From contig CP023991.1 of NCBI GenBank assembly GCA_003516025.1, positions 721,374 through 753,373 on the forward strand: a stretch of DNA of 32,000 bases. Direction: 5' to 3'. A model generated the notes under the pieces. That model saw only the letters and a list, made by a program, of their open reading frames with translations, was not told where the DNA came from and did not search any database. A program made the translations under genes and the position numbers. The DNA is from Candidatus Saccharimonadota bacterium (GTDB lineage Bacteria; Patescibacteriota; Saccharimonadia; Saccharimonadales; UBA4665). Positions 1 through 32,000 of the stretch are shown piece by piece (positions within the stretch are counted from its first letter, which is position 1; the number at the start of each line of letters is the position of its first letter).

Positions 1-2
1 AC

Positions 3-215
3 ATTGCTTTCGCCTTCCTCGACGGAGATTTTTACCAGTCAATCATTGATTCGCTGCGCCTGGTTTATCCACGCATGCGGCCAGGCGGTATCATTGCCAT
101 TGACGATTACGGCCGGGAAAAGCTGCCGGGTGTGGAACGGGCAGTGCGCGATTACTTTCAAGGCAAGCAGTACAATGTGCGCGTCGCGCATAATATCGGA
201 GTGATCCAACTATGA
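3..215 (+). CDS. SAM-dependent methyltransferase, TylF/MycF-like (C-terminal fragment; 5' end lies outside the window)
   Basis: Frame +3 is open from the window edge to TGA at 213-215. It is absent from the ORF track because it has no in-window start. The translation IAFAFLDGDFYQSIIDSLRLVYPRMRPGGIIAIDDYGREKLPGVERAVRDYF fits the D-G-D-x-Y-x-S ... G-G-x-I-x-x-D-D-Y C-terminal layout of TylF-type class I methyltransferases. The stop overlaps the rlmH start (ATGA). Confidence 0.55.
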   Translation: MAFAFLDGDFYQSIIDSLRLVYPRMRPGGIIAIDDYGREKLPGVERAVRDYFQGKQYNVRVAHNIGVIQL

Positions 216-640
216 AAATACATATTATCACCATCGGTGAACCGAAGCCTGCTTATGCCAAAGCAGGCTGGCAGGAGTACATAGGGCGGCTTAAACATTA
301 CCATGCGGTGCGCGCGACCCATATTGCCGATAAACATAACGACGCCGGGCATCTGCTTGAGGCCGCGGGTAAAGCATACAAGGTAGCGCTGGCCATTACA
401 GGCAAACAGCTCAGCAGCCCGGAGTTAGCCGCTTTTATTGAAAGCCGCAACCAGGACGGCCGGGAAGTCGCCTTCATTATAGGCGGTCCTGACGGTTTAC
501 AACCTGAAGTACTGGCGGCCAGCGATATGCAGCTTAGTTTTTCCAAACTGACCTTCCCGCACGATCTTGCCATGGTCATACTGGCCGAAACTCTGTATAG
601 AGCCAGTACCATCGCCGCTGGCCAACCGTATCACCGATAG
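212..640 (+). CDS. rlmH: 23S rRNA (pseudouridine1915-N3)-methyltransferase RlmH (SPOUT family)
   Basis: The product is 142 aa. Its N-terminus MKIHIITIGEPK, the IIGGPDG box and the C-terminal LSFSKLTFPHDLAMVILAETLYRA ... PYHR are typical of RlmH in both length and motifs. Confidence 0.85.
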   Translation: MKIHIITIGEPKPAYAKAGWQEYIGRLKHYHAVRATHIADKHNDAGHLLEAAGKAYKVALAITGKQLSSPELAAFIESRNQDGREVAFIIGGPDGLQPEVLAASDMQLSFSKLTFPHDLAMVILAETLYRASTIAAGQPYHR

Positions 641-657
641 TGACAGTCCCTTCATAT

Positions 658-679
658 AAAAAAACAGCATAATATGCTG
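658..679 (-). terminator. Rho-independent terminator (minus strand)
   Basis: CAGCAT-AAT-ATGCTG forms a perfect 6-bp stem at 665-679. On the minus strand it is followed by T7 (complement of A658-A664). The plus side has no T-run, so it is assigned to the minus-strand transcript coming from 873-1889 and the hairpin element. Confidence 0.5.
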
Positions 680-704
680 AGTATACTTTGATATAAGTGT
701 GTAG

Positions 705-822
705 TGGAGGTGGTATTTTGGACTCCCGAAGGGAATCAACAAATATACCACCTCCAGGCGGGAGCACCAGCGAACCTTTACGGTCCATATGCCGGTGCTC
801 CCGCCTGCCTCCTTTGGGGAGG
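705..822. other. Unclassified structured element: three consecutive perfect hairpins (candidate ncRNA or structured 3' UTR)
   Basis: Hairpin 1 pairs 705-716 with 745-756 (12 bp, TGGAGGTGGTAT/ATACCACCTCCA) and has an inner TCCC-GAA-GGGA mini-stem. Hairpin 2 pairs 756-768 with 794-806 (13 bp, AGGCGGGAGCACC/GGTGCTCCCGCCT). Hairpin 3 pairs 808-812 with 818-822 (CCTCC/GGAGG). The element lies in a convergent intergenic region and has no credible ORF. Confidence 0.4.
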
Positions 823-872
823 ACTTTATCTGAGTAAGGTTCAGACTACCGGTAATGCATCATCTGGTGCGG

Positions 873-1889
873 TCAGGCGGCCTTGTCCTGCGACTGGGTG
901 CGGGCGATCATCCTCTCGTTGATGTCGTGGGTGTTGGCGACGACGGGCATGTCGAGACCTCTGGAGCTGGCGAGCGCCATGATGGCGATCACCTCTTTGG
1001 GCAGGCACGCACCGGCGTAGGGACCCAGGTTGCGGGTGCCGTACTTCGGGTTGCGCAGCCCTTCGCAGGACACCTCGGAGATCTTGTAGATCAGTGCGAT
1101 CTCCGGGTCGGAGACGCGGTGGAGGCGGCAGAGCTGCTCGAACTCGCGGTTGAAGGCGATGCGGATGCCCTCGAAGAGGTCGGGTGCCGCGAAGACGGCC
1201 TGTATCTGCTGCTCGGTGAAGCCGTTGTCCTCCAGGTGCATGCGCAACTGGTTGCAGAACGAGATCTTCACCGCGTTGTAGACGTTGTGGTGGTACTTCT
1301 GCAGCTCGCCGGCGACGATGGAGGTCCACCGCATGGGGACGCCGAACGGCTCGTAGAGCTTCTCCATGACCTCCACGGAACGAACGTCCTGAGGGTGGTG
1401 GCCGATGGTCACGACCCGGGGGTTGAGGCTGTCAGCCAGCGGGTTCTTGTCGTCCGTCGGGTTCTCCGCACGGAGGTACTCGGGGTTGTAGACGACACCG
1501 AAGTCGACGCCGGCCTTCTTGCCCGAGATGTCCTCCATCTGTTGAGTCAGCTCCCTGGTCATGCCGGGGATCTGGGTGCAACGGAAGACGACGACCGGGT
1601 AGTGGGAGTCGTTGATCCCGCTGAGCTTGTCGGCGATGTCGTCGGCGGCGGCCCGGAGGTAGCTGGTGTCCTGGCCCTGGGGCGTGGACGGGGTCGGCAC
1701 CGAGACGAAGATCAGGTCCACGTGGTGGATGTTGACCTGGTCGGGACGGACGGCGTAGAGGCCGCGGCCCATGAGCTGCCAGATCCGCTCCTGCGAGACG
1801 TCGACGAACGTGACGTCGTGTCCGCGCTGGAGGAAAGCCTGGCCCGTGGCGGAACCGACGACACCGGAACCGTAGATGGCGATGTGCAT
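873..1889 (-). CDS. UDP-glucose/GDP-mannose dehydrogenase family protein (short form, 338 aa), high-GC xenolog with catalytic Cys intact
   Basis: N-terminal Rossmann motif MHIAIYGSGVVGSATG. Central-domain signature GELQKYHHNVYNAVKISFCNQLR. Active-site box YAGACLPKE, with the Cys codon at 1005-1007. RBS AAAGAGG lies 8 nt upstream of the ATG. Third codon positions are almost all G/C, unlike the flanks. Confidence 0.75.
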   Translation of the reverse strand: MHIAIYGSGVVGSATGQAFLQRGHDVTFVDVSQERIWQLMGRGLYAVRPDQVNIHHVDLIFVSVPTPSTPQGQDTSYLRAAADDIADKLSGINDSHYPVVVFRCTQIPGMTRELTQQMEDISGKKAGVDFGVVYNPEYLRAENPTDDKNPLADSLNPRVVTIGHHPQDVRSVEVMEKLYEPFGVPMRWTSIVAGELQKYHHNVYNAVKISFCNQLRMHLEDNGFTEQQIQAVFAAPDLFEGIRIAFNREFEQLCRLHRVSDPEIALIYKISEVSCEGLRNPKYGTRNLGPYAGACLPKEVIAIMALASSRGLDMPVVANTHDINERMIARTQSQDKAA

Positions 1890-2006
1890 GAGAGCACCTC
1901 TTTCGAGAGATCACTGCGGGTGGATTGGTGGCCACACTAGATGATGTAAAGAGCAAAATCACTCGGATTACATCAGAGCTGATGTGCGGGTGTGACTTGC
2001 ATTAGC

Positions 2007-2035
2007 AAACTAACATACTTTTGCTTTTGTGTCAA
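2007..2035 (-). promoter_or_regulatory. Sigma70-type promoter for 873-1889 (TTGACA-N17-TGtTAGTTT)
   Basis: On the minus strand, TTGACA (2030-2035), a 17-nt spacer, then extended -10 TGTTAGTTT (2007-2015). This gives a ~110-nt leader containing an ACATCA-GCTC-TGATGT hairpin. Confidence 0.4.
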
Positions 2036-2088
2036 TTATAGTCTATGTATCTTAAGCACTATAACAGTATAAATTTAATTACTCATTA

Positions 2089-2117
2089 TTGACTCTCTTA
2101 CAAAAAAATGTTAGTTT
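2089..2117 (+). promoter_or_regulatory. Sigma70-type promoter for the polysaccharide operon (TTGACT-N17-TGtTAGTTT)
   Basis: TTGACT at 2089-2094, a 17-nt spacer, then TGTTAGTTT at 2109-2117. The 10-mer ATGTTAGTTT is identical to the one in the divergent promoter at 2007-2016. Confidence 0.4.
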
Positions 2118-2162
2118 AATGTAAGTTAGCGCTCATTGTTACGCAGGCGCTCGCATATAATT

Positions 2163-3362
2163 ATGAAATTAATTTTTAACTGGATACAGCACCGGCTCAG
2201 GCAGCATCGCCTAGCTCTTATATGGAGCTGCTTTTTTGCAATTATACTTAGTATTATAATTGCCAGCGTAATATATAACGCAGCCCCCCGAAGTAGCTCG
2301 GAGTCGAATCAGCGGTATCGGCTTACCAATCCATTCGGCAGCCAGCCATCATATGGCAGTACCTATTATGTTAGCCCTAATGGCAACGATAAAAATGATG
2401 GCCTTGCAGAGAAAACTGCCTTTAAAAGTATCAACAAAGCGGTTAGCTACGCAGAGGCTGGAAATACCATTCAGCTCGCTGACGGTTTATATCGTCAAAC
2501 TATCTCCAGCGTTAAATCCGGCACACCAGGTAAGCCAATTATCCTTCGCGGCTCCCAAGCCGCCGTTGTAAATGGCTCGCCTGATGATAGCCGCATTGTT
2601 GAAGTACGCCATAATTACATTACTCTGGACGGCTTTACAATTGACGGCGCAAGCGGTGATGCGCGGCAACCGGAAGATTTTCAAGATAAATTGCTCTACG
2701 TAATTGGCAATGCGCCGCGGCAAGGCGTTGAGGGGCTGCACGTTACAAATATGCTCATCCAAAATGGTGGCGGTGAATGCGTACGGCTGCGTTATTACGC
2801 GGCTAACAATGAAATTGATCATTCGACTATCCGTAATTGCGGTATCTACGATTTTCGATTTGATGCAGGCAGTAAAAATGGAGAGGGCATATATATCGGC
2901 ACAGCCCCCGAGCAGACGGGTGACGGTAAAAATCCGACTTCAGATGTCGATACGTCCCATGACAATCATATCCATAACAATATTATCGAAACACATGGCA
3001 ATGAATGCGTTGATATAAAAGAAGGCTCCCACGACAATATCGTTGAGCATAACACTTGCCGATACCAGTCAGATCCTGAATCCGGCGGCTATGATGCCCG
3101 TGGCAGCAACAATACGATTCGCTATAACGTAAGTGAGCATAACAAAGGAGCGGGTGTCCGGCTTGGTGGCGACAAGAAAAGCGATGGCATCAATAATAAA
3201 GTGTACGGTAATACGCTCACCGATAATAAAAATGGTGTAATGAAAATCACCCGGTTACCACAGAGTACTGTGTGCGGTAACAAAAGCTCCGCCAACGGAA
3301 ACGGTGATAATACCGTCCGTAATATTGACGTTACAAAGAAATGTAATAATTCTATTGATTAA
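2163..3362 (+). CDS. Membrane-anchored right-handed parallel beta-helix protein (pectate-lyase fold, DUF1565-like)
   Basis: N-terminal TM segment LALIWSCFFAIILSIIIASVIY. This is followed by YYVSPNGNDKNDGLAEKTAFKSINKAVSYAEAGNTIQLADGLY, typical of beta-helix glycan-active proteins, and repeated N-x-I-x-x-N turns. The start is ambiguous: ATG 2163 is preferred over the track's TTG 2136. Confidence 0.6.
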   Translation: MKLIFNWIQHRLRQHRLALIWSCFFAIILSIIIASVIYNAAPRSSSESNQRYRLTNPFGSQPSYGSTYYVSPNGNDKNDGLAEKTAFKSINKAVSYAEAGNTIQLADGLYRQTISSVKSGTPGKPIILRGSQAAVVNGSPDDSRIVEVRHNYITLDGFTIDGASGDARQPEDFQDKLLYVIGNAPRQGVEGLHVTNMLIQNGGGECVRLRYYAANNEIDHSTIRNCGIYDFRFDAGSKNGEGIYIGTAPEQTGDGKNPTSDVDTSHDNHIHNNIIETHGNECVDIKEGSHDNIVEHNTCRYQSDPESGGYDARGSNNTIRYNVSEHNKGAGVRLGGDKKSDGINNKVYGNTLTDNKNGVMKITRLPQSTVCGNKSSANGNGDNTVRNIDVTKKCNNSID

Positions 3363-3389
3363 TTGTCAATAATAGTGTATTGTTATACT
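3363..3389 (+). promoter_or_regulatory. Possible internal extended -10 promoter
   Basis: TTGTCA (3363-3368), a 15-nt spacer, then TGtTATACT (3381-3389). An AGGAG RBS follows at 3411-3415, 9 nt before ATG 3425. Confidence 0.35.
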
Positions 3390-3424
3390 AACTATTCGAC
3401 AAGTATACATAGGAGCAGACCCGT

Positions 3425-4249
3425 ATGAAAATAGCAGTAATTGGTAGTGGTATTGCAGGCCAGGCAGTTGGTACGGCTTTAAGCAAACATGACAACAGTA
3501 TTATATTCGTAGACGTTATTAAAGCAGCGCTTCAGCCCTTACAGACTAAAGGCTATACGACCGAACTTGCCGATACCTATACCAAAATCAACACTGATAT
3601 TACCATGTTCTGCGTACCTGCGTCCCAGTTAGAAAAAGCTGTACGCTCCTTTGCCGCCCGTCTGAAAAACCATAATAAATACCACACTATCGTCATATGT
3701 TCGAGCATTGTACCAAACACTAGCCGGAAAAAGATACTACCACTTATCGAGTCGCTGTCTGGCAAAAAGGCTGCTATCGACTTCGGCATTGTGGTCCAAC
3801 CATTGTATGCGCGCTCAGAGACAATTAATCCAGATTCTGCCCGTCCATGGTTCATCCTTATTGGTGAACTAGATAAAAAATCCGGCGACACCATTGCACG
3901 GTTGTATACAAAATTCGATGCTCCGTTGGAACGCATGAGCCTGGAAGAGGCCGAGTTCCAAAAGTACGTCCACAATATGTTTAACGCAACTAAAATCAGC
4001 TTTTTTAATGAATTGCGGGTTATTGCCGTAAAAGAAGGCTGGAACGATACTGCTATTTTTGAAGCGGTAGCTGAAAGCTCGGAAGCAATTTGGAACCCTC
4101 TCTATGGCATACATGACAAAGGCGGTTTCAGTGGTACTGGCATTGAAGCTGACGCCGAAACCCTCGTTGATTGGGCGCAAGCGAACCAGTACGGCGTCGG
4201 TATTATTAAAGCCGTGCTAGCTGCGAACAAGGGCACTCACCGTGATTGA
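3425..4249 (+). CDS. UDP-glucose/GDP-mannose dehydrogenase family paralog (274 aa) lacking the catalytic cysteine
   Basis: MKIAVIGSGIAGQAVG Rossmann motif and EFQKYVHNMFNATKISFFNELR central signature. It is colinear with the 873-1889 product (GKKAAIDFGIVVQP vs GKKAGVDFGVVYNP). The active-site box reads FSGTGIEAD where the xenolog has YAGACLPKE, so Cys is replaced by Gly at codon 4139-4141 and Lys by Ala. The 3' end overlaps the GT2 start by 8 nt. Confidence 0.7.
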   Translation: MKIAVIGSGIAGQAVGTALSKHDNSIIFVDVIKAALQPLQTKGYTTELADTYTKINTDITMFCVPASQLEKAVRSFAARLKNHNKYHTIVICSSIVPNTSRKKILPLIESLSGKKAAIDFGIVVQPLYARSETINPDSARPWFILIGELDKKSGDTIARLYTKFDAPLERMSLEEAEFQKYVHNMFNATKISFFNELRVIAVKEGWNDTAIFEAVAESSEAIWNPLYGIHDKGGFSGTGIEADAETLVDWAQANQYGVGIIKAVLAANKGTHRD

Positions 4250-5846
4250 CGCCGAATTACTTAAAACCATCCTGCTGTATATTCCGCTTTCGCTGATTGG
4301 CGCTTGGCGCTGGACATTCTGGCTGGTTCGCCGTATAACCGCCGAGTTTTACAACCCACAAGTTCAACCGTGGCCTGCCGACGAGGTAAAGCCAACCACC
4401 AGCATTGTTACGCCAGTCTATAACGAGGACCCGATTGTTTTTGAAGAAGCAATGCAGTCCTGGATTGCAAATGGAGTCGATGAAATTGTTGCTGTTATCG
4501 ATAAGTCGAATACGCGGCATATTGTTGATTTCCAGAGGCGCTACGTCGATAATCCAACCGGTGAAACAGTTTGCCGTGTTGTAGTTACGCCGAAACCCGG
4601 CAAACGGGCCGCTCTCTGTGACGGTATTGAGGCAGCCACTGGTGATCTCATAGTTTTAGTTGATTCGGATACTATTTGGAGCAGCGATGTACTAGAGAAA
4701 ACTTTGCCATATTTCCAAAATGAACGAATTGGCGGCGCCACCGTTGCGCAGCGAATCCAAAATCCATATAACGTTGCTAATGTGATGTTCGACATCCTCC
4801 TATACTCGCGATATAAAGAAGAAGTACCGTTTCTACTTGCTACTGGCCGTGCCTTTAACACATTGTCTGGCCGTACGGCATTTTACCGACGCGAAGCAAT
4901 ATTTAATGACACGTACGACAACATGCATGCGCTTCGCCACGAATTTTTCCTAGGGACGCGTGGCATTTCAGGGGATGACAAGCGTTTGACACATTTAATT
5001 GTTGAACAGGGTTGGCACACCGCCTTTGTAAAAGGGCCGGTAGTACTGACACCAGGCCTGAATTCGGTGAAAAAGTTCTTAAAGCAGCGACTTCGCTGGA
5101 CACGCAATTCATGGCGCGCCGACCTGAGAGCCGTTGGCCGCGGTTGGGTATTCTCCCATCCTGCATTAGCGATATTTATGATCGACCGCTTCATACAACC
5201 AGTGTTTATGTTAATTGGTCCGGTAGTCATGACGTTCGCGCTCATCAACCATGAATGGTTATTCGCGGGCATTTTACTGGCATGGTGGTTCATTAGCCGT
5301 ATTATTCGAGTCTTCGGTTACTTCAAACAATACCCGAAGCGGCTAATATATCTGCCGGCTTATATTTTGTACGGTTATGCTAATGCCGTTATCAAAATAT
5401 ATGCCTTGGCTACCTTAATTGAGCACAGCTGGGCGACACGCTGGAATAAGGCTCGCGCAAAGCGCAAGAGCATTTTCCGCAAAGCATACACTGTTGTCAG
5501 CGGTTACGCAGCGATTGTCGTATTTATGGTACTAATCGTACAAATCGTATTATCGCTACGTACCCAAGCCGGCGCTGACATTACCGTACCAGCACCAGTC
5601 GATGCCACGGCGTTCAATCAGCAAGTTCAAAACGTAACTCAGCTACAAAAACAACCGCCAGCACCGCAAGGCTACATTGATCCTACTGTCGTTAAAGAAT
5701 ATACGGTTCAGTCTGGCGACACTTTATCCGGCCTGTCGATCCAATTCAATATGACCGTCCAAGACATAAAGCGGTTCAATACTTTGCGCACTAATGCCTT
5801 AATACCAGGACAAGTCATTTTTTACTATATGGCAACACAAGGATAA
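4242..5846 (+). CDS. Processive family-2 glycosyltransferase (hyaluronan/chitin synthase/NodC/Alg8-like) with C-terminal LysM domain
   Basis: GTG start with an AAGGG RBS. TM segments are present at the N-terminus and after the catalytic domain. Motifs: VDSDT (4662-4673), FYRRE, GDDKRLT and Q-R-L-R-W (5085-5099, the QxxRW processivity motif). C-terminal LysM YTVQSGDTLSGLSIQFNMTVQDIKRFNTLRTNALIPGQVIF lies at about 5700-5828. Confidence 0.8.
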   Translation: MIDAELLKTILLYIPLSLIGAWRWTFWLVRRITAEFYNPQVQPWPADEVKPTTSIVTPVYNEDPIVFEEAMQSWIANGVDEIVAVIDKSNTRHIVDFQRRYVDNPTGETVCRVVVTPKPGKRAALCDGIEAATGDLIVLVDSDTIWSSDVLEKTLPYFQNERIGGATVAQRIQNPYNVANVMFDILLYSRYKEEVPFLLATGRAFNTLSGRTAFYRREAIFNDTYDNMHALRHEFFLGTRGISGDDKRLTHLIVEQGWHTAFVKGPVVLTPGLNSVKKFLKQRLRWTRNSWRADLRAVGRGWVFSHPALAIFMIDRFIQPVFMLIGPVVMTFALINHEWLFAGILLAWWFISRIIRVFGYFKQYPKRLIYLPAYILYGYANAVIKIYALATLIEHSWATRWNKARAKRKSIFRKAYTVVSGYAAIVVFMVLIVQIVLSLRTQAGADITVPAPVDATAFNQQVQNVTQLQKQPPAPQGYIDPTVVKEYTVQSGDTLSGLSIQFNMTVQDIKRFNTLRTNALIPGQVIFYYMATQG

Positions 5847-5850
5847 CACT

Positions 5851-7515
5851 ATGAAGAATAAAACCCCTCAACAGTCTGTCGCAAAATCTAATACAAAGAA
5901 GTTCCGGCGCCTGGGCAACCTTCGCCCGGTAGTACTCATTTTGCTCATTCCACTGGCGGTCGGAGCGTTAACAATCGGAGCTGTTGCGTCCGGTCTGTAC
6001 TACAATAGCGTCGCGCGGTTAGGCAGCGACCGGCTCATAACCCAGAACTGGCAGAGCGCCAACGATTCACTCGCCGCCCAACAACCAAAGTACGAGCGCA
6101 AATTCGCATATTACCAGGTTAAAGCCGGCCAAACCCTGGAAGATCTGTCTGAGTATTTTAGTGTCACCCCCAGCACTCTAGCTTCCATGAATCCGGGCAA
6201 TATTACAACTGGAACGACTGTCAAAATTCCTGCCCTCGAAGCGCCATATACGCCAAAAAACGGCCCAAACGGCCTGCTTGGTACTGCAGCTGTCACTGAT
6301 GAAGCTGGCGTAATCCATATTACGAGTAAGTACGGTTACGGGACACATATCGATACCAATATACCTGAAATTGCCAGTTTCCTGGCGCCATACAATGCGA
6401 TTGAACAGATCAGTCCAAAAGTATTCCGCTTTAACCGTCCAGTTTCAATTGACGGCGACATTCGGATAGACATAACAACCGCTACTGTCAGCCGCATTGA
6501 GCTTCGCAGCGCGCCGAACGACATCACCTGCCTGTGTTTTGACCAGTCAGCCGCATTGATTGACGGCGTTACGATTACTTCTTACGATCCCACAACAAAA
6601 CAAGCCGATGACAACTACTCAGACGGACGCAGTTTTGTGCGCATGAAAAACGGCCGCATGGATACCATAAATACTACTTTCACGCGTCTCGGCAATGGCA
6701 TCGACAGTGCTGTTCCAGGGTCACCATTTTATGGCACACAACAAGACGGCGGCGTCTACGGCGTATCATGGCGTATTTCAAGCATGACGCTGGGGAAGCA
6801 AATTACTACCGGCTGGGTAGAGGGCTCAACTTTTGAACACAACTACTTTGGTGCCTACACCTTTGGTGCCTCAGGCATGCTCTGGAGGGGTAATACATTC
6901 GACGCAAATCACGTATACGGCCTTGATCCTCACGATGACAGTAATAACGCACTCATTGAAAACAATATTTTCAAAAACAATGAAAAGCACGGCTTTATCG
7001 TGTCGAAGCGCTGCAACTACAATATTATCCGTAACAACCTCTCGCTGGACAATAAAGTTAACGGCTTTATGTTACACCAGGACTCAGCCTACAATTTAAT
7101 TGAGAACAACGTCTCAGCTGGCAATACCGATAACTACGTTATTTACGAGTCCAACTACAACACCATTAGTAACAATAAAAGTTATAACGCCAGTTCAAGC
7201 CATATCCGCGTTAATCAATCTTCACACAACACTTTCATAACCGGCAACCAGACATACGGCAATGGACGGGGCATATTCCTTTACGACGGTGTTACAAATA
7301 CGCTAATCAGTCAAAACACTATCCAGGGAAGCGGCAAAAAATTACAGACAAATAACGCTCAGAACACTGTCTTCCTCAATAATAAGGTTAGCGACATTCA
7401 CTATGACATTAATGAAGGCGACCGGATGATTTTCGGCCCGAATACCGCCAAAACTGTCGACATGACCATACCGGCAGACCAGGCTTTACTAACGGCATTC
7501 GAGAAGAAGCAATAA
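5851..7515 (+). CDS. Membrane-anchored LysM + right-handed beta-helix protein, mannuronan C5-epimerase (AlgG/AlgE)-like
   Basis: N-terminal TM segment, then LysM YYQVKAGQTLEDLSEYFSVTPSTLASMNPGNITTGTTVKIP (6109-6231). The block YGLDPHDDSNNALIENN...KHGFIVSKRCN carries the DPHD motif (6925-6936) that is conserved in AlgG. Many NN-x-x-x-N beta-helix turns. RBS AAGGA lies 7 nt upstream. Confidence 0.6.
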   Translation: MKNKTPQQSVAKSNTKKFRRLGNLRPVVLILLIPLAVGALTIGAVASGLYYNSVARLGSDRLITQNWQSANDSLAAQQPKYERKFAYYQVKAGQTLEDLSEYFSVTPSTLASMNPGNITTGTTVKIPALEAPYTPKNGPNGLLGTAAVTDEAGVIHITSKYGYGTHIDTNIPEIASFLAPYNAIEQISPKVFRFNRPVSIDGDIRIDITTATVSRIELRSAPNDITCLCFDQSAALIDGVTITSYDPTTKQADDNYSDGRSFVRMKNGRMDTINTTFTRLGNGIDSAVPGSPFYGTQQDGGVYGVSWRISSMTLGKQITTGWVEGSTFEHNYFGAYTFGASGMLWRGNTFDANHVYGLDPHDDSNNALIENNIFKNNEKHGFIVSKRCNYNIIRNNLSLDNKVNGFMLHQDSAYNLIENNVSAGNTDNYVIYESNYNTISNNKSYNASSSHIRVNQSSHNTFITGNQTYGNGRGIFLYDGVTNTLISQNTIQGSGKKLQTNNAQNTVFLNNKVSDIHYDINEGDRMIFGPNTAKTVDMTIPADQALLTAFEKKQ

Positions 7516-7528
7516 GGGAACCCCCGTT

Positions 7529-8899
7529 ATGGAAGCTACGGCATTATTCTGGAAACGACCGTACACCGATCATACAAAGCGTATGGTGTTGGGTTTATTG
7601 CTGGTAATATTGGGGAGCCTGTTGTTTGTTACCGGTCACAGTGACGCAACGACGGCCGCTTCATGCCAAAAGAGTGTTACCCGCTATGCCGGTACTACCA
7701 ATACCATTTATATCGCAGGTGCCGATGTAGTGTGTACTCCAGCAGACATTCAGGTTATGTATCCGTCAAGCATGAAACACCCAAAAGCACGAACTTTCAT
7801 GCTCAAGTCAAACATCGTACTCCAACAAGGCGCGACACTGATCATTAAAGGCGGAACAGCTTCCGATGCTACCACCGATGAATTCCGTATGATGTCCAAC
7901 AATAATAATATGACCAACAATTTCGTAAACATAACTGCCGATTACGGCACCGTCCATATCACTAATACTAAGGTTAAGTCATGGGATGAAGCTACCAAAG
8001 CCGCCGATACAGAATACGGTGACATATATAAGCGGGCGTTTATACGCGTCCGTTCACGGGCAATCGGAAACGTACAAAACATATCACGTATGAATATCGT
8101 TAATAGCGATATTGGATATTTAGGATATTATGGTGCCGAAAGCTACGGCCTTGCATGGAAAGTCATGGACAGTGCGTTTGATAAAGTGGATGTACTGGGA
8201 AACATTACCAATAGTCGTATCCATAATAACTATTTTGGTGTGTATACCTTTGGCGCCTTCGGTATGGTTATCAATCAAAATGAATTCGATCATAACATTA
8301 AATATGGTCTTGATCCGCACGATGACTCGGATTCATTGAAGATCACCAATAACTCTTCACACCACAACGGTGACCATGGCATTATATGCTCGCAGCGCTG
8401 TGACAACTTACTAATTAGCGGCAATAACTCCTATAGCAATGCCGGGCACGGCATCATGCTGCATCGTTCAGTTGACAACTCAATAATCGAAAACAACACG
8501 GTTGCCTATAACGGCGACACCGGCATCGCGCTGTTTGAAAGTAATCACAATATCATCCGAGGCAATCTGGTAAAAAGTAACAAAAACGGTATCCGCCTGT
8601 CAGTTGGGTCATCATACAATTTATTTGAAAATAATATTATAGAAAAGACTAAAGAAATTGCAATCTACACCTATAAGGGAAGCGACACACCCGTACGTAG
8701 TGATGGTATAAATGCCGGCAATGCCTGGAAGACAAATACCGTTACCGGCACCGGTTTACTGGTACTGCAACTTACTGCTACACATGGTGATCAGTTTAAA
8801 AGTAATAGTTTTGCTGGAAATCCATTAGCCGGTTATGACACCAACCGAGTTACTAACACATCGTTTGTTAGTAACTCAACCGACTTAAACAATCTCTAG
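7529..8899 (+). CDS. Membrane-anchored/secreted right-handed beta-helix protein, second AlgG/AlgE-like C5-epimerase homolog
   Basis: N-terminal hydrophobic anchor MVLGLLLVILGSLLFV. YGLDPHDDSDSLKITNN...DHGIICSQRCDN with DPHD at 8312-8323. It is a paralog of the 5851-7515 product (NNYFGVYTFGAFGM vs HNYFGAYTFGASGM). Confidence 0.6.
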   Translation: MEATALFWKRPYTDHTKRMVLGLLLVILGSLLFVTGHSDATTAASCQKSVTRYAGTTNTIYIAGADVVCTPADIQVMYPSSMKHPKARTFMLKSNIVLQQGATLIIKGGTASDATTDEFRMMSNNNNMTNNFVNITADYGTVHITNTKVKSWDEATKAADTEYGDIYKRAFIRVRSRAIGNVQNISRMNIVNSDIGYLGYYGAESYGLAWKVMDSAFDKVDVLGNITNSRIHNNYFGVYTFGAFGMVINQNEFDHNIKYGLDPHDDSDSLKITNNSSHHNGDHGIICSQRCDNLLISGNNSYSNAGHGIMLHRSVDNSIIENNTVAYNGDTGIALFESNHNIIRGNLVKSNKNGIRLSVGSSYNLFENNIIEKTKEIAIYTYKGSDTPVRSDGINAGNAWKTNTVTGTGLLVLQLTATHGDQFKSNSFAGNPLAGYDTNRVTNTSFVSNSTDLNNL

Positions 8900-8916
8900 C
8901 CGACCGAGCTGTGATA

Positions 8917-8956
8917 ACGTAAAATAGGTCTCATAGAAGACTTATTTTACGTTTTT
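8917..8956 (+). terminator. Rho-independent terminator of the synthase-epimerase operon
   Basis: 15-bp stem ACGTAAAATAGGTCT (8917-8931) / AGACTTATTTTACGT (8938-8952) with one G-U pair that only works on the plus strand. The loop is CATAGA, followed by a T-run to 8956. Confidence 0.75.
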
Positions 8957-8985
8957 GCCAATTAATTTCTCTTATGCTTTATACT
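8955..8985 (+). promoter_or_regulatory. Promoter of the PL7 lyase gene, leaderless layout
   Basis: TTGCCA (8955-8960), a 19-nt spacer (long), then TATACT (8980-8985), then exactly 7 nt to ATG 8993. There is no SD. Confidence 0.4.
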
Positions 8986-8992
8986 ACTGCGT

Positions 8993-9931
8993 ATGAAGTT
9001 CAGCCGTATCCAGATATGTAGCCTGCTAAGCTTTATCGTAATCATATTCCTGATTAGTGCCGTAGCAGTCTACAACAACTATGGCACCATACCATTATCA
9101 CCGGTTACCGTTACCTCACAGAAAATAAATAATCCACAGATTGCAACTCAACCGGCAACATCCCAGACTACTACGAATAAGCAAACTGCACCGCCAAGCG
9201 CTTCCCAGTCTAGTTCCGCCGCCGCCCCATCAGTAGAAATAAAACCTCAGCCTGTACGGCCTGTAATCAATGCGCCATCCCAACTTATTGACCTGTCTAA
9301 CTGGTATGTAACACTTCCAACCGACAATGATGGCAATGGAAGGGCTGATGAAATTCACCAGCCCTCATTGGCAGGCTTCAGTGTGGCACATTATTTTATG
9401 CTTAACGATGCCCGCAATGGCATCATTTTCCAAGCTCATGCCGGAGGCGCTACAACATCAGGCTCACATTATCCACGGAGTGAACTCCGAGAAATGGCTG
9501 ACAACGGCACAGTCAAAGCGGCATGGTCCAATACCAGTGGCAGTCATAGTATGACCGTAACGGAAGCAATTACCCATTTACCATCTGCTAAGCCGGAGGT
9601 TGTAGCGGCCCAGATACATGATGCTAACGATGACGTCATTATGATACGGCTGGAAGGACGGCGCTTATTCGTAGAAAGCGATGATGGGAAAAATAGCGGT
9701 GACCTCGATACAGCCTACACACTTGGCACTACCTTTACAGTTCGTATTCTTGCCGAAAATGGCCACATATACGTTTCATACAATGGCGTAGCTAAAGTTG
9801 ATCTTGCTCGGAGCGGCTCAGGATTCTATTTTAAAGCCGGCTGTTACACGCAATCCAACACTACAAAAGGCGACAGCGGCGATGCGTACGGCCAGGTTAT
9901 TATGTATGGTTTAAGCGTTACACACTCGTAG
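8993..9931 (+). CDS. Polysaccharide lyase family 7 (alginate/polyuronate lyase-like), membrane-anchored with S/T/P/Q-rich linker
   Basis: All three PL7 signature blocks are present. R-S-E-L-R-E lies at 9476-9493, Q-I-H at 9611-9619 and Y-F-K-A-G-C-Y-T-Q at 9827-9853. N-terminal anchor LLSFIVIIFLISAVAV. Confidence 0.75.
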   Translation: MKFSRIQICSLLSFIVIIFLISAVAVYNNYGTIPLSPVTVTSQKINNPQIATQPATSQTTTNKQTAPPSASQSSSAAAPSVEIKPQPVRPVINAPSQLIDLSNWYVTLPTDNDGNGRADEIHQPSLAGFSVAHYFMLNDARNGIIFQAHAGGATTSGSHYPRSELREMADNGTVKAAWSNTSGSHSMTVTEAITHLPSAKPEVVAAQIHDANDDVIMIRLEGRRLFVESDDGKNSGDLDTAYTLGTTFTVRILAENGHIYVSYNGVAKVDLARSGSGFYFKAGCYTQSNTTKGDSGDAYGQVIMYGLSVTHS

Positions 9932-10394
9932 CGGCGATTTGGCTGCTTTTAGCAATGATGGCAGTAGTACTAGTTACCTTCGGCGCGTCCGATACGACAA
10001 CCCTTATAGTAGGATTGATAGTAGAAAGATAATTTTTTATCTGTGGCGAGACAGCTTCATAGTTCAGCAGCAGTATGTCAGGCTTAACGGCTGTCAGTAT
10101 TTTTGGATCGTAGTGCGGTACACTATCGATAAACACATAGTCTACGTATCGTATGGCAGCAATTAACTTAGCGCGATCGTTTTGAGCATTAATAGGACGG
10201 GCAGGGCCTTTTTTCTGCCTGACACGCTCGTCACTCGTTACGTGCACAATCAGTGTTTCGCCGTATGCTTTAGCTTCACGCAAATGATCAATGTGGCCAC
10301 TGTGTAGAATGTCGAATACTCCGCCGATTAAAACAACGTTATGCAAACTTGGACGGATTGAGGCAATCTCAGCCAAAGAATAAAGCTTTTCCAT
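9918..10394 (-). CDS. Cytidylyl/adenylyltransferase family protein (TagD / RfaE domain II-like)
   Basis: VLIGGVFDILHSGHIDHLREAK matches the G-x-F-D-x-x-H-x-G-H nucleotidyltransferase motif. The product is 158 aa. It overlaps the PL7 gene end convergently by 14 nt. Confidence 0.65.
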   Translation of the reverse strand: MEKLYSLAEIASIRPSLHNVVLIGGVFDILHSGHIDHLREAKAYGETLIVHVTSDERVRQKKGPARPINAQNDRAKLIAAIRYVDYVFIDSVPHYDPKILTAVKPDILLLNYEAVSPQIKNYLSTINPTIRVVVSDAPKVTSTTAIIAKSSQIAATSV

Positions 10395-10455
10395 ATAATT
10401 ATTTTTACATATTATATTATATATGTCAATACATAATTGATACTATGCATTACTA

Positions 10456-10484
10456 TTGATCATTTATACAATTCATGATATAAT
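10456..10484 (+). promoter_or_regulatory. Strong extended -10 promoter, leaderless layout
   Basis: TTGATC (10456-10461), a 17-nt spacer, TGaTATAAT (10476-10484), then 7 nt to ATG 10492. Confidence 0.55.
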
Positions 10485-10491
10485 TACCCCC

Positions 10492-11232
10492 ATGAATAAA
10501 GCGGGAGTGCTTTTCACTAAAACTAACGTAGACACATCCCAGCACGCCGGCAGTCGGCCTGAACATACCGCTGCCTGGTCGGATTGGGCTATTAAGCGCG
10601 CTCCGGAACTACGGGCAATGCAACAAGCTGGGTTACTCGGAAGTGAAAACCGCGCCTGGCGTAACGTAGCGGAGCACTGTCTAGTAGTCAATGCGACAGC
10701 AATGTTTATTGCCACACATATCAAAGTCGCAGGCACCGCCCTTGATAGCCACCTCATAGACCAGGGAAGCATGCTCCATGACGCAACTAAACGACTCGAA
10801 AAAGAACAGGGAGTCGGCTACAGTAACGAGCATGGTTCGCCGCTTAGAAAAAACTTTTTATCGCTACTTGGTTATCCAGAAGAAGTAATTGCAGTCACCG
10901 AGTATACGGGACGCGTACCTGAAATGTTCATACAAGACACCACTGAGCGCCACGCAGCCATTCAGGCTCAGCCGCTTGAGCAGCTCGTTGTCGCCTATGC
11001 CGATGCCCGGGTTCGCAATGTAAATATCGTACCCCTCGAGCAAGCACGCGACATGAACAAGCAAAAAGTTCCTGCCGATGCGACGGTATACGATCAGTGG
11101 TACGACTTTTACCACGATGTAGAAAACCGTATCTTTGCAACAATTGGCAGAAATGCCATTTGCGCTGATTCACTTAACAATGATGCAGTGATTACTATGG
11201 TGCAACAAACGTATCAAAATAACGGTGCATAA
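10492..11232 (+). CDS. HD-domain phosphohydrolase
   Basis: NVAEHCLVV ... GSMLHDATKR gives the H...HD metal-binding pattern. The start is moved from the track's TTG 10456 (which is the -35 box) to ATG 10492 (MNKAGVLF) because of the promoter geometry. Confidence 0.6.
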   Translation: MNKAGVLFTKTNVDTSQHAGSRPEHTAAWSDWAIKRAPELRAMQQAGLLGSENRAWRNVAEHCLVVNATAMFIATHIKVAGTALDSHLIDQGSMLHDATKRLEKEQGVGYSNEHGSPLRKNFLSLLGYPEEVIAVTEYTGRVPEMFIQDTTERHAAIQAQPLEQLVVAYADARVRNVNIVPLEQARDMNKQKVPADATVYDQWYDFYHDVENRIFATIGRNAICADSLNNDAVITMVQQTYQNNGA

Positions 11233-11288
11233 CGGGGCTAGCCCTGACTTTAAATTAAATTTAAGGTACAACAGGTACACTTAGTGGC

Positions 11289-11960
11289 ATGAGAATACTT
11301 GTAGTCGAAGATGAACACCGCATTGCCCACGCTATTAAGGAAGGCCTGGAGCAGGAAACTTACGCCGTTGACGTCTGTTACGACGGGGAAGATGGTTACA
11401 ACACAGCTACGGCCGACGATTATGATTTAATCATTTTAGACGTCATGATGCCGCGAATGAACGGCTACGAGGTCTGTCGTAAGCTGCGCGAGAGCGGTAA
11501 CCACACGCCCGTCCTAATGCTGACGGCCAAGGACCAGAACCGCGACATCGTACAGGGACTGGATAACGGTGCCGACGATTACTTAGCCAAGCCATTTTCG
11601 TTTGAAGTATTACTGGCGCGTATTCGGGCGCTGCTACGCCGGCCCCATGAAACCGCCAGCGAAACACTGCAGGTTGGCGACCTGACCATGAACCCGGCCA
11701 GTCATCAGGTAGCCCGTGGCGGCATGGTGATTAATTTATCCAGCAAAGAATACGCAATTTTAGAATATTTGTTACGCAATCCGGGCAGAGTGCTCAGCAA
11801 AAACAACATTATGACGCACGTTTGGGATTTTGACGCCGACATCTTACCAAACAATGTCGAAGTGTTCATAACCTACTTGCGCGCCAAAGTCGACAAGCCC
11901 TTCGATGGGCCGGGTTTAATTCAGACCGTAAGGGGATTTGGGTATAAGATTGAAGCGTAG
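11289..11960 (+). CDS. OmpR/PhoB-family response regulator
   Basis: The REC domain has MRILVVEDE, DLIILDVMMP and LTAKD. The C-terminal winged helix ends in TVRGFGYKI. TACACT lies 7 nt before the ATG. Confidence 0.9.
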   Translation: MRILVVEDEHRIAHAIKEGLEQETYAVDVCYDGEDGYNTATADDYDLIILDVMMPRMNGYEVCRKLRESGNHTPVLMLTAKDQNRDIVQGLDNGADDYLAKPFSFEVLLARIRALLRRPHETASETLQVGDLTMNPASHQVARGGMVINLSSKEYAILEYLLRNPGRVLSKNNIMTHVWDFDADILPNNVEVFITYLRAKVDKPFDGPGLIQTVRGFGYKIEA

Positions 11961-11961
11961 C

Positions 11962-12999
11962 ATGATGCACCACGTCAACCGCGTACGTAGCTTTGCCCGA
12001 ACCAGCACCGCCCGGTTGAGTTTGTCATATCTGGCTATCATTATGCTCATGAGCATCGGCTTCAGCATTGTCTTTTATAATGCCTCGAGCCATGAGTTGG
12101 GCCGGCCACCGCGCGACGATAGTTCGCAGTCAGCCGATCCGACGGGATTCGGCCCTCGCTATGCCCGGGATCCGCAGTTCGATGAGTTTTTGCAGCAACG
12201 CGCCGAAGAAGGCCGCCAGGCGCTCCGTAACCGGTTAATCGTGCTTAACCTGGCAGCTCTCGCGGCAGGTTGCGCGCTCAGTTATTATCTGGCGCGCCGT
12301 ACACTGCAACCGATTGAAGCCAACATGGAGGCGCAGGCCCAATTCGTATCTGATGCCTCCCACGAACTGCGTACGCCACTCACCGCGCTGCAAACTACAA
12401 ACGAAGTGGCTTTACGGAAACCGAAACTAAGCGCAGCCGAAGCCCGCGACCTACTCGAACACAACGTGGCCGAAGTGGCTAAACTGCAATCGCTGACAGA
12501 CGGGTTGCTAAAGTTGGCGCGCCAAGACAATCAACCGGTTTCCCATAGCCCTGTTTCACTGCAAGAAGTTACCGGTGATGCCATGAACACTATCATCCAC
12601 CAGGCCCAGGCCAAAGATATTGCCATCGAGGATAACGTGCCACCAATGTTAGTATCAGGAGATCAGCCCAGTTTATCCCAAGCCGTAGTCATACTGCTGG
12701 ATAACGCCGTTAAATACAGCCCTCAAGGCAGCACGGTCCATCTTTCGGCCAGTCAGCAGGGCAAGTACGCCTTATTGGCGGTTCGCGATGCCGGCCAGGG
12801 TATTTCCGCTAAAGACCTGCCGCATATATTCGACCGCTTTTACCGTGCCGACCAGTCCCGCAATAAACAAACTGTCGACGGTTACGGCATCGGCCTCAGT
12901 ATGGCTAAGAAAATTATTGATCAGCACCACGGTGAAATAATCGCCAGCTCGGTAGAAGGTAAAGGATCGGCATTCACGCTCAAATTACCACTCAGCTAG
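11962..12999 (+). CDS. Sensor histidine kinase (HisKA + HATPase_c)
   Basis: H-box SDASHELRTPLTAL, N-box LDNAVKY, and G-boxes RDAGQGI and GYGIGLS. One N-terminal TM segment. ATG 11962 (1 nt after the regulator stop) is preferred; the track's TTG 11938 is an alternative. Confidence 0.85.
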   Translation: MMHHVNRVRSFARTSTARLSLSYLAIIMLMSIGFSIVFYNASSHELGRPPRDDSSQSADPTGFGPRYARDPQFDEFLQQRAEEGRQALRNRLIVLNLAALAAGCALSYYLARRTLQPIEANMEAQAQFVSDASHELRTPLTALQTTNEVALRKPKLSAAEARDLLEHNVAEVAKLQSLTDGLLKLARQDNQPVSHSPVSLQEVTGDAMNTIIHQAQAKDIAIEDNVPPMLVSGDQPSLSQAVVILLDNAVKYSPQGSTVHLSASQQGKYALLAVRDAGQGISAKDLPHIFDRFYRADQSRNKQTVDGYGIGLSMAKKIIDQHHGEIIASSVEGKGSAFTLKLPLS

Positions 13000-13161
13000 C
13001 AAGTCTATTGACATAAGCGCTATTACACCCGTTGTCAAGGGCATCTATCTTCATGCCACAATGTTACGCCCCTATACTCCAGGTTTTACGGCTTTAAGTA
13101 ACTTTTAATCCGTCCTCAGTATCCTCAAAGCATAACCAAATGTAATACAGGATATACAGCA

Positions 13162-14544
13162 ATGAATGTACTAAGTCGGGGCGTTCGAAATGCCTTCCGG
13201 AATAAAATCCGGACATTTTCGATTGTAGTAATTGTGGGCCTTAGCGTCGGCATGGCCCTAGCCATGCTAGTGGCGCGCCAGGCAGTGACTGATAAGATTA
13301 CCAGCGTTAAATCCAGCGTCGGTAACACGGTCAGCATTTCGCCAGCTGGTGTCCGCGGCTTTGACGGCGGCGGCAACGCCTTAACCGCGGCTGACATCGC
13401 CAAGGTGAGCAGCCTCAGCCATGTAACATCGGTTACGCAGAGCCTCAGCGACCGCTTAACAACCAGCGACACCGATCTGGAATCAGCCGTTGAGGCCGGC
13501 GCGCTGGGCCAGCGCTTTAACCGCGGTAGCGGTACGACAGGGGGCGATATGCCGACTCCGCCAGCCGGCGATGGTACCGCTACAGACGGCACTACAGCTA
13601 CTCAAAGCTTTACGCCGCCGGTCACCGTCATTGGTGCTACTGATCCGGAAACCGCGCTCAGTACCAGCCAAGGGGGCGGAACATTTACGCTGACCAGCGG
13701 TGAAGTCTTTGCCGGCGACAGCAGTGAAAACGTTGCCGTAATCGGTAAAGGACTAGCCGAAAAGAACAGCCTGACGGTCGGTTCAACCTTCCAGGCCTAC
13801 GGCCAGACCATCAAGGTCGTCGCTATCTACGACGCCGGCAATACCTTCAGCAACAACCAGGTGATAATGCCGCTCAATACAGTGCAGACCCTGAGCGAGC
13901 AAGCAGACGCTGTTACCAGTGCGACCCTAAACGTTGATTCCATCGACAATGTGGCCAGCGTAAGTAGCGCCGCTTCCAGCGCCCTCGGCGACACGGCTGA
14001 CGTAACCAACGCTTCCGAGCAAGCTGAAAGTGCCGTCGCGCCGCTCGAAAATATCCAGACTATTTCACTGTACAGCCTGATTGGCGCCCTGATCGCCGGC
14101 GCGGCCATCATATTGCTGACCATGGTCATGATTGTCCGGGAACGCCGCCGTGAAATTGGCGTCATCAAGGCCATCGGCGCTTCAAACTTGAACGTCATGA
14201 CACAGTTTGCTTCTGAAGCTGTAACTTTTACGGTACTTGGCGCTATCATTGGCATCGTGTTCGGCCTGGTAGCCGGCAACCCGATTACCCAGCTACTGGT
14301 TAACAACTCTGCCAGCAGTACCGCAAGCGCAGCCGGCGGCCCCGGGATGGGTGGTGGCCAGGGAATGGGCGGCCGAGGAATCGGTGCGGTTGGACGCACG
14401 GTAACCAACGTAACCGCGAGTGTCGGCGTCGACATCATCCTATACGGTCTTGGCGTCGCCATCCTGATCGCCATCGTGGGCAGCGCCCTGGCATCATTCT
14501 TCATCGCTAAAGTAAGACCAGCAGAGGTCATGCGGGCCGAGTAA
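13162..14544 (+). CDS. ABC transporter permease, MacB/FtsX-like
   Basis: N-terminal TM segment, a large extracytoplasmic domain, and a C-terminal FtsX-type bundle (REIGVIKAIGAS). AGGA RBS. It is adjacent to the cognate ATPase. Confidence 0.8.
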   Translation: MNVLSRGVRNAFRNKIRTFSIVVIVGLSVGMALAMLVARQAVTDKITSVKSSVGNTVSISPAGVRGFDGGGNALTAADIAKVSSLSHVTSVTQSLSDRLTTSDTDLESAVEAGALGQRFNRGSGTTGGDMPTPPAGDGTATDGTTATQSFTPPVTVIGATDPETALSTSQGGGTFTLTSGEVFAGDSSENVAVIGKGLAEKNSLTVGSTFQAYGQTIKVVAIYDAGNTFSNNQVIMPLNTVQTLSEQADAVTSATLNVDSIDNVASVSSAASSALGDTADVTNASEQAESAVAPLENIQTISLYSLIGALIAGAAIILLTMVMIVRERRREIGVIKAIGASNLNVMTQFASEAVTFTVLGAIIGIVFGLVAGNPITQLLVNNSASSTASAAGGPGMGGGQGMGGRGIGAVGRTVTNVTASVGVDIILYGLGVAILIAIVGSALASFFIAKVRPAEVMRAE

Positions 14545-14572
14545 ATCCCGGCGCGCACAAGAAAGGAACATT

Positions 14573-15247
14573 ATGTTACAAGTAGAAAACGTTAAACGCA
14601 GTTTTAAATCCGGGGATATAACTGTCAGCGCAGTTAATGATGTCAGCTTTACCGTTCCGGACGGCCAGTTCGCCAGCATCATCGGTAAGAGCGGCTCCGG
14701 TAAAAGTACGTTGCTCAGTCTGCTGGGCGCCCTCGACAAACCAACCAGCGGCAGCATCACTATCGATGGTAAAGATATAGCTAAAATGAACGACCATGCG
14801 CTCATTGGCTACCGTTGCCAGAAAATTGGTTTCGTGTTCCAGAGCTACAACCTGGTACCCAACCTGACAGCCCTCGAAAACGTTATGCTGCCGATGGAAT
14901 TCGCTAAAGTGGGCAAAAAAGAGCGTACAGACCGGGCTGTAAAACTATTGGAGCAAGTTGGACTCACCGAGGACCAAATGACCCGTAAACCCGGTAAATT
15001 GAGTGGCGGGCAGCAGCAGCGCGTTTCCATAGCCCGGGCACTGGCAAATAAGCCGAAACTCATCTTGGCAGATGAACCAACCGGCAACCTGGACAGCCAA
15101 ACCGGCAAAATGGTTTTCGACCTGCTGCATAACCTGGCTAAAAGCGAAGACACTACTATCGTCACCGTAACGCACGACCTGAGCATCGCCGACAAAACCG
15201 ACCGGACATTCCAGCTGCAGGATGGCAAATTGACGGAGGTTAAATAG
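14573..15247 (+). CDS. ABC transporter ATP-binding protein (MacB/LolD type)
   Basis: Walker A GKSGSGKST, Q-loop, signature LSGGQQQR, Walker B LILADEPT and H-loop VTHD. Confidence 0.9.
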   Translation: MLQVENVKRSFKSGDITVSAVNDVSFTVPDGQFASIIGKSGSGKSTLLSLLGALDKPTSGSITIDGKDIAKMNDHALIGYRCQKIGFVFQSYNLVPNLTALENVMLPMEFAKVGKKERTDRAVKLLEQVGLTEDQMTRKPGKLSGGQQQRVSIARALANKPKLILADEPTGNLDSQTGKMVFDLLHNLAKSEDTTIVTVTHDLSIADKTDRTFQLQDGKLTEVK

Positions 15248-15249
15248 CC

Positions 15250-15819
15250 ATGGTACCAGCAAAAGACGTACCGGAAAGACGTGAAGTCAGTCCGGAGGAA
15301 TACCAACACATGGTTTCCTCCGGCCAAATCATGAAACCGCGGCGTACTTACGCTTTGCCAGCAGCGCTGACCGGACTTGTGCTGATCGTACTGCTGGTCG
15401 GGTTCTTCTCGGGCGTAGCGTACCAAAAAGGCAAAACCGGCACTACATCACGAACCGCGGTTACGGGCATCGATCAAAACGGCGCGATGGGAGCCAATGG
15501 TTTTGGTGGCGGTATGCGCTCGCCGGGCAGTACCGGCGAGGTAACTGCCGTCAGCGATTCGAGCATTACCGTAAATAATGTCCGTAGCGGCAGCCCTCAG
15601 ACATTTAAAATTACCGGCAGCACTACAGTCACTGACAATGGCAAGACAGCCAGTGTAGGCGACATTGAAACTGGTGATACTGTAATGATCCGTACCGGTT
15701 CAAGCGACACCGGTACCGTGACAAGTATTATGCTGAACCCATCATTCGGGGGTGCCCCGGCTAATCCGACTGATCCCGCCGGCACAACGGATACAACGGA
15801 TAGCGGCGCGACAATTTAA
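15250..15819 (+). CDS. Membrane-anchored secreted protein, DUF5666-like
   Basis: One TM segment (LTGLVLIVLLVGFF), then GEVTAVSDSSITVNN...TFKITGSTTVTDNGKTASVGDIETGDTVMI. It sits 2 nt after the ABC ATPase stop and has a GGAGG RBS. Confidence 0.45.
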   Translation: MVPAKDVPERREVSPEEYQHMVSSGQIMKPRRTYALPAALTGLVLIVLLVGFFSGVAYQKGKTGTTSRTAVTGIDQNGAMGANGFGGGMRSPGSTGEVTAVSDSSITVNNVRSGSPQTFKITGSTTVTDNGKTASVGDIETGDTVMIRTGSSDTGTVTSIMLNPSFGGAPANPTDPAGTTDTTDSGATI

Positions 15820-16274
15820 CGCGAAGCTATGCGGTGCGGCGGCAAAATGACATACTGCACCCAGTAATCCTTCAAACTGCCCATCACTTCTACCAACGCG
15901 TCGAAGCTAACGGGCTTTTTGATATATGAGTTAGCACCAAGTTGATAACAGTGTAGTATATCCTGTTCGGAGTTAGAGGTCGTAAACAGGACAATGGGAA
16001 TATGGCGCAGAGCCGCGTCAGCCCGGATTTCCGTAAGCGCTTCAATGCCGTTCTTTTTAGGCATATTAAGATCAAGTAAGATTAAATCCGGCAGGGGAGC
16101 CGTCTTTTCGGTATAGCCACCGCTACGGTTGAGATATTCCAGTAATTCAACGCCATTGTGCACAGAATAGGCCTTGTGCGGCAGGTCGCTTTTATCGAGG
16201 GCCCGTTGCGCGAGCAACAGGTCGTCTTCGTCGTCATCAACCAGTAAAATGGTTAGTGGTCTATAGTCATTCAT
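15816..16274 (-). CDS. Stand-alone CheY-like response regulator (receiver only)
   Basis: ILLVDDDEDD, DLILLDLNMPKKNG and KPV motifs. The product is 152 aa. Its start overlaps the upstream kinase stop by 4 nt. Confidence 0.85.
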   Translation of the reverse strand: MNDYRPLTILLVDDDEDDLLLAQRALDKSDLPHKAYSVHNGVELLEYLNRSGGYTEKTAPLPDLILLDLNMPKKNGIEALTEIRADAALRHIPIVLFTTSNSEQDILHCYQLGANSYIKKPVSFDALVEVMGSLKDYWVQYVILPPHRIASR

Positions 16275-18349
16275 GCGGTAACCCCGCTGGCAGGCTTACC
16301 ATGTACAGGCAAGCTGATGATAAAGGTCGCGCCCTCGCCGGGTTTGCTGACAGCCGTAATGCTGCCGTTATGGCGGTCGACAATCTTTTTGCAAATCGCC
16401 AAGCCCACACCTGTACCCTCATACTCGCCGCGGCCGTGCAGGCGCTGAAAAATAGTAAAGATGCGGTCGAGATACTGTTCGTCAAAGCCAATGCCGTTAT
16501 CTGAGACCGACAGTGTGCAACAGCCGTTTTTGGTCTTGCTTTGGATGGTTATAACCGGTGGAACACCATCACGCGAGTACTTCATAGCGTTCGAGATGAG
16601 GTTTTGCAGAAGCAGCCGCAGTTGCAGCGGGTCGCCCTCTACCGTACACAACTTACCAAAGGTAATAGTCGCGCCGGTATCTTCTACCCGGGTCTGTAAA
16701 TCCTCCAAAGCTTCCGTTACCATTTGTGCCAGGCTTACGGATTCAAACGGACGGCCCTGCGTCGTCACGCGGGAATAGGTAAGTAAGTCACTGATAAGCG
16801 TACGCATGCGGGTGCTGGACTTTTGGAGTCCGTTTAAATAGACATGTGCTTCTTCGGGAAGCTGGTCCTTATAATCGGTTTCGAGCAAATTGGCAAAAGC
16901 GGCTATTTTCCGGAGTGGTTCCTGTAAGTCATGCGAGGCAACGTACGCGAAATCTTCCAGCTCGGAGTTGCTGCGGCCCAGCTCTTTATTGGCAGCCGTA
17001 AGTTCGGCCGTCCGGGATTCGACGCGTTTTTCGAGATCACGGTTCAGTTGCATAACTTCTTCTTCAGCCTGCTTTTGGGCCGTAATATCACGAATCTCCT
17101 CAACAAGACCAACGGTCACACCATCGCGAATTAATGGACTGGACATAATAGAAACAGCGTACATACTGCCGTCAGGGCGGGTGAAGTAGTCTTCGGAAGG
17201 CAGCAGTTGCTGACCGCGGAGCGCTTTAGACGTCGGACATTCACTGATTGGATACGGTGAACCGTCTTTATGTTGATGATGAATGATCTCATGCAGTGGT
17301 TTATTTGCTTCTTGAATCTCGTCCAGGGTGTAGCCGGTTATAGCCTCGGCAGCCGGGTTCATATAACTGCAGTGATGATGCTCGTCCATGATCATCAGGC
17401 CCGTGGTAGCGTTGTCCGTGATAGTAGCGTTGAGGCTTGCCATTTCCTGAACCTGCTGCCGGGCGGTTACCTGAGCTGTGACGTCAACGGCGTGTACTAA
17501 AATGCCATCAACTTTGCCGTGCTCATCAAACGAGGGCTGATATACAAAATTCAGATAACGGGTTTCCAATGTTTCGTCGCCGCGGTCAAGATCGATTTTG
17601 ACCTCATTGCCATAGAATGGCTCGCCGCTTTGGTACACGTTATCAAGAATTTCAATAAAACCCTGACCAATCACTTCAGGTAGCGCGTCGCGGACCGATT
17701 TGCCCAGCAATGAGCGCTTGCTACCGACGAGTTCAAGATATAGCGGATTCGCCAGTTCGAACACATGATTCGATCCGCGTAAAATGGCAATACTGGCTGG
17801 AGCCTGCATAAACACCGCGTGTAATCGCTCGCGCTCAGCCCGCAGTGCCGCTTCAGCTTCCTGTTGTTTACGCTCAGCCAGTACACGCTGGGTTGTCTCC
17901 AACACAATAGCCATAACGCCGCCAGGTTTGCCTGATTCATCAATGATCGGGCTGTAGGTCAGGTCCATAGACACATCTTCGGCCACATTGTTACGGTATA
18001 AGGTCAAGTGCTGATCCTTATATTCGAGCACTCTGCCGCGTCTGTAGCACTGCTCCATAACATTGCTGTTGAATTCAGCCACTTCCGGCCAACCTTCAAC
18101 CACCTGCGAACCAAGGAGTTCAGGGTGCCGTTTACCGGCAAAGGCAGAGTAGGCGTCGTTATACAGCATTATGCCGTTGTCGCCCCATAACATGACGATA
18201 GGGACAGGTGATTGCAACACAATATTAGCGCTCGTCAGTAAACTTTGCGGCCACTCAGTGACCGGACCAAGGCTATCGGTCCAATCTTTCGCCCGTATTA
18301 GCTTCGCCGTCTCTGACACACCAACTATAATAGTATCGATTGCCCGCAT
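16271..18349 (-). CDS. Multi-PAS sensor histidine kinase
   Basis: Several PAS-like modules, a coiled linker, the H-box ASHDLQEPLRKI and an HATPase_c domain (NLISNAMKY, DNGIGF, GTGVGLAICKKIV). Confidence 0.85.
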   Translation of the reverse strand: MRAIDTIIVGVSETAKLIRAKDWTDSLGPVTEWPQSLLTSANIVLQSPVPIVMLWGDNGIMLYNDAYSAFAGKRHPELLGSQVVEGWPEVAEFNSNVMEQCYRRGRVLEYKDQHLTLYRNNVAEDVSMDLTYSPIIDESGKPGGVMAIVLETTQRVLAERKQQEAEAALRAERERLHAVFMQAPASIAILRGSNHVFELANPLYLELVGSKRSLLGKSVRDALPEVIGQGFIEILDNVYQSGEPFYGNEVKIDLDRGDETLETRYLNFVYQPSFDEHGKVDGILVHAVDVTAQVTARQQVQEMASLNATITDNATTGLMIMDEHHHCSYMNPAAEAITGYTLDEIQEANKPLHEIIHHQHKDGSPYPISECPTSKALRGQQLLPSEDYFTRPDGSMYAVSIMSSPLIRDGVTVGLVEEIRDITAQKQAEEEVMQLNRDLEKRVESRTAELTAANKELGRSNSELEDFAYVASHDLQEPLRKIAAFANLLETDYKDQLPEEAHVYLNGLQKSSTRMRTLISDLLTYSRVTTQGRPFESVSLAQMVTEALEDLQTRVEDTGATITFGKLCTVEGDPLQLRLLLQNLISNAMKYSRDGVPPVITIQSKTKNGCCTLSVSDNGIGFDEQYLDRIFTIFQRLHGRGEYEGTGVGLAICKKIVDRHNGSITAVSKPGEGATFIISLPVHGKPASGVTA

Positions 18350-18457
18350 GAACGTCGTCCGCCTCTCCGTTGGTTTATTTTCCCAAATACTACCCCTATT
18401 TTTTCAAACACTGGTGCTATATGCAAGTTTCATCAATTAACCGGCTGGATAGCAGAT

Positions 18458-19159
18458 TCAAGGCAGGATACGGACACGGTCCTGCCAACCCGTGGTACTG
18501 CTGTACGTACAGACATCGATAGCCGCGTTAGGCACCTTATTGAGGTACCATTGGCTGCTGGCGGGATTATGGTCGTCGGGGCCTTCGGTAGCATCGCGGT
18601 TGAGTATAGCCAGCGTACCATCCCGGCCTTTGTGCAGAAGCAGTTTCAGCATTCCCAATGTTCCACCACTACTGACGACTAATAGCTGGCGGCTGGAGAC
18701 CTGTTCAGCTAGTTCCGTATAATACGGTGCCAGACGGGTACGCACGTTATACCAGGTTTCATGTGCTACGCCGGACTTTAAGGGCAGGGTAGCATCATAA
18801 TCTCCTATACCCAGGCCTTTCGTAACCCAGCGCTCGGCAAGAACTTCACGTTTTTCAATCAGAGCCGGATGAATATCGTACTCGGCTAATGTGTCCACCA
18901 GTATGCCGCACGATATTTCCTGGCGGGGCAGGGGTCCGTGATGAATCACCAGAGGCCGTTCATCAAGCATTAGAACACCATTGCCGATCAGCTTAGCCAG
19001 GTTACGTGCCGCCGAGCTTACCTGATTCTTGCCGAGATCAGTTATCGGGTCATGTTCGTCCTGATGATGCCCGTGAACATTAGCGTTCGTCTGCCCATGA
19101 CGCATTAGAAGCAGATCTGGTACAAGCGGAGTCTCAGTTGATGGTAATTCTAAACGCAT
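18458..19159 (-). CDS. Histidine phosphatase (phosphoglycerate mutase-like) family protein
   Basis: LLLMRHGQTNAN carries the RHG catalytic motif. The product is 233 aa. The start lies 3 nt downstream of the preceding gene's stop. Confidence 0.7.
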   Translation of the reverse strand: MRLELPSTETPLVPDLLLMRHGQTNANVHGHHQDEHDPITDLGKNQVSSAARNLAKLIGNGVLMLDERPLVIHHGPLPRQEISCGILVDTLAEYDIHPALIEKREVLAERWVTKGLGIGDYDATLPLKSGVAHETWYNVRTRLAPYYTELAEQVSSRQLLVVSSGGTLGMLKLLLHKGRDGTLAILNRDATEGPDDHNPASSQWYLNKVPNAAIDVCTYSSTTGWQDRVRILP

Positions 19160-19162
19160 ACC

Positions 19163-20125
19163 TTACGTGTACAACGCCTCTACCGAAAATTCCAGGTATC
19201 GGTTGAGTATAGCCTGCGTTTCATCGTGGGAATAAACGACTGGCTTACCGAGTTCCCGCGTATCTTTCATCCAGTTGGCGGCGTCCATCAGGTAGCCAAC
19301 CAGTTTAATGCCGAACAGGCTTAAAAACGCGCCCTTAAGATCTTCGCCGGCAGCTATTTCCATATAGCGCTGCAACATAGCGCGGGCAACGGCAGGCCGC
19401 TTTACGTCAAGCCACAGGCGTAAATAATCATAGACAACGTCGAAGTGCCGGCGGCCGCGCAGGTTAAGGTACTCCAGATCAATGACGCCAAGTTGGTATT
19501 CCGGCAAGACAAACATCTCCCACGGTTCGAGGTCGTACAATTCCACGCCGTATTTGACTTCTTTCAGGTGCTTGCGGACGTAAGCGATAATTGTTTCCGC
19601 CTGGCGTTTGTCCAGGAAGTTACCTTCAACCGCGACGCGGGCGTGGCGCTCAAGTTCGGCGATAGCATCATGATAATTCTTTGTCGGCTCACCCTGGACA
19701 TCGACGTAGGGATTTTTACCGAGCATAACCTGTGGCGTGTAAACTGACGTTTCATAAATAAACGGCGCGTACAGGTCGCGGGCAATTCGGATATCATACT
19801 CCAGGCTACGAACGGGCCTACGCTCATACAGTTTGTCACCATCGAACTTTTCGGCGATGTACCAGTCGTCACCATAACTATAGATCTTTCGTACCCGAAA
19901 AACGCTCTCAATATTGTACGAGCGGACAGTCTCCAGATAAAAGCTGCTGCGGACATCGTGGTAGAGCATACCTGCCAGCTCTGGGTCGTTGCACTTTTTC
20001 AAAATTCGCTCTTCACCGTCCTGCTCAATTATGCTGACCTTATAGCGATGGTTGTCCTGTATCGTCTTGATAAACGTATAGTGCGGAATTTCATTATGCG
20101 TCTCTAGCGGAGTCATACCGGTCAT
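19163..20125 (-). CDS. Kinase-like phosphotransferase (APH/choline-kinase fold), divergent
   Basis: YKVSIIEQDGEERILKK (beta3 Lys-like) and WYIAEKFDG (hinge-like). ELYDLEPWEMFVL ... VIDLEYLN resembles the HGDLxxxN ... IDxE layout, but the His and Asn are substituted. Confidence 0.4.
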   Translation of the reverse strand: MTGMTPLETHNEIPHYTFIKTIQDNHRYKVSIIEQDGEERILKKCNDPELAGMLYHDVRSSFYLETVRSYNIESVFRVRKIYSYGDDWYIAEKFDGDKLYERRPVRSLEYDIRIARDLYAPFIYETSVYTPQVMLGKNPYVDVQGEPTKNYHDAIAELERHARVAVEGNFLDKRQAETIIAYVRKHLKEVKYGVELYDLEPWEMFVLPEYQLGVIDLEYLNLRGRRHFDVVYDYLRLWLDVKRPAVARAMLQRYMEIAAGEDLKGAFLSLFGIKLVGYLMDAANWMKDTRELGKPVVYSHDETQAILNRYLEFSVEALYT

Positions 20126-20190
20126 AATAGTCGGCCCCTGGATACTAAGCAGTTAAATAGTTTACATAACCGTGCTGCTGGCAGCGCTAG

Positions 20191-21843
20191 CTAAAAATGA
20201 AAGAATGTCATGAAAGGGTAGGTGCCATAGATTTCCCGGGCACTGACGGATACCAGACTGCGCAGTTCTTCGGGCGTCATACGGCGTGATTCAGCCAGCC
20301 GTTGCCGCCAGTTAGATTCTACGTTGTCGGCGATAGAACGCATAAGATCCAGGGATTTGGGATCGGCGATAGCCAAACGGGCTACTTTGGGAGCCAACAG
20401 CGTTCGTTTATGCTCGGCGAGCCGGTCGGCATACGAGGGGTCAAGCTCACTCAAACGGTTGAAACTGCCAGTTGTACGTACCAGCGGATCGATACGGCGG
20501 TATTTGAAGGGAGGCTGTGGAAAATCAAGGCACATGCTGTTCCTGGTAGTTTCGGCTTGATCAGCGTCTAAAATCGCGAAACCGGAAGGCAGAGTAGCAG
20601 GATATTCGTCCCTAAACGAGCCAAAATCATCATGTTCCAGCGGTTTATAAGTACCTGACCGCGCGACTTCAGCATAGGCTTGTCCGTCCGTATATTGCTG
20701 CATGTAGTGGTAAATTCGCTGCTCACGGCCGGGCCAAACGTATTGCCGGCGATATTTAGCGATGCTGCTCATTATGGCTTGCAGAGTGTGGCCGCCGAGA
20801 TCTGGCATAGCATAGGTCTGCTCTTGTGCCGGATCGGTCACATACATCAGGTCACGGGGATGAATCTCGTGCAACGGAACAAGCCCTAATTTTGGCAGCG
20901 GCTCAAATACCCAGGTGCGCGGCGCCCGGCCTTCACCATAAAACAGCTTGGTACGCAGTATGAGCATATCCAGCATAAAGCGGTGTGTCGGCTCAGACCA
21001 ATGCTCCTGGGACAACAACAGAAAGCCCTCGGCGAAAATTCGGGCACGCCGCTGATCAGTCATGGCCAGCATACCATCGGGAGTGATAGTAAAATCTTCA
21101 GCCGAGAATGCCTGTTCGCGTACTGCGCTGTTCCAGCGGTTCATTTCGCGCAGGCCATAATCCACCCGATCAACGCACAAATCAGGCGTATCGGCCTCTA
21201 CCCAATCCTGTACGTCGGGAAAAATGACTTCTTCGGGCTGAAAGCCGTGCTTGCGCAGGATATCATTGATACCAACCGTTTCCAGGTAATCCTTGAGCTC
21301 AAGGTCATGCTGATTTTCGGCACCGCCAACGCCTTGAAACATCCAATCACCCAAGTGCGATCCATACGTGTGAGCCACGTCCGAAACCAGCGTACGCAGT
21401 TGCAGACGCACGGCGTCCTTGCCGGTTATACTATGTTTTTCGGCCATTTGCCGCACGAATAGTACGCTGCCCCAAATATGCTCAAACCGCGAGAACGCGC
21501 CGGTATTGGGCACGGTGGTGTACTGCGGCGGCAGTGTGAGCTGTTCTATGGCCTGCAGCCGGCGGATGGCGTCGTTATAAAATATTTCCTGCAGAACCCG
21601 GTCTTCCGGCTTATCAAAGACCCGCAAACGATCAGGCATACCGTTTTGCCAGACCCGGTCGGTAACGACCGCTGTCTCCAAGTCGCAATTAGGCATCCAA
21701 AGCATAGGGTAATTGAACATGTTTCCCTCTGCCCAAGTGCTGCCAGGTAACTCGGGCGAACCAAACTGAGCGCCGCCAAAACCATGCAGTTCCGCTTCGG
21801 CTGATGGATCATTAAAAGCTGGCAGGGGCCTCTCGTTTTTCAT
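20191..21843 (-). CDS. HD-superfamily phosphohydrolase, SAMHD1/dGTPase-like (COG1078-type layout) with an SD in place of the HD dyad
   Basis: AIRRLQAIEQL, FSRFEHIWGS (cf. SRFEHSLGV), LVSDVAHTYGSH (cf. LLHDIGHGPFSH) and CVDRVDYGLRE (cf. DxDRxDYLxRD). Confidence 0.6.
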   Translation of the reverse strand: MKNERPLPAFNDPSAEAELHGFGGAQFGSPELPGSTWAEGNMFNYPMLWMPNCDLETAVVTDRVWQNGMPDRLRVFDKPEDRVLQEIFYNDAIRRLQAIEQLTLPPQYTTVPNTGAFSRFEHIWGSVLFVRQMAEKHSITGKDAVRLQLRTLVSDVAHTYGSHLGDWMFQGVGGAENQHDLELKDYLETVGINDILRKHGFQPEEVIFPDVQDWVEADTPDLCVDRVDYGLREMNRWNSAVREQAFSAEDFTITPDGMLAMTDQRRARIFAEGFLLLSQEHWSEPTHRFMLDMLILRTKLFYGEGRAPRTWVFEPLPKLGLVPLHEIHPRDLMYVTDPAQEQTYAMPDLGGHTLQAIMSSIAKYRRQYVWPGREQRIYHYMQQYTDGQAYAEVARSGTYKPLEHDDFGSFRDEYPATLPSGFAILDADQAETTRNSMCLDFPQPPFKYRRIDPLVRTTGSFNRLSELDPSYADRLAEHKRTLLAPKVARLAIADPKSLDLMRSIADNVESNWRQRLAESRRMTPEELRSLVSVSAREIYGTYPFMTFFHF

Positions 21844-21899
21844 CTACCATAATCATCTCGTGTAACGCAGGTGTCTGCAAGCGTGAGCATAATTTCGTG

Positions 21900-23261
21900 T
21901 TATACGGAGTGCGTTGCCGCGTAGCCACTGTTCCATGCGTCAGTAAAGCGAGCGAGGCCGTTCGGTTCACCGGTTTGCCGGTTGACGCCGTTCACCAGCC
22001 GGCGCATTTCGAACATGTCATAACCGTTGGCCATAGCCTGTCTAATAAGGGCTTCCCGGCGGGTTATAAACCAGACCGCAATCCTGGCGGCATTCGCAGG
22101 TTCCAGAGCCAGGTCAGGGTTACTTACGACGTCGATACCGAGTTCATCACGGACGGCGACATAATTACTTTCAAGTGTCAGCTGTATGTAGCCCCGTCCG
22201 TAATATGGCGCGTACCAGGCGTCCTCGCCGTAATATTCACCAATAGGACAGGCGCAGCCGACTTCCGCCGCCAAGTTCGCGAACAGGTACAGTGTCATAT
22301 CGCCATCATCTATGCCTTTGGCGCTAAGCTCCTGCATGACCAGCGTATACATCTGTTCGACATCCTGGCTTTCCGCATGGGGGAACATCTGCCGAACGGC
22401 ATCAAGCGTTAGGGAAGTAACGGTTTCGGCCACCGGTGGAGCGACTTCAGGAGCAGGTTGCGCCTCTGTAACCGGCGCGACTGCTTCAACCGTTGGGCCA
22501 GGGGCGGTCAAAGGTACGGTATAAGCTCCCGCCTCAACATATGTTTGTACTACCGTCGCCGGTTCAATATTATGATTCTTATAAAAGTGATTCGTGGCCG
22601 TGGCCCCTAACGGGAAGTAGCCGCTGTCCCGGGCAATCATACCGCCATCTTCCACCGCCAGGCGGCTATTGGCTGCAACGATCTTGTCACGTAGCGGCTC
22701 ATTGCTATCAAGATAGTCTCCAAGGTTATAGGGCGGCAAGGTATAAACCAGCTCCGGGTCGGGTGTTTCGGCAGTTTTCACTACCGTTTCCGCCGCCAGT
22801 ACGCTTTCGGTTGGTATGCCCGTAAGTTGCGGGTTCCAGGCGTCAATCTGTTCGATGGTCACTTCATGTATGCCGGCAATCGACGACTTTGTTTGGCCAT
22901 CCATGACAAAGCTGTAACCGGAGATGACCGGCGCGGGGACGTTCCAGCACAGTCCGTCTTTCGAAGTTTCCGCGACGTCATTACGGCCTGGATTGGCGGC
23001 AGCAATGAGTGGCTCGGTAATGGTGTACCCACGTTCTGCCGACCATGCTTCCGCGAGATCACTCAGGTTCTTCGGATCGCTCGGCTTGCGGTTAATAACC
23101 AGCTGGTGCTCAAGGTCCGTACAACCATCGGCCGCCGTACCCATTTCTGATGGCATATGCAAATACCCACCCACAATAAGAACACCCGCCGTTACGGCAG
23201 CCAGGCTATCTCTGTGTTCACGCGCGAACGACGCAAATGACAACTCAGTTGATGGGCTCAT
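21900..23261 (-). CDS. Glycoside hydrolase family 19-like cell-wall hydrolase with weak N-terminal anchor
   Basis: The C-terminal YYGRGYIQLTLESNY and NPDLALEPANAARIAVWFI fit the GH19 signature region. The N-terminus is LAAVTAGVLIVGGYL. The start is set to ATG 23261 (AAGGA RBS 6 nt upstream). The track's extension to 23528 runs into the neighbouring high-GC islet and its hairpin. Confidence 0.6.
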   Translation of the reverse strand: MSPSTELSFASFAREHRDSLAAVTAGVLIVGGYLHMPSEMGTAADGCTDLEHQLVINRKPSDPKNLSDLAEAWSAERGYTITEPLIAAANPGRNDVAETSKDGLCWNVPAPVISGYSFVMDGQTKSSIAGIHEVTIEQIDAWNPQLTGIPTESVLAAETVVKTAETPDPELVYTLPPYNLGDYLDSNEPLRDKIVAANSRLAVEDGGMIARDSGYFPLGATATNHFYKNHNIEPATVVQTYVEAGAYTVPLTAPGPTVEAVAPVTEAQPAPEVAPPVAETVTSLTLDAVRQMFPHAESQDVEQMYTLVMQELSAKGIDDGDMTLYLFANLAAEVGCACPIGEYYGEDAWYAPYYGRGYIQLTLESNYVAVRDELGIDVVSNPDLALEPANAARIAVWFITRREALIRQAMANGYDMFEMRRLVNGVNRQTGEPNGLARFTDAWNSGYAATHSV

Positions 23262-23380
23262 AGTATCCTTTATATAACTTGTATTACATGCGATCAGTCG
23301 ACGTGGCCAGCAATAGACGTATTGTTGAACATGCTGAATGATGGAAGAAGTAGCGCACACGCCTTGGAAAGGGCCCGGGT

Positions 23381-23425
23381 GGGCGGCTGCGCGCAAACGC
23401 CAATTGGCTATGCGCGCAGCCGCCC
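23381..23425 (-). terminator. GC-rich hairpin downstream of the 137-aa membrane gene (terminator-like, no U-tract)
   Basis: Perfect 14-bp stem GGGCGGCTGCGCGC (23381-23394) / GCGCGCAGCCGCCC (23412-23425) with a 17-nt loop. It begins 21 nt downstream of the stop at 23446. Confidence 0.45.
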
Positions 23426-23445
23426 CGGGTGTTGCCGGAGATCTG

Positions 23446-23859
23446 TCAGACTGCGACAGGATCGGAATGATCCGAACGTTCCGACCGCTTCGGCCGCTTG
23501 AGCTGACCTCCGATGAAAACCAGGACACCGTAGACCATGATGGCCTCGTGCCGGGTCTCGAGCGCGTAGTACGGCGCGGAGATCAGGGTAGCGGCGGCGA
23601 TGATGCCGACGAAGGACGCGACGAGCGCGATGACGTTCAGCTGGCCGGCGGCCGACTGACGGTTCTTCTTGATCCCCCACATGAAGAGGAGGAGGAAGAG
23701 GAAGCCGGTAGCCAGAGAGGCGATGACCTGCAGCAGGAGCTGCGAGTCAGGCTTGAGGCTGCCCGTCTCGACGTAAGCGAACGCGAAGACGACGACGATC
23801 ACCATGACAGCGATCGAACGGATGTCGATGGAGTTGAAAGAACGACGGAGGAAGGACAT
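23446..23859 (-). CDS. Small integral membrane protein (137 aa, about 4 TM, charged C-terminus), high-GC foreign gene, holin-like
   Basis: MSFLRRSFNSIDIRSIAVMVIVVVFAFAYV... has four hydrophobic spans and a KRPKRSERSDHSD tail. The start is set at the internal ATG 23859, which has a GGAAAGG RBS. Extreme GC3. Confidence 0.6.
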   Translation of the reverse strand: MSFLRRSFNSIDIRSIAVMVIVVVFAFAYVETGSLKPDSQLLLQVIASLATGFLFLLLFMWGIKKNRQSAAGQLNVIALVASFVGIIAAATLISAPYYALETRHEAIMVYGVLVFIGGQLKRPKRSERSDHSDPVAV

Positions 23860-23915
23860 GGTCCTACCTTTCCATGAGGTGTGCGCTGGATGAATGCGGG
23901 TGCATTCAAAGATAC

Positions 23916-23944
23916 ACTTTAACATAAGCTTTACTTTTTGTCAA
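23916..23944 (-). promoter_or_regulatory. Host-type promoter for 23446-23859
   Basis: On the minus strand, TTGACA (23939-23944), a 17-nt spacer, then TAAAGT (23916-23921). It is embedded in AT-rich DNA abutting the high-GC ORF. The leader contains a GAATGC-ACCC-GCATTC hairpin. Confidence 0.45.
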
Positions 23945-24088
23945 TATGTATATGTTTATTAACACTTTCGGCGGATACACTAAAAGACCTTCTATAGAAG
24001 GCAGCCATAGTTATCGCAGTACTACTTTCGTCCTCTTGGACTCATCAGTACGACCGCCCAGTCGTAGAGTAGAAAAATGAGAAAGGGA

Positions 24089-24156
24089 GTGCCAGGCACG
24101 GAGCAGGGGGGGGTAGGTCACGATGATCGTGACATACTTTGCTCCGTGCCCGGCAC
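24089..24156. other. Nested GC-rich hairpin downstream of the 70-aa gene
   Basis: The outer 16-bp stem GTGCCAGGCACGGAGC (24089-24104) / GCTCCGTGCCCGGCAC (24141-24156) has one mismatch. It encloses the near-perfect palindrome GTCACGATGATCGTGAC (24117-24133). Confidence 0.4.
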
Positions 24157-24227
24157 TACAACCTCTCTCCCTGGTCAGTATTAAAAAACGATCCTGCCAG
24201 GACCAGCGTTCCTGCCCATACGGGCGA

Positions 24228-24440
24228 CTACTTGCGCCGACGGTTCCGCACACCCCGGAAGGCGAGGATGAAGAAGCCGATGAACGGCACCAGCAGCACG
24301 ATGGTGAACACCAGCACCAGGATCGACTCCCAGTAGTGGCCATCGTCCCAGTAGTCGTCGAACGCCGTGAGGACCGCGAAGATCCGGCCGACGAAGTCGA
24401 CGATCGGACCAACGATCTCCAGGCTTGTGCCAGTACCCAT
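24228..24440 (-). CDS. Small membrane protein (70 aa, 2 hydrophobic segments, RNRRRK tail), high-GC foreign gene, holin-like
   Basis: MGTGTSLEIVGPIVDFVGRIFAVLTAFDDYWDDGHYWESILVLVFTIVLLVPFIGFFILAFRGVRNRRRK. The start is ATG 24440, with a GGGGGAGAG RBS 6 nt upstream. Extreme GC3. Confidence 0.55.
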   Translation of the reverse strand: MGTGTSLEIVGPIVDFVGRIFAVLTAFDDYWDDGHYWESILVLVFTIVLLVPFIGFFILAFRGVRNRRRK

Positions 24441-24479
24441 ATGTATCTCTCCCCCAGTTGGGTGGATCAGGACCAGAGT

Positions 24480-24508
24480 ATAATACAATATTATTAATTG
24501 TTTTGCAA
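24480..24508 (-). promoter_or_regulatory. Host-type promoter for 24228-24440
   Basis: On the minus strand, TTGCAA (24503-24508), a 17-nt spacer, then TATTAT (24480-24485). Confidence 0.5.
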
Positions 24509-24511
24509 TGA

Positions 24512-24519
24512 TGTGGCTT
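24512..24519. repeat. Target-site duplication, left copy (TGTGGCTT)
   Basis: An 8-bp direct repeat immediately outside IRL. It is identical to 26553-26560. Confidence 0.8.
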
Positions 24520-24531
24520 GGCAATTATACC

Positions 24532-24560
24532 TTGACAACAAGTAAGTAGTACCGTATACT
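24532..24560 (+). promoter_or_regulatory. Transposase promoter inside IRL, leaderless layout
   Basis: TTGACA (24532-24537), a 17-nt spacer, TATACT (24555-24560), then 7 nt to ATG 24568. Confidence 0.6.
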
Positions 24561-24567
24561 GTTAAGT

Positions 24568-25464
24568 ATGAGTCAGAAGTTCACACTTACAGAGTTTTTA
24601 AACCGCTATCCTACTAATGATGCATGTCTTGAGCACATCAAGCAATTACGCTGGGGCTCGGCTACTATTTGCCCAAAATGTGAGCGTAAAAGTAATTTTT
24701 ATAAGGTTAAAGGACGTACTGCCTACGCTTGCCAGTTCTGCGGTCATCACATGTACCCTCTAGCTGGTACTATATTTGATAAATCTTCTACACCGCTTAC
24801 ATCATGGTTTTATGCTATCTACCTCATGGCACAAACTCGGTCAGGTATTAGCGCAAAACAGTTAGAACGTGAACTAGGAGTTACCTATAAGACTGCTTGG
24901 CGTATGTTTAAGCAAATACGCCTGTTATTAAGCGATGACAGCGACATAAACAATTTACAAGGCACTGTCGAAGTAGATGAAACTTATATACACCCTGATA
25001 AAAAGAAAAACACTCGCATTAAGACCAATAGTCGCTTTTACGGTCAGTCCCAAATACTTATGGGTATGGTTGAGCAGGGTGGACGAGCTCGTATTAAACA
25101 CATACAAAGCACCGGACGGCGTGAGCTCATTGGACAAATCAAAGGTAACGTACAAGTATCAGCTACGGTATACTCCGACGGATTCCGTTCATACCGAGCT
25201 CTTCCAAAACATGGTTATACTCACGCTTGGGTAGACCATAAAGCTCATCAGTATCTTGTTGCTGGCATTGGTACTCAAAACGTAGAAAACCTTTGGAGCC
25301 AGTTCAAACGTGGCATGTACGGTGTATACCGCCACTGTGACCCTAAATACTTACAGTCCTATGCTAATGAATATGCGTTTCGCTACTCACACCGCAATAC
25401 TCCAGCACACATGTTTGACCTTTTTCTTGGTCAGATTGCGAGCACGAAGTTTGTTAGGGGTTAG
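24568..25464 (+). CDS. IS1595-family transposase (N-terminal zinc ribbon + DDE domain)
   Basis: CPKCERKSNFYKVKGRTAYACQFCGHH zinc ribbon, an HTH-like ISAKQLERELGVTYKTAWRM, then VEVDETYI followed by a DDE-type core. The product is 298 aa. Confidence 0.85.
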   Translation: MSQKFTLTEFLNRYPTNDACLEHIKQLRWGSATICPKCERKSNFYKVKGRTAYACQFCGHHMYPLAGTIFDKSSTPLTSWFYAIYLMAQTRSGISAKQLERELGVTYKTAWRMFKQIRLLLSDDSDINNLQGTVEVDETYIHPDKKKNTRIKTNSRFYGQSQILMGMVEQGGRARIKHIQSTGRRELIGQIKGNVQVSATVYSDGFRSYRALPKHGYTHAWVDHKAHQYLVAGIGTQNVENLWSQFKRGMYGVYRHCDPKYLQSYANEYAFRYSHRNTPAHMFDLFLGQIASTKFVRG

Positions 25465-26467
25465 AGGCTTTATTTAGGGCTCGATCAAAATCGTCTTCCG
25501 CACCGTTGCGACCGCCTGCGTCTAAGAACTTATGTAGTTTATCGCCGGAGCTCTCTTTAGGAGTATCTTCGACATTGAGATGTAGCTTGGTTTGACTGCC
25601 AAAACGTGGAAATGCCTCGAGCATATGGTCTTCAAACTCTCGCCAGTCTCTAGATATACGCATGAGCACAATAAGTTGGGATAGATGCTTTTCAAGGTTG
25701 GGGTTGCCGACATTTATCGTAAGGAATTGATGATGCTTGTGAGCTCGGTATTTCTTATCATCGAGTACAGGGTTCTTCTTACGGAGCTCCTCAAGTACTC
25801 CGTCAGGTAGGAGCTCGTATACAAGCTGGTTAGTCAGTTTACCGACCTGCTGGTTACGTTTTTGTGTGTGAGCTTTAAACTCCCAGCCTTTGAGCCGGTA
25901 TATCTGTTGGTAAAACTCATTTGGAAACCGGCGTACCCATGGTTGGAGCTCTTCTTCGATATAAGCGGCAAGTATTATTTGGAGCTCATCTTTATCACGT
26001 TCCGCTTGGTAGCCGGTAGCTTCATCAACGAGTGCCGTAATACCGACCTTAGCAAGACTACGGACAATAATTTCACTGGCTACTGCTAAGTGTTGTTGCT
26101 GTTTTACGAGCTTTTCATCGGTGCGGGCTCGAAGATATACATCACATACCTGTGGCAATATATCAGCCTTAAAGCCTTTTCGTACCGTCTTACCGCTCTT
26201 AGACAAGTATTCAAACTCGGTGAGCTCCTTTTGTAAGTCTGCACTGATATAAGGTTGTAGGTTCTGTGCGTCAATAAAACTTGGAAACCCTTGTACACGA
26301 GTAGTTTCGGATAGGGCTCGTCCACGTTTTGTACGTCCGAACGCTCGGAACATGCCGTTTCGGGTTATGACCCGTGAACCGTCTTCAAGTACCGCAACAG
26401 TAAGCGTTACGTTACCTATTTGTAATTTTCCCTCATGTGTAGCCTTTGGTGGCTGCTTGTCGCTCAT
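25454..26467 (-). CDS. P63C domain-like protein (phage-associated), passenger gene of the IS
   Basis: The N-terminal GKLQIGNVTLTVAVLEDGSRVITRNGMFRAFGRTKRG matches my recollection of P63C-domain proteins. GAGGG RBS lies 6 nt upstream. The gene is convergent with the transposase and overlaps it by 11 nt. Confidence 0.5.
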   Translation of the reverse strand: MSDKQPPKATHEGKLQIGNVTLTVAVLEDGSRVITRNGMFRAFGRTKRGRALSETTRVQGFPSFIDAQNLQPYISADLQKELTEFEYLSKSGKTVRKGFKADILPQVCDVYLRARTDEKLVKQQQHLAVASEIIVRSLAKVGITALVDEATGYQAERDKDELQIILAAYIEEELQPWVRRFPNEFYQQIYRLKGWEFKAHTQKRNQQVGKLTNQLVYELLPDGVLEELRKKNPVLDDKKYRAHKHHQFLTINVGNPNLEKHLSQLIVLMRISRDWREFEDHMLEAFPRFGSQTKLHLNVEDTPKESSGDKLHKFLDAGGRNGAEDDFDRALNKASNP

Positions 26468-26493
26468 ATAATACCCTCGCTTAATATGAGCCT

Positions 26494-26523
26494 ATCATAA
26501 CGCAAGGTCTTACTTGTTGTCAA
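26494..26523 (-). promoter_or_regulatory. Promoter of the P63C gene inside IRR
   Basis: On the minus strand, TTGACA (26518-26523), an 18-nt spacer, then TATGAT (26494-26499). It shares the 15-mer TTGACAACAAGTAAG with the transposase promoter. Confidence 0.45.
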
Positions 26524-26552
26524 ACCCTACTTGTCTTGAGGGTATAATTGCC

Positions 26553-26560
26553 TGTGGCTT
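26553..26560. repeat. Target-site duplication, right copy (TGTGGCTT)
   Basis: It lies immediately outside IRR and is identical to 24512-24519. Confidence 0.8.
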
Positions 26561-26599
26561 GAAGGAGAGGGTAAAACGTTTTTGAAGAAGCAACCAAGT

Positions 26600-26629
26600 A
26601 AAAAGCCCAACCTCGCGGCTGAGCTTTTT
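26600..26629 (-). terminator. Rho-independent terminator of tRNA-Glu
   Basis: The minus strand reads AAAAA-GCTCAGCC-GCGA-GGTTGGGC-TTTTT. The stem has 8 bp, or 9 counting the flanking A-T pair. It includes two G-U pairs that would be C-A/A-C mismatches on the plus strand, so it is strand-specific. The loop is a GCGA tetraloop and a U5 tract follows. It begins 4 nt downstream of the tRNA 3' end. Confidence 0.6.
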
Positions 26630-26632
26630 ACT

Positions 26633-26709
26633 TGGTGACCCCTGCGGGAGTCGAACCCGCGATTTTCTGGATGAGAACCAGACGTCCTGGACCACTAGAC
26701 GAAGGGGCC
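26633..26709 (-). tRNA. tRNA-Glu (anticodon CUC), CCA encoded
   Basis: The reverse complement GGCCCCTTCGTCTAGTGGTCCAGGACGTCTGGTTCTCATCCAGAAAATCGCGGGTTCGACTCCCGCAGGGGTCACCA folds as a cloverleaf. It has a 7-bp acceptor stem, the D arm GTCT/GGAC, the anticodon stem TCTGG/CCAGA with loop TTCTCAT, and the T arm GCGGG-TTCGACT-CCCGC. Confidence 0.9.
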
Positions 26710-26925
26710 ACGGTGCAGAAAACGTAATTTTTTGCTGACATAAAATTATTCTTCGAGCACGTGGGCACTATGCAAAGCATAGGGTCAACAATTAAGACCG
26801 CACAATCATATCACATCTGTTACCGAGCGTCCAGATCGGGCAGGGCAGTTTGAAGCAAAAAAATCATAAGCCCATTGCCAGAAGGCCCCTAACGCCCCAT
26901 AATAAACTTAAGGACTATTGAAACT

Positions 26926-28266
26926 ATGACACTCAAAGCGCTGCTCCTTATTCTTACGCCGGCTATACTGACCGCTTTGTTTTTTATTATCTATATCCGG
27001 GTGTGGCGCAGGCGGCATACCGAGGTAGGCGGCGTGTCGGTAAACCAACTGGCTTCCGCGTTGCACGACGAAAGAATGAAGTCCAGCATCATCGTGGATG
27101 CCATCGAAGACGGCGTTATCCTGTTGGACGAAACAGGCGTTATCCGATCATTCAATCCGGGAGCAACCGTTATTACAGGCTGGAAGGCCGATGAAGCCAT
27201 GAACCTCGACTATCGTCTGGTACTTAAGCTGGTCGATGAAAAAGGTCAACCGTACCCGACAGAACAGGATCCATTCCAAAGAGTATTCGTCGAGGCAACC
27301 ACCATCCGTGACAGCAATATTTTTATTGTTTCAACCGCTAATAAGCAGCTGGCACTCAGCATGCAGGTGTCGCCGTTGCTCGATGATAAAAGGCACGCTT
27401 TCGCCGCTGTCGCCGTGCTGCGTGACGTTTCGCAAGAGCGGGCAGCCGAAAGCCAGCGCGCCGAGTTTATCAGCACCGCCTCGCACGAAATGCGTACCCC
27501 GGTAGCCGCCATCGAAGGCTATCTAGCCCTAGCGCTTAACGATAAGGTCAGCAGCATCGACGCCCGGGCCCGCGAATATCTCAACAAAGCCCATGCCAGT
27601 ACACAGCACCTAGGCCAGTTATTCCAGGATCTTCTCACCAGTGCTAAAGCCGAAGACGGGCGTTTGGCCAGCCATCCCTCGGTCATCGAAATGGGCAGTT
27701 ACCTGCAGCAACTAACCGAAGACCTTAAATTCTCGGCTGTAAAGAAGAATCTTGGAACAGACTTTATCGTTGGAAGCACTAGCGTCATCGATGCCCGGTC
27801 CGAGGCCGGCGGTAAAGTAGTCGCGCCGCTGTATTACGTCTATGCCGATCCGGACCGTTTACGTGAAGTTGTCACCAACATCTTCGACAATGCCGTCAAG
27901 TACACCGACGCGGGTAAGGTCACGCTGGGGCTTACCGGCAACGACCAGGTAGTACAGTTTTACGTTAAGGATACCGGCCTCGGCATTCCAACCGATGATA
28001 TTCCGCACTTATTCCAAAAGTTTTACCGCGTAGACAACTCATCAACCCGTACTATCGGTGGTACTGGCCTCGGACTGTTTATTTGCCGCAAGATCGTTGA
28101 GTTGTATCATGGCCGTATCTGGGCTGAAAGCGAATACGGAAAGGGAACGACCTTCTTCATCAACCTGCCGCGCCTAACTGGCCAGCAGGCCAACCAGATG
28201 ATGTCCGCTGACGCCGCCAAACAAACGCTGCCCGAGGCTAATTCAGCTTCATTCAGCCCGTTGTAA
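26926..28266 (+). CDS. Sensor histidine kinase (TM + PAS + HisKA + HATPase_c)
   Basis: N-terminal TM segment and a PAS-like region (IIVDAIEDGVILLDETGVIRSFNPGA). H-box STASHEMRTPVAAIEGY, N-box FDNAVKY, and DTGLGI and GTGLGLFICRKIV. Confidence 0.85.
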   Translation: MTLKALLLILTPAILTALFFIIYIRVWRRRHTEVGGVSVNQLASALHDERMKSSIIVDAIEDGVILLDETGVIRSFNPGATVITGWKADEAMNLDYRLVLKLVDEKGQPYPTEQDPFQRVFVEATTIRDSNIFIVSTANKQLALSMQVSPLLDDKRHAFAAVAVLRDVSQERAAESQRAEFISTASHEMRTPVAAIEGYLALALNDKVSSIDARAREYLNKAHASTQHLGQLFQDLLTSAKAEDGRLASHPSVIEMGSYLQQLTEDLKFSAVKKNLGTDFIVGSTSVIDARSEAGGKVVAPLYYVYADPDRLREVVTNIFDNAVKYTDAGKVTLGLTGNDQVVQFYVKDTGLGIPTDDIPHLFQKFYRVDNSSTRTIGGTGLGLFICRKIVELYHGRIWAESEYGKGTTFFINLPRLTGQQANQMMSADAAKQTLPEANSASFSPL

Positions 28267-28275
28267 ACAGAGAGT

Positions 28276-28302
28276 TTGCCTTCTTAGTGCTTATGGTATA
28301 AT
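28276..28302 (+). promoter_or_regulatory. Extended -10 promoter upstream of the response regulator
   Basis: TTGCCT (28276-28281), a 15-nt spacer, then TGgTATAAT (28294-28302). An AAAGGA RBS lies 7 nt before ATG 28356. Confidence 0.45.
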
Positions 28303-28355
28303 TACAAAAGAATACAGCGGTACGCTTAACAGGAAAACACTTAAAGGAACCAATC

Positions 28356-29669
28356 ATGACAAAAATAATGCTCGTCGAAGACGATAACAACCTACGCGAG
28401 ATTTATGAAGCCCGCCTGGCAGCCGAAGGCTATGACATCGTCTCCTCCGCCGATGGTGAGGCCGCGCTGGCGCTCGCCTCCAAAGAGCATCCCGATATGA
28501 TTATTTCCGACGTCATGATGCCAAAAATCAGTGGGTTCGAAATGCTTGATATCCTGCGCAATACCGACTCGTTAAAGAACGTAAAGATTATCATGCTGAC
28601 CGCTCTCGGCCAAGCCGAAGACAACGCCCGCGCCAACGCGCTTGGTGCCGATAAGTATCTTGTCAAGTCACAGGTAACCCTGGAAGACATCGTTAAGGCG
28701 ACCCACGAGTTGCTCGACACGCCAGCAGAAGCTGCCGCGGCTCCGGAAGAAACAGCTGTGCCCGAACCGGAGATTACTATTCCAGAGCCAGCTATCGTGC
28801 TGCCGCCCGCCCCTGAAGTAGCTTCAACGCCCGTAGCAACGGCAGAGCCCGAGGTGGTTGCTGCGCCCGCTCCAATGCCTGAGCCAGTGGCTGAACCACA
28901 GTTCCAGCCTGTAGCTACTCCCGAGATTCCGGTCGTCGAACCACCCGCGCAACCTACAGATATTGCCGCGACCATCCAAATGCCGTCAGTACAGTTTTCA
29001 GGCACCGACGACAACGTGGCTACGGCAACCGCGACTGACAACTCCGCGCAGTCTACTGCCGACGAAGAAGCTGCCGTCCAGGCCCAGATTAACGCCTTCG
29101 CGGCAACTGAAGCAGCAGCGCCAGTTCCTGAGCCAGTGGCGCCTGCTCCACAACCCGTTGAGGTTCCCGCGGCCGTCGCTCCAGCGCCCGCTCCAATGCC
29201 TGAACCAGTGGCTGAACCACAGTTCCAGCCAGCACCCGCGCCTGAGATAATATCGCCGGCTCCGGTGGTTCCTCAGCCAGCACAAGTACCAGAACCTGTT
29301 CAGGCCGCGCCAGCGCCCGTAGCAGCAGCCGCTCCACAACCACAGCCCCCGGCCGTGGCACAGCAACCGCAGATGCAAGCCGGGCCGGTAACCTCCGGCG
29401 AAGCGCCGCAAGAAGCAGTCCAGCCAATTCCGGACCAGATCCGAAAGAAGGTTATCGAACCACTGTCAACCGACGCGACGAAGCCGGACATCAATCAGTT
29501 ACTGGCACTTGAAGAAGCTAAAACAGCCGCTCAACAGGCAGCAGCAGCCCCGGTTATACAGCCCGTTCAGCCGGCCCCGGCAATAGCACAACCGCCAGTA
29601 CAGCCCGTACCCGGCCAGCAGCCGCCACAAGCCAATACCGGTATCGATCCACACAGCATGGCATTGTAA
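28356..29669 (+). CDS. Response regulator receiver domain fused to a ~310-aa Pro/Ala/Gln-rich low-complexity tail (no recognisable output domain)
   Basis: The REC domain has MLVEDD, MIISDVMMPKISGFE, LTALG and a K in YLVKS. After about residue 125 the sequence is only P/A/E/V/Q-rich repeats. Confidence 0.8.
   Translation: MTKIMLVEDDNNLREIYEARLAAEGYDIVSSADGEAALALASKEHPDMIISDVMMPKISGFEMLDILRNTDSLKNVKIIMLTALGQAEDNARANALGADKYLVKSQVTLEDIVKATHELLDTPAEAAAAPEETAVPEPEITIPEPAIVLPPAPEVASTPVATAEPEVVAAPAPMPEPVAEPQFQPVATPEIPVVEPPAQPTDIAATIQMPSVQFSGTDDNVATATATDNSAQSTADEEAAVQAQINAFAATEAAAPVPEPVAPAPQPVEVPAAVAPAPAPMPEPVAEPQFQPAPAPEIISPAPVVPQPAQVPEPVQAAPAPVAAAAPQPQPPAVAQQPQMQAGPVTSGEAPQEAVQPIPDQIRKKVIEPLSTDATKPDINQLLALEEAKTAAQQAAAAPVIQPVQPAPAIAQPPVQPVPGQQPPQANTGIDPHSMAL
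28863..28909 (+). repeat. 47-nt intragenic direct repeat, copy 1 (encodes APAPMPEPVAEPQFQP)
   Basis: GCGCCCGCTCCAATGCCTGAGCCAGTGGCTGAACCACAGTTCCAGCC matches 29184-29230 at 46 of 47 positions. The offset is 321 nt, which is in frame. Confidence 0.9.
29184..29230 (+). repeat. 47-nt intragenic direct repeat, copy 2
   Basis: It is identical to 28863-28909 except for one G-to-A difference. Confidence 0.9.
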
Positions 29670-29717
29670 TCAAGCCTAATATTATAAGCCTTGGCTGTTT
29701 TACGGTAAGCTAACTGT

Positions 29718-30392
29718 ATGCGTTTAAATAAATTCATAGCCGGCGCTACTGGCCTCAGCCGTCGTGCCGCCGATGAGGCAATCGCCCAAAACAGGGTGCT
29801 GGTAAACGGCCATATGCCGTCTGCCGGCCAGCAGGTAATGGACACTGACACGGTAACGCTTGACAGCCTGACTATTACCACGCCTGTCAATACCATAACC
29901 ATTATGCTCAATAAACCGGTCGGTTATGTGGTCAGCCGCGAAGGGCAGGGCAACCGTACGGTATACGATTTGTTGCCAGCAGAACTGCATTCATTAAAGC
30001 CTGTTGGACGCCTCGATAAAGATTCCAGCGGCCTGTTGCTTATGACGAGTGACGGAGACCTGGCGCACCGGCTGACACACCCCAGCTTCCAGAAGACTAA
30101 ACACTACGAAGTTCAACTGGACGCGCCGTTGCAGCCGCTACACCGCCAGATGATCAGCGACTACGGTGTCCGCCTGGAAGATGGGCCAAGCAAATTGCAG
30201 CTGGAACGGTTGCAGGATGGAGACGATACCGTTTGGAGCGTCACGATGCACGAGGGGCGTAACCGGCAGATCCGCCGGACGTTCGACAGCCTGGGCTACG
30301 GCGTCAAAAAATTACACCGTACACGGTTCAGTAACTACTCGTTAGGCCGTTTGGCAAGCGGCACATACCAGACAATACCCCGGGTTAGTTGA
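29718..30392 (+). CDS. Pseudouridine synthase, RsuA/RluB/RluF family (S4 domain + catalytic domain)
   Basis: S4-like N-terminus MRLNKFIAGATGLSRRAADEAIAQNRVLVNG and catalytic motif GRLDKDSSGLLLMTSDG. The product is 224 aa. Confidence 0.85.
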   Translation: MRLNKFIAGATGLSRRAADEAIAQNRVLVNGHMPSAGQQVMDTDTVTLDSLTITTPVNTITIMLNKPVGYVVSREGQGNRTVYDLLPAELHSLKPVGRLDKDSSGLLLMTSDGDLAHRLTHPSFQKTKHYEVQLDAPLQPLHRQMISDYGVRLEDGPSKLQLERLQDGDDTVWSVTMHEGRNRQIRRTFDSLGYGVKKLHRTRFSNYSLGRLASGTYQTIPRVS

Positions 30393-31032
30393 CGGCCTGG
30401 ACAGTTCCGACTTTGGTGAGCAGGATATGAGGGTTGCGGACAATTATAAACTCGGCGGCCACATCCTCGGGGTTTCGTGCTTTACGTAACATCTGCCTGA
30501 TCGACGGCAGCGGCGGTTGTTTGAGTAAAACAGCGTCCGCGTCGCCGTAAAAACCGTGGATTTTATCGACTACAGCTTCCAGGCTGGTAGCCTTGGCCAT
30601 AACAGACCGGCCAGCATGGCGGGCAATTTGCCTGATAGGGCCGCCCGACCATTCACGCAGGTCCAGCAGCCGGTCGGGGCTGGTGTCAAGGTCAACGGTG
30701 TAGGCACCGACAATATCAGATTCGCTCGGCAAACCCTGTACGGCTGGAGGTACGTTATATAAACGCGGGCCGACACCCTTTCCCTGCAGGCTAATAGTCC
30801 GGGCTTCGGCCGGAAGTTGCTGGAACTCCGTGATCGGCTGGACGGTTTGCCGGGTATCAATGCCGCCACTACGGGTGATTGGCACCCCAAACCCTAACAT
30901 ACGGATCGAACCAAAAGCGATCAGCTTTTCATCAACTTCCAGGAAACCGAGCTCAGGATTGTAACCTAAGCGGTCCGAGGAAAAATCCGGTTGAAAACTG
31001 ACTGAATCTACTATCGTTTCTGGCTGTACCAT
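30385..31032 (-). CDS. Hypothetical protein (215 aa)
   Basis: This is the only long ORF in the interval and its composition is backbone-like. No motif was recognised. Confidence 0.5.
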   Translation of the reverse strand: MVQPETIVDSVSFQPDFSSDRLGYNPELGFLEVDEKLIAFGSIRMLGFGVPITRSGGIDTRQTVQPITEFQQLPAEARTISLQGKGVGPRLYNVPPAVQGLPSESDIVGAYTVDLDTSPDRLLDLREWSGGPIRQIARHAGRSVMAKATSLEAVVDKIHGFYGDADAVLLKQPPLPSIRQMLRKARNPEDVAAEFIIVRNPHILLTKVGTVQAVN

Positions 31033-31113
31033 CTGGTTATTCCTATCGGGGTTTTATTACTGCAGTCCGCGGACGCGAAGTGATTGATACTATTTTGTCA
31101 TTCATATACTTAA

Positions 31114-31142
31114 TTGTCAATATCGACTACCTCTGTTATAAT
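31114..31142 (+). promoter_or_regulatory. Extended -10 promoter of der, near-leaderless
   Basis: TTGTCA (31114-31119), a 17-nt spacer, then TGtTATAAT (31134-31142). ATG 31152 lies 9 nt after the -10 box, which implies a 0-2 nt leader. Confidence 0.55.
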
Positions 31143-31151
31143 ATGAGCTAT

Positions 31152-32000
31152 ATGAGTAAAAAACTTCCGATTATCGCGATCGTCGGCCGGGCTAATGTTG
31201 GTAAATCCAGCCTGTTTAACGCTATCCTGGAGCGTAAAGAGGCTATTGTTGCCCGTGAAGCCGGGACGACCCGCGACAGCATTATGGCCAAGGCTGAGTA
31301 CACACACCCGGACGGTGATGTCAGCCAGTTCTGGCTGGTCGATACTGCCGGTATCAAAGATCCGGAAGACGACTTTGAGTTTACTATCCAGGAACAGATT
31401 ACCCAGGCCGCCGACAGCGCCGATGTGATCTGGGTCGTAGTAGAAGCCGATGTACCCGTTACCGAAGAGGACCGCCGGGTCGCCAAAATGGCACTCAAGA
31501 GCCGCAAGCCGGTTTACCTGGTAGTCAATAAAGTCGACCGGTCAAAAGGCGCCGACCTGACGCAGTTTATCCGCCTTGGTATTAAGGATATTTATTACAC
31601 CAGCACTACCCAGCACCGCGGTATCGACCAGATGGTCGAAGCCCTGGCGCAGATGGTACCACAGGTGTCTGAACGCCCTGATGATGACCGCCTGCGTATC
31701 GCGCTGCTTGGCCGTCCGAACGTTGGTAAATCCAGCCTGTTTAACTCGCTCGCCAAGAAGCAGCAGGCTATCGTGGCTGACCGCGCCGGTACTACCCGTG
31801 ACGTTAACCGTACGGTATTAAAGTATCATGGCAAGGAAATTGAAATTATGGACACTGCCGGTATTCGCCGCAGCGGTAAGATCGAAACCGGCATCGAGCG
31901 CTTCAGCGTGGTGCGCGCCCTGGCAGCCATCGAACAGTCGGATATCTGCCTGATGCTCATGGACGCCCGCGAGCTCAATACGGCCCTCGATCAAAAAATC
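31152..32000 (+). CDS. der: Ribosome-associated GTPase Der/EngA (partial; 3' end lies outside the window)
   Basis: The frame is open to the window end and is absent from the ORF track because it has no stop. There are two tandem G domains. The first has GRANVGKSSLFN ... DTAG ... NKVD and the second has GRPNVGKSSLFN ... DTAG. An alternative in-frame ATG lies at 31143. Confidence 0.9.
   Translation, partial: MSKKLPIIAIVGRANVGKSSLFNAILERKEAIVAREAGTTRDSIMAKAEYTHPDGDVSQFWLVDTAGIKDPEDDFEFTIQEQITQAADSADVIWVVVEADVPVTEEDRRVAKMALKSRKPVYLVVNKVDRSKGADLTQFIRLGIKDIYYTSTTQHRGIDQMVEALAQMVPQVSERPDDDRLRIALLGRPNVGKSSLFNSLAKKQQAIVADRAGTTRDVNRTVLKYHGKEIEIMDTAGIRRSGKIETGIERFSVVRALAAIEQSDICLMLMDARELNTALDQKI

Follow-up and report, generated by a model that had tools for sequence, protein, structure and literature searches.

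A conserved position in a surface-polysaccharide gene cluster of a Saccharimonadales genome has probably been refilled by a foreign gene. We analysed a window of 32,000 nt in which one minus-strand gene, encoding a 338-aa dehydrogenase-like protein (Q338), stands out by its G/C-rich third codon positions. Our preferred explanation is a recent import of a single gene whose high-GC donor was most probably a member of the Actinomycetota outside the databases. The imported piece would measure about 1.1–1.2 kb; besides the ORF, it would include the gene's own Shine-Dalgarno sequence and a little 3' flanking DNA. In a surface-polysaccharide cluster of CPR type it would occupy the A slot, as a xenologous replacement and not as a new function.

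Composition sets the gene apart from the rest of the window. In 400-nt windows, GC is 0.62–0.64 across positions 801–2000 against 0.375–0.53 on both flanks, and in 80-nt windows it ranges from 0.55 to 0.72 within the high-GC segment and from 0.23 to 0.49 past position 1881. A two-boundary likelihood fit places the segment at 748–1933; on the right it is reliable to about 1945, and on the left it has two optima, near 750 and near 866, which leaves that edge ambiguous. Besides the ORF, the segment delimited in Table 1 holds some 55 nt of 5' leader and 15–125 nt of 3' flank. The ORF has a GC content of 0.646 (GC1 0.62, GC2 0.39, GC3 0.926), and all 27 other window ORFs tested lie below it in GC3 (0.38–0.64). 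The original prediction had described a GC jump at about 841–1945 with G/C-rich third positions and proposed windowed GC and GC3 as a check; both profiles confirm it, with steps on both sides of the segment. Its picture of a single intact, foreign-looking ORF with its own ribosome-binding site, lying between AT-rich promoter DNA and a T-tract terminator, also stands, and the ribosome-binding site, TTGACA promoter-like site, hairpins and T7 terminator were all located. Two other patches of the window, at 12.0–14.4 kb and 28.8–29.6 kb, were considered as instances of the same phenomenon and rejected: their GC3 is at most 0.64, so they are not GC3-driven and represent something different.

Table 1. 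Features of the slot gene, its surroundings and the adjoining operon, in window coordinates.
Feature	Positions	Strand	Basis or remark
Accessory island, 10.6 kb	641..11249	none	high-GC gene plus lower-GC (0.458) operon
High-GC segment, presumed imported DNA	748..1946	none	likelihood fit and 80-nt GC profile
CDS, 338-aa short-form nucleotide-sugar-dehydrogenase-like protein (A copy, Q338)	873..1889	-	ORF list, Pfam, composition, AF2
Shadow ORF, 361 aa	855..1940	+	no Pfam match; listed by public gene calls instead of the real gene
Inverted-repeat left arm, CATCATCTGGTGCGGTCA, 18 nt, imperfect	858..875	none	overlaps stop codon
Inverted-repeat right arm, TGGCCACACTAGATGATG	1929..1946	none	right edge of segment, in 5' leader
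Shine-Dalgarno, GAAAGAGGTG	1895..1904	-	5 nt before ATG (1889-1887), read from sequence
Promoter-like TTGACA-N17-TAGTTT, TGT directly before (extended -10)	2007..2035	-	faces high-GC gene; 0 mismatches
Twin promoter-like TTGACT-N17-TAGTTT	2089..2117	+	faces DUF1565 operon
Structured 3' region of slot gene	640..872	-	fold -101.6 kcal/mol, z = -8.4 against shuffles
GC-rich hairpin, 17-nt arms	755-807		without T tract
Further hairpins of 3' region	705-756 and 808-822		
Bidirectional terminator, CAGCATATTATGCTG then T7	658-679 (hairpin 665-679, T7 658-664)		shared with convergent rlmH
Polysaccharide operon next to slot	2163..9931	+	Pfam/NCBIfam matches, gene order
DUF1565 beta-helix protein	2163-3362	+	
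B copy, resident paralogue, 274 aa	3425..4249	+	GC3 0.455; 33% identical to Q338
GT2+LysM glycosyltransferase	4242-5846	+	
Two NosD/AlgG-like beta-helix proteins	5851-7515 and 7529-8899	+	
Alginate_lyase2 protein	8993-9931	+	

Public gene calls overlook the gene and list the plus-strand ORF opposite it. The first codon position of that 361-aa ORF is the third position of the real gene, which identifies it as a shadow ORF and agrees with the earlier view that alternative-frame ORFs in the islet are GC artefacts. By exact look-up the 338-aa product is not on record, because the antisense ORF was called in its place; the 361-aa product is on record on five contigs. Given this antisense annotation in the public gene calls that we inspected, protein-based screens for horizontal gene transfer (HGT) and functional catalogues miss the gene. 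GC3-rich imports in reduced genomes of intermediate GC may be systematically overlooked in the same way.

Domain, alignment and model evidence agree that Q338 is an intact, short-form UDP-glucose/GDP-mannose-dehydrogenase-like protein, predicted to be catalytic. An N-terminal NAD-binding domain (PF03721, E 5.4e-24, 85 bits, cut-off 27) with G7, G9 and G12 of the GxGxxG motif conserved precedes a central dimerisation domain (PF00984, E 4.2e-11, 43 bits, cut-off 25.4), whose match is interrupted by a 35-aa insertion. The C-terminal UDP/GDP-binding domain PF03720 gives no Pfam match at E <= 0.01, only about 40 residues follow the catalytic Cys, and the NCBIfam model TIGR03026 scores 154.9 bits, under its trusted cut-off of 189.8. 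Every one of the about 370 listed relatives has 285–340 aa and the N-terminal and central domains only. C295 aligns with the catalytic Cys motif of 1mfz and 2y0e; T105, E137, K198 and N202 are kept, the catalytic Asp is replaced by E299, and 46 of the 52 family-conserved columns are retained. The AF2 model (pLDDT 94.3, pTM 0.92) found GDP-mannose dehydrogenase (GMD) 1mfz and UDP-glucose dehydrogenases (UGDHs) as its best Foldseek matches, with query-normalised TM-scores of 0.64–0.74; GMD is the nearest structure, at 24% identity. Two insertions, one of about 35 aa (residues ~225–260, two predicted helices) and one 6-aa loop, occur in no homologue. We rejected internal tandem duplication as the source of the longer one: the local alignment scored 18 where shuffles averaged 16.2 (p ~0.29), and the DNA shows no underlying repeat.

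The gene lies at the edge of an accessory island. By its RlmH, whose nearest named relatives are from Candidatus Saccharimonadales (81%) and Saccharibacteria (72%), the backbone is Saccharimonadales (Patescibacteria), as the suggestion of an epibiont had it. The flanks are not the plain host backbone that had been supposed: the gene borders a lower-GC island, with rlmH on one side and a response-regulator gene on the other, that is absent from the close relatives sampled. Comparison with sister genomes, proposed earlier as a check, found the gene missing from L094 (RlmH 88%), L093 (84%) and L091/L092 (85%). These relatives without the slot gene also lack the entire 10.6 kb, and L094, the closest, has 76 bp in its place.

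The slot itself is conserved in three other contigs that carry the cluster. The gene order of the operon recurs in L084–L086 and L095–L097. In the window and in L095, L096 and L097, which are Patescibacteria-type contigs with the same layout, an A gene stands divergent from the DUF1565/B/GT2-LysM/NosD/AlgL2 operon, so the idea of a graft at an arbitrary site does not hold. Because slot and operon are both conserved, xenologous replacement is favoured over capture of a new function. The slot genes of L095 (P0006) and L096 (P0002) occupy the same position as Q338 and are 45% identical to it, compared with 48–50% for the B proteins and 48% for AlgL2; as this value is just modestly under those of the neighbours, Q338 may share ancestry with the native slot gene. 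Their GC3 is 0.51, against 0.44–0.50 for their neighbours; equally high GC in relatives, named beforehand as contrary evidence, is thus not what they show. Of the divergent intergenic region, the Shine-Dalgarno sequence alone is conserved between the window and L095/L096. An 84-aa ORF follows the slot gene in both of these contigs, and no trace of a remnant appears in the 3' region of the window. A metagenome scan for sister loci with the DUF1565 protein returned four matches, weak and short.

A second slot gene also looks foreign, and the partner gene has decayed wherever the slot is filled. In L097 the slot gene has a GC3 of 0.72 against 0.36–0.45 for its neighbours. It is Chloroflexota-like, with 62–67% identity to Chloroflexota homologues and just 32% to Q338, and so represents an independent event. 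In the window, the B copy no longer has the catalytic motif (it reads GTGIEAD in place of the G-S/A-CLPKD of the family) and has also lost R103, T105, E137 and L139; compared with its relatives it is some 26 aa shorter, and it retains 39 of the 52 conserved columns. The catalytic Cys is missing from B in 4/4 slot-gene genomes (the window and L095–L097), and B is intact in L084/L085 and L086, where no A gene lies nearby. L098 has a degenerate B and no A gene within the 3.9 kb available upstream. Recurrent import into the slot combined with loss of the B Cys points to replacement of a catalytic subunit, not to random gain. Q338 would then provide the dehydrogenase activity that B has lost, with thioester chemistry at Cys295 yielding a uronic-acid sugar.

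The slot gene appears to be wired into the regulation of its neighbours. The two promoter-like sequences between gene and operon belong to a 33-nt inverted duplicate (arms 2007–2039 and 2085–2117, 24/33); none of 300 Markov simulations reached that value (maximum 22), and by this measure the twin promoter is beyond chance. Since the slot promoter nearly duplicates the operon promoter in inverted orientation, Q338 would be transcribed from it in co-regulation with the operon, and the transcript would end at the T-tract hairpin common to rlmH. The 5' leader and 3' hairpins contain no Rfam family at E <= 1. We rejected the GC-rich hairpin as a REP-like repeat, as it occurs in a single copy within the window.

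Codon usage points to an actinobacterial source, as the GC3 pattern had suggested. The log-likelihood per codon is -0.67 to -0.72 nats under Actinomycetota loci versus -1.12 under the window backbone. The best-fitting usage is that of flanking genes of Actinomadura, Spirillospora, Aeromicrobium and Streptomyces (-0.67 to -0.70), and the codon choice is specifically C-ending, in actinobacterial style. The family is indeed common to Saccharibacteria and Actinomycetota, and published work documents that Actinomycetota and Saccharimonadia have exchanged genes (bioRxiv 10.64898/2026.09.16.751625; PMC12455944). Neither 5.8 billion clusters nor 1.84 billion representatives yielded a donor sequence; the best identity was 40–46% (43–46% among the representatives), and similarity to plasmid DNA came down to one 67-nt motif match.

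Phylogeny did not bear out the expected nesting inside an actinobacterial clade. By neighbour joining (NJ), Q338 is a long branch in a mixed clade of Actinomycetota and Saccharibacteria, falling within subfamily A in at least 90% of bootstraps. Its sister in 200 NJ bootstraps was a compositionally atypical Mycobacterium copy in 38%, a Saccharibacteria sequence in 36% and a Saccharibacteria clade in 15%, so that the sisters are mixed and none exceeds 38%. Q338 is near-equidistant (42–45%) from Saccharibacteria and Actinomycetota members. The high-GC members found within subfamily A are Actinomycetota only; in amino-acid composition (GC2 0.39, GARP 0.27) Q338 is nearer the Saccharibacteria copies than the actinobacterial ones of this subfamily. 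The subfamily members found match their own flanks, apart from Q338 and two Actinobacteria whose deviation runs the other way, namely the low-GC copies of Mycobacterium methanotrophicum (0.54, flank 0.64) and a Streptomyces (0.54, flank 0.70). The missing donor, the Saccharibacteria-type sisters, the Saccharibacteria-like composition, the identity to the L095 and L096 slot genes close to that of the neighbouring proteins and the L098 B without an A all weigh against the preferred explanation.

Some of these features would suit a longer itinerary, which we see as a refinement of the import explanation and not as an exclusive alternative. A Saccharibacteria-type slot gene may have moved to a high-GC host, alone or with its cluster, stayed until its third codon positions were GC-saturated, and been re-imported into the same slot. 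Its GC1 of 0.62, GC2, GARP and FYMINK (0.24) match the Saccharibacteria copies and also the B copies of Aeromicrobium, members of a Saccharimonadales-dominated clade with a GC3 of 0.86–0.91, and given GC1 and GC2 its GC3 lies about 2.7 residual SDs over the family regression. Entire clusters are common to Aeromicrobium and Saccharimonadales (GT2 57–58% identical), the bootstrap sisters are mostly of Saccharibacteria type, and the low-GC Mycobacterium methanotrophicum and Streptomyces copies suggest transfer in the reverse direction. However, amino-acid composition in the family looks functionally constrained, and it is a weak clock because the Aeromicrobium copies keep theirs at about 50% divergence. 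The equidistance of Q338 from both groups also tells against such a return, as does the lack of any known intermediate sequence. We regard the double journey as possible but doubtful.

An imperfect inverted repeat brackets the high-GC segment. Its arms are complementary at 15/18 positions, with 2 matches observed against 0.07 expected; shuffling the boundary windows 500 times never gave 15/18, and one of 179 control pairs from the genome reached it. With the arms taken as 18-nt imperfect terminal inverted repeats, positions 858–1946 could form a 1.09-kb, non-autonomous mobile cassette mobilised in trans. The placement of the repeat at both high-GC edges, its rarity in controls and an IS1595-family transposase gene in the window (24568–25464) are compatible with this. 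Yet direct reading found neither a target-site duplication beside the arms nor an integron attC at the edges, the window holds no extra copies of the repeat (CATCATCTRGTGYGGYCA), the L097 slot gene has no comparable bracketing repeat, and no integrase or transposase lies within the island (641–11249). The repeat could instead reflect 5'–3' pairing of the mRNA (duplex energy of the arms on the mRNA strand, -23.8 kcal/mol) or chance, and we judge a cassette unlikely.

It is less probable still that the foreign gene is a passenger, dead on arrival, unexpressed or non-functional, in a decaying cluster of which the degenerate B is a symptom. Foreign codons may translate poorly, and B is degenerate. 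The 338-codon ORF is nonetheless intact in GC-rich DNA and keeps 46 of 52 conserved positions, the catalytic ones among them; it has a strong Shine-Dalgarno sequence, a duplicated operon-type promoter and a terminator. The remaining operon genes are intact and 55–72% identical to those of relatives, and the arrangement of A with a degenerate B is kept in three other genomes.

Vertical descent of a native gene, its GC3 raised locally by selection on codons or mRNA structure or by biased repair, is highly improbable. The orthologous position would fit, as would the identity to the L095/L096 slot genes at near the neighbours' values and the slightly higher GC of those slot genes relative to their neighbours. 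We know of no bacterial process, however, that would take GC3 from about 0.5 to 0.93 in a single gene when genes 250 bp off are at 0.44. High GC also continues beyond the coding sequence, in the 5' leader and the 3' flank, the codon choice is C-ending and actinobacterial in style, and the parallel L097 case is of foreign, Chloroflexota-like origin.

The islet is also present in separate assemblies. Three separately assembled contigs, one of 353 kb from ENA (MEGAHIT-style), one of 16.5 kb from Logan and one of 33 kb from JGI, match the window at 100% identity over 4.9–14.2 kb, both junctions included, and the index holds two more contigs of >1 Mb with the same products. The least probable account of all is therefore an assembly chimera or contamination, a high-GC fragment mis-joined into a Saccharimonadales contig, since the same DNA recurs in three assemblies and the fragment coincides with a single gene, correctly placed and oriented for this operon and complete with promoter and terminator, despite the metagenome origin, the sharp compositional boundaries and a possible overlap of the read sets.

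Recent import into the slot, the explanation we retain, places a very fresh acquisition, its GC3 still at donor level, in a surface-polysaccharide cluster and not on a mobile element. Saccharimonadales live as obligate epibionts; few of their hosts have been identified, and foreign genes count among the rare genomic clues to their partners. More speculatively, and with considerable doubt, the slot may be a re-fillable socket into which catalytic short-form dehydrogenases of high-GC neighbours are repeatedly swapped, with B kept as a non-catalytic partner. The sources would be bacteria that the epibionts lived on or beside, Actinomycetota-like for the window and Chloroflexota-like for L097. Surface polysaccharide chemistry would then be retuned to the current host, and the composition and phylogeny of each imported gene would record a host association. 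The short-form dehydrogenase family without the nucleotide-binding domain, like the cluster, is widespread in Patescibacteria and uncharacterised.

Q338 resembles the UDP-glucose/GDP-mannose 6-dehydrogenases (PF03721, PF00984 and PF03720; TIGR03026) in its Rossmann and helical central domains and in the conserved Thr105, Glu137, Lys198, Asn202 and Cys295 (Cys motif AGACLPKE versus GGSCLPKD), with Pseudomonas aeruginosa AlgD (PDB 1mfz) as the nearest solved structure. It differs in size, having 338 aa and no C-terminal nucleotide-sugar-binding domain where UGDH and GMD have 420–490 aa. The same two-domain architecture is found in subfamily A (~285–300 aa; Saccharibacteria and Actinomycetota), whose NCBI labels are 'UDP-glucose/GDP-mannose dehydrogenase family protein' and '2-dehydropantoate 2-reductase N-terminal domain-containing protein'. 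These proteins share just 42–45% identity with Q338, which is 40–50 aa longer and is encoded with a GC3 of 0.93, the GC of its genome being about 0.5.

The cluster as a whole invites comparison with alginate biosynthesis. The Pseudomonas set includes algD (GMD), alg8 (GT2), algG (a beta-helix C5-epimerase) and algL (lyase), and the window cluster has a GMD-like dehydrogenase, a GT2 synthase, AlgG-like beta-helix proteins and an alginate-lyase-family protein. All of its matches score far under the equivalog cut-offs (AlgG 88–111 bits against 700, NodC 90 against 550). Unlike the Pseudomonas cluster, it has no counterparts of Alg44, AlgK, AlgE or AlgX, its GT2 carries a LysM domain and its dehydrogenase is truncated.

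Xenologous gene displacement is a general concept, and the event proposed here belongs to a known kind, HGT with xenologous replacement, with the recurrence in the slot as a twist. Known HGT into Patescibacteria and Saccharimonadia, host-to-epibiont or other, likewise involves foreign composition, a family shared with Actinomycetota, the known host phylum, and a gene in an accessory island missing from relatives (bioRxiv 10.64898/2026.09.16.751625; PMC12455944). Published screens worked either with called proteins or with donors matched at >90–99% nucleotide identity (bioRxiv 10.64898/2026.09.16.751625; PMC12455944). Unlike those transfers, the present case has no near-identical donor and its real protein is missing from the gene calls, and the event would be a slot-specific replacement that recurs elsewhere from a different donor phylum.

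The high-GC islet of the window is likely a recent horizontal import, bringing a short-form sugar dehydrogenase of predicted function from an unsampled high-GC donor, probably an actinomycetote, into a conserved slot of a surface-polysaccharide island. The step in composition is genuine and substantial, with GC at 0.62–0.64 across 801–2000 in 400-nt windows, against 0.51–0.53 in the left flank and 0.375 in the right. A two-boundary likelihood fit tolerates a right edge up to ~1945 and gives two nearly equal optima for the left, ~750 and ~866. The sole credible gene within encodes a 338-aa protein, Q338, with GC 0.646, GC1 0.62, GC2 0.39 and GC3 0.926; GC3 in 27 other measured window ORFs is 0.38–0.64. 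The ribosome-binding site, promoter, hairpins and T7 hairpin read by eye from this stretch were all found in place. An assembly chimera is unlikely, given three separately assembled contigs (L001–L003), identical to the window at 100% over 4.9–14.2 kb and covering both junctions. Elsewhere, the GC-rich patches at 12000–14400 and 28800–29600 are, unlike the islet, not driven by GC3.

Features of the window, in window coordinates
Feature	Position	Strand	Remark
RlmH	212–640		
Spurious called ORF	576–788	-	70 aa
3' region of hairpins and terminator	640–872	-	
Hairpin, then T7	658–679		
GC-rich hairpin	755–807		two others nearby in the 3' region
Accessory island	641–11249		10.6 kb
High-GC segment	748–1933		likelihood fit
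Shadow ORF	855–1940	+	361 aa
Inverted repeat	858–875, 1929–1946		15/18 matches
Dehydrogenase A (Q338)	873–1889	-	338 aa
Shine-Dalgarno GAAAGAGGTG	5 nt 5' of the Q338 ATG	-	
Promoter-like TTGACA-N17-TAGTTT	2007–2035	-	
Dehydrogenase B	3425–4249	+	resident paralogue
Response-regulator gene	11289		
FtsX-like ORF	13162–14544		GC3 0.64
Lower-GC patch	24400–26710		GC 0.42–0.47
IS1595-family transposase gene	24568–25464	+	
P63C-domain protein gene	25454–26467	-	
tRNA-Glu(CTC)	26633–26709	-	adjoins the lower-GC patch
ORF	28356–29669		GC1 0.74, GC3 0.55

Gene callers picked the wrong strand of the islet, which hides the real protein from protein catalogues. Exact look-up of the 338-aa product returned no record in the gene collection; the antisense 361-aa ORF is on record, and an index lists five contigs for it (ENA, 353 kb; Logan, 16.5 kb; JGI, 33 kb; two above 1 Mb, the longest 1,005,782 bp). 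This plus-strand ORF has no Pfam match, and because its first codon position coincides with the third of the true gene, it is a typical GC shadow. Public calls inspected carry it in the window, in L001 (7431–8516) and in L002 and L003 (3001–4086); the spurious 70-aa ORF was also called, on top of the hairpin region.

Q338 looks like a functional gene product rather than a decaying fragment, given its domains, catalytic motif, conserved columns and confident structural model. Pfam assigns it the NAD-binding (PF03721, E 5e-24) and central (PF00984, E 4e-11) domains of the UDP-glucose/GDP-mannose dehydrogenase family. Its catalytic cysteine motif aligns (AGACLPKE versus GGSCLPKD), and it keeps 46 of the 52 columns conserved at ≥93% across 223 relatives, including T105, E137, K198, N202 and C295. 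The AlphaFold2 model scores pLDDT 94.3 and pTM 0.92. By sequence and by fold, the nearest solved structure is the GDP-mannose dehydrogenase AlgD (1mfz), with UDP-glucose dehydrogenases ranking next. A unique insertion of ~35 residues (~225–260, two predicted helices), which divides nearly all top database alignments into two stretches, is accompanied by a 6-residue loop insertion.

The backbone belongs to an epibiont lineage, as had been guessed, and the gene sits in an accessory island rather than being grafted into plain backbone DNA. The nearest named relatives of RlmH are Candidatus Saccharimonadales (81%) and Candidatus Saccharibacteria (72%), and those of the B paralogue likewise fall in Saccharibacteria and Saccharimonadales; the ~1.0-Mb length of the longest contig suits the reduced genomes of this group. 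L094, the nearest of the relatives sampled (RlmH 88% identical in amino acids, ~76% in nucleotides), has 76 bp between rlmH and its counterpart of the window's response-regulator gene; since two further relatives also lack everything between these genes, 641–11249 is an accessory island. It comprises the high-GC gene and a lower-GC operon (0.458 versus 0.53 in the backbone) encoding, in order, a DUF1565 beta-helix protein, dehydrogenase B, a GT2 glycosyltransferase with LysM, two NosD/AlgG-like beta-helix proteins and an Alginate_lyase2 protein. ATG 2163 is the probable start of the DUF1565 gene (399 aa), matching public calls; TTG 2136 is disfavoured because the -10 of the operon-facing promoter-like site ends at 2117, leaving almost no leader. 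In this Saccharimonadales lineage the DNA 3' of rlmH is a hotspot of variation, with a different gene set in each relative examined (L094, 1693–1768; L093; L091/L092). The lower-GC patch beside the tRNA gene resembles an insertion of mobile-element or phage origin.

Composition points to an Actinomycetota donor, and the tree leaves the immediate relative of Q338 variable. Two database searches, one word-indexed over 5.8 billion clusters and one exhaustive HMMER search over 1.84 billion representatives, found no close homologue; the best identity was 40–46%. A scan with one genome per species recovered at least 80 homologue loci, the best listed being Mycobacterium methanotrophicum, several Actinomycetota MAGs, Nonomuraea, Actinomadura and Saccharibacteria MAGs, all at 35–43%. 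In a neighbour-joining (NJ) tree Q338 lies on a long branch within a mixed Actinomycetota and Saccharibacteria clade, subfamily A; the B copy falls in a separate clade of Saccharimonadales and Aeromicrobium, subfamily B. The predicted nesting inside an actinobacterial clade was not recovered, because the clade is mixed and the sister varies across 200 bootstraps: the M. methanotrophicum copy, GC-poor relative to its own genome, in 38%, a Saccharibacteria MAG in 36% and a five-member Saccharibacteria clade in 15%. Codons are strongly C-ending (GTC 23 versus GTG 7; GCC 18 versus GCG 5) and are best predicted by flanking genes of Actinomadura, Spirillospora, Aeromicrobium and Streptomyces loci, with a poorer fit from Chloroflexota loci or the backbone. 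Among the matches listed, Actinomycetota are the only high-GC group within subfamily A. Amino-acid composition (GC2 0.39, GARP 0.27) is closer to Saccharibacteria copies and would fit a round trip of the gene through a high-GC host, a less likely route. Two subfamily-A copies are much GC-poorer than their flanks, L004 6001–6864 (Candidatus Mycobacterium methanotrophicum; 0.54 versus 0.64) and L069 6001–6837 (Streptomyces sp. NPDC126510; 0.54 versus 0.70), and are candidates for the opposite transfer, from a lower-GC organism to an actinobacterium.

The slot occupied by Q338 is conserved. Three other low-GC, Patescibacteria-type contigs (L095, L096, L097) carry a short dehydrogenase divergent from DUF1565/B/GT2-LysM/NosD/AlgL2, as in the window; between window and L095, operon proteins are 48–72% identical and slot proteins 45%. 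The L095 and L096 genes are subfamily-A members of 291 aa and nearly native (GC3 0.51 versus 0.44–0.50 in neighbours). The L097 gene (5554–6534, minus strand; 326 aa; GC3 0.72 versus 0.36–0.45) is 62–67% identical to Chloroflexota homologues and 32% to Q338, and is evidently an independent import into the same slot from a different phylum. Its imported stretch likewise ends a few tens of bases beyond the ORF on either side. A general reading in which the slot is repeatedly refilled by imported dehydrogenases is of low probability. B/GT2-LysM-type cassettes are widespread in Patescibacteria and occur at 46–58% identity to the window's in Aeromicrobium and other Actinomycetota, where high-GC contigs of Aeromicrobium or Actinomycetota MAGs (L028, L037, L038, L039, L043, L073; ~6001–12600) hold the whole B/GT2-LysM/NosD/AlgL2 set. 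The B genes of these contigs fall among those of Saccharimonadales and retain a low-GC-like amino-acid composition (GC2 0.39–0.40) with GC3 0.86–0.93, suggesting exchange of whole clusters between the phyla.

The resident B copy appears degenerate where the slot is filled. In the window it keeps 39 of the 52 conserved columns, is ~26 residues shorter, has lost R103, T105, E137 and L139, and reads GTGIEAD where the family has G-S/A-CLPKD. L095, L096 and L097 likewise carry a B copy that has lost the cysteine motif; B copies are intact at loci without a slot gene (L084/L085, L086). The comparison covers few loci, L095 and L096 being mutually related, and L098 is a counter-example, in which B is degenerate and the 3.9 kb available upstream contains no A gene. 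About 10 of ~100 subfamily-B relatives lack the CLPK motif (P0123, P0159, P0171, P0173, P0179, P0180, P0184, P0196, P0202); among those looked up, P0173, P0196 and P0202 are preceded by a divergently read slot gene, like the window's B copy, and P0179, from L098, has none in the contig sequence at hand. We infer that the slot gene supplies the catalysis, with B a non-catalytic partner or a decaying copy.

The divergent region suggests that import and operon may be co-regulated. This AT-rich DNA holds two promoter-like sites, inverted near-copies of ATTGAC-N15-ATGTTAGTTT that match at 24/33 positions (reached in 0/300 simulations), one pointing to the imported gene and the other to the operon. 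The 3' region forms three strong hairpins and a T-tract terminator common to rlmH (z = -8.4), with no Rfam family matched. An imperfect 18-nt inverted repeat brackets the coding sequence where the high-GC DNA gives way to its flanks and is rarer than chance (15/18 reached in 0/500 shuffles and 1/179 genomic controls). It could be a cassette vestige, 5'–3' mRNA pairing (-23.8 kcal/mol) or luck; it has no adjacent target-site duplication, no second copy in the window and no counterpart at the L097 import.

The original observation is borne out and its interpretation partly supported: a foreign-looking gene in an epibiont backbone stands, actinobacterial nesting found no support, and the DNA around the gene is not plain backbone. 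Horizontal import is a known type of event: gene transfer has been documented into Patescibacteria and, in activated sludge specifically, between Saccharimonadia and Actinomycetota (bioRxiv 10.64898/2026.09.16.751625; PMC12455944). TM7x, on the other hand, showed little DNA of host origin (PMC7427843). New here are slot-specific, apparently recurrent replacement, its pairing with a resident paralogue predicted to be catalytically dead, the lack of any near donor even though third positions are unameliorated, and the wrong-strand annotation of a real gene. Q338 is predicted to work like a UGDH/GMD-type dehydrogenase but departs from canonical members in having no C-terminal nucleotide-sugar-binding domain by Pfam and in scoring 155 against the TIGR03026 cut-off of 190. 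Only by analogy does its cluster resemble a minimal version of an alginate-type set.

Follow-up and report, generated by a model that had tools for sequence, protein, structure and literature searches.

A Cys-less, probably non-catalytic paralogue of GDP-mannose dehydrogenase encoded beside the synthase gene of an alginate-like cluster

The window analyzed here, a 32,000-nucleotide stretch of DNA from a Candidatus Saccharimonadota bacterium, encodes two short-form homologues of GDP-mannose dehydrogenase (GMD), only one of which has a complete active site. The explanation that we favor, and consider reasonably probable as a whole, is an alginate-like cluster in which an old pseudoenzyme (ORF2) lies beside the GT2 synthase gene and a live, divergently oriented GMD partner (ORF1) stands upstream, with the partner being a recent xenologue in this genome. 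A dead GMD would then have persisted as a conserved protein throughout a whole lineage, its gene overlapping that of the synthase, whereas its live partner has been interchangeable between lineages.

Two short-form dehydrogenases and the genes around them

ORF1 (873–1889, minus strand) encodes a 338-aa short-form GMD-like protein, the presumed active enzyme, and ORF2 (3425–4249, plus strand) a 274-aa paralogue predicted to be catalytically dead. Both reading frames are where the original prediction had put them and, as it had also described, their products are colinear, two-domain AlgD homologues (33% identity over 230 aa; BLASTP, E = 7e-34) with the common motifs SGKKAGVDFGVV and SGKKAAIDFGIV, and ELQKYHHNVYNAVKISFCNQLR and EFQKYVHNMFNATKISFFNELR. 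The N-terminal NAD-binding Rossmann domain PF03721 was detected in ORF1 (E = 5e-24) and ORF2 (E = 1e-12), with the GxGxxG motif present as GSGVVG and GSGIAG in the two ORFs together with Asp30, and so was the central helical dimerisation domain PF00984 (E = 4e-11 and 2.5e-13, respectively). A Pfam search returned no match in either ORF to PF03720, the C-terminal nucleotide-sugar-binding domain. Both proteins scored under the TIGR03026 cut-off (154.9 and 119.8 bits vs 189.8), with ORF2 covering profile positions 1–295 of 413, and the best solved relative of both was AlgD (1mfz; ORF2, E = 1e-28; ORF1, E = 6e-23).

The original prediction had noted that both proteins seem to lack most of the C-terminal domain. 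The domain is indeed missing, and both proteins end 35–43 residues past the Cys column, but this is the norm for the short form rather than a defect, and oxidoreductase function is not put in doubt by it. Short-form proteins are ∼290–320 aa long (family range, 286–326 aa) and are found in Actinomycetota, CPR bacteria and Chloroflexi, and their genes nearly always precede those for a GT2 synthase, DPHD-motif C5-epimerases and PL7 lyases. They have two domains only and a Cys box ∼35–60 residues from the C-terminus, a description that fits ORF1 (338 aa, Cys295). Because brown-algal members of 315 and 320 aa from Saccharina, carrying the box GGxCLPKDV (Cys262 in the 320-aa SjGMD1), have been assayed and are active GDP-mannose dehydrogenases (PMC4782291), the short form is no argument against an oxidoreductase. 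The closest relative of the brown-algal GMDs was reported to be a CPR protein from Candidatus Woesebacteriota with 40% identity (PMC11468063), and CPR and actinobacterial proteins are their nearest reported relatives (PMC11468063; PMC8307928). Judged by sequence, the closest enzyme is GDP-mannose dehydrogenase and not UDP-glucose dehydrogenase (UGDH), and GDP-mannose is the likely substrate.

In HMMER alignments to AlgD 1mfz and to UGDH structures 3vtf and 2y0e, the ORF2 segment GFSGTGIEAD falls on GFGGSC(L/F)PKD. The degenerate box (4139–4150, plus strand) thus has Gly239 (GGC, 4139–4141) in place of AlgD Cys268 and Ala242 (4148–4150) in place of Lys271, with Asp272 retained. This agrees with the substitutions given in the original prediction. 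Further ORF2 substitutions are Glu157 to Leu, Glu161 to Ser and Thr124 to Ser, such that its catalytic positions read S-L-S-K-N-G-A-D; it still has the NAD-binding GxGxxG with Asp30 and residues equivalent to Lys210, Asn214 and Asp272. The corresponding positions of ORF1 read T-E-(D)-K-N-C-K-E, with a conservative Asp272 to Glu change. Its catalytic set consists of Thr, Glu157, Lys210, Asn214 and Cys295 in GACLPKE, and its YAGACLPKE sequence matches the AlgD/UGDH Cys box, with the equivalent of AlgD Cys268 encoded at 1005–1007 on the minus strand (computed from the ORF start at 1889). Without the nucleophile, ORF2 should not manage the four-electron oxidation, as originally predicted for the resident copy, and the GDP-mannuronate chemistry is presumably done by its intact neighbor. 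AF2 models of both proteins are confident (pLDDT 92.7 for ORF2 and 93.5 for ORF1) and have a long central helix; that of ORF2 superimposes on 1mfz with a TMq of 0.89 and an rmsd of 2.8 Å. An insertion of ∼35 aa found in ORF1 only (approximately residues 227–261; 1107–1211, minus strand) is confidently modeled as additional helices of the central domain.

ORF1 is separated from the operon by a divergent, AT-rich intergenic region (1890–2135). The operon (plus strand) begins with a gene for a DUF1565/right-handed beta-helix protein (2136–3362), which is followed by ORF2 and by a gene for a membrane GT2 resembling processive synthases with a C-terminal LysM domain (4242–5846), presumed to be a polyuronate (mannuronan) synthase. 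Next come two AlgG-like beta-helix proteins, putative mannuronan C5-epimerases 1 (5851–7515, with LysM and DPHD) and 2 (7529–8899, with DPHD), and a PL7 alginate-lyase-family protein (8993–9931; PF08787 Alginate_lyase2, E = 1e-45). Both epimerase-like proteins contain GLDPHDDS and match the AlgG HMM (E = 4e-25 and 7e-32, under the equivalog cut-off) and AlgG in the PDB (4ozz, E = 1e-20). The GT2 is nearest to hyaluronan synthases, its NodC match being weak, and no PilZ/Alg44-like gene was found in the cluster. The order of dehydrogenase, GT2 and AlgG-like genes, with PL7 or DUF1565, is kept in most of 80 genomes from Actinomycetota, CPR bacteria and Chloroflexi. Together these features suggest that the polymer is an alginate-like polyuronate.

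The ORF2 stop and the GT2 start overlap by 8 nt (GTGATTGA, 4242–4249, plus strand), and the GTG start of the GT2 gene is supported by the agreement of its N-terminus, (V/M)IDAELLKTILLYIPLS, with ATG-started orthologues. The overlap itself is as originally reported, but the scaffold role read from it does not follow: a dehydrogenase/GT2 overlap of 4–14 nt is likewise seen with a live in-operon copy (locus L005). The overlap is ancestral and does not speak for a scaffold role.

A clade of Cys-less proteins and its genomic layout

In the active-site column Cys was found in 216 of 226 short-form homologues and in all of 215 proteins outside the dead clade defined below, but in none of the nine within it, indicating that the loss in ORF2 is real and not an alignment artefact. 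Nine of the ten Cys-less proteins, which are 48–76% identical to one another and in which the Cys is replaced by G, A, S, P or L, form one exclusive clade in a neighbor-joining (NJ) tree, a simple method in which long-branch attraction could inflate the apparent monophyly. ORF2 scored 388 bits against an HMM of this clade built without it and 370 against that of the live 300-type. Across the clade, 52 family-conserved columns are kept and five are lost (Thr88, Pro262, Cys268, Pro270 and Lys271), four of the lost positions belonging to the Cys loop, while the NAD motif and the Lys210, Asn214 and Asp272 equivalents are kept throughout. Between loci L002 and L004, dN was 0.21 for the dead copy, 0.17 for the live partner, 0.17 for the AlgG-like protein and 0.22 for the DUF1565 protein; dS is saturated, and this comparison gives no exact omega. 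By this measure the dead-clade proteins change as slowly as their neighbors and appear to be under purifying selection at the protein level. A literature search for dead members of the UDP-glucose/GDP-mannose dehydrogenase family gave no hits.

The two-copy layout of the window, with a live divergent copy, DUF1565, a dead copy and GT2, recurs in L002/L003, L004, L006 and L025. An adjacent live copy is thus present in five of the six distinct dead-copy loci, and for the sixth (L007) the 11.9-kb contig contains no partner. When the in-operon copy is itself live (>100 loci), a second copy was seen only in L114, ∼4 kb away and as a distant, 27%-identity match, with Cys kept in both copies. The DUF1565 protein was found in every two-copy locus. 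The live partners are only 32–45% identical to one another, a mutual divergence that argues against a specific co-evolving heterodimer. The clade of nine Cys-less proteins and the recurring layout indicate that redundancy and inactivation are old, with inactivation preceding the divergence of the dead-copy lineages.

Origin of ORF1 and weighing of the explanations

The foreign composition noted for the intact copy was borne out. ORF1 has a GC content of 0.646 and a GC3 of 0.926, vs a GC3 of 0.38–0.64 in the 22 other ORFs of the window (z = 5.1), and a high-GC island at ∼850–1950 has the extent of the gene. Its GC by codon position (0.62/0.39/0.93) resembles that of genes in ∼65% GC actinobacterial loci, and its divergence from positional orthologues is ∼1.7 times the expectation from flanking genes. 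A donor was not found, the best identity being ∼45% in all collections searched, and the subclade placement of ORF1 was ambiguous. The combination of a live copy with a GC3 of 0.93 and no relative above ∼45% identity is peculiar to this window. ORF1 is probably a xenologue that recently took the place of the live partner, and its horizontal-transfer signal is more plausibly explained by a later exchange of that partner.

In the explanation that we favor, positions 873–9931 would be a synthase-dependent, alginate-like polyuronate cluster of a monoderm-bacterial type, made up of a short GMD, a GT2 with LysM, two DPHD C5-epimerases, a PL7 lyase and a DUF1565 beta-helix protein. The ancestral and widespread state would have been a single live short GMD immediately 5′ of, and overlapping, the GT2 gene. 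A second GMD of another subfamily may then have arrived divergently upstream, beside DUF1565, in one lineage (probably soil Saccharibacteria). With catalysis now redundant, the in-operon copy would have lost its thiol nucleophile and the adjoining Pro-Lys, while keeping its fold, its NAD-binding motif and most of its sugar-site residues under purifying selection ever since. GDP-mannuronate would be supplied by ORF1, and ORF2 would persist most likely through an additional, non-catalytic function linked to the synthase, with nucleotide-sugar or NAD(H) binding, hand-off, regulation or service as a structural subunit as candidates. The live partner here would have been exchanged for, or derived from, a homologue that until recently resided in a ∼65% GC genome. 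Given the retained fold, motif and sugar-site residues and the lasting selection, we regard ORF2, as part of this explanation and with the same measured confidence, as a pseudoenzyme rather than a pseudogene. A retained role, which may include binding or interaction, is proposed, with a ligand-binding or structural function alongside the synthase as its candidate form.

The original prediction had instead proposed that a high-GC dehydrogenase acquired in this genome replaced the resident copy, which then lost its Cys and was kept as a scaffold for the GT2. The sequence observations behind this proposal hold, as ORF1 is intact with a GC3 of 0.93, ORF2 lacks both Cys and Lys, and its gene overlaps that of the GT2, but the interpretation was only partly upheld. 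Functional replacement within this genome is improbable on grounds of timing: the Cys-less state is common to the old nine-protein clade and the layout occurs in four other lineages, so inactivation would have taken place long before an unameliorated gene with a GC3 of 0.93 arrived, and the overlap is found with live copies as well. It is likewise unlikely, if slightly less so, that ORF2 is a decaying pseudogene whose frame stays open only through translational coupling to the GT2. Among the dead-clade members ORF2 deviates most: 29 of 114 conserved columns are changed, the protein is 26 aa shorter, ∼9 aa are deleted close to the NAD site (after beta-4), the C-terminal tail is absent, and Glu157 and Thr124 are lost in addition; furthermore, no residues conserved specifically in the dead clade, a possible mark of a new interface, were found. 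In this genome it could be further along toward loss of function. However, coupling would keep the frame open without preserving the sequence, whereas of the 57 columns classed as kept or lost 52 are kept in the clade and 50 of these also in ORF2, which is modeled with confidence, and dN is comparable to that of functional neighbors, albeit with dS saturated.

We also consider it improbable that ORF2 is an enzyme with altered chemistry, performing a two-electron NAD(H)-dependent C6 step (GDP-mannose to or from the 6-aldehyde) or using another nucleophile. Cys-to-Ala mutants of UGDH still interconvert alcohol and aldehyde, the NAD motif and the Lys210, Asn214 and Asp272 equivalents are kept clade-wide, and ORF2 has a Cys92 adjoining the Thr124-equivalent position. 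Against this, the drift of the Cys site among five residues together with the loss of Lys271 and Pro270 means that no replacement nucleophile is conserved, Cys92 occurs in ORF2 alone and is no feature of the clade, and Glu157 and Glu161 are both missing from ORF2. Finally, the high-GC ORF1 might have arisen through misassembly or misbinning or be a silent passenger, with the uronic-acid donor coming from elsewhere. The island is sharply bounded and consists of one gene, public gene callers missed it, and it has no close relative in the collections searched. Nevertheless, this is highly improbable: identical ORF1 DNA is present in independent assemblies (ENA, NCBI, JGI and Logan), some on contigs of ∼1.0 Mb, its position matches that of the live partner in related genomes, and it has every catalytic residue, a confident fold, a Shine-Dalgarno sequence (AGAGGTG) 7 nt 5′ of its ATG, and terminators.

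Relation to known systems

Both ORFs have their best match, by sequence and by structure, in AlgD of Pseudomonas aeruginosa (1mfz/1muu/1mv8). ORF1 shares with AlgD the SGKKAGVDFGV loop, NPE(F/Y)LR, the Lys210/Asn214 helix and GxCLPK(D/E), and the pathway is again of the alginate type and likewise includes an AlgG-like epimerase and a lyase. However, AlgD has 436 aa and a C-terminal Rossmann domain (PF03720) that both ORFs lack, identity is only ∼26%, and ORF2 is without Cys268, Lys271, Glu157 and Glu161. The brown-algal GMDs (Ectocarpus GMD; Saccharina SjGMD1, 320 aa, and SjGMD2, 315 aa) have the same short architecture, with Cys in GGxCLPKDV ∼55 residues from the C-terminus, and are active on GDP-mannose (PMC4782291), a likeness to the window proteins that is drawn from the literature. 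They differ in being eukaryotic, in lying outside any synthase operon and in having no reported dead paralogue. As in the alginate systems of Pseudomonas and Azotobacter, the window combines a dehydrogenase for the donor, a GT2 for polymerization, DPHD beta-helix C5-epimerases and a lyase for trimming. Its GT2, however, is HAS/NodC-like with LysM and not Alg8-like, equivalents of Alg44, AlgK, AlgE and AlgX are absent from the cluster, the lyase is PL7 and not PL5, and its host belongs to the monoderm or CPR bacteria. In losing catalytic residues while keeping the fold, ligand-site residues and selection, and in co-occurring with a live paralogue, ORF2 resembles the non-catalytic member of known enzyme–pseudoenzyme pairs; unlike in typical co-evolving heteromers, the partner here is interchangeable and very divergent by lineage.

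Active sites of the two dehydrogenases

Two members of the UDP-glucose/GDP-mannose dehydrogenase family are encoded in the window: ORF1 (873-1889, minus strand, 338 aa) and ORF2 (3425-4249, plus strand, 274 aa), which are 33% identical across 230 residues (E = 7e-34). A Pfam search matched both proteins to the N-terminal NAD-binding domain (PF03721) and the central domain (PF00984) only, with the C-terminal domain (PF03720) absent in each, and both fell under the cut-off for TIGR03026. For ORF1 and ORF2 alike, the nearest solved protein was the GDP-mannose 6-dehydrogenase (GMD) AlgD of P. aeruginosa (1mfz; E = 6e-23 and 1e-28, respectively), and UDP-glucose dehydrogenases (UGDHs) ranked lower among the solved matches. 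HMMER aligned the GFSGTGIEAD stretch of ORF2 with the motif GFGGSC(L/F)PKD, which puts Gly239 (GGC, 4139-4141) in the place of AlgD Cys268 and Ala242 in that of Lys271. Asp272 is retained, and the further changes are Glu157 to Leu, Glu161 to Ser and Thr124 to Ser (AlgD numbering). In ORF1, the catalytic Cys (YAGACLPKE) and the remaining catalytic set are present. An 8-nt overlap joins the stop of ORF2 to the GTG start of the GT2 synthase gene that follows, and this start is backed by N-terminal conservation with ATG-started orthologues. The original prediction had described two homologues, the second with Cys replaced by Gly, Lys by Ala and an 8-nt overlap with the synthase; these observations were correct in every detail, and the placement of the Cys column held when checked against characterised sequences.

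The ORF2 model (pLDDT 92.7) superposes on AlgD with a TMq of 0.89 and an rmsd of 2.8 Å, and the ORF1 model (pLDDT 93.5) has a 35-aa insertion that forms extra central-domain helices. The thiohemiacetal/thioester intermediate cannot form in ORF2, which probably still binds dinucleotide and perhaps also the sugar nucleotide.

The two-domain build had been read as the lack of a canonical domain, and the prediction had allowed that such proteins might not be oxidoreductases at all. The domain is indeed absent, but its absence is no defect. Searches with ORF1 and ORF2 returned hundreds of proteins, each 286-326 aa long and made up of these two domains alone, and a scan of species-representative genomes located this short form in Actinomycetota, many CPR/Patescibacteria phyla and Chloroflexi. 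At most loci a GT2 and an AlgG-like gene lie directly behind the dehydrogenase gene, and a PL7 or DUF1565 gene is often present as well. The full catalytic set Thr-Glu-(Glu/Ala/Gln)-Lys-Asn-Cys-Lys-Asp is kept in nearly all single-copy loci. Moreover, the brown-algal GMDs SjGMD1 and SjGMD2 (320 and 315 aa), whose catalytic Cys lies within GGxCLPKDV (259-267), are of the short build and are active enzymes (PMC4782291). Given the family-wide conservation of the catalytic set and this published activity, we rejected truncation artefact and non-oxidoreductase alike as explanations of the short form, which is a normal enzyme type with activity proven elsewhere. Live proteins of one short-form subgroup, the 300-type, end in a conserved tail with the alignment consensus LGKNxxVRVNYLxxIxV, which is not kept in the Cys-less relatives of ORF2 described below and is missing altogether in ORF2 itself (residues 262-274). 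This tail may stand in for the absent C-terminal domain or provide a docking element.

A clade of Cys-less dehydrogenases

Alignment of 226 short-form proteins placed a Cys in the catalytic column of 216. The ten proteins that deviate are all of the ORF2 type and ~300 aa long. Nine of them, ORF2 included, form one exclusive clade in a neighbor-joining tree rooted on AlgD, and in these nine the Cys position is now occupied by G, A, S, S, G, P, P, L and S. Membership of ORF2 in this dead clade is supported independently of the tree, since a profile of the other eight dead proteins scores it at 388 bits versus 370 bits for a profile of 111 live 300-type proteins. When the dead clade was compared with 215 live proteins over columns at least 85% conserved, 52 columns were found to be kept, among them GxGxxG, Asp30, the SGK..G.DFG loop, Pro156/Tyr158/Arg160, the Lys210/Asn214 helix, Asp272 and Asn297. 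The five that are lost (Thr88, Pro262, Cys268, Pro270 and Lys271) show that the damage is centred on the Cys loop. Conserved residues specific to the dead clade, which might mark a new interface, were sought and none were found. A dN/dS test of the dead copy had been proposed; dS is saturated for almost all pairs of available genomes, so only dN could be compared and no exact ratio can be given. Between the homologous loci L002 and L004, the dead copy has a dN of 0.21, close to the values for its neighbors (live dehydrogenase, 0.17; epimerase, 0.17; DUF1565, 0.22). The dead copy thus has the profile of a pseudoenzyme rather than a pseudogene. ORF2 is the most eroded member of the clade, and any non-catalytic role that it has may have been partly lost in this genome. 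Outside the clade, independent Cys-to-Gly changes were seen in a gene of the 290-type subgroup from Actinomadura rugatobispora (L056, 8001-8858; TEAKNGND) and in a singleton metagenomic protein (P0003).

The arrangement around ORF2 is recurrent. Four other lineages (L002/L003, L004, L006 and L025) each have a live dehydrogenase divergent from a DUF1565 gene, followed by a Cys-less copy overlapping GT2. The one exception to the adjacency of dead and live copies is L007, where the dead-clade protein P0075 (3894-4769) has lost even Asp272 and has no live partner on its 11.9-kb contig. The live protein most like ORF2 (P0002 of L008, 55%) is a single copy at a locus without DUF1565. In a patescibacterial locus (L022, 23-3054), a live divergent dehydrogenase accompanies DUF1565-GT2 and there is no dehydrogenase within the operon; this locus could show the final stage, once a dead copy has been lost, or it could represent another ancestral arrangement. 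Inactivation is therefore old and shared across the lineage, and the two-gene architecture that goes with it recurs. The original interpretation is partly supported: both the pseudoenzyme and the intact, foreign neighbor are real, but the inactivation is not specific to this genome. The overlap of dehydrogenase and GT2 genes (4-14 nt) had been taken as a sign of a retained scaffold role, but it is also present where the in-operon copy is live (L005) and is thus ancestral. In the simplest history, a single live dehydrogenase would have been coupled to the synthase, a second live copy of another subfamily would then have arrived, and the coupled copy would have lost its nucleophile with the protein itself retained.

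Foreign composition of ORF1

ORF1 has a GC3 of 0.926, versus a mean of 0.53 (SD 0.08) for the other ORFs of the window (z = 5.1), and the boundaries of the high-GC island coincide with the gene. Its GC profile by codon position (0.62/0.39/0.93) is that of dehydrogenase genes in actinobacterial loci of ~65% GC. GC3 is raised in the live partner genes of other two-copy loci as well, though far less (0.72 versus ~0.40 in L006; 0.51-0.53 versus ~0.46 in L002 and L004). ORF1 is ~40-45% identical to the partner copies in the same position, and flanking genes are 48-72% identical, so that its divergence is ~1.7 times the expectation from those genes. Because identical DNA recurs in independent assemblies, contigs of about 1.0 Mb among them, ORF1 is not an assembly artefact; it also has a Shine-Dalgarno sequence upstream and hairpins downstream. 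Other heterogeneity in the window, whose mean GC is 0.51, was noted at 24500-26500 (0.40-0.46) and 29000-29500 (0.64).

Indications of ancestry are mixed. A rare Asp272-to-Glu change (8/226 sequences) is common to ORF1 and the Saccharibacteria partner clade, and neighbor-joining groups ORF1 with P0170 inside a 31-member clade. Neither profile scores (314, 299, 295 and 293 bits) nor signature counts (4/18 for the partner clade, 2/2 for the 31-member clade) gave ORF1 a firm subclade. Searches for a closer relative or donor yielded best matches of 40% in a word-indexed protein search and 40-43% in a genome scan with an alignment; a metagenome scan returned nothing with ORF1 alone and matches of up to 39-43% with the partner-clade alignment. 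No remnant of a donor GT2 was found downstream of ORF1. We read ORF1 as a recently imported homologue in the slot of the live partner, and a gene with a GC3 of 0.93 in a reduced genome of ~1 Mb and 51% GC makes a clean case of recent import into a CPR-type genome. In place of ORF1, public gene calls have an antisense ORF (855-1940, plus strand; 361 aa, no Pfam match, GC1 0.90; 7431-8516 in L001), and for this reason ORF1 is missing from a collection of 15 billion proteins. The analysis thereby exposes an annotation failure in which an antisense call has kept a live enzyme out of protein databases.

Dehydrogenases of ~65% GC loci labelled Aeromicrobium or Propionibacteriaceae (L005, L033, L044, L045, L047, L055, L084 and L088) are of the 300-type, the L005 protein being 66% identical to P0002 of Saccharibacteria, and several of these loci have multiple PL7 genes. 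Such loci point to whole-cluster transfer between phyla or to cross-talk in binning between host and epibiont.

An alginate-like cluster and the retained dehydrogenase

Upstream of ORF2 lies the gene for a DUF1565 beta-helix protein. Downstream are a membrane GT2 with a C-terminal LysM (4242-5846; nearest solved relatives: hyaluronan synthases), two AlgG-like beta-helix proteins with DPHD motifs, the first with LysM (5851-7515) and the second without (7529-8899; PDB match to AlgG, E = 1e-20), and a PL7 alginate-lyase-family protein. Together with the dehydrogenases, these genes make up a synthase-dependent polyuronate cluster resembling alginate systems. By homology, ORF1 would convert GDP-mannose to GDP-mannuronate and GT2 would polymerise and export the polymer, which the DPHD proteins would epimerise and PL7 and DUF1565 would trim; the only LysM carriers, GT2 and the first epimerase-like protein, would be anchored to the wall by these domains. 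Each of the tandem AlgG-like proteins is only ~30-35% identical to orthologues of the other, and related loci have one or two. The GT2, with LysM noted in the window's copy, is HAS/NodC-like, not Alg8-like, and is a constant neighbor of short GMDs and DPHD epimerases in loci L005-L088, an association that spans Actinomycetota, CPR bacteria and Chloroflexi. That the cluster can occupy a mobile setting is shown by Pseudarthrobacter oxydans (L147, 523-14763), where IS21 and ISL3 transposases, together with a resolvase, border a cassette of dehydrogenase, GT2, AlgG-like and PL7 genes.

Why a dead dehydrogenase is retained beside the synthase can be read in more than one way. Ancestral constraints persist everywhere but in the Cys loop, new conserved residues are absent, and one live partner can take the place of another despite strong divergence among them. 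These observations suggest a further, non-catalytic task that the coupled protein performs with the synthase and that survived once its catalysis became redundant. A specific, co-evolving heterodimer of dead and live copies is less likely. We also consider it rather improbable that in a Saccharibacteria-like episymbiont lineage the dead copy is an obligatory non-catalytic GMD subunit on a mannuronan-type synthase, acting as a nucleotide-sugar/NAD(H) sensor or hand-off adaptor, and that the catalytic subunit is a module open to free exchange, for which xenologues from high-GC host genomes (probably actinobacterial) have been substituted time and again. If true, this would be the first described pseudoenzyme of the UGDH/GMD family (a literature search found no precedent in the UGDH family) and an instance of modular replacement from host to epibiont inside one pathway. 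The analysis has identified a member of the UDP-glucose/GDP-mannose dehydrogenase family that is conserved, under selection and catalytically dead, and its tie to a polysaccharide synthase offers a tractable system for studying non-catalytic roles of these dehydrogenases.

What is new here is a dead paralogue among the short GMDs. The alginate-like cluster that houses it is widespread in Actinomycetota, CPR bacteria and Chloroflexi and largely uncharacterised. A search for literature linking Saccharibacteria or Patescibacteria with alginate turned up nothing relevant. An Ectocarpus enzyme, reportedly described by Tenhaken et al. in 2011, is said to lack the C-terminal domain of ~120 residues and to behave as a dimer. 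The nearest reported relative of the brown-algal GMDs is a Candidatus Woesebacteriota protein (40% identity; PMC11468063), and an actinobacterium has been proposed as the source of the alginate-specific steps in brown algae (PMC8307928). From this literature, rather than from direct alignment, the bacterial short form appears to be linked to the brown-algal GMDs. The short GMDs and DPHD epimerases of the cluster are bacterial counterparts of the brown-algal alginate enzymes, and its GT2 therefore becomes a specific candidate for the non-Alg8 mannuronan synthase class that is discussed for brown algae and still awaits identification.

Follow-up and report, generated by a model that had tools for sequence, protein, structure and literature searches.

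An alginate-type gene set in a Saccharibacteria genome

Which polymer could be made by a compact exopolysaccharide locus in a Candidatus Saccharibacteria genome of roughly 1 Mb, and do its genes still form a working system? We analysed a 32-kb stretch of DNA, hereafter the window. Between positions 873 and 9931 it holds homologues of the three core alginate enzymes, AlgD, Alg8 and AlgG, in the Pseudomonas order (algD-alg8-algG-lyase), together with two lyases. We consider it likely that this locus directs the synthase-dependent production of an alginate-type (mannuronate/guluronate) exopolysaccharide with a minimal set of parts in monoderm format; the polymer is inferred, without chemistry. 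No published description of such a cassette was found.

All open reading frames of the initial annotation are present where it had placed them, as is every motif it quoted for the glycosyltransferase (GT2), both epimerase-like proteins and the PL7 lyase. Pfam and NCBIfam models agree with its dehydrogenase, GT2 plus LysM, beta-helix and PL7 calls. The start of the first beta-helix gene is a minor exception: the frame is indeed open from a TTG at 2136, but the gene-caller start is 2163. As had been claimed, BH1, Epi1, Epi2 and PL7 possess one N-terminal hydrophobic anchor each; neither dehydrogenase has one. LysM domains had been assigned to two proteins: that of GT2 is clear, that of Epi1 weak (19.7 bits against a Pfam cutoff of 20.9).

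The reported lack of proteobacterial accessory parts also holds. With authentic Pseudomonas AlgD, Alg8, Alg44, AlgK, AlgE, AlgG, AlgX, AlgL, AlgI and AlgJ as tblastn queries against the whole 32-kb window, only AlgD, Alg8 and AlgG gave matches; no homologues of Alg44, AlgK, AlgE, AlgX, AlgI, AlgJ or AlgL were detected. No PilZ/c-di-GMP, O-acetylation or outer-membrane export module is present at the locus, and the absence of the last is consistent with a Gram-positive-type envelope. The same contig also carries a sortase gene.

A degenerate and an intact dehydrogenase

Both dehydrogenases match the N-terminal and central UDPG_MGDP_dh domains of Pfam. Judged by sequence, both are of the short GDP-mannose dehydrogenase (GMD) type, and no solved UDP-glucose dehydrogenase is as close to them as AlgD. 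Their family membership had been recognised from the start, but the two copies are not equivalent: the one at 3425-4249 is degenerate, the one at 873-1889 intact.

DH_short (3425-4249, plus strand, 274 aa), identified by Pfam and its AlgD match, has AlgD 1mfz as its best PDB match (E 1e-28), and its end overlaps the start of GT2 by 8 nt. It retains GxGxxG. The catalytic Cys and Lys are gone, with GGFSGTGIEAD in place of GSCLPKD; the VPTPT loop bears a 10-residue deletion, QPLYARS stands at the NPEYLRE position and ~25 residues are missing from the C-terminus. DH_short is a probable pseudo-enzyme or scaffold.

DH2 (873-1889, minus strand, 338 aa; PF03721 at E 5e-24 plus PF00984) is transcribed divergently from the operon; its best PDB match is again P. 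aeruginosa AlgD 1mfz (E 6e-23). Every catalytic motif checked is kept: GxGxxG (GSGVVG), NPEYLR, the NAVKISF lysine and the catalytic GAC295LPKE. It lacks the C-terminal NDP-sugar-binding domain. We infer that DH2 is probably the working dehydrogenase of the locus. However, the protein is highly divergent (closest database relative only 40% identical), compositionally foreign (GC 64.6%; GC3 92.6% against 44-53% in neighbouring genes) and interrupted by a 35-residue insertion, so it may not be functional.

The public gene call at 873-1889 chose the opposite strand. Between DH2 and the operon lies a divergent, AT-rich intergenic region (1890-2162, no strand; 26-35% GC in the GC profile) with a sigma-70-like match on the minus strand at 2114-2085. 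By inference only, both promoters probably lie here.

The loss of four separate conserved features from DH_short could be the sign of a locus in decay, or with only part of its function left, in this genome; its extracellular enzymes might then mainly degrade or remodel alginate-like polymers of neighbours or hosts instead of building one for the cell itself. The oddities of DH2 (no relative above 40% identity, the insertion, GC3 of 93%) point the same way, as do the position of the whole cassette within a low-GC island, the occurrence of the same cassette in Actinomycetota with 57-59% identity and the IS elements flanking a related one in Pseudarthrobacter. We nevertheless regard decay as improbable: all seven ORFs are intact, their junctions are tight or overlapping, and DH2 has lost none of the motifs checked. 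Across the family alignment CLPKD/E is kept in ~70 of the 73 ORFs retrieved from loci and lost only in DH_short and the cassette copy of locus L003, one further ORF being a truncated fragment. Only at the window locus and in L003 is there also a second copy, its motif intact; other close relatives have contigs with DH2-type copies. The recurrence in L003 of the two-copy arrangement with the same loss, together with these DH2-type copies, suggests a stable division of labour, not recent decay.

Substrate choice bears on the polymer itself. With a dehydrogenase acting on a UDP-sugar, the same architecture would make another acidic polymer: a beta-1,4-glucuronan, a hyaluronan- or heparosan-like GlcA/GlcNAc chain with GlcA converted to IdoA, or a poly-N-acetylhexosaminuronate. 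This appears unlikely to us, and the dehydrogenase family is one argument against it: for an intact member the AlgD score is 159 bits and that of the best UGDH 117, a margin of 42 bits for GDP-mannose dehydrogenase over any solved UDP-sugar dehydrogenase. The family format is ~300 aa with CLPKD near residue 250 and no PF03720 domain; the locus dehydrogenases lack the domain with which AlgD binds the nucleotide. Their presumed GDP-mannose specificity rests on analogy with algal enzymes, without direct alignment to them.

A distant Alg8 homologue with a hyaluronan synthase-like fold

GT2 (4242-5846, plus strand, 534 aa; Pfam Glyco_tranf_2_3 E 1e-29, LysM E 1e-11) starts with a TM helix, followed by a GT-A domain with D141SD, G244DDKRLT and Q282RLRW and a membrane domain at ~308-436 containing S396WATR; an extracellular linker then leads to the LysM at the C-terminus (residues 487-526, nt 5700-5819). 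Homologues named Candidatus Saccharibacteria or Saccharimonadales are 54-74% identical to it. The motifs, the Pfam domain and full-length, distant Alg8 homology bear out the earlier call of a processive membrane GT2. Against Pseudomonas Alg8, BLASTP gives 23% identity over 358 aa (E 1e-13), and hhalign with authentic Alg8 reaches a probability of 98.8% (E 4.5e-17, 399 columns).

Part of the evidence for a different acidic polymer comes from this protein. Its nearest solved structures are hyaluronan synthases: the AF2 model (pLDDT 83) has Chlorella virus HAS as top Foldseek match (TM 0.60-0.64). JGI labels many members of the family 'hyaluronan synthase', and among curated HMMs the NCBIfam model for NodC scores best, with 90 bits. 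Measured on a common scale, Alg8 still comes out above HAS, although hyaluronan synthase and an archaeal GT2 that uses GDP-mannose are nearly as similar as Alg8 (phmmer bits: Alg8 52.7, PcManGT 45.4, CvHAS 44.5). From alignments and the predicted structure, we take GT2 to be related to Alg8 distantly but over its full length and to fold like a class I HAS; sequence alone does not reveal its donor sugar.

The affinity of LysM domains for GlcNAc-containing glycans could likewise be counted for another acidic polymer. Since Epi1 also bears a LysM, and other phyla have a direct fusion instead, a peptidoglycan anchor is the simpler explanation.

Two AlgG-type beta-helix proteins

Epi1 (5851-7515, plus strand, 554 aa) and Epi2 (7529-8899, plus strand, 456 aa) are right-handed beta-helices matching Pfam Beta_helix/NosD and, with 88 and 111 bits respectively, the NCBIfam AlgG model, whose equivalog cutoff is 700. 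Epi1 has a TM anchor at residues 27-45, and its weak LysM (residues 88-126, nt 6112-6228) follows the same pattern as that of GT2. Its motifs are Y356GLDPHDDS (DPHD at nt 6925-6936) and H380GFIVSKRC. Those of Epi2, which is anchored at residues 19-37 and has no LysM, are Y259GLDPHDDS (DPHD at nt 8312-8323) and H283GIICSQRC.

Epi1 scores 77 bits against Pseudomonas AlgG and is 30-45% identical to the C-terminal half of fused proteins in relatives; by this similarity it is assigned as orthologous to the domain that, in other phyla, forms part of the synthase polypeptide, and is a probable mannuronan C5-epimerase. Epi2 is 36% identical to Epi1. Judged by sequence, it is an old second paralogue, and it falls in a stand-alone subgroup found also in other CPR genomes.

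The proposed AlgG type of both proteins is supported by alignment with solved AlgG 4ozz, the best PDB match of Epi2 (E 1e-20); the aligned stretch includes the DPHD and HG-I-I-x-S segments. G[LIFV]DPHDDS is kept in 73/81 homologues. AlgE4 scores much below AlgG. No resemblance to the pectate-lyase type was seen.

DPHD-type beta-helices may also have lyase activity: AlgE7 uses one active-site motif as lyase and epimerase, and AlgG of Pseudomonas has a structural, non-catalytic role as well. Epi1 and Epi2 might then be polymer-level lyases, hydrolases or export chaperones, and the product an unepimerised polymannuronate. Variation of the residue before the catalytic Tyr among subgroups (V, K/M/T/Q or R/Q/E) leaves some room for this, but we give it very little credence. 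Among solved structures the epimerase AlgG, not an AlgE7-type enzyme, lies nearest, and the His and Asp named as catalytic (PMC11468063) are conserved. Moreover, the PL7 encoded alongside most resembles a lyase specific for polyguluronate, sensible only if guluronate is made.

A PL7 lyase and a probable PL31-like lyase

PL7 (8993-9931, plus strand, 312 aa) is anchored through residues 8-26; a linker rich in Ser, Thr, Pro and Gln leads to the catalytic jelly-roll at 94-312 (nt 9272-9931), which has R162SELRE, Q207-I-H209 and Y279FKAGCYTQ. Its PL7 identity is secure: it passes PF08787 (Alginate_lyase2, E 1e-45) with 157 bits against a cutoff of 29.7, and the catalytic domain is 57.7% identical to AlgAT5 (5zqi, E 2e-72) and 47.5% to the polyguluronate lyase AlyPG (1uai, E 1e-58). 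PL7 also includes a glucuronan lyase, in keeping with another polymer, but this enzyme is detected only weakly (7nde, E 6e-6), marginal beside the 48-58% identity to alginate lyases.

BH1 (2163-3362, plus strand; DUF1565 / Pel9A-like, Pfam DUF1565 E 7e-6) is the third beta-helix protein, previously left unspecified, with a TM helix at about residues 19-37. It was ruled out as an AlgG-type epimerase: it contains no DPH motif, and a PL31 lyase is its best fold and profile match. The AF2 model (pLDDT 92) has as top Foldseek match the PL31 alginate lyase PsAly (6kfn, EC 4.2.2.3; E 3e-10, TM 0.76, rmsd 3.1 A), which the family profile also ranks first at the sequence level (E 8e-11). BH1, found in 22/78 related loci, is accordingly a probable PL31-like (mannuronate-type) alginate lyase by predicted structure and profile; this best match to an alginate lyase further disfavours a non-alginate polymer. 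Two lyases at one locus might hint at degradation of foreign polymers, but lyases are normal in synthase-dependent exopolysaccharide operons, such as AlgL in the control operon.

The alginate-type reading would have been refuted had the beta-helix proteins failed to align with AlgG or the 8993-9931 product failed PL7 models. Both were tested and neither occurred. On a third such condition, a GT2 making a neutral polymer without uronate, the sequence evidence is confined to the full-length, distant Alg8 homology.

The core recurs across phyla, often as a fusion

Synteny in related genomes, suggested earlier as a check, is conserved: the dehydrogenase-synthase-epimerase core occurs in ~65 of the 78 related loci, in Saccharibacteria, other CPR phyla, Chloroflexota and Actinomycetota, so the gene combination is no chance juxtaposition. 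Synthase and epimerase form one fused protein in ~50 of these ~65. Among loci with full flanks (n=46), the dehydrogenase adjoins the synthase in 43 and the epimerase in 45, and 31 have the fusion, the beta-helix coming after the last TM helix. The architecture is not peculiar to this genome: it is widespread.

Comparison with known systems

The Pseudomonas/Azotobacter operon (algD-8-44-K-E-G-X-L-I-J-F-A), of which we compared an authentic copy (L089) directly, has the AlgD, Alg8 and AlgG homologues in the same order, then a lyase, and shares with our reading of the locus synthase-dependent polymerisation and polymer-level C5 epimerisation. The locus differs in its dehydrogenase without C-terminal domain, its synthase only 23% identical to Alg8, its PL7 and PL31-like instead of PL5 lyases, its tethering by single TM anchors and LysM, and its relatives with synthase and epimerase as one polypeptide. 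An alg-like operon on a Rhizobium chromid (L084) also combines dehydrogenase, GT2 (21% identical to that of the window), AlgG-like beta-helix and lyase, but in diderm format: a full-length dehydrogenase with PF03720, HlyD/Alg44-like and Sel1/AlgK-like proteins and a PL5 lyase.

Characterised brown-algal GMDs (315-320 aa, GGxCLPKDV at 256-267; PMC4782291) share the short format of the locus family (~300-320 aa, CLPKD at ~250-260, no C-terminal domain) and a Pro five residues before the Cys (PMC4782291); algal epimerases (ManC5-E) share the DPHD motif. The nearest bacterial relative of algal GMD is a CPR bacterium (Woesebacteriota, 40%), and those of ManC5-E are Actinobacteria (~30%) (PMC11468063): the two groups that carry the cassette. 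Brown algae differ in their eukaryotic host, Golgi or plasma-membrane synthesis, large ManC5-E families and PL41 lyases; their GT2 mannuronan synthase is unidentified.

Class I hyaluronan synthase, the nearest solved fold, has GDDxxLT, QxxRW and C-terminal W-x-TR in common with GT2 at 15-18% identity. Like the locus, the has operon (HasA and HasB) sets a one-protein polymerase-translocase beside a sugar-nucleotide dehydrogenase without outer-membrane parts. Its dehydrogenase, however, is a full-length UDP-glucose dehydrogenase, not short and GMD-like, and it has neither epimerases nor PL7.

In the portion of the 2020 operon survey available to us (PMC7112194), alginate operons are mostly from Pseudomonas spp., plus atypical ones in environmental (deep-sea) bacteria; these and Gram-positive Pel operons offer precedent for outer-membrane module loss and envelope adaptation. 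That portion makes no mention of a monoderm or CPR alginate-type cassette.

A proposed alginate-type pathway

New here are the pairing of a degenerate DH_short with an intact DH2, the shared short dehydrogenase format, and a core conserved and often fused across phyla. The identity of the polymer had been left open. The product is still unproven, but the question is less open, because dehydrogenase, synthase, epimerases and lyases independently point to mannuronate/guluronate.

In the cytoplasm, DH2 would oxidise GDP-mannose to GDP-mannuronate, as inferred from homology and intact motifs and assuming a supply of GDP-mannose. DH_short, presumably catalytically dead, may act only as a partner to the synthase, its gene running over the synthase start codon. 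From its fold and motifs, the Alg8-related, HAS-fold GT2 is expected to polymerise the sugar and extrude the chain through its own membrane channel, its last TM helix placing the C-terminal LysM outside, on peptidoglycan.

At the outer face of the single membrane, anchored Epi1 (with LysM) and Epi2 could convert some mannuronate to guluronate within the polymer, as their DPHD/HG core implies; the fusion of an epimerase domain right after the synthase's last TM helix in other phyla shows that the two act as one unit. The two anchored lyases, polyG-lyase-related PL7 and polyM-lyase-related, PL31-like BH1, may trim or release the polymer in the role of AlgL. The predicted topology fits this model.

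Gene content and proposed nature of the locus

We read the locus as a new form of alginate-type biosynthesis, minimal and in monoderm format, which is widespread in uncultured lineages and there often comes down to a dehydrogenase and a synthase-epimerase fusion. To our knowledge, alginate biosynthesis has been detailed only for Pseudomonas and Azotobacter, with about 12 proteins across two membranes. Our reading draws on sequence and structure comparison, namely family assignments, catalytic motifs kept or lost, membrane topology, and gene linkage and fusion. In the absence of any chemistry at all, we consider a mannuronate/guluronate (M/G)-type polyuronate the probable product.

The six co-oriented ORFs and the divergent upstream one are present as the initial annotation described them, with all the motifs that it quoted at the expected places. 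The third beta-helix protein (BH1), the two epimerase-like proteins (Epi1 and Epi2) and the PL7 lyase each carry a single N-terminal hydrophobic anchor, as it had also stated; the dehydrogenases have none.

A distant Alg8 homologue as synthase

The synthase gene (GT2; 4242-5846, + strand) matches Glyco_tranf_2_3 and ends in a C-terminal LysM domain (Pfam/NCBIfam). LysM had been attributed to two proteins of the locus: that of GT2 is recognised, while that of Epi1 stays below threshold (19.7 bits; cutoff 20.9) but follows the same pattern.

Two observations could be taken to mean that GT2 is hyaluronan synthase (HAS)-like and not Alg8-like: it has no alginate-named NCBIfam match, and HAS tops the fold search. 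Its AlphaFold2 model (pLDDT 83) has Chlorella virus HAS as the nearest solved fold (TM 0.60-0.64), with an identity of only 15-18%. In a sequence search of the PDB, the top matches were 6yv7, an archaeal GT2 that uses GDP-mannose, and hyaluronan synthases. The view that GT2 is not Alg8-like was overturned by direct comparison with Alg8, taken from an authentic Pseudomonas alg operon of metagenomic origin (L089) whose AlgG shares 93% identity with that of P. syringae. Aligned by hhalign, the two synthases match with a probability of 98.8% (E 4.5e-17) over 399 columns, covering both glycosyltransferase and membrane domains; BLASTP gives 23% identity (E 1e-13). On a single phmmer scale, Alg8 (52.7 bits) scores slightly higher than PcManGT (45.4) and HAS (44.5). 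As for the missing NCBIfam match, it is uninformative, because a positive control, the Alg8-position GT2 of a Rhizobium alg-like operon, also goes unrecognised and obtains only a weak NodC match. Judged by these alignments, GT2 is a distant full-length homologue of Alg8, below orthologue-level similarity.

Two AlgG-related beta-helix proteins

Epi1 (5851-7515, +) and Epi2 (7529-8899, +) both match Beta_helix/NosD models and align partially to the NCBIfam AlgG model. Their right-handed beta-helix aligns to AlgG (4ozz/4nk6) across YG[IL]DPHD[RD]S and HG[IF]I[IVC]S, in agreement with their initial designation as AlgG-type DPHD proteins. Epi2 matches solved AlgG with an E-value of 1e-20, and Pseudomonas AlgG is matched by both at 77-82 bits. 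With 88 bits for Epi1 and 111 for Epi2, they do not reach the equivalog level of the AlgG model NF038177 (cutoff 700 bits); they are thus relatives within the AlgG family, not orthologues. The motif G[LIFV]DPHDDS occurs in 73 of 81 homologous ORFs, and the His and Asp of DPHD are catalytic residues (PMC11468063).

Epi1 and Epi2 are 36% identical and are old paralogues; Epi2 falls in a stand-alone subgroup, of which other CPR genomes also have a member next to a first epimerase copy. The residue preceding the catalytic Tyr gave no clear separation of epimerase-like from lyase-like subgroups. In the closest relative with two epimerase paralogues (L002, 11560-13275), the Epi1 orthologue reads YGLDLHDDS, with Pro changed to Leu, and the Epi2 orthologue keeps DPHD.

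One intact and one degenerate dehydrogenase

The divergent copy (DH2; 873-1889, -; 338 aa) and the cassette copy (3425-4249, +; 274 aa) match PF03721 and PF00984 only, which supports their assignment to the sugar-nucleotide dehydrogenase family. For both, AlgD outranks any UDP-glucose dehydrogenase (UGDH); the best match of DH2 is AlgD 1mfz (E 6e-23), and an intact family member from a related locus (L018) scores 159 bits to AlgD against 117 to the best UGDH.

Whereas AlgD of alg operons has 436-438 aa and three domains, both window copies are shorter and lack PF03720, the C-terminal NDP-sugar-binding domain. It is also missing from all 120 DH2 homologues among the matches listed, and the family as a whole, without this domain, is about 290-300 aa long. 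The GDP-mannose dehydrogenase (GMD) of Ectocarpus reportedly lacks the C-terminal domain. By analogy, we do not regard the small size as a defect: the biochemically characterised GMDs of brown algae have 315-320 aa, with GGxCLPKDV at 256-267, some 55-60 residues ahead of the C-terminus, GxGxVG close to the N-terminus, and Pro five positions upstream of the catalytic Cys (PMC4782291). The cassette dehydrogenase family has the same Pro (GPFDGSCLPKD), and its format and motif positions agree with that description, no algal sequence having been aligned.

The catalytic Cys is kept in DH2, where GAC295LPKE aligns to GGSC268LPKD of AlgD; the cassette copy has Gly at this position and so fails as an AlgD-type enzyme by the catalytic-Cys criterion. 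Of 73 family ORFs recovered from related loci, about 70 have the catalytic motif G[SA]CLPKD unchanged. Motif loss is confined to the cassette copies of the window (GGFSGTGIEAD) and of one relative (L003), one more ORF being a truncated fragment; these same two loci are the only ones with a second, divergently transcribed copy that has an intact GACLPKE. The window cassette copy has further lost 10 residues of the VPTPT loop and about 25 C-terminal residues, and its NPEYLRE has become QPLYARS. Having lost the Cys motif, part of the loop, NPEYLRE and the C-terminus, the window cassette copy is most likely catalytically dead, and DH2 would be the working enzyme.

In base composition, DH2 is foreign to its surroundings, as if recently acquired from a donor of high GC content: its GC3 is 92.6%, against 44-53% in neighbouring genes and a genome of about 50% GC. 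It contains a 35-residue insertion and has no relative above 40% identity among the matches listed. The public gene call at this place (855-1940) favoured the plus strand, where a long ORF encodes 361 aa without any Pfam match, over the minus-strand DH2, whose protein is therefore absent from protein databases.

Two lyase-like proteins

The initial PL7 assignment of the last cassette gene (8993-9931, +) is secure: PF08787 is matched at 157 bits (cutoff 29.7), and all three signature blocks align with those of 1uai and 5zqi: R(S/T)ELRE at residue 162, QIH at 207 and YFKAG(x)Y(x)Q at 279. Over the catalytic domain, identity is 57.7% with AlgAT5 (5zqi) and 47.5% with AlyPG (1uai), a Corynebacterium polyguluronate lyase (EC 4.2.2.11); the match to the glucuronan lyase 7nde is marginal.

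BH1 (2163-3362, +) matches DUF1565/Beta_helix, in line with its description as a third beta-helix protein, and is devoid of the DPH motif. For its AlphaFold2 model (pLDDT 92), the top Foldseek match is the PL31 alginate lyase PsAly (6kfn, EC 4.2.2.3; E 3e-10, TM 0.76 on the target, rmsd 3.1 Å, 22% identity), and a BH1-family profile also ranks 6kfn first in the PDB (E 8e-11). From predicted fold and profile, we class BH1 as PL31-like; its catalytic residues are unmapped and lyase activity is inferred. Given that PL7 is near AlyPG and BH1 near PsAly, the locus would pair a G-lyase-like with an M-lyase-like enzyme.

Accessory parts and regulation

With Pseudomonas proteins as tblastn queries, Alg44, AlgK, AlgE, AlgX, AlgL, AlgI and AlgJ gave no match at E<=0.01 in the whole 32-kb window, so the reported lack of proteobacterial accessory parts holds for the queried set; AlgF was left out of it. 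This set covers the co-polymerase (Alg44), export across the outer membrane (AlgK and AlgE) and O-acetylation (AlgI, AlgJ and AlgX). No PilZ or HlyD Pfam domains occur among the locus proteins, and no Sel1/TPR or porin domains were found. Whereas the lyase of the Pseudomonas alg operon is the PL5 enzyme AlgL, this role falls in the window cassette to PL7 and the PL31-like protein. RNA-based regulation, for instance by a c-di-GMP riboswitch standing in for PilZ, was looked for in the window with Rfam, which found no riboswitch and one tRNA only. Promoter and terminator consensus scans carried no information on operon boundaries.

Conservation, fusion and spread

An alignment-based GT2 scan of GTDB species genomes yielded 78 loci; a single-sequence genome scan with Epi2 gave no matches. 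About 65 of the 78 hold the dehydrogenase-GT2-epimerase core. The Saccharimonadales loci show 54-74% identity, with homologues named Candidatus Saccharibacteria or Saccharimonadales, and the others include many further CPR phyla and Chloroflexota. An exhaustive HMMER search returned 165 clusters (50% identity) at E<=1e-30, many best matches being 810-1150 aa long.

Among 46 loci with complete flanks, 15 have synthase and epimerase split and 31 have them fused. All split loci carry the dehydrogenase, 14 have an epimerase, 13 a PL7 gene and 2 a BH1 gene; for the fused loci, the figures are 28 of 31 for the dehydrogenase, 5 for PL7 and 14 for BH1. Fused ORFs (880-1003 aa) comprise the GT2 and membrane domains, with the DPHD beta-helix straight after the last transmembrane helix, a position occupied in the window GT2 by the linker and LysM. 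Of the evidence for a synthase and an epimerase predicted to work together as a single extracytoplasmic unit, such a Rosetta-stone fusion is the strongest.

Metagenome-assembled (MAG) loci of Actinomycetota (Aeromicrobium and Propionibacteriaceae; L014-L020, L054) have the split, LysM-bearing form, with a GT2 identity of 57-59%. Their GC content of 63-67% indicates that they are truly actinobacterial. The comparison suggests transfer of the cassette between Saccharimonadales and Actinomycetota, in an undetermined direction. Actinomycetota are the hosts of the known, cultivated Saccharibacteria, which are episymbionts.

A named, non-MAG genome, Pseudarthrobacter oxydans GCA_044755145.1, holds a mobile form of the module (L080, 8001-12377), with a short dehydrogenase, a 418-aa GT2, a YGLDPH beta-helix protein and PL7. 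It has 51% GC between flanks of 60%, and sits between IS21 and ISL3 transposases together with a resolvase. We rejected this species as a cultured carrier of the same cassette, its GT2 being of another subfamily with no BLAST match to the window GT2; Actinomadura, Spirillospora and Bailinhaonella were set aside too, having partial sets only.

In other CPR phyla, fused cassettes have recurrent neighbours: an FN3-like protein with a multi-transmembrane tail (15 loci; e.g., L068 1343-2212), a sortase-like protein (11 loci; L051 15804-16424), a BNR/sialidase-like protein (10 loci; L030 7433-8782) and an acidic 'GNGSDSENE' repeat protein (7 loci; L068 8889-10127). None of these four is found in the window.

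The Rhizobium alg-like operon (L084, 3021-19685), unannotated and of diderm style, lies on chromid pRPC (1.95 Mb) of Rhizobium sp. BG6. It encodes a full-length dehydrogenase, the Alg8-position GT2, an HlyD-like protein, a PL5 lyase, three Sel1-repeat proteins and a 1246-aa protein with an AlgG-like beta-helix at its end. AlgG-like genes similar to its own are present on eight other Rhizobium chromids.

Proposed pathway

We propose that DH2 would oxidise GDP-mannose to GDP-ManA, and that GT2 would polymerise and translocate the chain. On the outer face, Epi1 and Epi2 would convert M to G, epimerase activity being inferred and unassayed, and PL7 and BH1 would shorten the polymer or set it free. 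The degenerate dehydrogenase (3425-4249), most likely dead, may serve as a scaffold, a role inferred because its stop codon overlaps the GT2 start.

Judging by the GT2 relatives, the host is a CPR bacterium with a reduced genome; the envelope of Saccharibacteria is of Gram-positive type. A short GMD, an Alg8-like synthase and an epimerase, often as two polypeptides, are suggested to be sufficient in single-membrane cells, and this three-part core appears widespread in uncultured lineages. In Saccharibacteria, the product is a possible surface or matrix polymer; the locus takes nearly 1% of a genome of about 1 Mb. The cassette offers a minimal system for the mechanism and structure of coupled polymerisation and epimerisation, for which natural synthase-epimerase fusions are especially useful, as well as compact gene sets for engineering alginate production in Gram-positive hosts.

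The initial annotation knew of no described system with this architecture. Likewise, we found no account of the cassette in the literature on Saccharibacteria or Patescibacteria with alginate, epimerase or hyaluronan synthase. The accessible part of a 2020 survey of synthase-dependent exopolysaccharide operons places alginate operons mostly in Pseudomonas spp., with atypical ones in environmental (deep-sea) bacteria, and reports Gram-positive Pel and no Gram-positive alginate operon (PMC7112194).

A possible link to brown algae

Brown algae are held to have gained GMD, mannuronan synthase and mannuronan C5-epimerase (ManC5-E) from an actinobacterium (PMC8307928). The closest relative of algal GMD is a protein of Woesebacteriota (CPR; 40% identity), those of algal ManC5-E are actinobacterial (about 30% identity), and the algal mannuronan synthase, a GT2, is still to be identified and lacks detectable homology to Alg8 (PMC11468063). 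The cassette is found in exactly those groups, CPR and Actinobacteria, and adds a linked GT2; no direct comparison with algal proteins was made. That the cassette family was the prokaryotic source of the alginate pathway of the brown-algal ancestor remains a speculative and rather unlikely proposition. If true, the cassette GT2 would reveal the family of the algal mannuronan synthase that has long been sought, and, as a corollary, ultra-small episymbiotic bacteria would wear a true alginate gel made by a three-enzyme core. As a possible bacterial source of the algal pathway, the cassette is a concrete candidate that can be tested; it also supplies a profile with which to search algal genomes for the missing synthase.

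Surroundings of the locus

The whole cassette lies in a low-GC island (about 1900-11250; 43-49% GC against 51-58% in the flanks). The island also holds a cytidylyltransferase-like, RfaE-domain-II-like gene (9918-10394, -), convergent with the PL7 gene and overlapping it by 14 nt, and an HD-domain gene (10456-11232). These two genes (9918-11232) were rejected as locus members because they are missing from all related loci. A sortase gene is located on the same contig as GT2.

A second low-GC patch (24568-26709) contains an IS1595-family transposase (24568-25464), a P63C-domain protein (25454-26467, -) and a tRNA (26636-26709, -), and may be a small integrated element beside a tRNA gene. A 542-aa protein (21900-23528, -) has a short GH19 segment (class I chitinase/lysozyme-like) and may hydrolyse cell walls, an activity that could matter to an episymbiont; the two ORFs preceding its gene (19163-21843, -) have no Pfam match.

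The density of two-component genes (11289-18349 and 26926-29669) is unusually high for a genome of about 1 Mb. An OmpR-type regulator and a kinase (11289-12999) lie directly downstream of the island, followed by a MacB/FtsX-type ABC system (13162-15247) and a PAS-rich kinase (16271-18349, -); another kinase (26926-28266) and a 437-aa response regulator (28356-29669) make up the second group.

Follow-up and report, generated by a model that had tools for sequence, protein, structure and literature searches.

Small membrane proteins encoded beside a cell wall hydrolase are known from holin-endolysin systems, such as S of phage lambda and S21/R21 of phage 21. Type I toxins, known to be under 60 aa long with one transmembrane (TM) helix, are usually orphan and fast-evolving (hok/sok, AapA1/IsoA1), and the hok and AapA1 toxin mRNAs are inhibited by 5'-3' fold-back. 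An integron gene cassette carries one ORF, in most cases an orphan, with a conserved imperfect hairpin after it, and such cassettes can form arrays of unrelated cargo with a composition unlike that of the host. Bacterial hammerhead ribozymes are clustered, flank individual variable genes and are found mostly in prophages near integrases, and their role has stayed open since 2011 (Perreault et al. 2011, PMC3088659; review PMC6155905).

The locus described here lies in the genome, about 1 Mb in size, of a member of the Saccharimonadales (Saccharibacteria, CPR), in a stretch of 32,000 nt that was analysed as a whole and is called the window. It contains two small genes, ORF70 and ORF137, whose sizes, coordinates, location upstream of a GH19 hydrolase gene and common orientation with it on the - strand are as given by the first-pass annotation. 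The features of the window are as follows.

26633-26709, - strand: tRNA-Glu(CTC) gene, the conserved anchor of a hypervariable integration hotspot
24520-26552: IS1595-family insertion, with terminal inverted repeats and a target duplication of 8-9 bp
26467-25454, - strand: P63C passenger gene inside the IS1595-family insertion
24568-25464, + strand: IS1595 transposase gene inside the same insertion
24480-24508, - strand: sigma-70-like promoter of ORF70, TTGCAA-17-TATTAT, 9/12 matches
24440 (ATG) to 24228 (TAG), - strand: ORF70, 70 aa, orphan
24079-24171, - strand: long imperfect hairpin in the ORF70 3' UTR, 18-nt core arms 24157-24140 and 24105-24088, z = -6.0
24022-24072, - strand: type III hammerhead ribozyme, starting 12 nt past the ORF70 hairpin
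23987-24002, - strand: terminator-like hairpin with a T-run, downstream of the ribozyme
23916-23945, - strand: promoter of ORF137, TTGACA-17-TAAAGT at 23944-23916, 10/12 matches, TG-extended
23867-23887, - strand: left arm of a 21-nt inverted repeat that brackets the ORF137 islet, including the SD sequence GGAAAGG
23859 (ATG) to 23446 (TGA), - strand: ORF137, 137 aa, orphan, with the C-terminal tail KRPKRSERSDHSD
23376-23430, - strand: strong GC-rich hairpin 3' of ORF137, perfect 15-nt arms 23425-23411 and 23395-23381
23352-23372, - strand: right arm of the 21-nt inverted repeat, pairing with the ORF137 5' UTR in the predicted mRNA fold
21900-23261, - strand: GH19 gene, 453 aa, with an N-terminal TM anchor, a unique middle part and a C-terminal GH19 domain
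873-1889, - strand: islet 1 gene, UDP-glucose/GDP-mannose dehydrogenase family (Pfam), the control for frame calibration

The locus was compared with 80 related loci from Saccharimonadales MAGs, whose Der GTPases are 64-81% identical to that of the window. The order tRNA-Glu, histidine kinase, response regulator, RluA and Der is kept in about 60 of the 80; on the far side of the tRNA-Glu(CTC) gene, the content changes in nearly each of about 40 relatives, and large serine recombinase genes adjoin the tRNA in at least four. Because relatives carry such recombinases there, we regard the tRNA-Glu site as an integration hotspot, as had been proposed. Elements with serine recombinases fill the same tRNA-side spot in relatives. 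GH19, p550, ORF70 and ORF137 are all absent from the 80 related loci. No second copy of the tRNA 3' end was found within the window with up to 3 mismatches allowed, so the definition of an island border by such a direct repeat was dropped; no integrase-family match was obtained among the window proteins scanned, and with neither integrase nor direct repeat the region does not qualify as an intact tRNA-linked genomic island. Phage structural, integrase and regulatory genes were likewise not found in the island that holds ORF70 and ORF137. The IS1595 element is inserted 12 nt upstream of the ORF70 promoter, and this P63C/IS1595 insertion is recent and is lacking in a strain variant (L003).

By their sequence features, ORF70 and ORF137 appear to be real coding genes for orphan membrane proteins. 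Their GC contents at the three codon positions are 0.59/0.37/0.89 and 0.59/0.40/0.83, respectively, which bears out the extreme GC3 noted earlier, since neighbouring genes range from 0.38 to 0.61 (about 0.55); the GH19 gene has a GC3 of 0.58, like the resident genome, and the composition thus sets both ORFs apart from it, in keeping with the suggestion that the parts differ in origin. In public gene calls, ORF137 is uncalled and a 136-aa antisense ORF lies over it. We favour the membrane-protein frame over this antisense ORF because of its GC1/GC3 pattern, calibrated on islet 1: the frame of islet 1 confirmed by Pfam (0.62/0.39/0.93) shows the same contrast in GC1, GC2 and GC3 with its own antisense ORF. 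Islet 1 is a GC-rich extra copy of a dehydrogenase-family gene adjoining a paralogue of normal GC content. Hydropathy and single-sequence AlphaFold2 models predict four TM helices in ORF137, N-in/C-in by the positive-inside rule, and a helical hairpin in ORF70, whose N-terminal helix is amphipathic and is followed by an acidic loop, a strong TM helix and the tail RGVRNRRRK; the C-terminal tails of both are basic. ORF70 is preceded by the SD sequence GGGGGAGAG at 24455-24447, and its sole SNP in strain variant L003 is synonymous.

Searches for relatives of the two proteins were negative throughout. Neither ORF had an above-threshold match in Pfam, PHROGs or NCBIfam, holin families included, where only sub-threshold hydrophobic noise was seen; profile searches of the kind proposed by the first-pass annotation gave no holin match for either in these three libraries. 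PADLOC gave no above-threshold match, a word-indexed search of 5.8e9 protein clusters returned only ORF70 itself, and a full HMMER search of 1.84e9 representatives returned no relative of either ORF, its sole match, a repeat protein, being judged spurious. With tblastn, no match at E <= 1 was found in 50,697 phage records, and nothing in plasmids or, for homologues of the two ORFs, in the 80 related loci; a JGI metagenome scan gave no ORF137 homologue, and Foldseek against the PDB with the AlphaFold2 models gave no match below E = 1.

Both promoter-like sites reported previously, TTGCAA-17-TATTAT and TTGACA-17-TAAAGT, were recovered. The region contains 12 such sites against 5.4 expected, only about twice chance, so the position of these two counts for more than their score. 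The promoters are AT-rich, and the GC-rich stretches end at the boundaries of the ORFs and their hairpins. A 26-nt motif of the ORF137 promoter is also present in the islet 1 promoter and, with 2 mismatches, in a hammerhead-tailed cassette of two relatives (L089/L125), the promoter/leader motif patterns having been derived from the ORF137 and islet 1 sequences themselves. Islet 1 shares the anatomy of ORF137, with related promoter and leader motifs and a GC-rich hairpin past the stop codon. ORF70 and ORF137 are separated by the ribozyme and the terminator-like hairpin, and between ORF137 and GH19 lie about 55 nt of hairpin and 185 nt of spacer; from this sequence layout, the three genes look separately transcribed.

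The GC-rich hairpins described in the first-pass annotation fared differently. The one 3' of ORF137 is present as claimed, with perfect arms. The hairpin of ORF70 also exists, with 18-nt arms and a longer extent than the arms alone, and its only G.U pair is converted to A-U by the SNP at 24151 in L003; it is no stand-alone terminator, a hammerhead ribozyme beginning 12 nt further on. An Rfam match to MIR408 over this hairpin was rejected as a generic long-hairpin match, and the idea that the CU-rich spacer pairs with the 5' UTR of ORF70 was dropped, the energy of -12.3 kcal/mol being unremarkable. The predicted fold of the ORF137 mRNA has z = -9.3, with a 5'-3' duplex of -32.8 kcal/mol that is strong but not unique, as about 0.5% of all sequence windows would pair with the 5' UTR equally well.

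The segment 24022-24072 is, on sequence and covariation, a canonical type III hammerhead whose cleavage is predicted 3' of C24067; it went unnoticed in the first-pass annotation. Stem III, of 5 bp, is open, and stems I and II, of 7 and 4 bp, are each closed by a 4-nt loop. The core reads UACU-C | ... CUGAUGA ... GAAA GUA, every position being canonical (C3 U4 G5 A6 N7 G8 A9, G12 A13 A14, A15.1-U16.1 and H17), and the minimum free energy structure of the sequence is the hammerhead fold. A family model was built from 12 relatives, stems I and III being left out of account in choosing the sequences. In this 12-member alignment, the core columns are invariant except N7 (U or C), and the family has A, C or U but no G at H17; 95.4% of the alignment cells are base-paired (35-50% in slid controls), 14 of the 18 pairs are altered on both sides, and compensatory changes occur in all three stems. 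RNAalifold returns the same fold from an independent alignment. Against Rfam RF00008, the window ribozyme scores 29.7 bits with the whole model, below the gathering score of 48.5, because its stem III is short and its loops are small; the ribozymes of relatives reach 32.6-39.3 bits, and all copies tested fall below the gathering score. With the family-specific model, the window ribozyme scores 72.8 bits.

This model finds 15 ribozyme copies in 81 Saccharimonadales sources (the window and the 80 loci; 1.32 Mb) and 88 copies in 80 metagenome contigs; in IMG/VR, a single contig fits a relaxed hammerhead pattern. When ORFs upstream of the hammerheads were called naively, virtually every copy had the end of a same-strand ORF 45-230 nt upstream. 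The conserved block consists of hairpin, spacer and hammerhead, the ORF not being conserved: the cargo comprises about 50 families, unrelated to each other, at 67 loci and exceeds its locus in GC content at 45 of the 56 sites (p = 2e-6, related loci and arrays being counted as independent). In five relatives, the interval between Der and RsuA holds a small cargo gene for a protein with 2-3 TM segments, then a hammerhead, and the combination of small gene, hairpin and hammerhead recurs, with no hydrolase nearby, in the Der-pseudouridine synthase and DprA-TopA intervals and past a tmRNA gene. The locus L089, adjoining a tmRNA gene, repeats the promoter-ORF-hairpin-hammerhead anatomy of ORF70, and tandem arrays of four are found in L153 and L155. 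The small TM cargo proteins of relatives have no detectable homology to ORF70 or to one another. A general link of the hammerhead to small membrane proteins was rejected, most of the metagenomic cargo being soluble and diverse. For the cassettes themselves, we found no mobilisation machinery, target duplication or empty site.

The reading we favour, with a probability of roughly 0.6, is that ORF70 and ORF137 are compositionally foreign, independently transcribed orphan cargo cassettes in a hypervariable region immediately downstream of the tRNA-Glu(CTC) gene, that of ORF70 being ribozyme-tailed. The putative first cassette would comprise promoter, ORF70, the 93-nt hairpin, a 12-nt CU-rich spacer, the type III hammerhead and the terminator-like hairpin. 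Transcription would pass through the hairpin into the ribozyme, which would cleave itself after C24067, so that the ORF70 mRNA would end in a 2',3'-cyclic phosphate behind the protecting hairpin and be uncoupled from downstream RNA. The second would comprise ORF137 with the strong hairpin behind it and, ahead of it, a promoter and leader akin to those of islet 1, the whole being bracketed by the 21-nt inverted repeat; by base-pairing in the RNA, this repeat would tie the 5' UTR and the SD sequence within it to the 3' end and keep translation low. Both products would insert in the cytoplasmic membrane as small helical proteins and most likely act as accessory proteins of the envelope, drawn from a gene pool with fast turnover that is common to Saccharimonadales. 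ORF137 carries no ribozyme tail, and it may belong to the cassette class of ORF70 on the basis of composition, anatomy and two promoter/leader motifs held in common with islet 1 only. More tentatively, we propose that the high-GC islets could represent an undescribed cassette class of Saccharibacteria made up of a promoter, a GC-rich orphan gene and an RNA tail of hairpin, CU-rich spacer and hammerhead, spread among Saccharimonadales in hotspots beside tRNA or tmRNA genes or between housekeeping genes, sometimes in arrays; the ribozyme tail would be its defining signal, for RNA maturation or mobilisation, with ORF70 as a full member and ORF137 and islet 1 as tail-less or decayed ones.

The first-pass annotation had seen here a likeness to a holin/antiholin-endolysin cassette. 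On such a reading, ORF70 as holin or pinholin and ORF137 as a second holin or antiholin would gate or activate GH19, possibly in a prophage remnant or a programmed-lysis module. Its description of the proteins is accurate: with two and four helices and the charged C-termini RGVRNRRRK and KRPKRSERSDHSD, they fit the descriptive criteria for holins, which are unspecific and ask for about 60-150 aa, one or more TM domains and a hydrophilic, highly charged C-terminus; ORF70, whose 70 aa hold a weakly hydrophobic first helix and a strong second one, is pinholin-like in outline. ORF70, ORF137 and GH19 are adjacent and co-oriented, phage endolysins (PHROG 181, PDB 4ok7) are relatives of the GH19 domain, the N-terminal TMD of GH19, SLAAVTAGVLIVGGYL, is Gly/Ala-rich and SAR-like, and masking of the SD sequence of ORF137, as predicted, would point to a product that is harmful when over-expressed. 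Against this stand the lack of likeness to holin families or to any protein in the collections searched, the island devoid of phage genes, a separate promoter for each of the three genes with strong hairpins and a ribozyme in between, the difference in composition between the ORFs and GH19, and the modules of small TM gene and hammerhead in relatives with no hydrolase nearby; the P63C/IS1595 insertion is recent and missing from L003. Dual starts, too, are absent: the N-termini read MSFLRR... and MGTGTS..., with no second in-frame start nearby, and the longer upstream ORFs begin inside or ahead of the promoters. In the GH19 protein, the TM anchor lies at about residues 20-35 and the GH19 domain at about residues 316-445, so that some 300 residues separate the two, unlike in SAR endolysins, where a weakly hydrophobic N-terminal TMD is joined straight to the catalytic domain; no orthologue of the whole protein was found, relatives being limited to the C-terminal domain, a first genome scan with GH19 as query gave no match, and the adjacency of the three genes is seen in no relative. 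Neither ORF appears to be co-transcribed with an endolysin inside a phage or prophage, each having its own promoter and hairpin. We judge GH19 not to be functionally coupled to ORF70 and ORF137, which are probably not its export gate either; the GH19 protein has its own signal anchor. A lysis module is thus unlikely, and holin-like action of the two proteins is a minority possibility.

The predicted 5'-3' pairing, with the entire ORF137 mRNA inside it and the SD sequence covered, would also suit toxin-like small membrane proteins of a type I TA kind. The mRNA would be kept inert through fold-back in the case of ORF137 and ribozyme-mediated processing in that of ORF70, and 3' trimming would activate it; both products are hydrophobic and end in charged tails, and their genes are fast-evolving orphans. 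With lengths of 70 and 137 aa and 2-4 helices, the products nevertheless exceed the short one-TM toxins known, the only candidate for an antisense promoter or sRNA is an unconvincing 9/12 site on the + strand at 23237-23266, Rfam and PADLOC returned no match, and the hammerhead-tailed cargo of relatives is mostly soluble and diverse, all of which makes this reading improbable. Saccharibacteria live on actinobacterial hosts, and plain horizontal gain of random membrane-protein genes from a high-GC donor such as this host or its phages, the hammerhead being unrelated, would account for GC3 values of 0.83-0.93, far above those of resident genes, and for a GC-rich dehydrogenase copy at islet 1. 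We find it hardly probable, since no actinobacterial or other homologue came up in any collection searched, the GC-richness stops at the ORF and hairpin edges, the AT-rich promoters have motifs in common with one another and with a cassette of Saccharimonadales, and GC-rich cargo upstream of a hammerhead recurs within Saccharimonadales. Untranslated islets, either structured GC-rich non-coding RNA or decaying foreign pseudogenes, would agree with the missing homologues, the omission of ORF137 by public gene callers and the unusually stable predicted RNA folds; they are very improbable in view of the strong three-base periodicity with GC3 far above GC1 and GC2, the intact frames with SD sequences, the regular TM segments obeying the positive-inside rule, the synonymous ORF70 SNP and the clear ORFs that precede hammerhead tails in relatives.

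Read as orphan cargo cassettes, the islets resemble the clustered bacterial hammerheads (PMC3088659) in the canonical core, the sites between single small genes of inconstant identity and the tandem arrangements, which imply that transcripts are cut into single-gene RNAs. They differ in their location, which is in hotspots on the chromosomes of CPR bacteria, next to tRNA or tmRNA genes or between housekeeping genes, in scoring below the Rfam gathering threshold in all copies tested, in having the ribozyme within a conserved 3' tail of hairpin, CU-rich spacer and hammerhead, and in a cargo that is usually richer in GC than the host, at least some units having their own promoter. Integron cassettes share with them the single, mostly orphan ORFs, the hairpin after each, and the arrays of unrelated cargo of unlike composition; here, however, the hairpins have no attC cores (GTTRRRY/RYYYAAC), there is no IntI gene among the window proteins scanned, the conserved tail is a ribozyme, and own promoters are possible. 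To holins and pinholins with endolysins or SAR endolysins, the likeness lies in small proteins with 2-4 TM helices and charged C-termini and in the co-oriented muralytic-domain gene next door, whereas similarity in sequence or profile, phage context and dual start are lacking, the transcription units appear separate, the adjacency is conserved nowhere, and in the hydrolase, of 453 aa, the anchor and the catalytic domain lie far apart. Pairing between the 5' UTR with its SD sequence and the extreme 3' end, as predicted for the ORF137 mRNA, and the hydrophobic product recall hok and AapA1, whereas the product here is two to four times larger than known toxins and no antitoxin RNA was detected.

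'Holin-like' features and an adjoining hydrolase are thus insufficient ground for inferring a lysis cassette, and host-trained gene callers choose the wrong strand in GC-rich cassettes of this kind. The window points to a large family of hammerheads below the Rfam threshold in Saccharibacteria, in which the ribozymes form a conserved 3' tail on highly diverse, compositionally distinct orphan genes in chromosomal hotspots. With cleavage site, tail module and arrays each specified, the system is defined and testable, and what is at stake is the role of the ribozyme in these ultra-small episymbionts: the setting of mRNA 3' ends, the insulation of cassettes, or the marking of a mobile gene pool.

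The two GC-rich mini-genes for predicted membrane proteins of 70 and 137 residues, ORF70 and ORF137, lie on the minus strand between a tRNA-Glu(CTC) gene and the gene of a 453-residue protein with a C-terminal GH19 domain (GH19).

Features of the tRNA-Glu/GH19 region, in window coordinates
26709..26633, minus strand: tRNA-Glu(CTC) with terminator hairpin
26552..24520: IS1595-family element, transposase and P63C passenger gene (phrog_2384)
24508..24480, minus strand: promoter-like site TTGCAA-17-TATTAT of ORF70
24440..24228, minus strand: ORF70
24171..24079, minus strand: long hairpin 3' of ORF70
24022-24072, minus strand: type III hammerhead ribozyme, 12 nt past the ORF70 hairpin
23944..23916, minus strand: promoter-like site TTGACA-17-TAAAGT of ORF137
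23859..23446, minus strand: ORF137
23430..23376, minus strand: strong hairpin 3' of ORF137
23261..21900, minus strand: GH19-domain gene

The window sequence is identical in two contigs from other samples. The IS1595-family element, bounded by terminal inverted repeats and a target duplication of 8-9 bp, (C)AAGCCACA, sits 12 nt upstream of the ORF70 promoter; a contig from another sample, L003, carries the exact empty site (matching stretch L003 1-727). L003 differs from the window by two SNPs only: that at 24357 affects a third codon position of ORF70 and is synonymous, and that at 24151 turns the sole G.U pair of the long 3' UTR hairpin into A-U. Both preserve function-relevant features of ORF70 and its hairpin.

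A permissive Rfam scan gave a whole-model match to Hammerhead_3 at 24071..24023 with 29.7 bits, below the Rfam gathering score of 48.5 bits. Inspection by eye revealed a complete type III hammerhead with a perfect core, UACU-C / UACGACU-GGGC-GGUCGUA CUGAUGA GUCC-AAGA-GGAC GAAA GUA, and the predicted minimum-energy fold is exactly this three-way junction. The ribozyme lies inside the region that the first-pass annotation had singled out, where it was overlooked. A pattern scan of 80 related loci recovered 11 further hammerheads of the same architecture. In the alignment of all 12, the catalytic core is invariant except for N7, and position 17 is never G. Pairing holds in 95% of the alignment cells, as compared with 35-50% in slid controls, with changes on both sides in 14 of 18 pairs; stems I and III played no part in selecting the copies. 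RNAalifold recovered the same fold from an independent alignment.

Within 1.32 Mb of Saccharimonadales DNA the covariance model detected 15 copies, and it detected 88 across 80 metagenome loci that had been retrieved with an exact subfamily pattern. In IMG/VR, two hammerhead patterns were without match, and a relaxed pattern hit one phage contig only. All copies tested score 30-39 bits with the Rfam model and have therefore been overlooked by routine annotation. Our literature search found no paper connecting hammerheads with Saccharibacteria or Patescibacteria.

Nearly all copies for which enough upstream sequence is available are preceded by an ORF on the same strand that ends 45-230 nt before the ribozyme; these ORFs were called naively and most exceed 100 aa. 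Their products fall into about 50 unrelated, mostly orphan-like families over 67 loci. Two loci carry arrays of four ORF-plus-hammerhead units (L153 1278-3935, plus strand, between TopA and a sigma-70-type gene; L155 1496-3304, minus strand), made up of small orphan ORFs each followed by a hammerhead after about 100 nt. A near-identical 150-nt block composed of hairpin, CU-rich spacer and hammerhead, which stops about 5 nt past stem III, is common to two cassettes with related cargo that occupy different loci in two genomes; their coding parts are far more diverged. Over the 400 nt preceding the ribozyme, GC content exceeds that of the remaining locus at 45 of 56 sites (a median of +6.6 points; Wilcoxon p = 2e-6, a statistic inflated to some degree because related loci and arrays are not independent) and falls into the top decile at 31. 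Such a high-GC single-gene islet is thus a common property of the hammerhead-tailed module. The recurrence of the ORF-hairpin-ribozyme anatomy in relatives makes ORF70, with its hairpin and ribozyme, a typical member. In the DprA-TopA interval of two relatives (L024 14968-15300 and L069 7143-7420, both plus strand), a small membrane protein gene follows the hammerhead after 18-55 nt; the two proteins, of 74-93 aa, are conserved (E = 4e-19 to each other), and the ribozyme here belongs both to the tail of the preceding gene and to the 5' UTR of the one that follows.

The first-pass annotation had placed the block at a tRNA-Glu integration hotspot. The Der GTPase adjoining the window is 64-81% identical to those of 80 Saccharimonadales MAGs, about 60 of which keep the order tRNA-Glu(CTC), histidine kinase, response regulator, RluA and Der; the sequence beyond the tRNA differs in nearly all genomes compared. 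In four relatives (L010, L016, L071, L083), the first ~1.7 kb downstream hold a large serine recombinase gene, with Resolvase, Recombinase and Zn-ribbon domains, whose 3' end runs into the tRNA; in Saccharimonadales, tRNA-Glu(CTC) therefore serves integrative elements as an attachment site. The hotspot reading thus holds, but the window itself contains no integrase and no repeated tRNA end. The interval between the pseudouridine synthase gene (RluA) and Der forms a second variable slot, occupied in the window by an orphan 215-aa gene (30385-31032, minus strand). Among relatives (L009, L024, L045, L050, L053, L063), five have a gene for a protein of 70-110 aa with 2-3 TM helices and a hammerhead about 150-215 nt downstream, and one combines a soluble 132-aa cargo with a hammerhead; similarity among the five membrane proteins was not detectable.

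The compositional contrast reported at first pass is confirmed, with GC3 values of 0.89 for ORF70 and 0.83 for ORF137 against 0.38-0.61 in neighbouring genes, and the AT-rich promoter-like sites and GC-rich hairpins described for both are indeed present. In the membrane-protein frames, GC1/2/3 is about 0.59/0.40/0.83-0.89, the usual order in GC-rich genes; in the antisense frames, GC1 is 0.72-0.84 and GC3 is 0.57. As a control we used islet 1 (873..1889, minus strand), a GC-rich gene of the UDP-glucose dehydrogenase family, whose Pfam-confirmed frame gives 0.62/0.39/0.93 as against 0.90/0.39/0.63 for the long antisense ORF overlying it (855-1940, plus strand; at 361 aa longer than the real 338-aa gene). 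The public gene call at ORF137 is likewise a 136-aa ORF on the antisense strand (23467-23877, plus strand), which is why ORF137 is missing from protein databases. Both ORFs are preceded by an SD sequence. ORF137 is predicted to have four hydrophobic helices in an N-in/C-in arrangement, with Arg/Lys in every other loop, and ORF70 to form a helical hairpin whose loop is acidic and whose C-terminus bears six basic residues. It is highly probable that both are real coding genes. A local GC peak (0.61-0.67 at 28800-29400) was also seen within a 437-aa response-regulator-domain gene (28356-29669), whose GC1 of 0.74 suggests a low-complexity C-terminal region.

The family covariance model finds no ribozyme at ORF137 or islet 1. 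In both, a promoter is followed by a GC-rich ORF and then a GC-rich hairpin, and within the window they alone carry two motifs in the same order, ATTGACAnAAAnnnAAnnnTATGTTA and AATsCACCCGCAkTsATC; this evidence is suggestive only, because the patterns were derived from these very sequences.

Positions of the two motifs, in the order named
2011-2036 and 1909-1926, minus strand: islet 1
23920-23945 and 23889-23906, minus strand: ORF137

The promoter motif recurs with two mismatches directly after the tmRNA gene in L089/L125 (L089 9969-9994, minus strand), where a TTGACA promoter, leader hairpin, SD and 317-aa GC-rich ORF are followed by hairpin, spacer and hammerhead. A 21-nt inverted repeat (23887-23867 / 23372-23352; 18/21 complementary), unique in the window, flanks the ORF137 islet on both sides and, according to the predicted mRNA fold (z = -9.3), encloses the entire transcript and covers the SD. 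Its duplex, at -32.8 kcal/mol, ranks near the 0.5 percentile of all windows and is notable by position, not by strength. Islet 1 belongs to a surface-polysaccharide-type gene set (873-9931) that further includes, next to it, a paralogue of normal GC content (3425-4249), as well as genes for a GT2-LysM protein, for three beta-helix proteins (one DUF1565, two NosD-type) and for a member of the alginate lyase family.

The first-pass annotation likened ORF70, ORF137 and GH19 to a holin/antiholin-endolysin cassette. Membrane proteins of foreign composition at a hotspot remain from that interpretation; their coupling to the hydrolase does not. Both ORFs fit the descriptive outline of holins, which is unspecific, and that of ORF70 is pinholin-like; the N-terminal TMD of GH19 is Gly/Ala-rich (SAR-like), and the predicted SD masking of ORF137 hints at a product harmful in excess. 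However, the three genes form separate promoter-bearing units with hairpins and a ribozyme between them, ORF70 and ORF137 differ in composition from GH19, neither phage context nor a dual start was found, and the ORF70-type module occurs elsewhere without any hydrolase. GH19 has its own N-terminal anchor and is lineage-specific, only its last ~110-130 residues matching GH19 chitinases and endolysins. Nor is there similarity to any holin family: searches against Pfam, PHROGs, NCBIfam and PADLOC returned sub-threshold hydrophobic noise only. The sole match among 5.8e9 clusters was ORF70 itself, exhaustive HMMER against 1.84e9 representatives hit a single repeat protein judged spurious, tblastn against phages and plasmids, 80 related genome loci and JGI metagenomes gave no match, and Foldseek with a low-confidence ORF137 model gave nothing below E = 1. 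A holin or pinholin role alongside GH19 is accordingly improbable, and a toxin-like role of ORF70 and ORF137 slightly more so.

The closest described system is that of the clustered bacterial hammerheads, which flank individual genes of inconstant identity and are believed to process long transcripts into single-gene RNAs (Perreault et al. 2011, PMC3088659); according to a 2017 review, which stresses the phage link, the bacterial role is still open (PMC6155905). The Saccharimonadales copies resemble them in the ribozyme, the variable single genes and the arrays. They differ in their CPR host, in residing in chromosomal hotspots rather than recognisable prophages, in a conserved 3' tail module, in compositionally distinct cargo and in sub-threshold Rfam scores. 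That hammerhead-tailed cassettes constitute a class of their own is a tentative proposal, to which we assign a probability of about 0.35. What is new in substance is the hammerhead tail, together with the cassette family that this tail would define.
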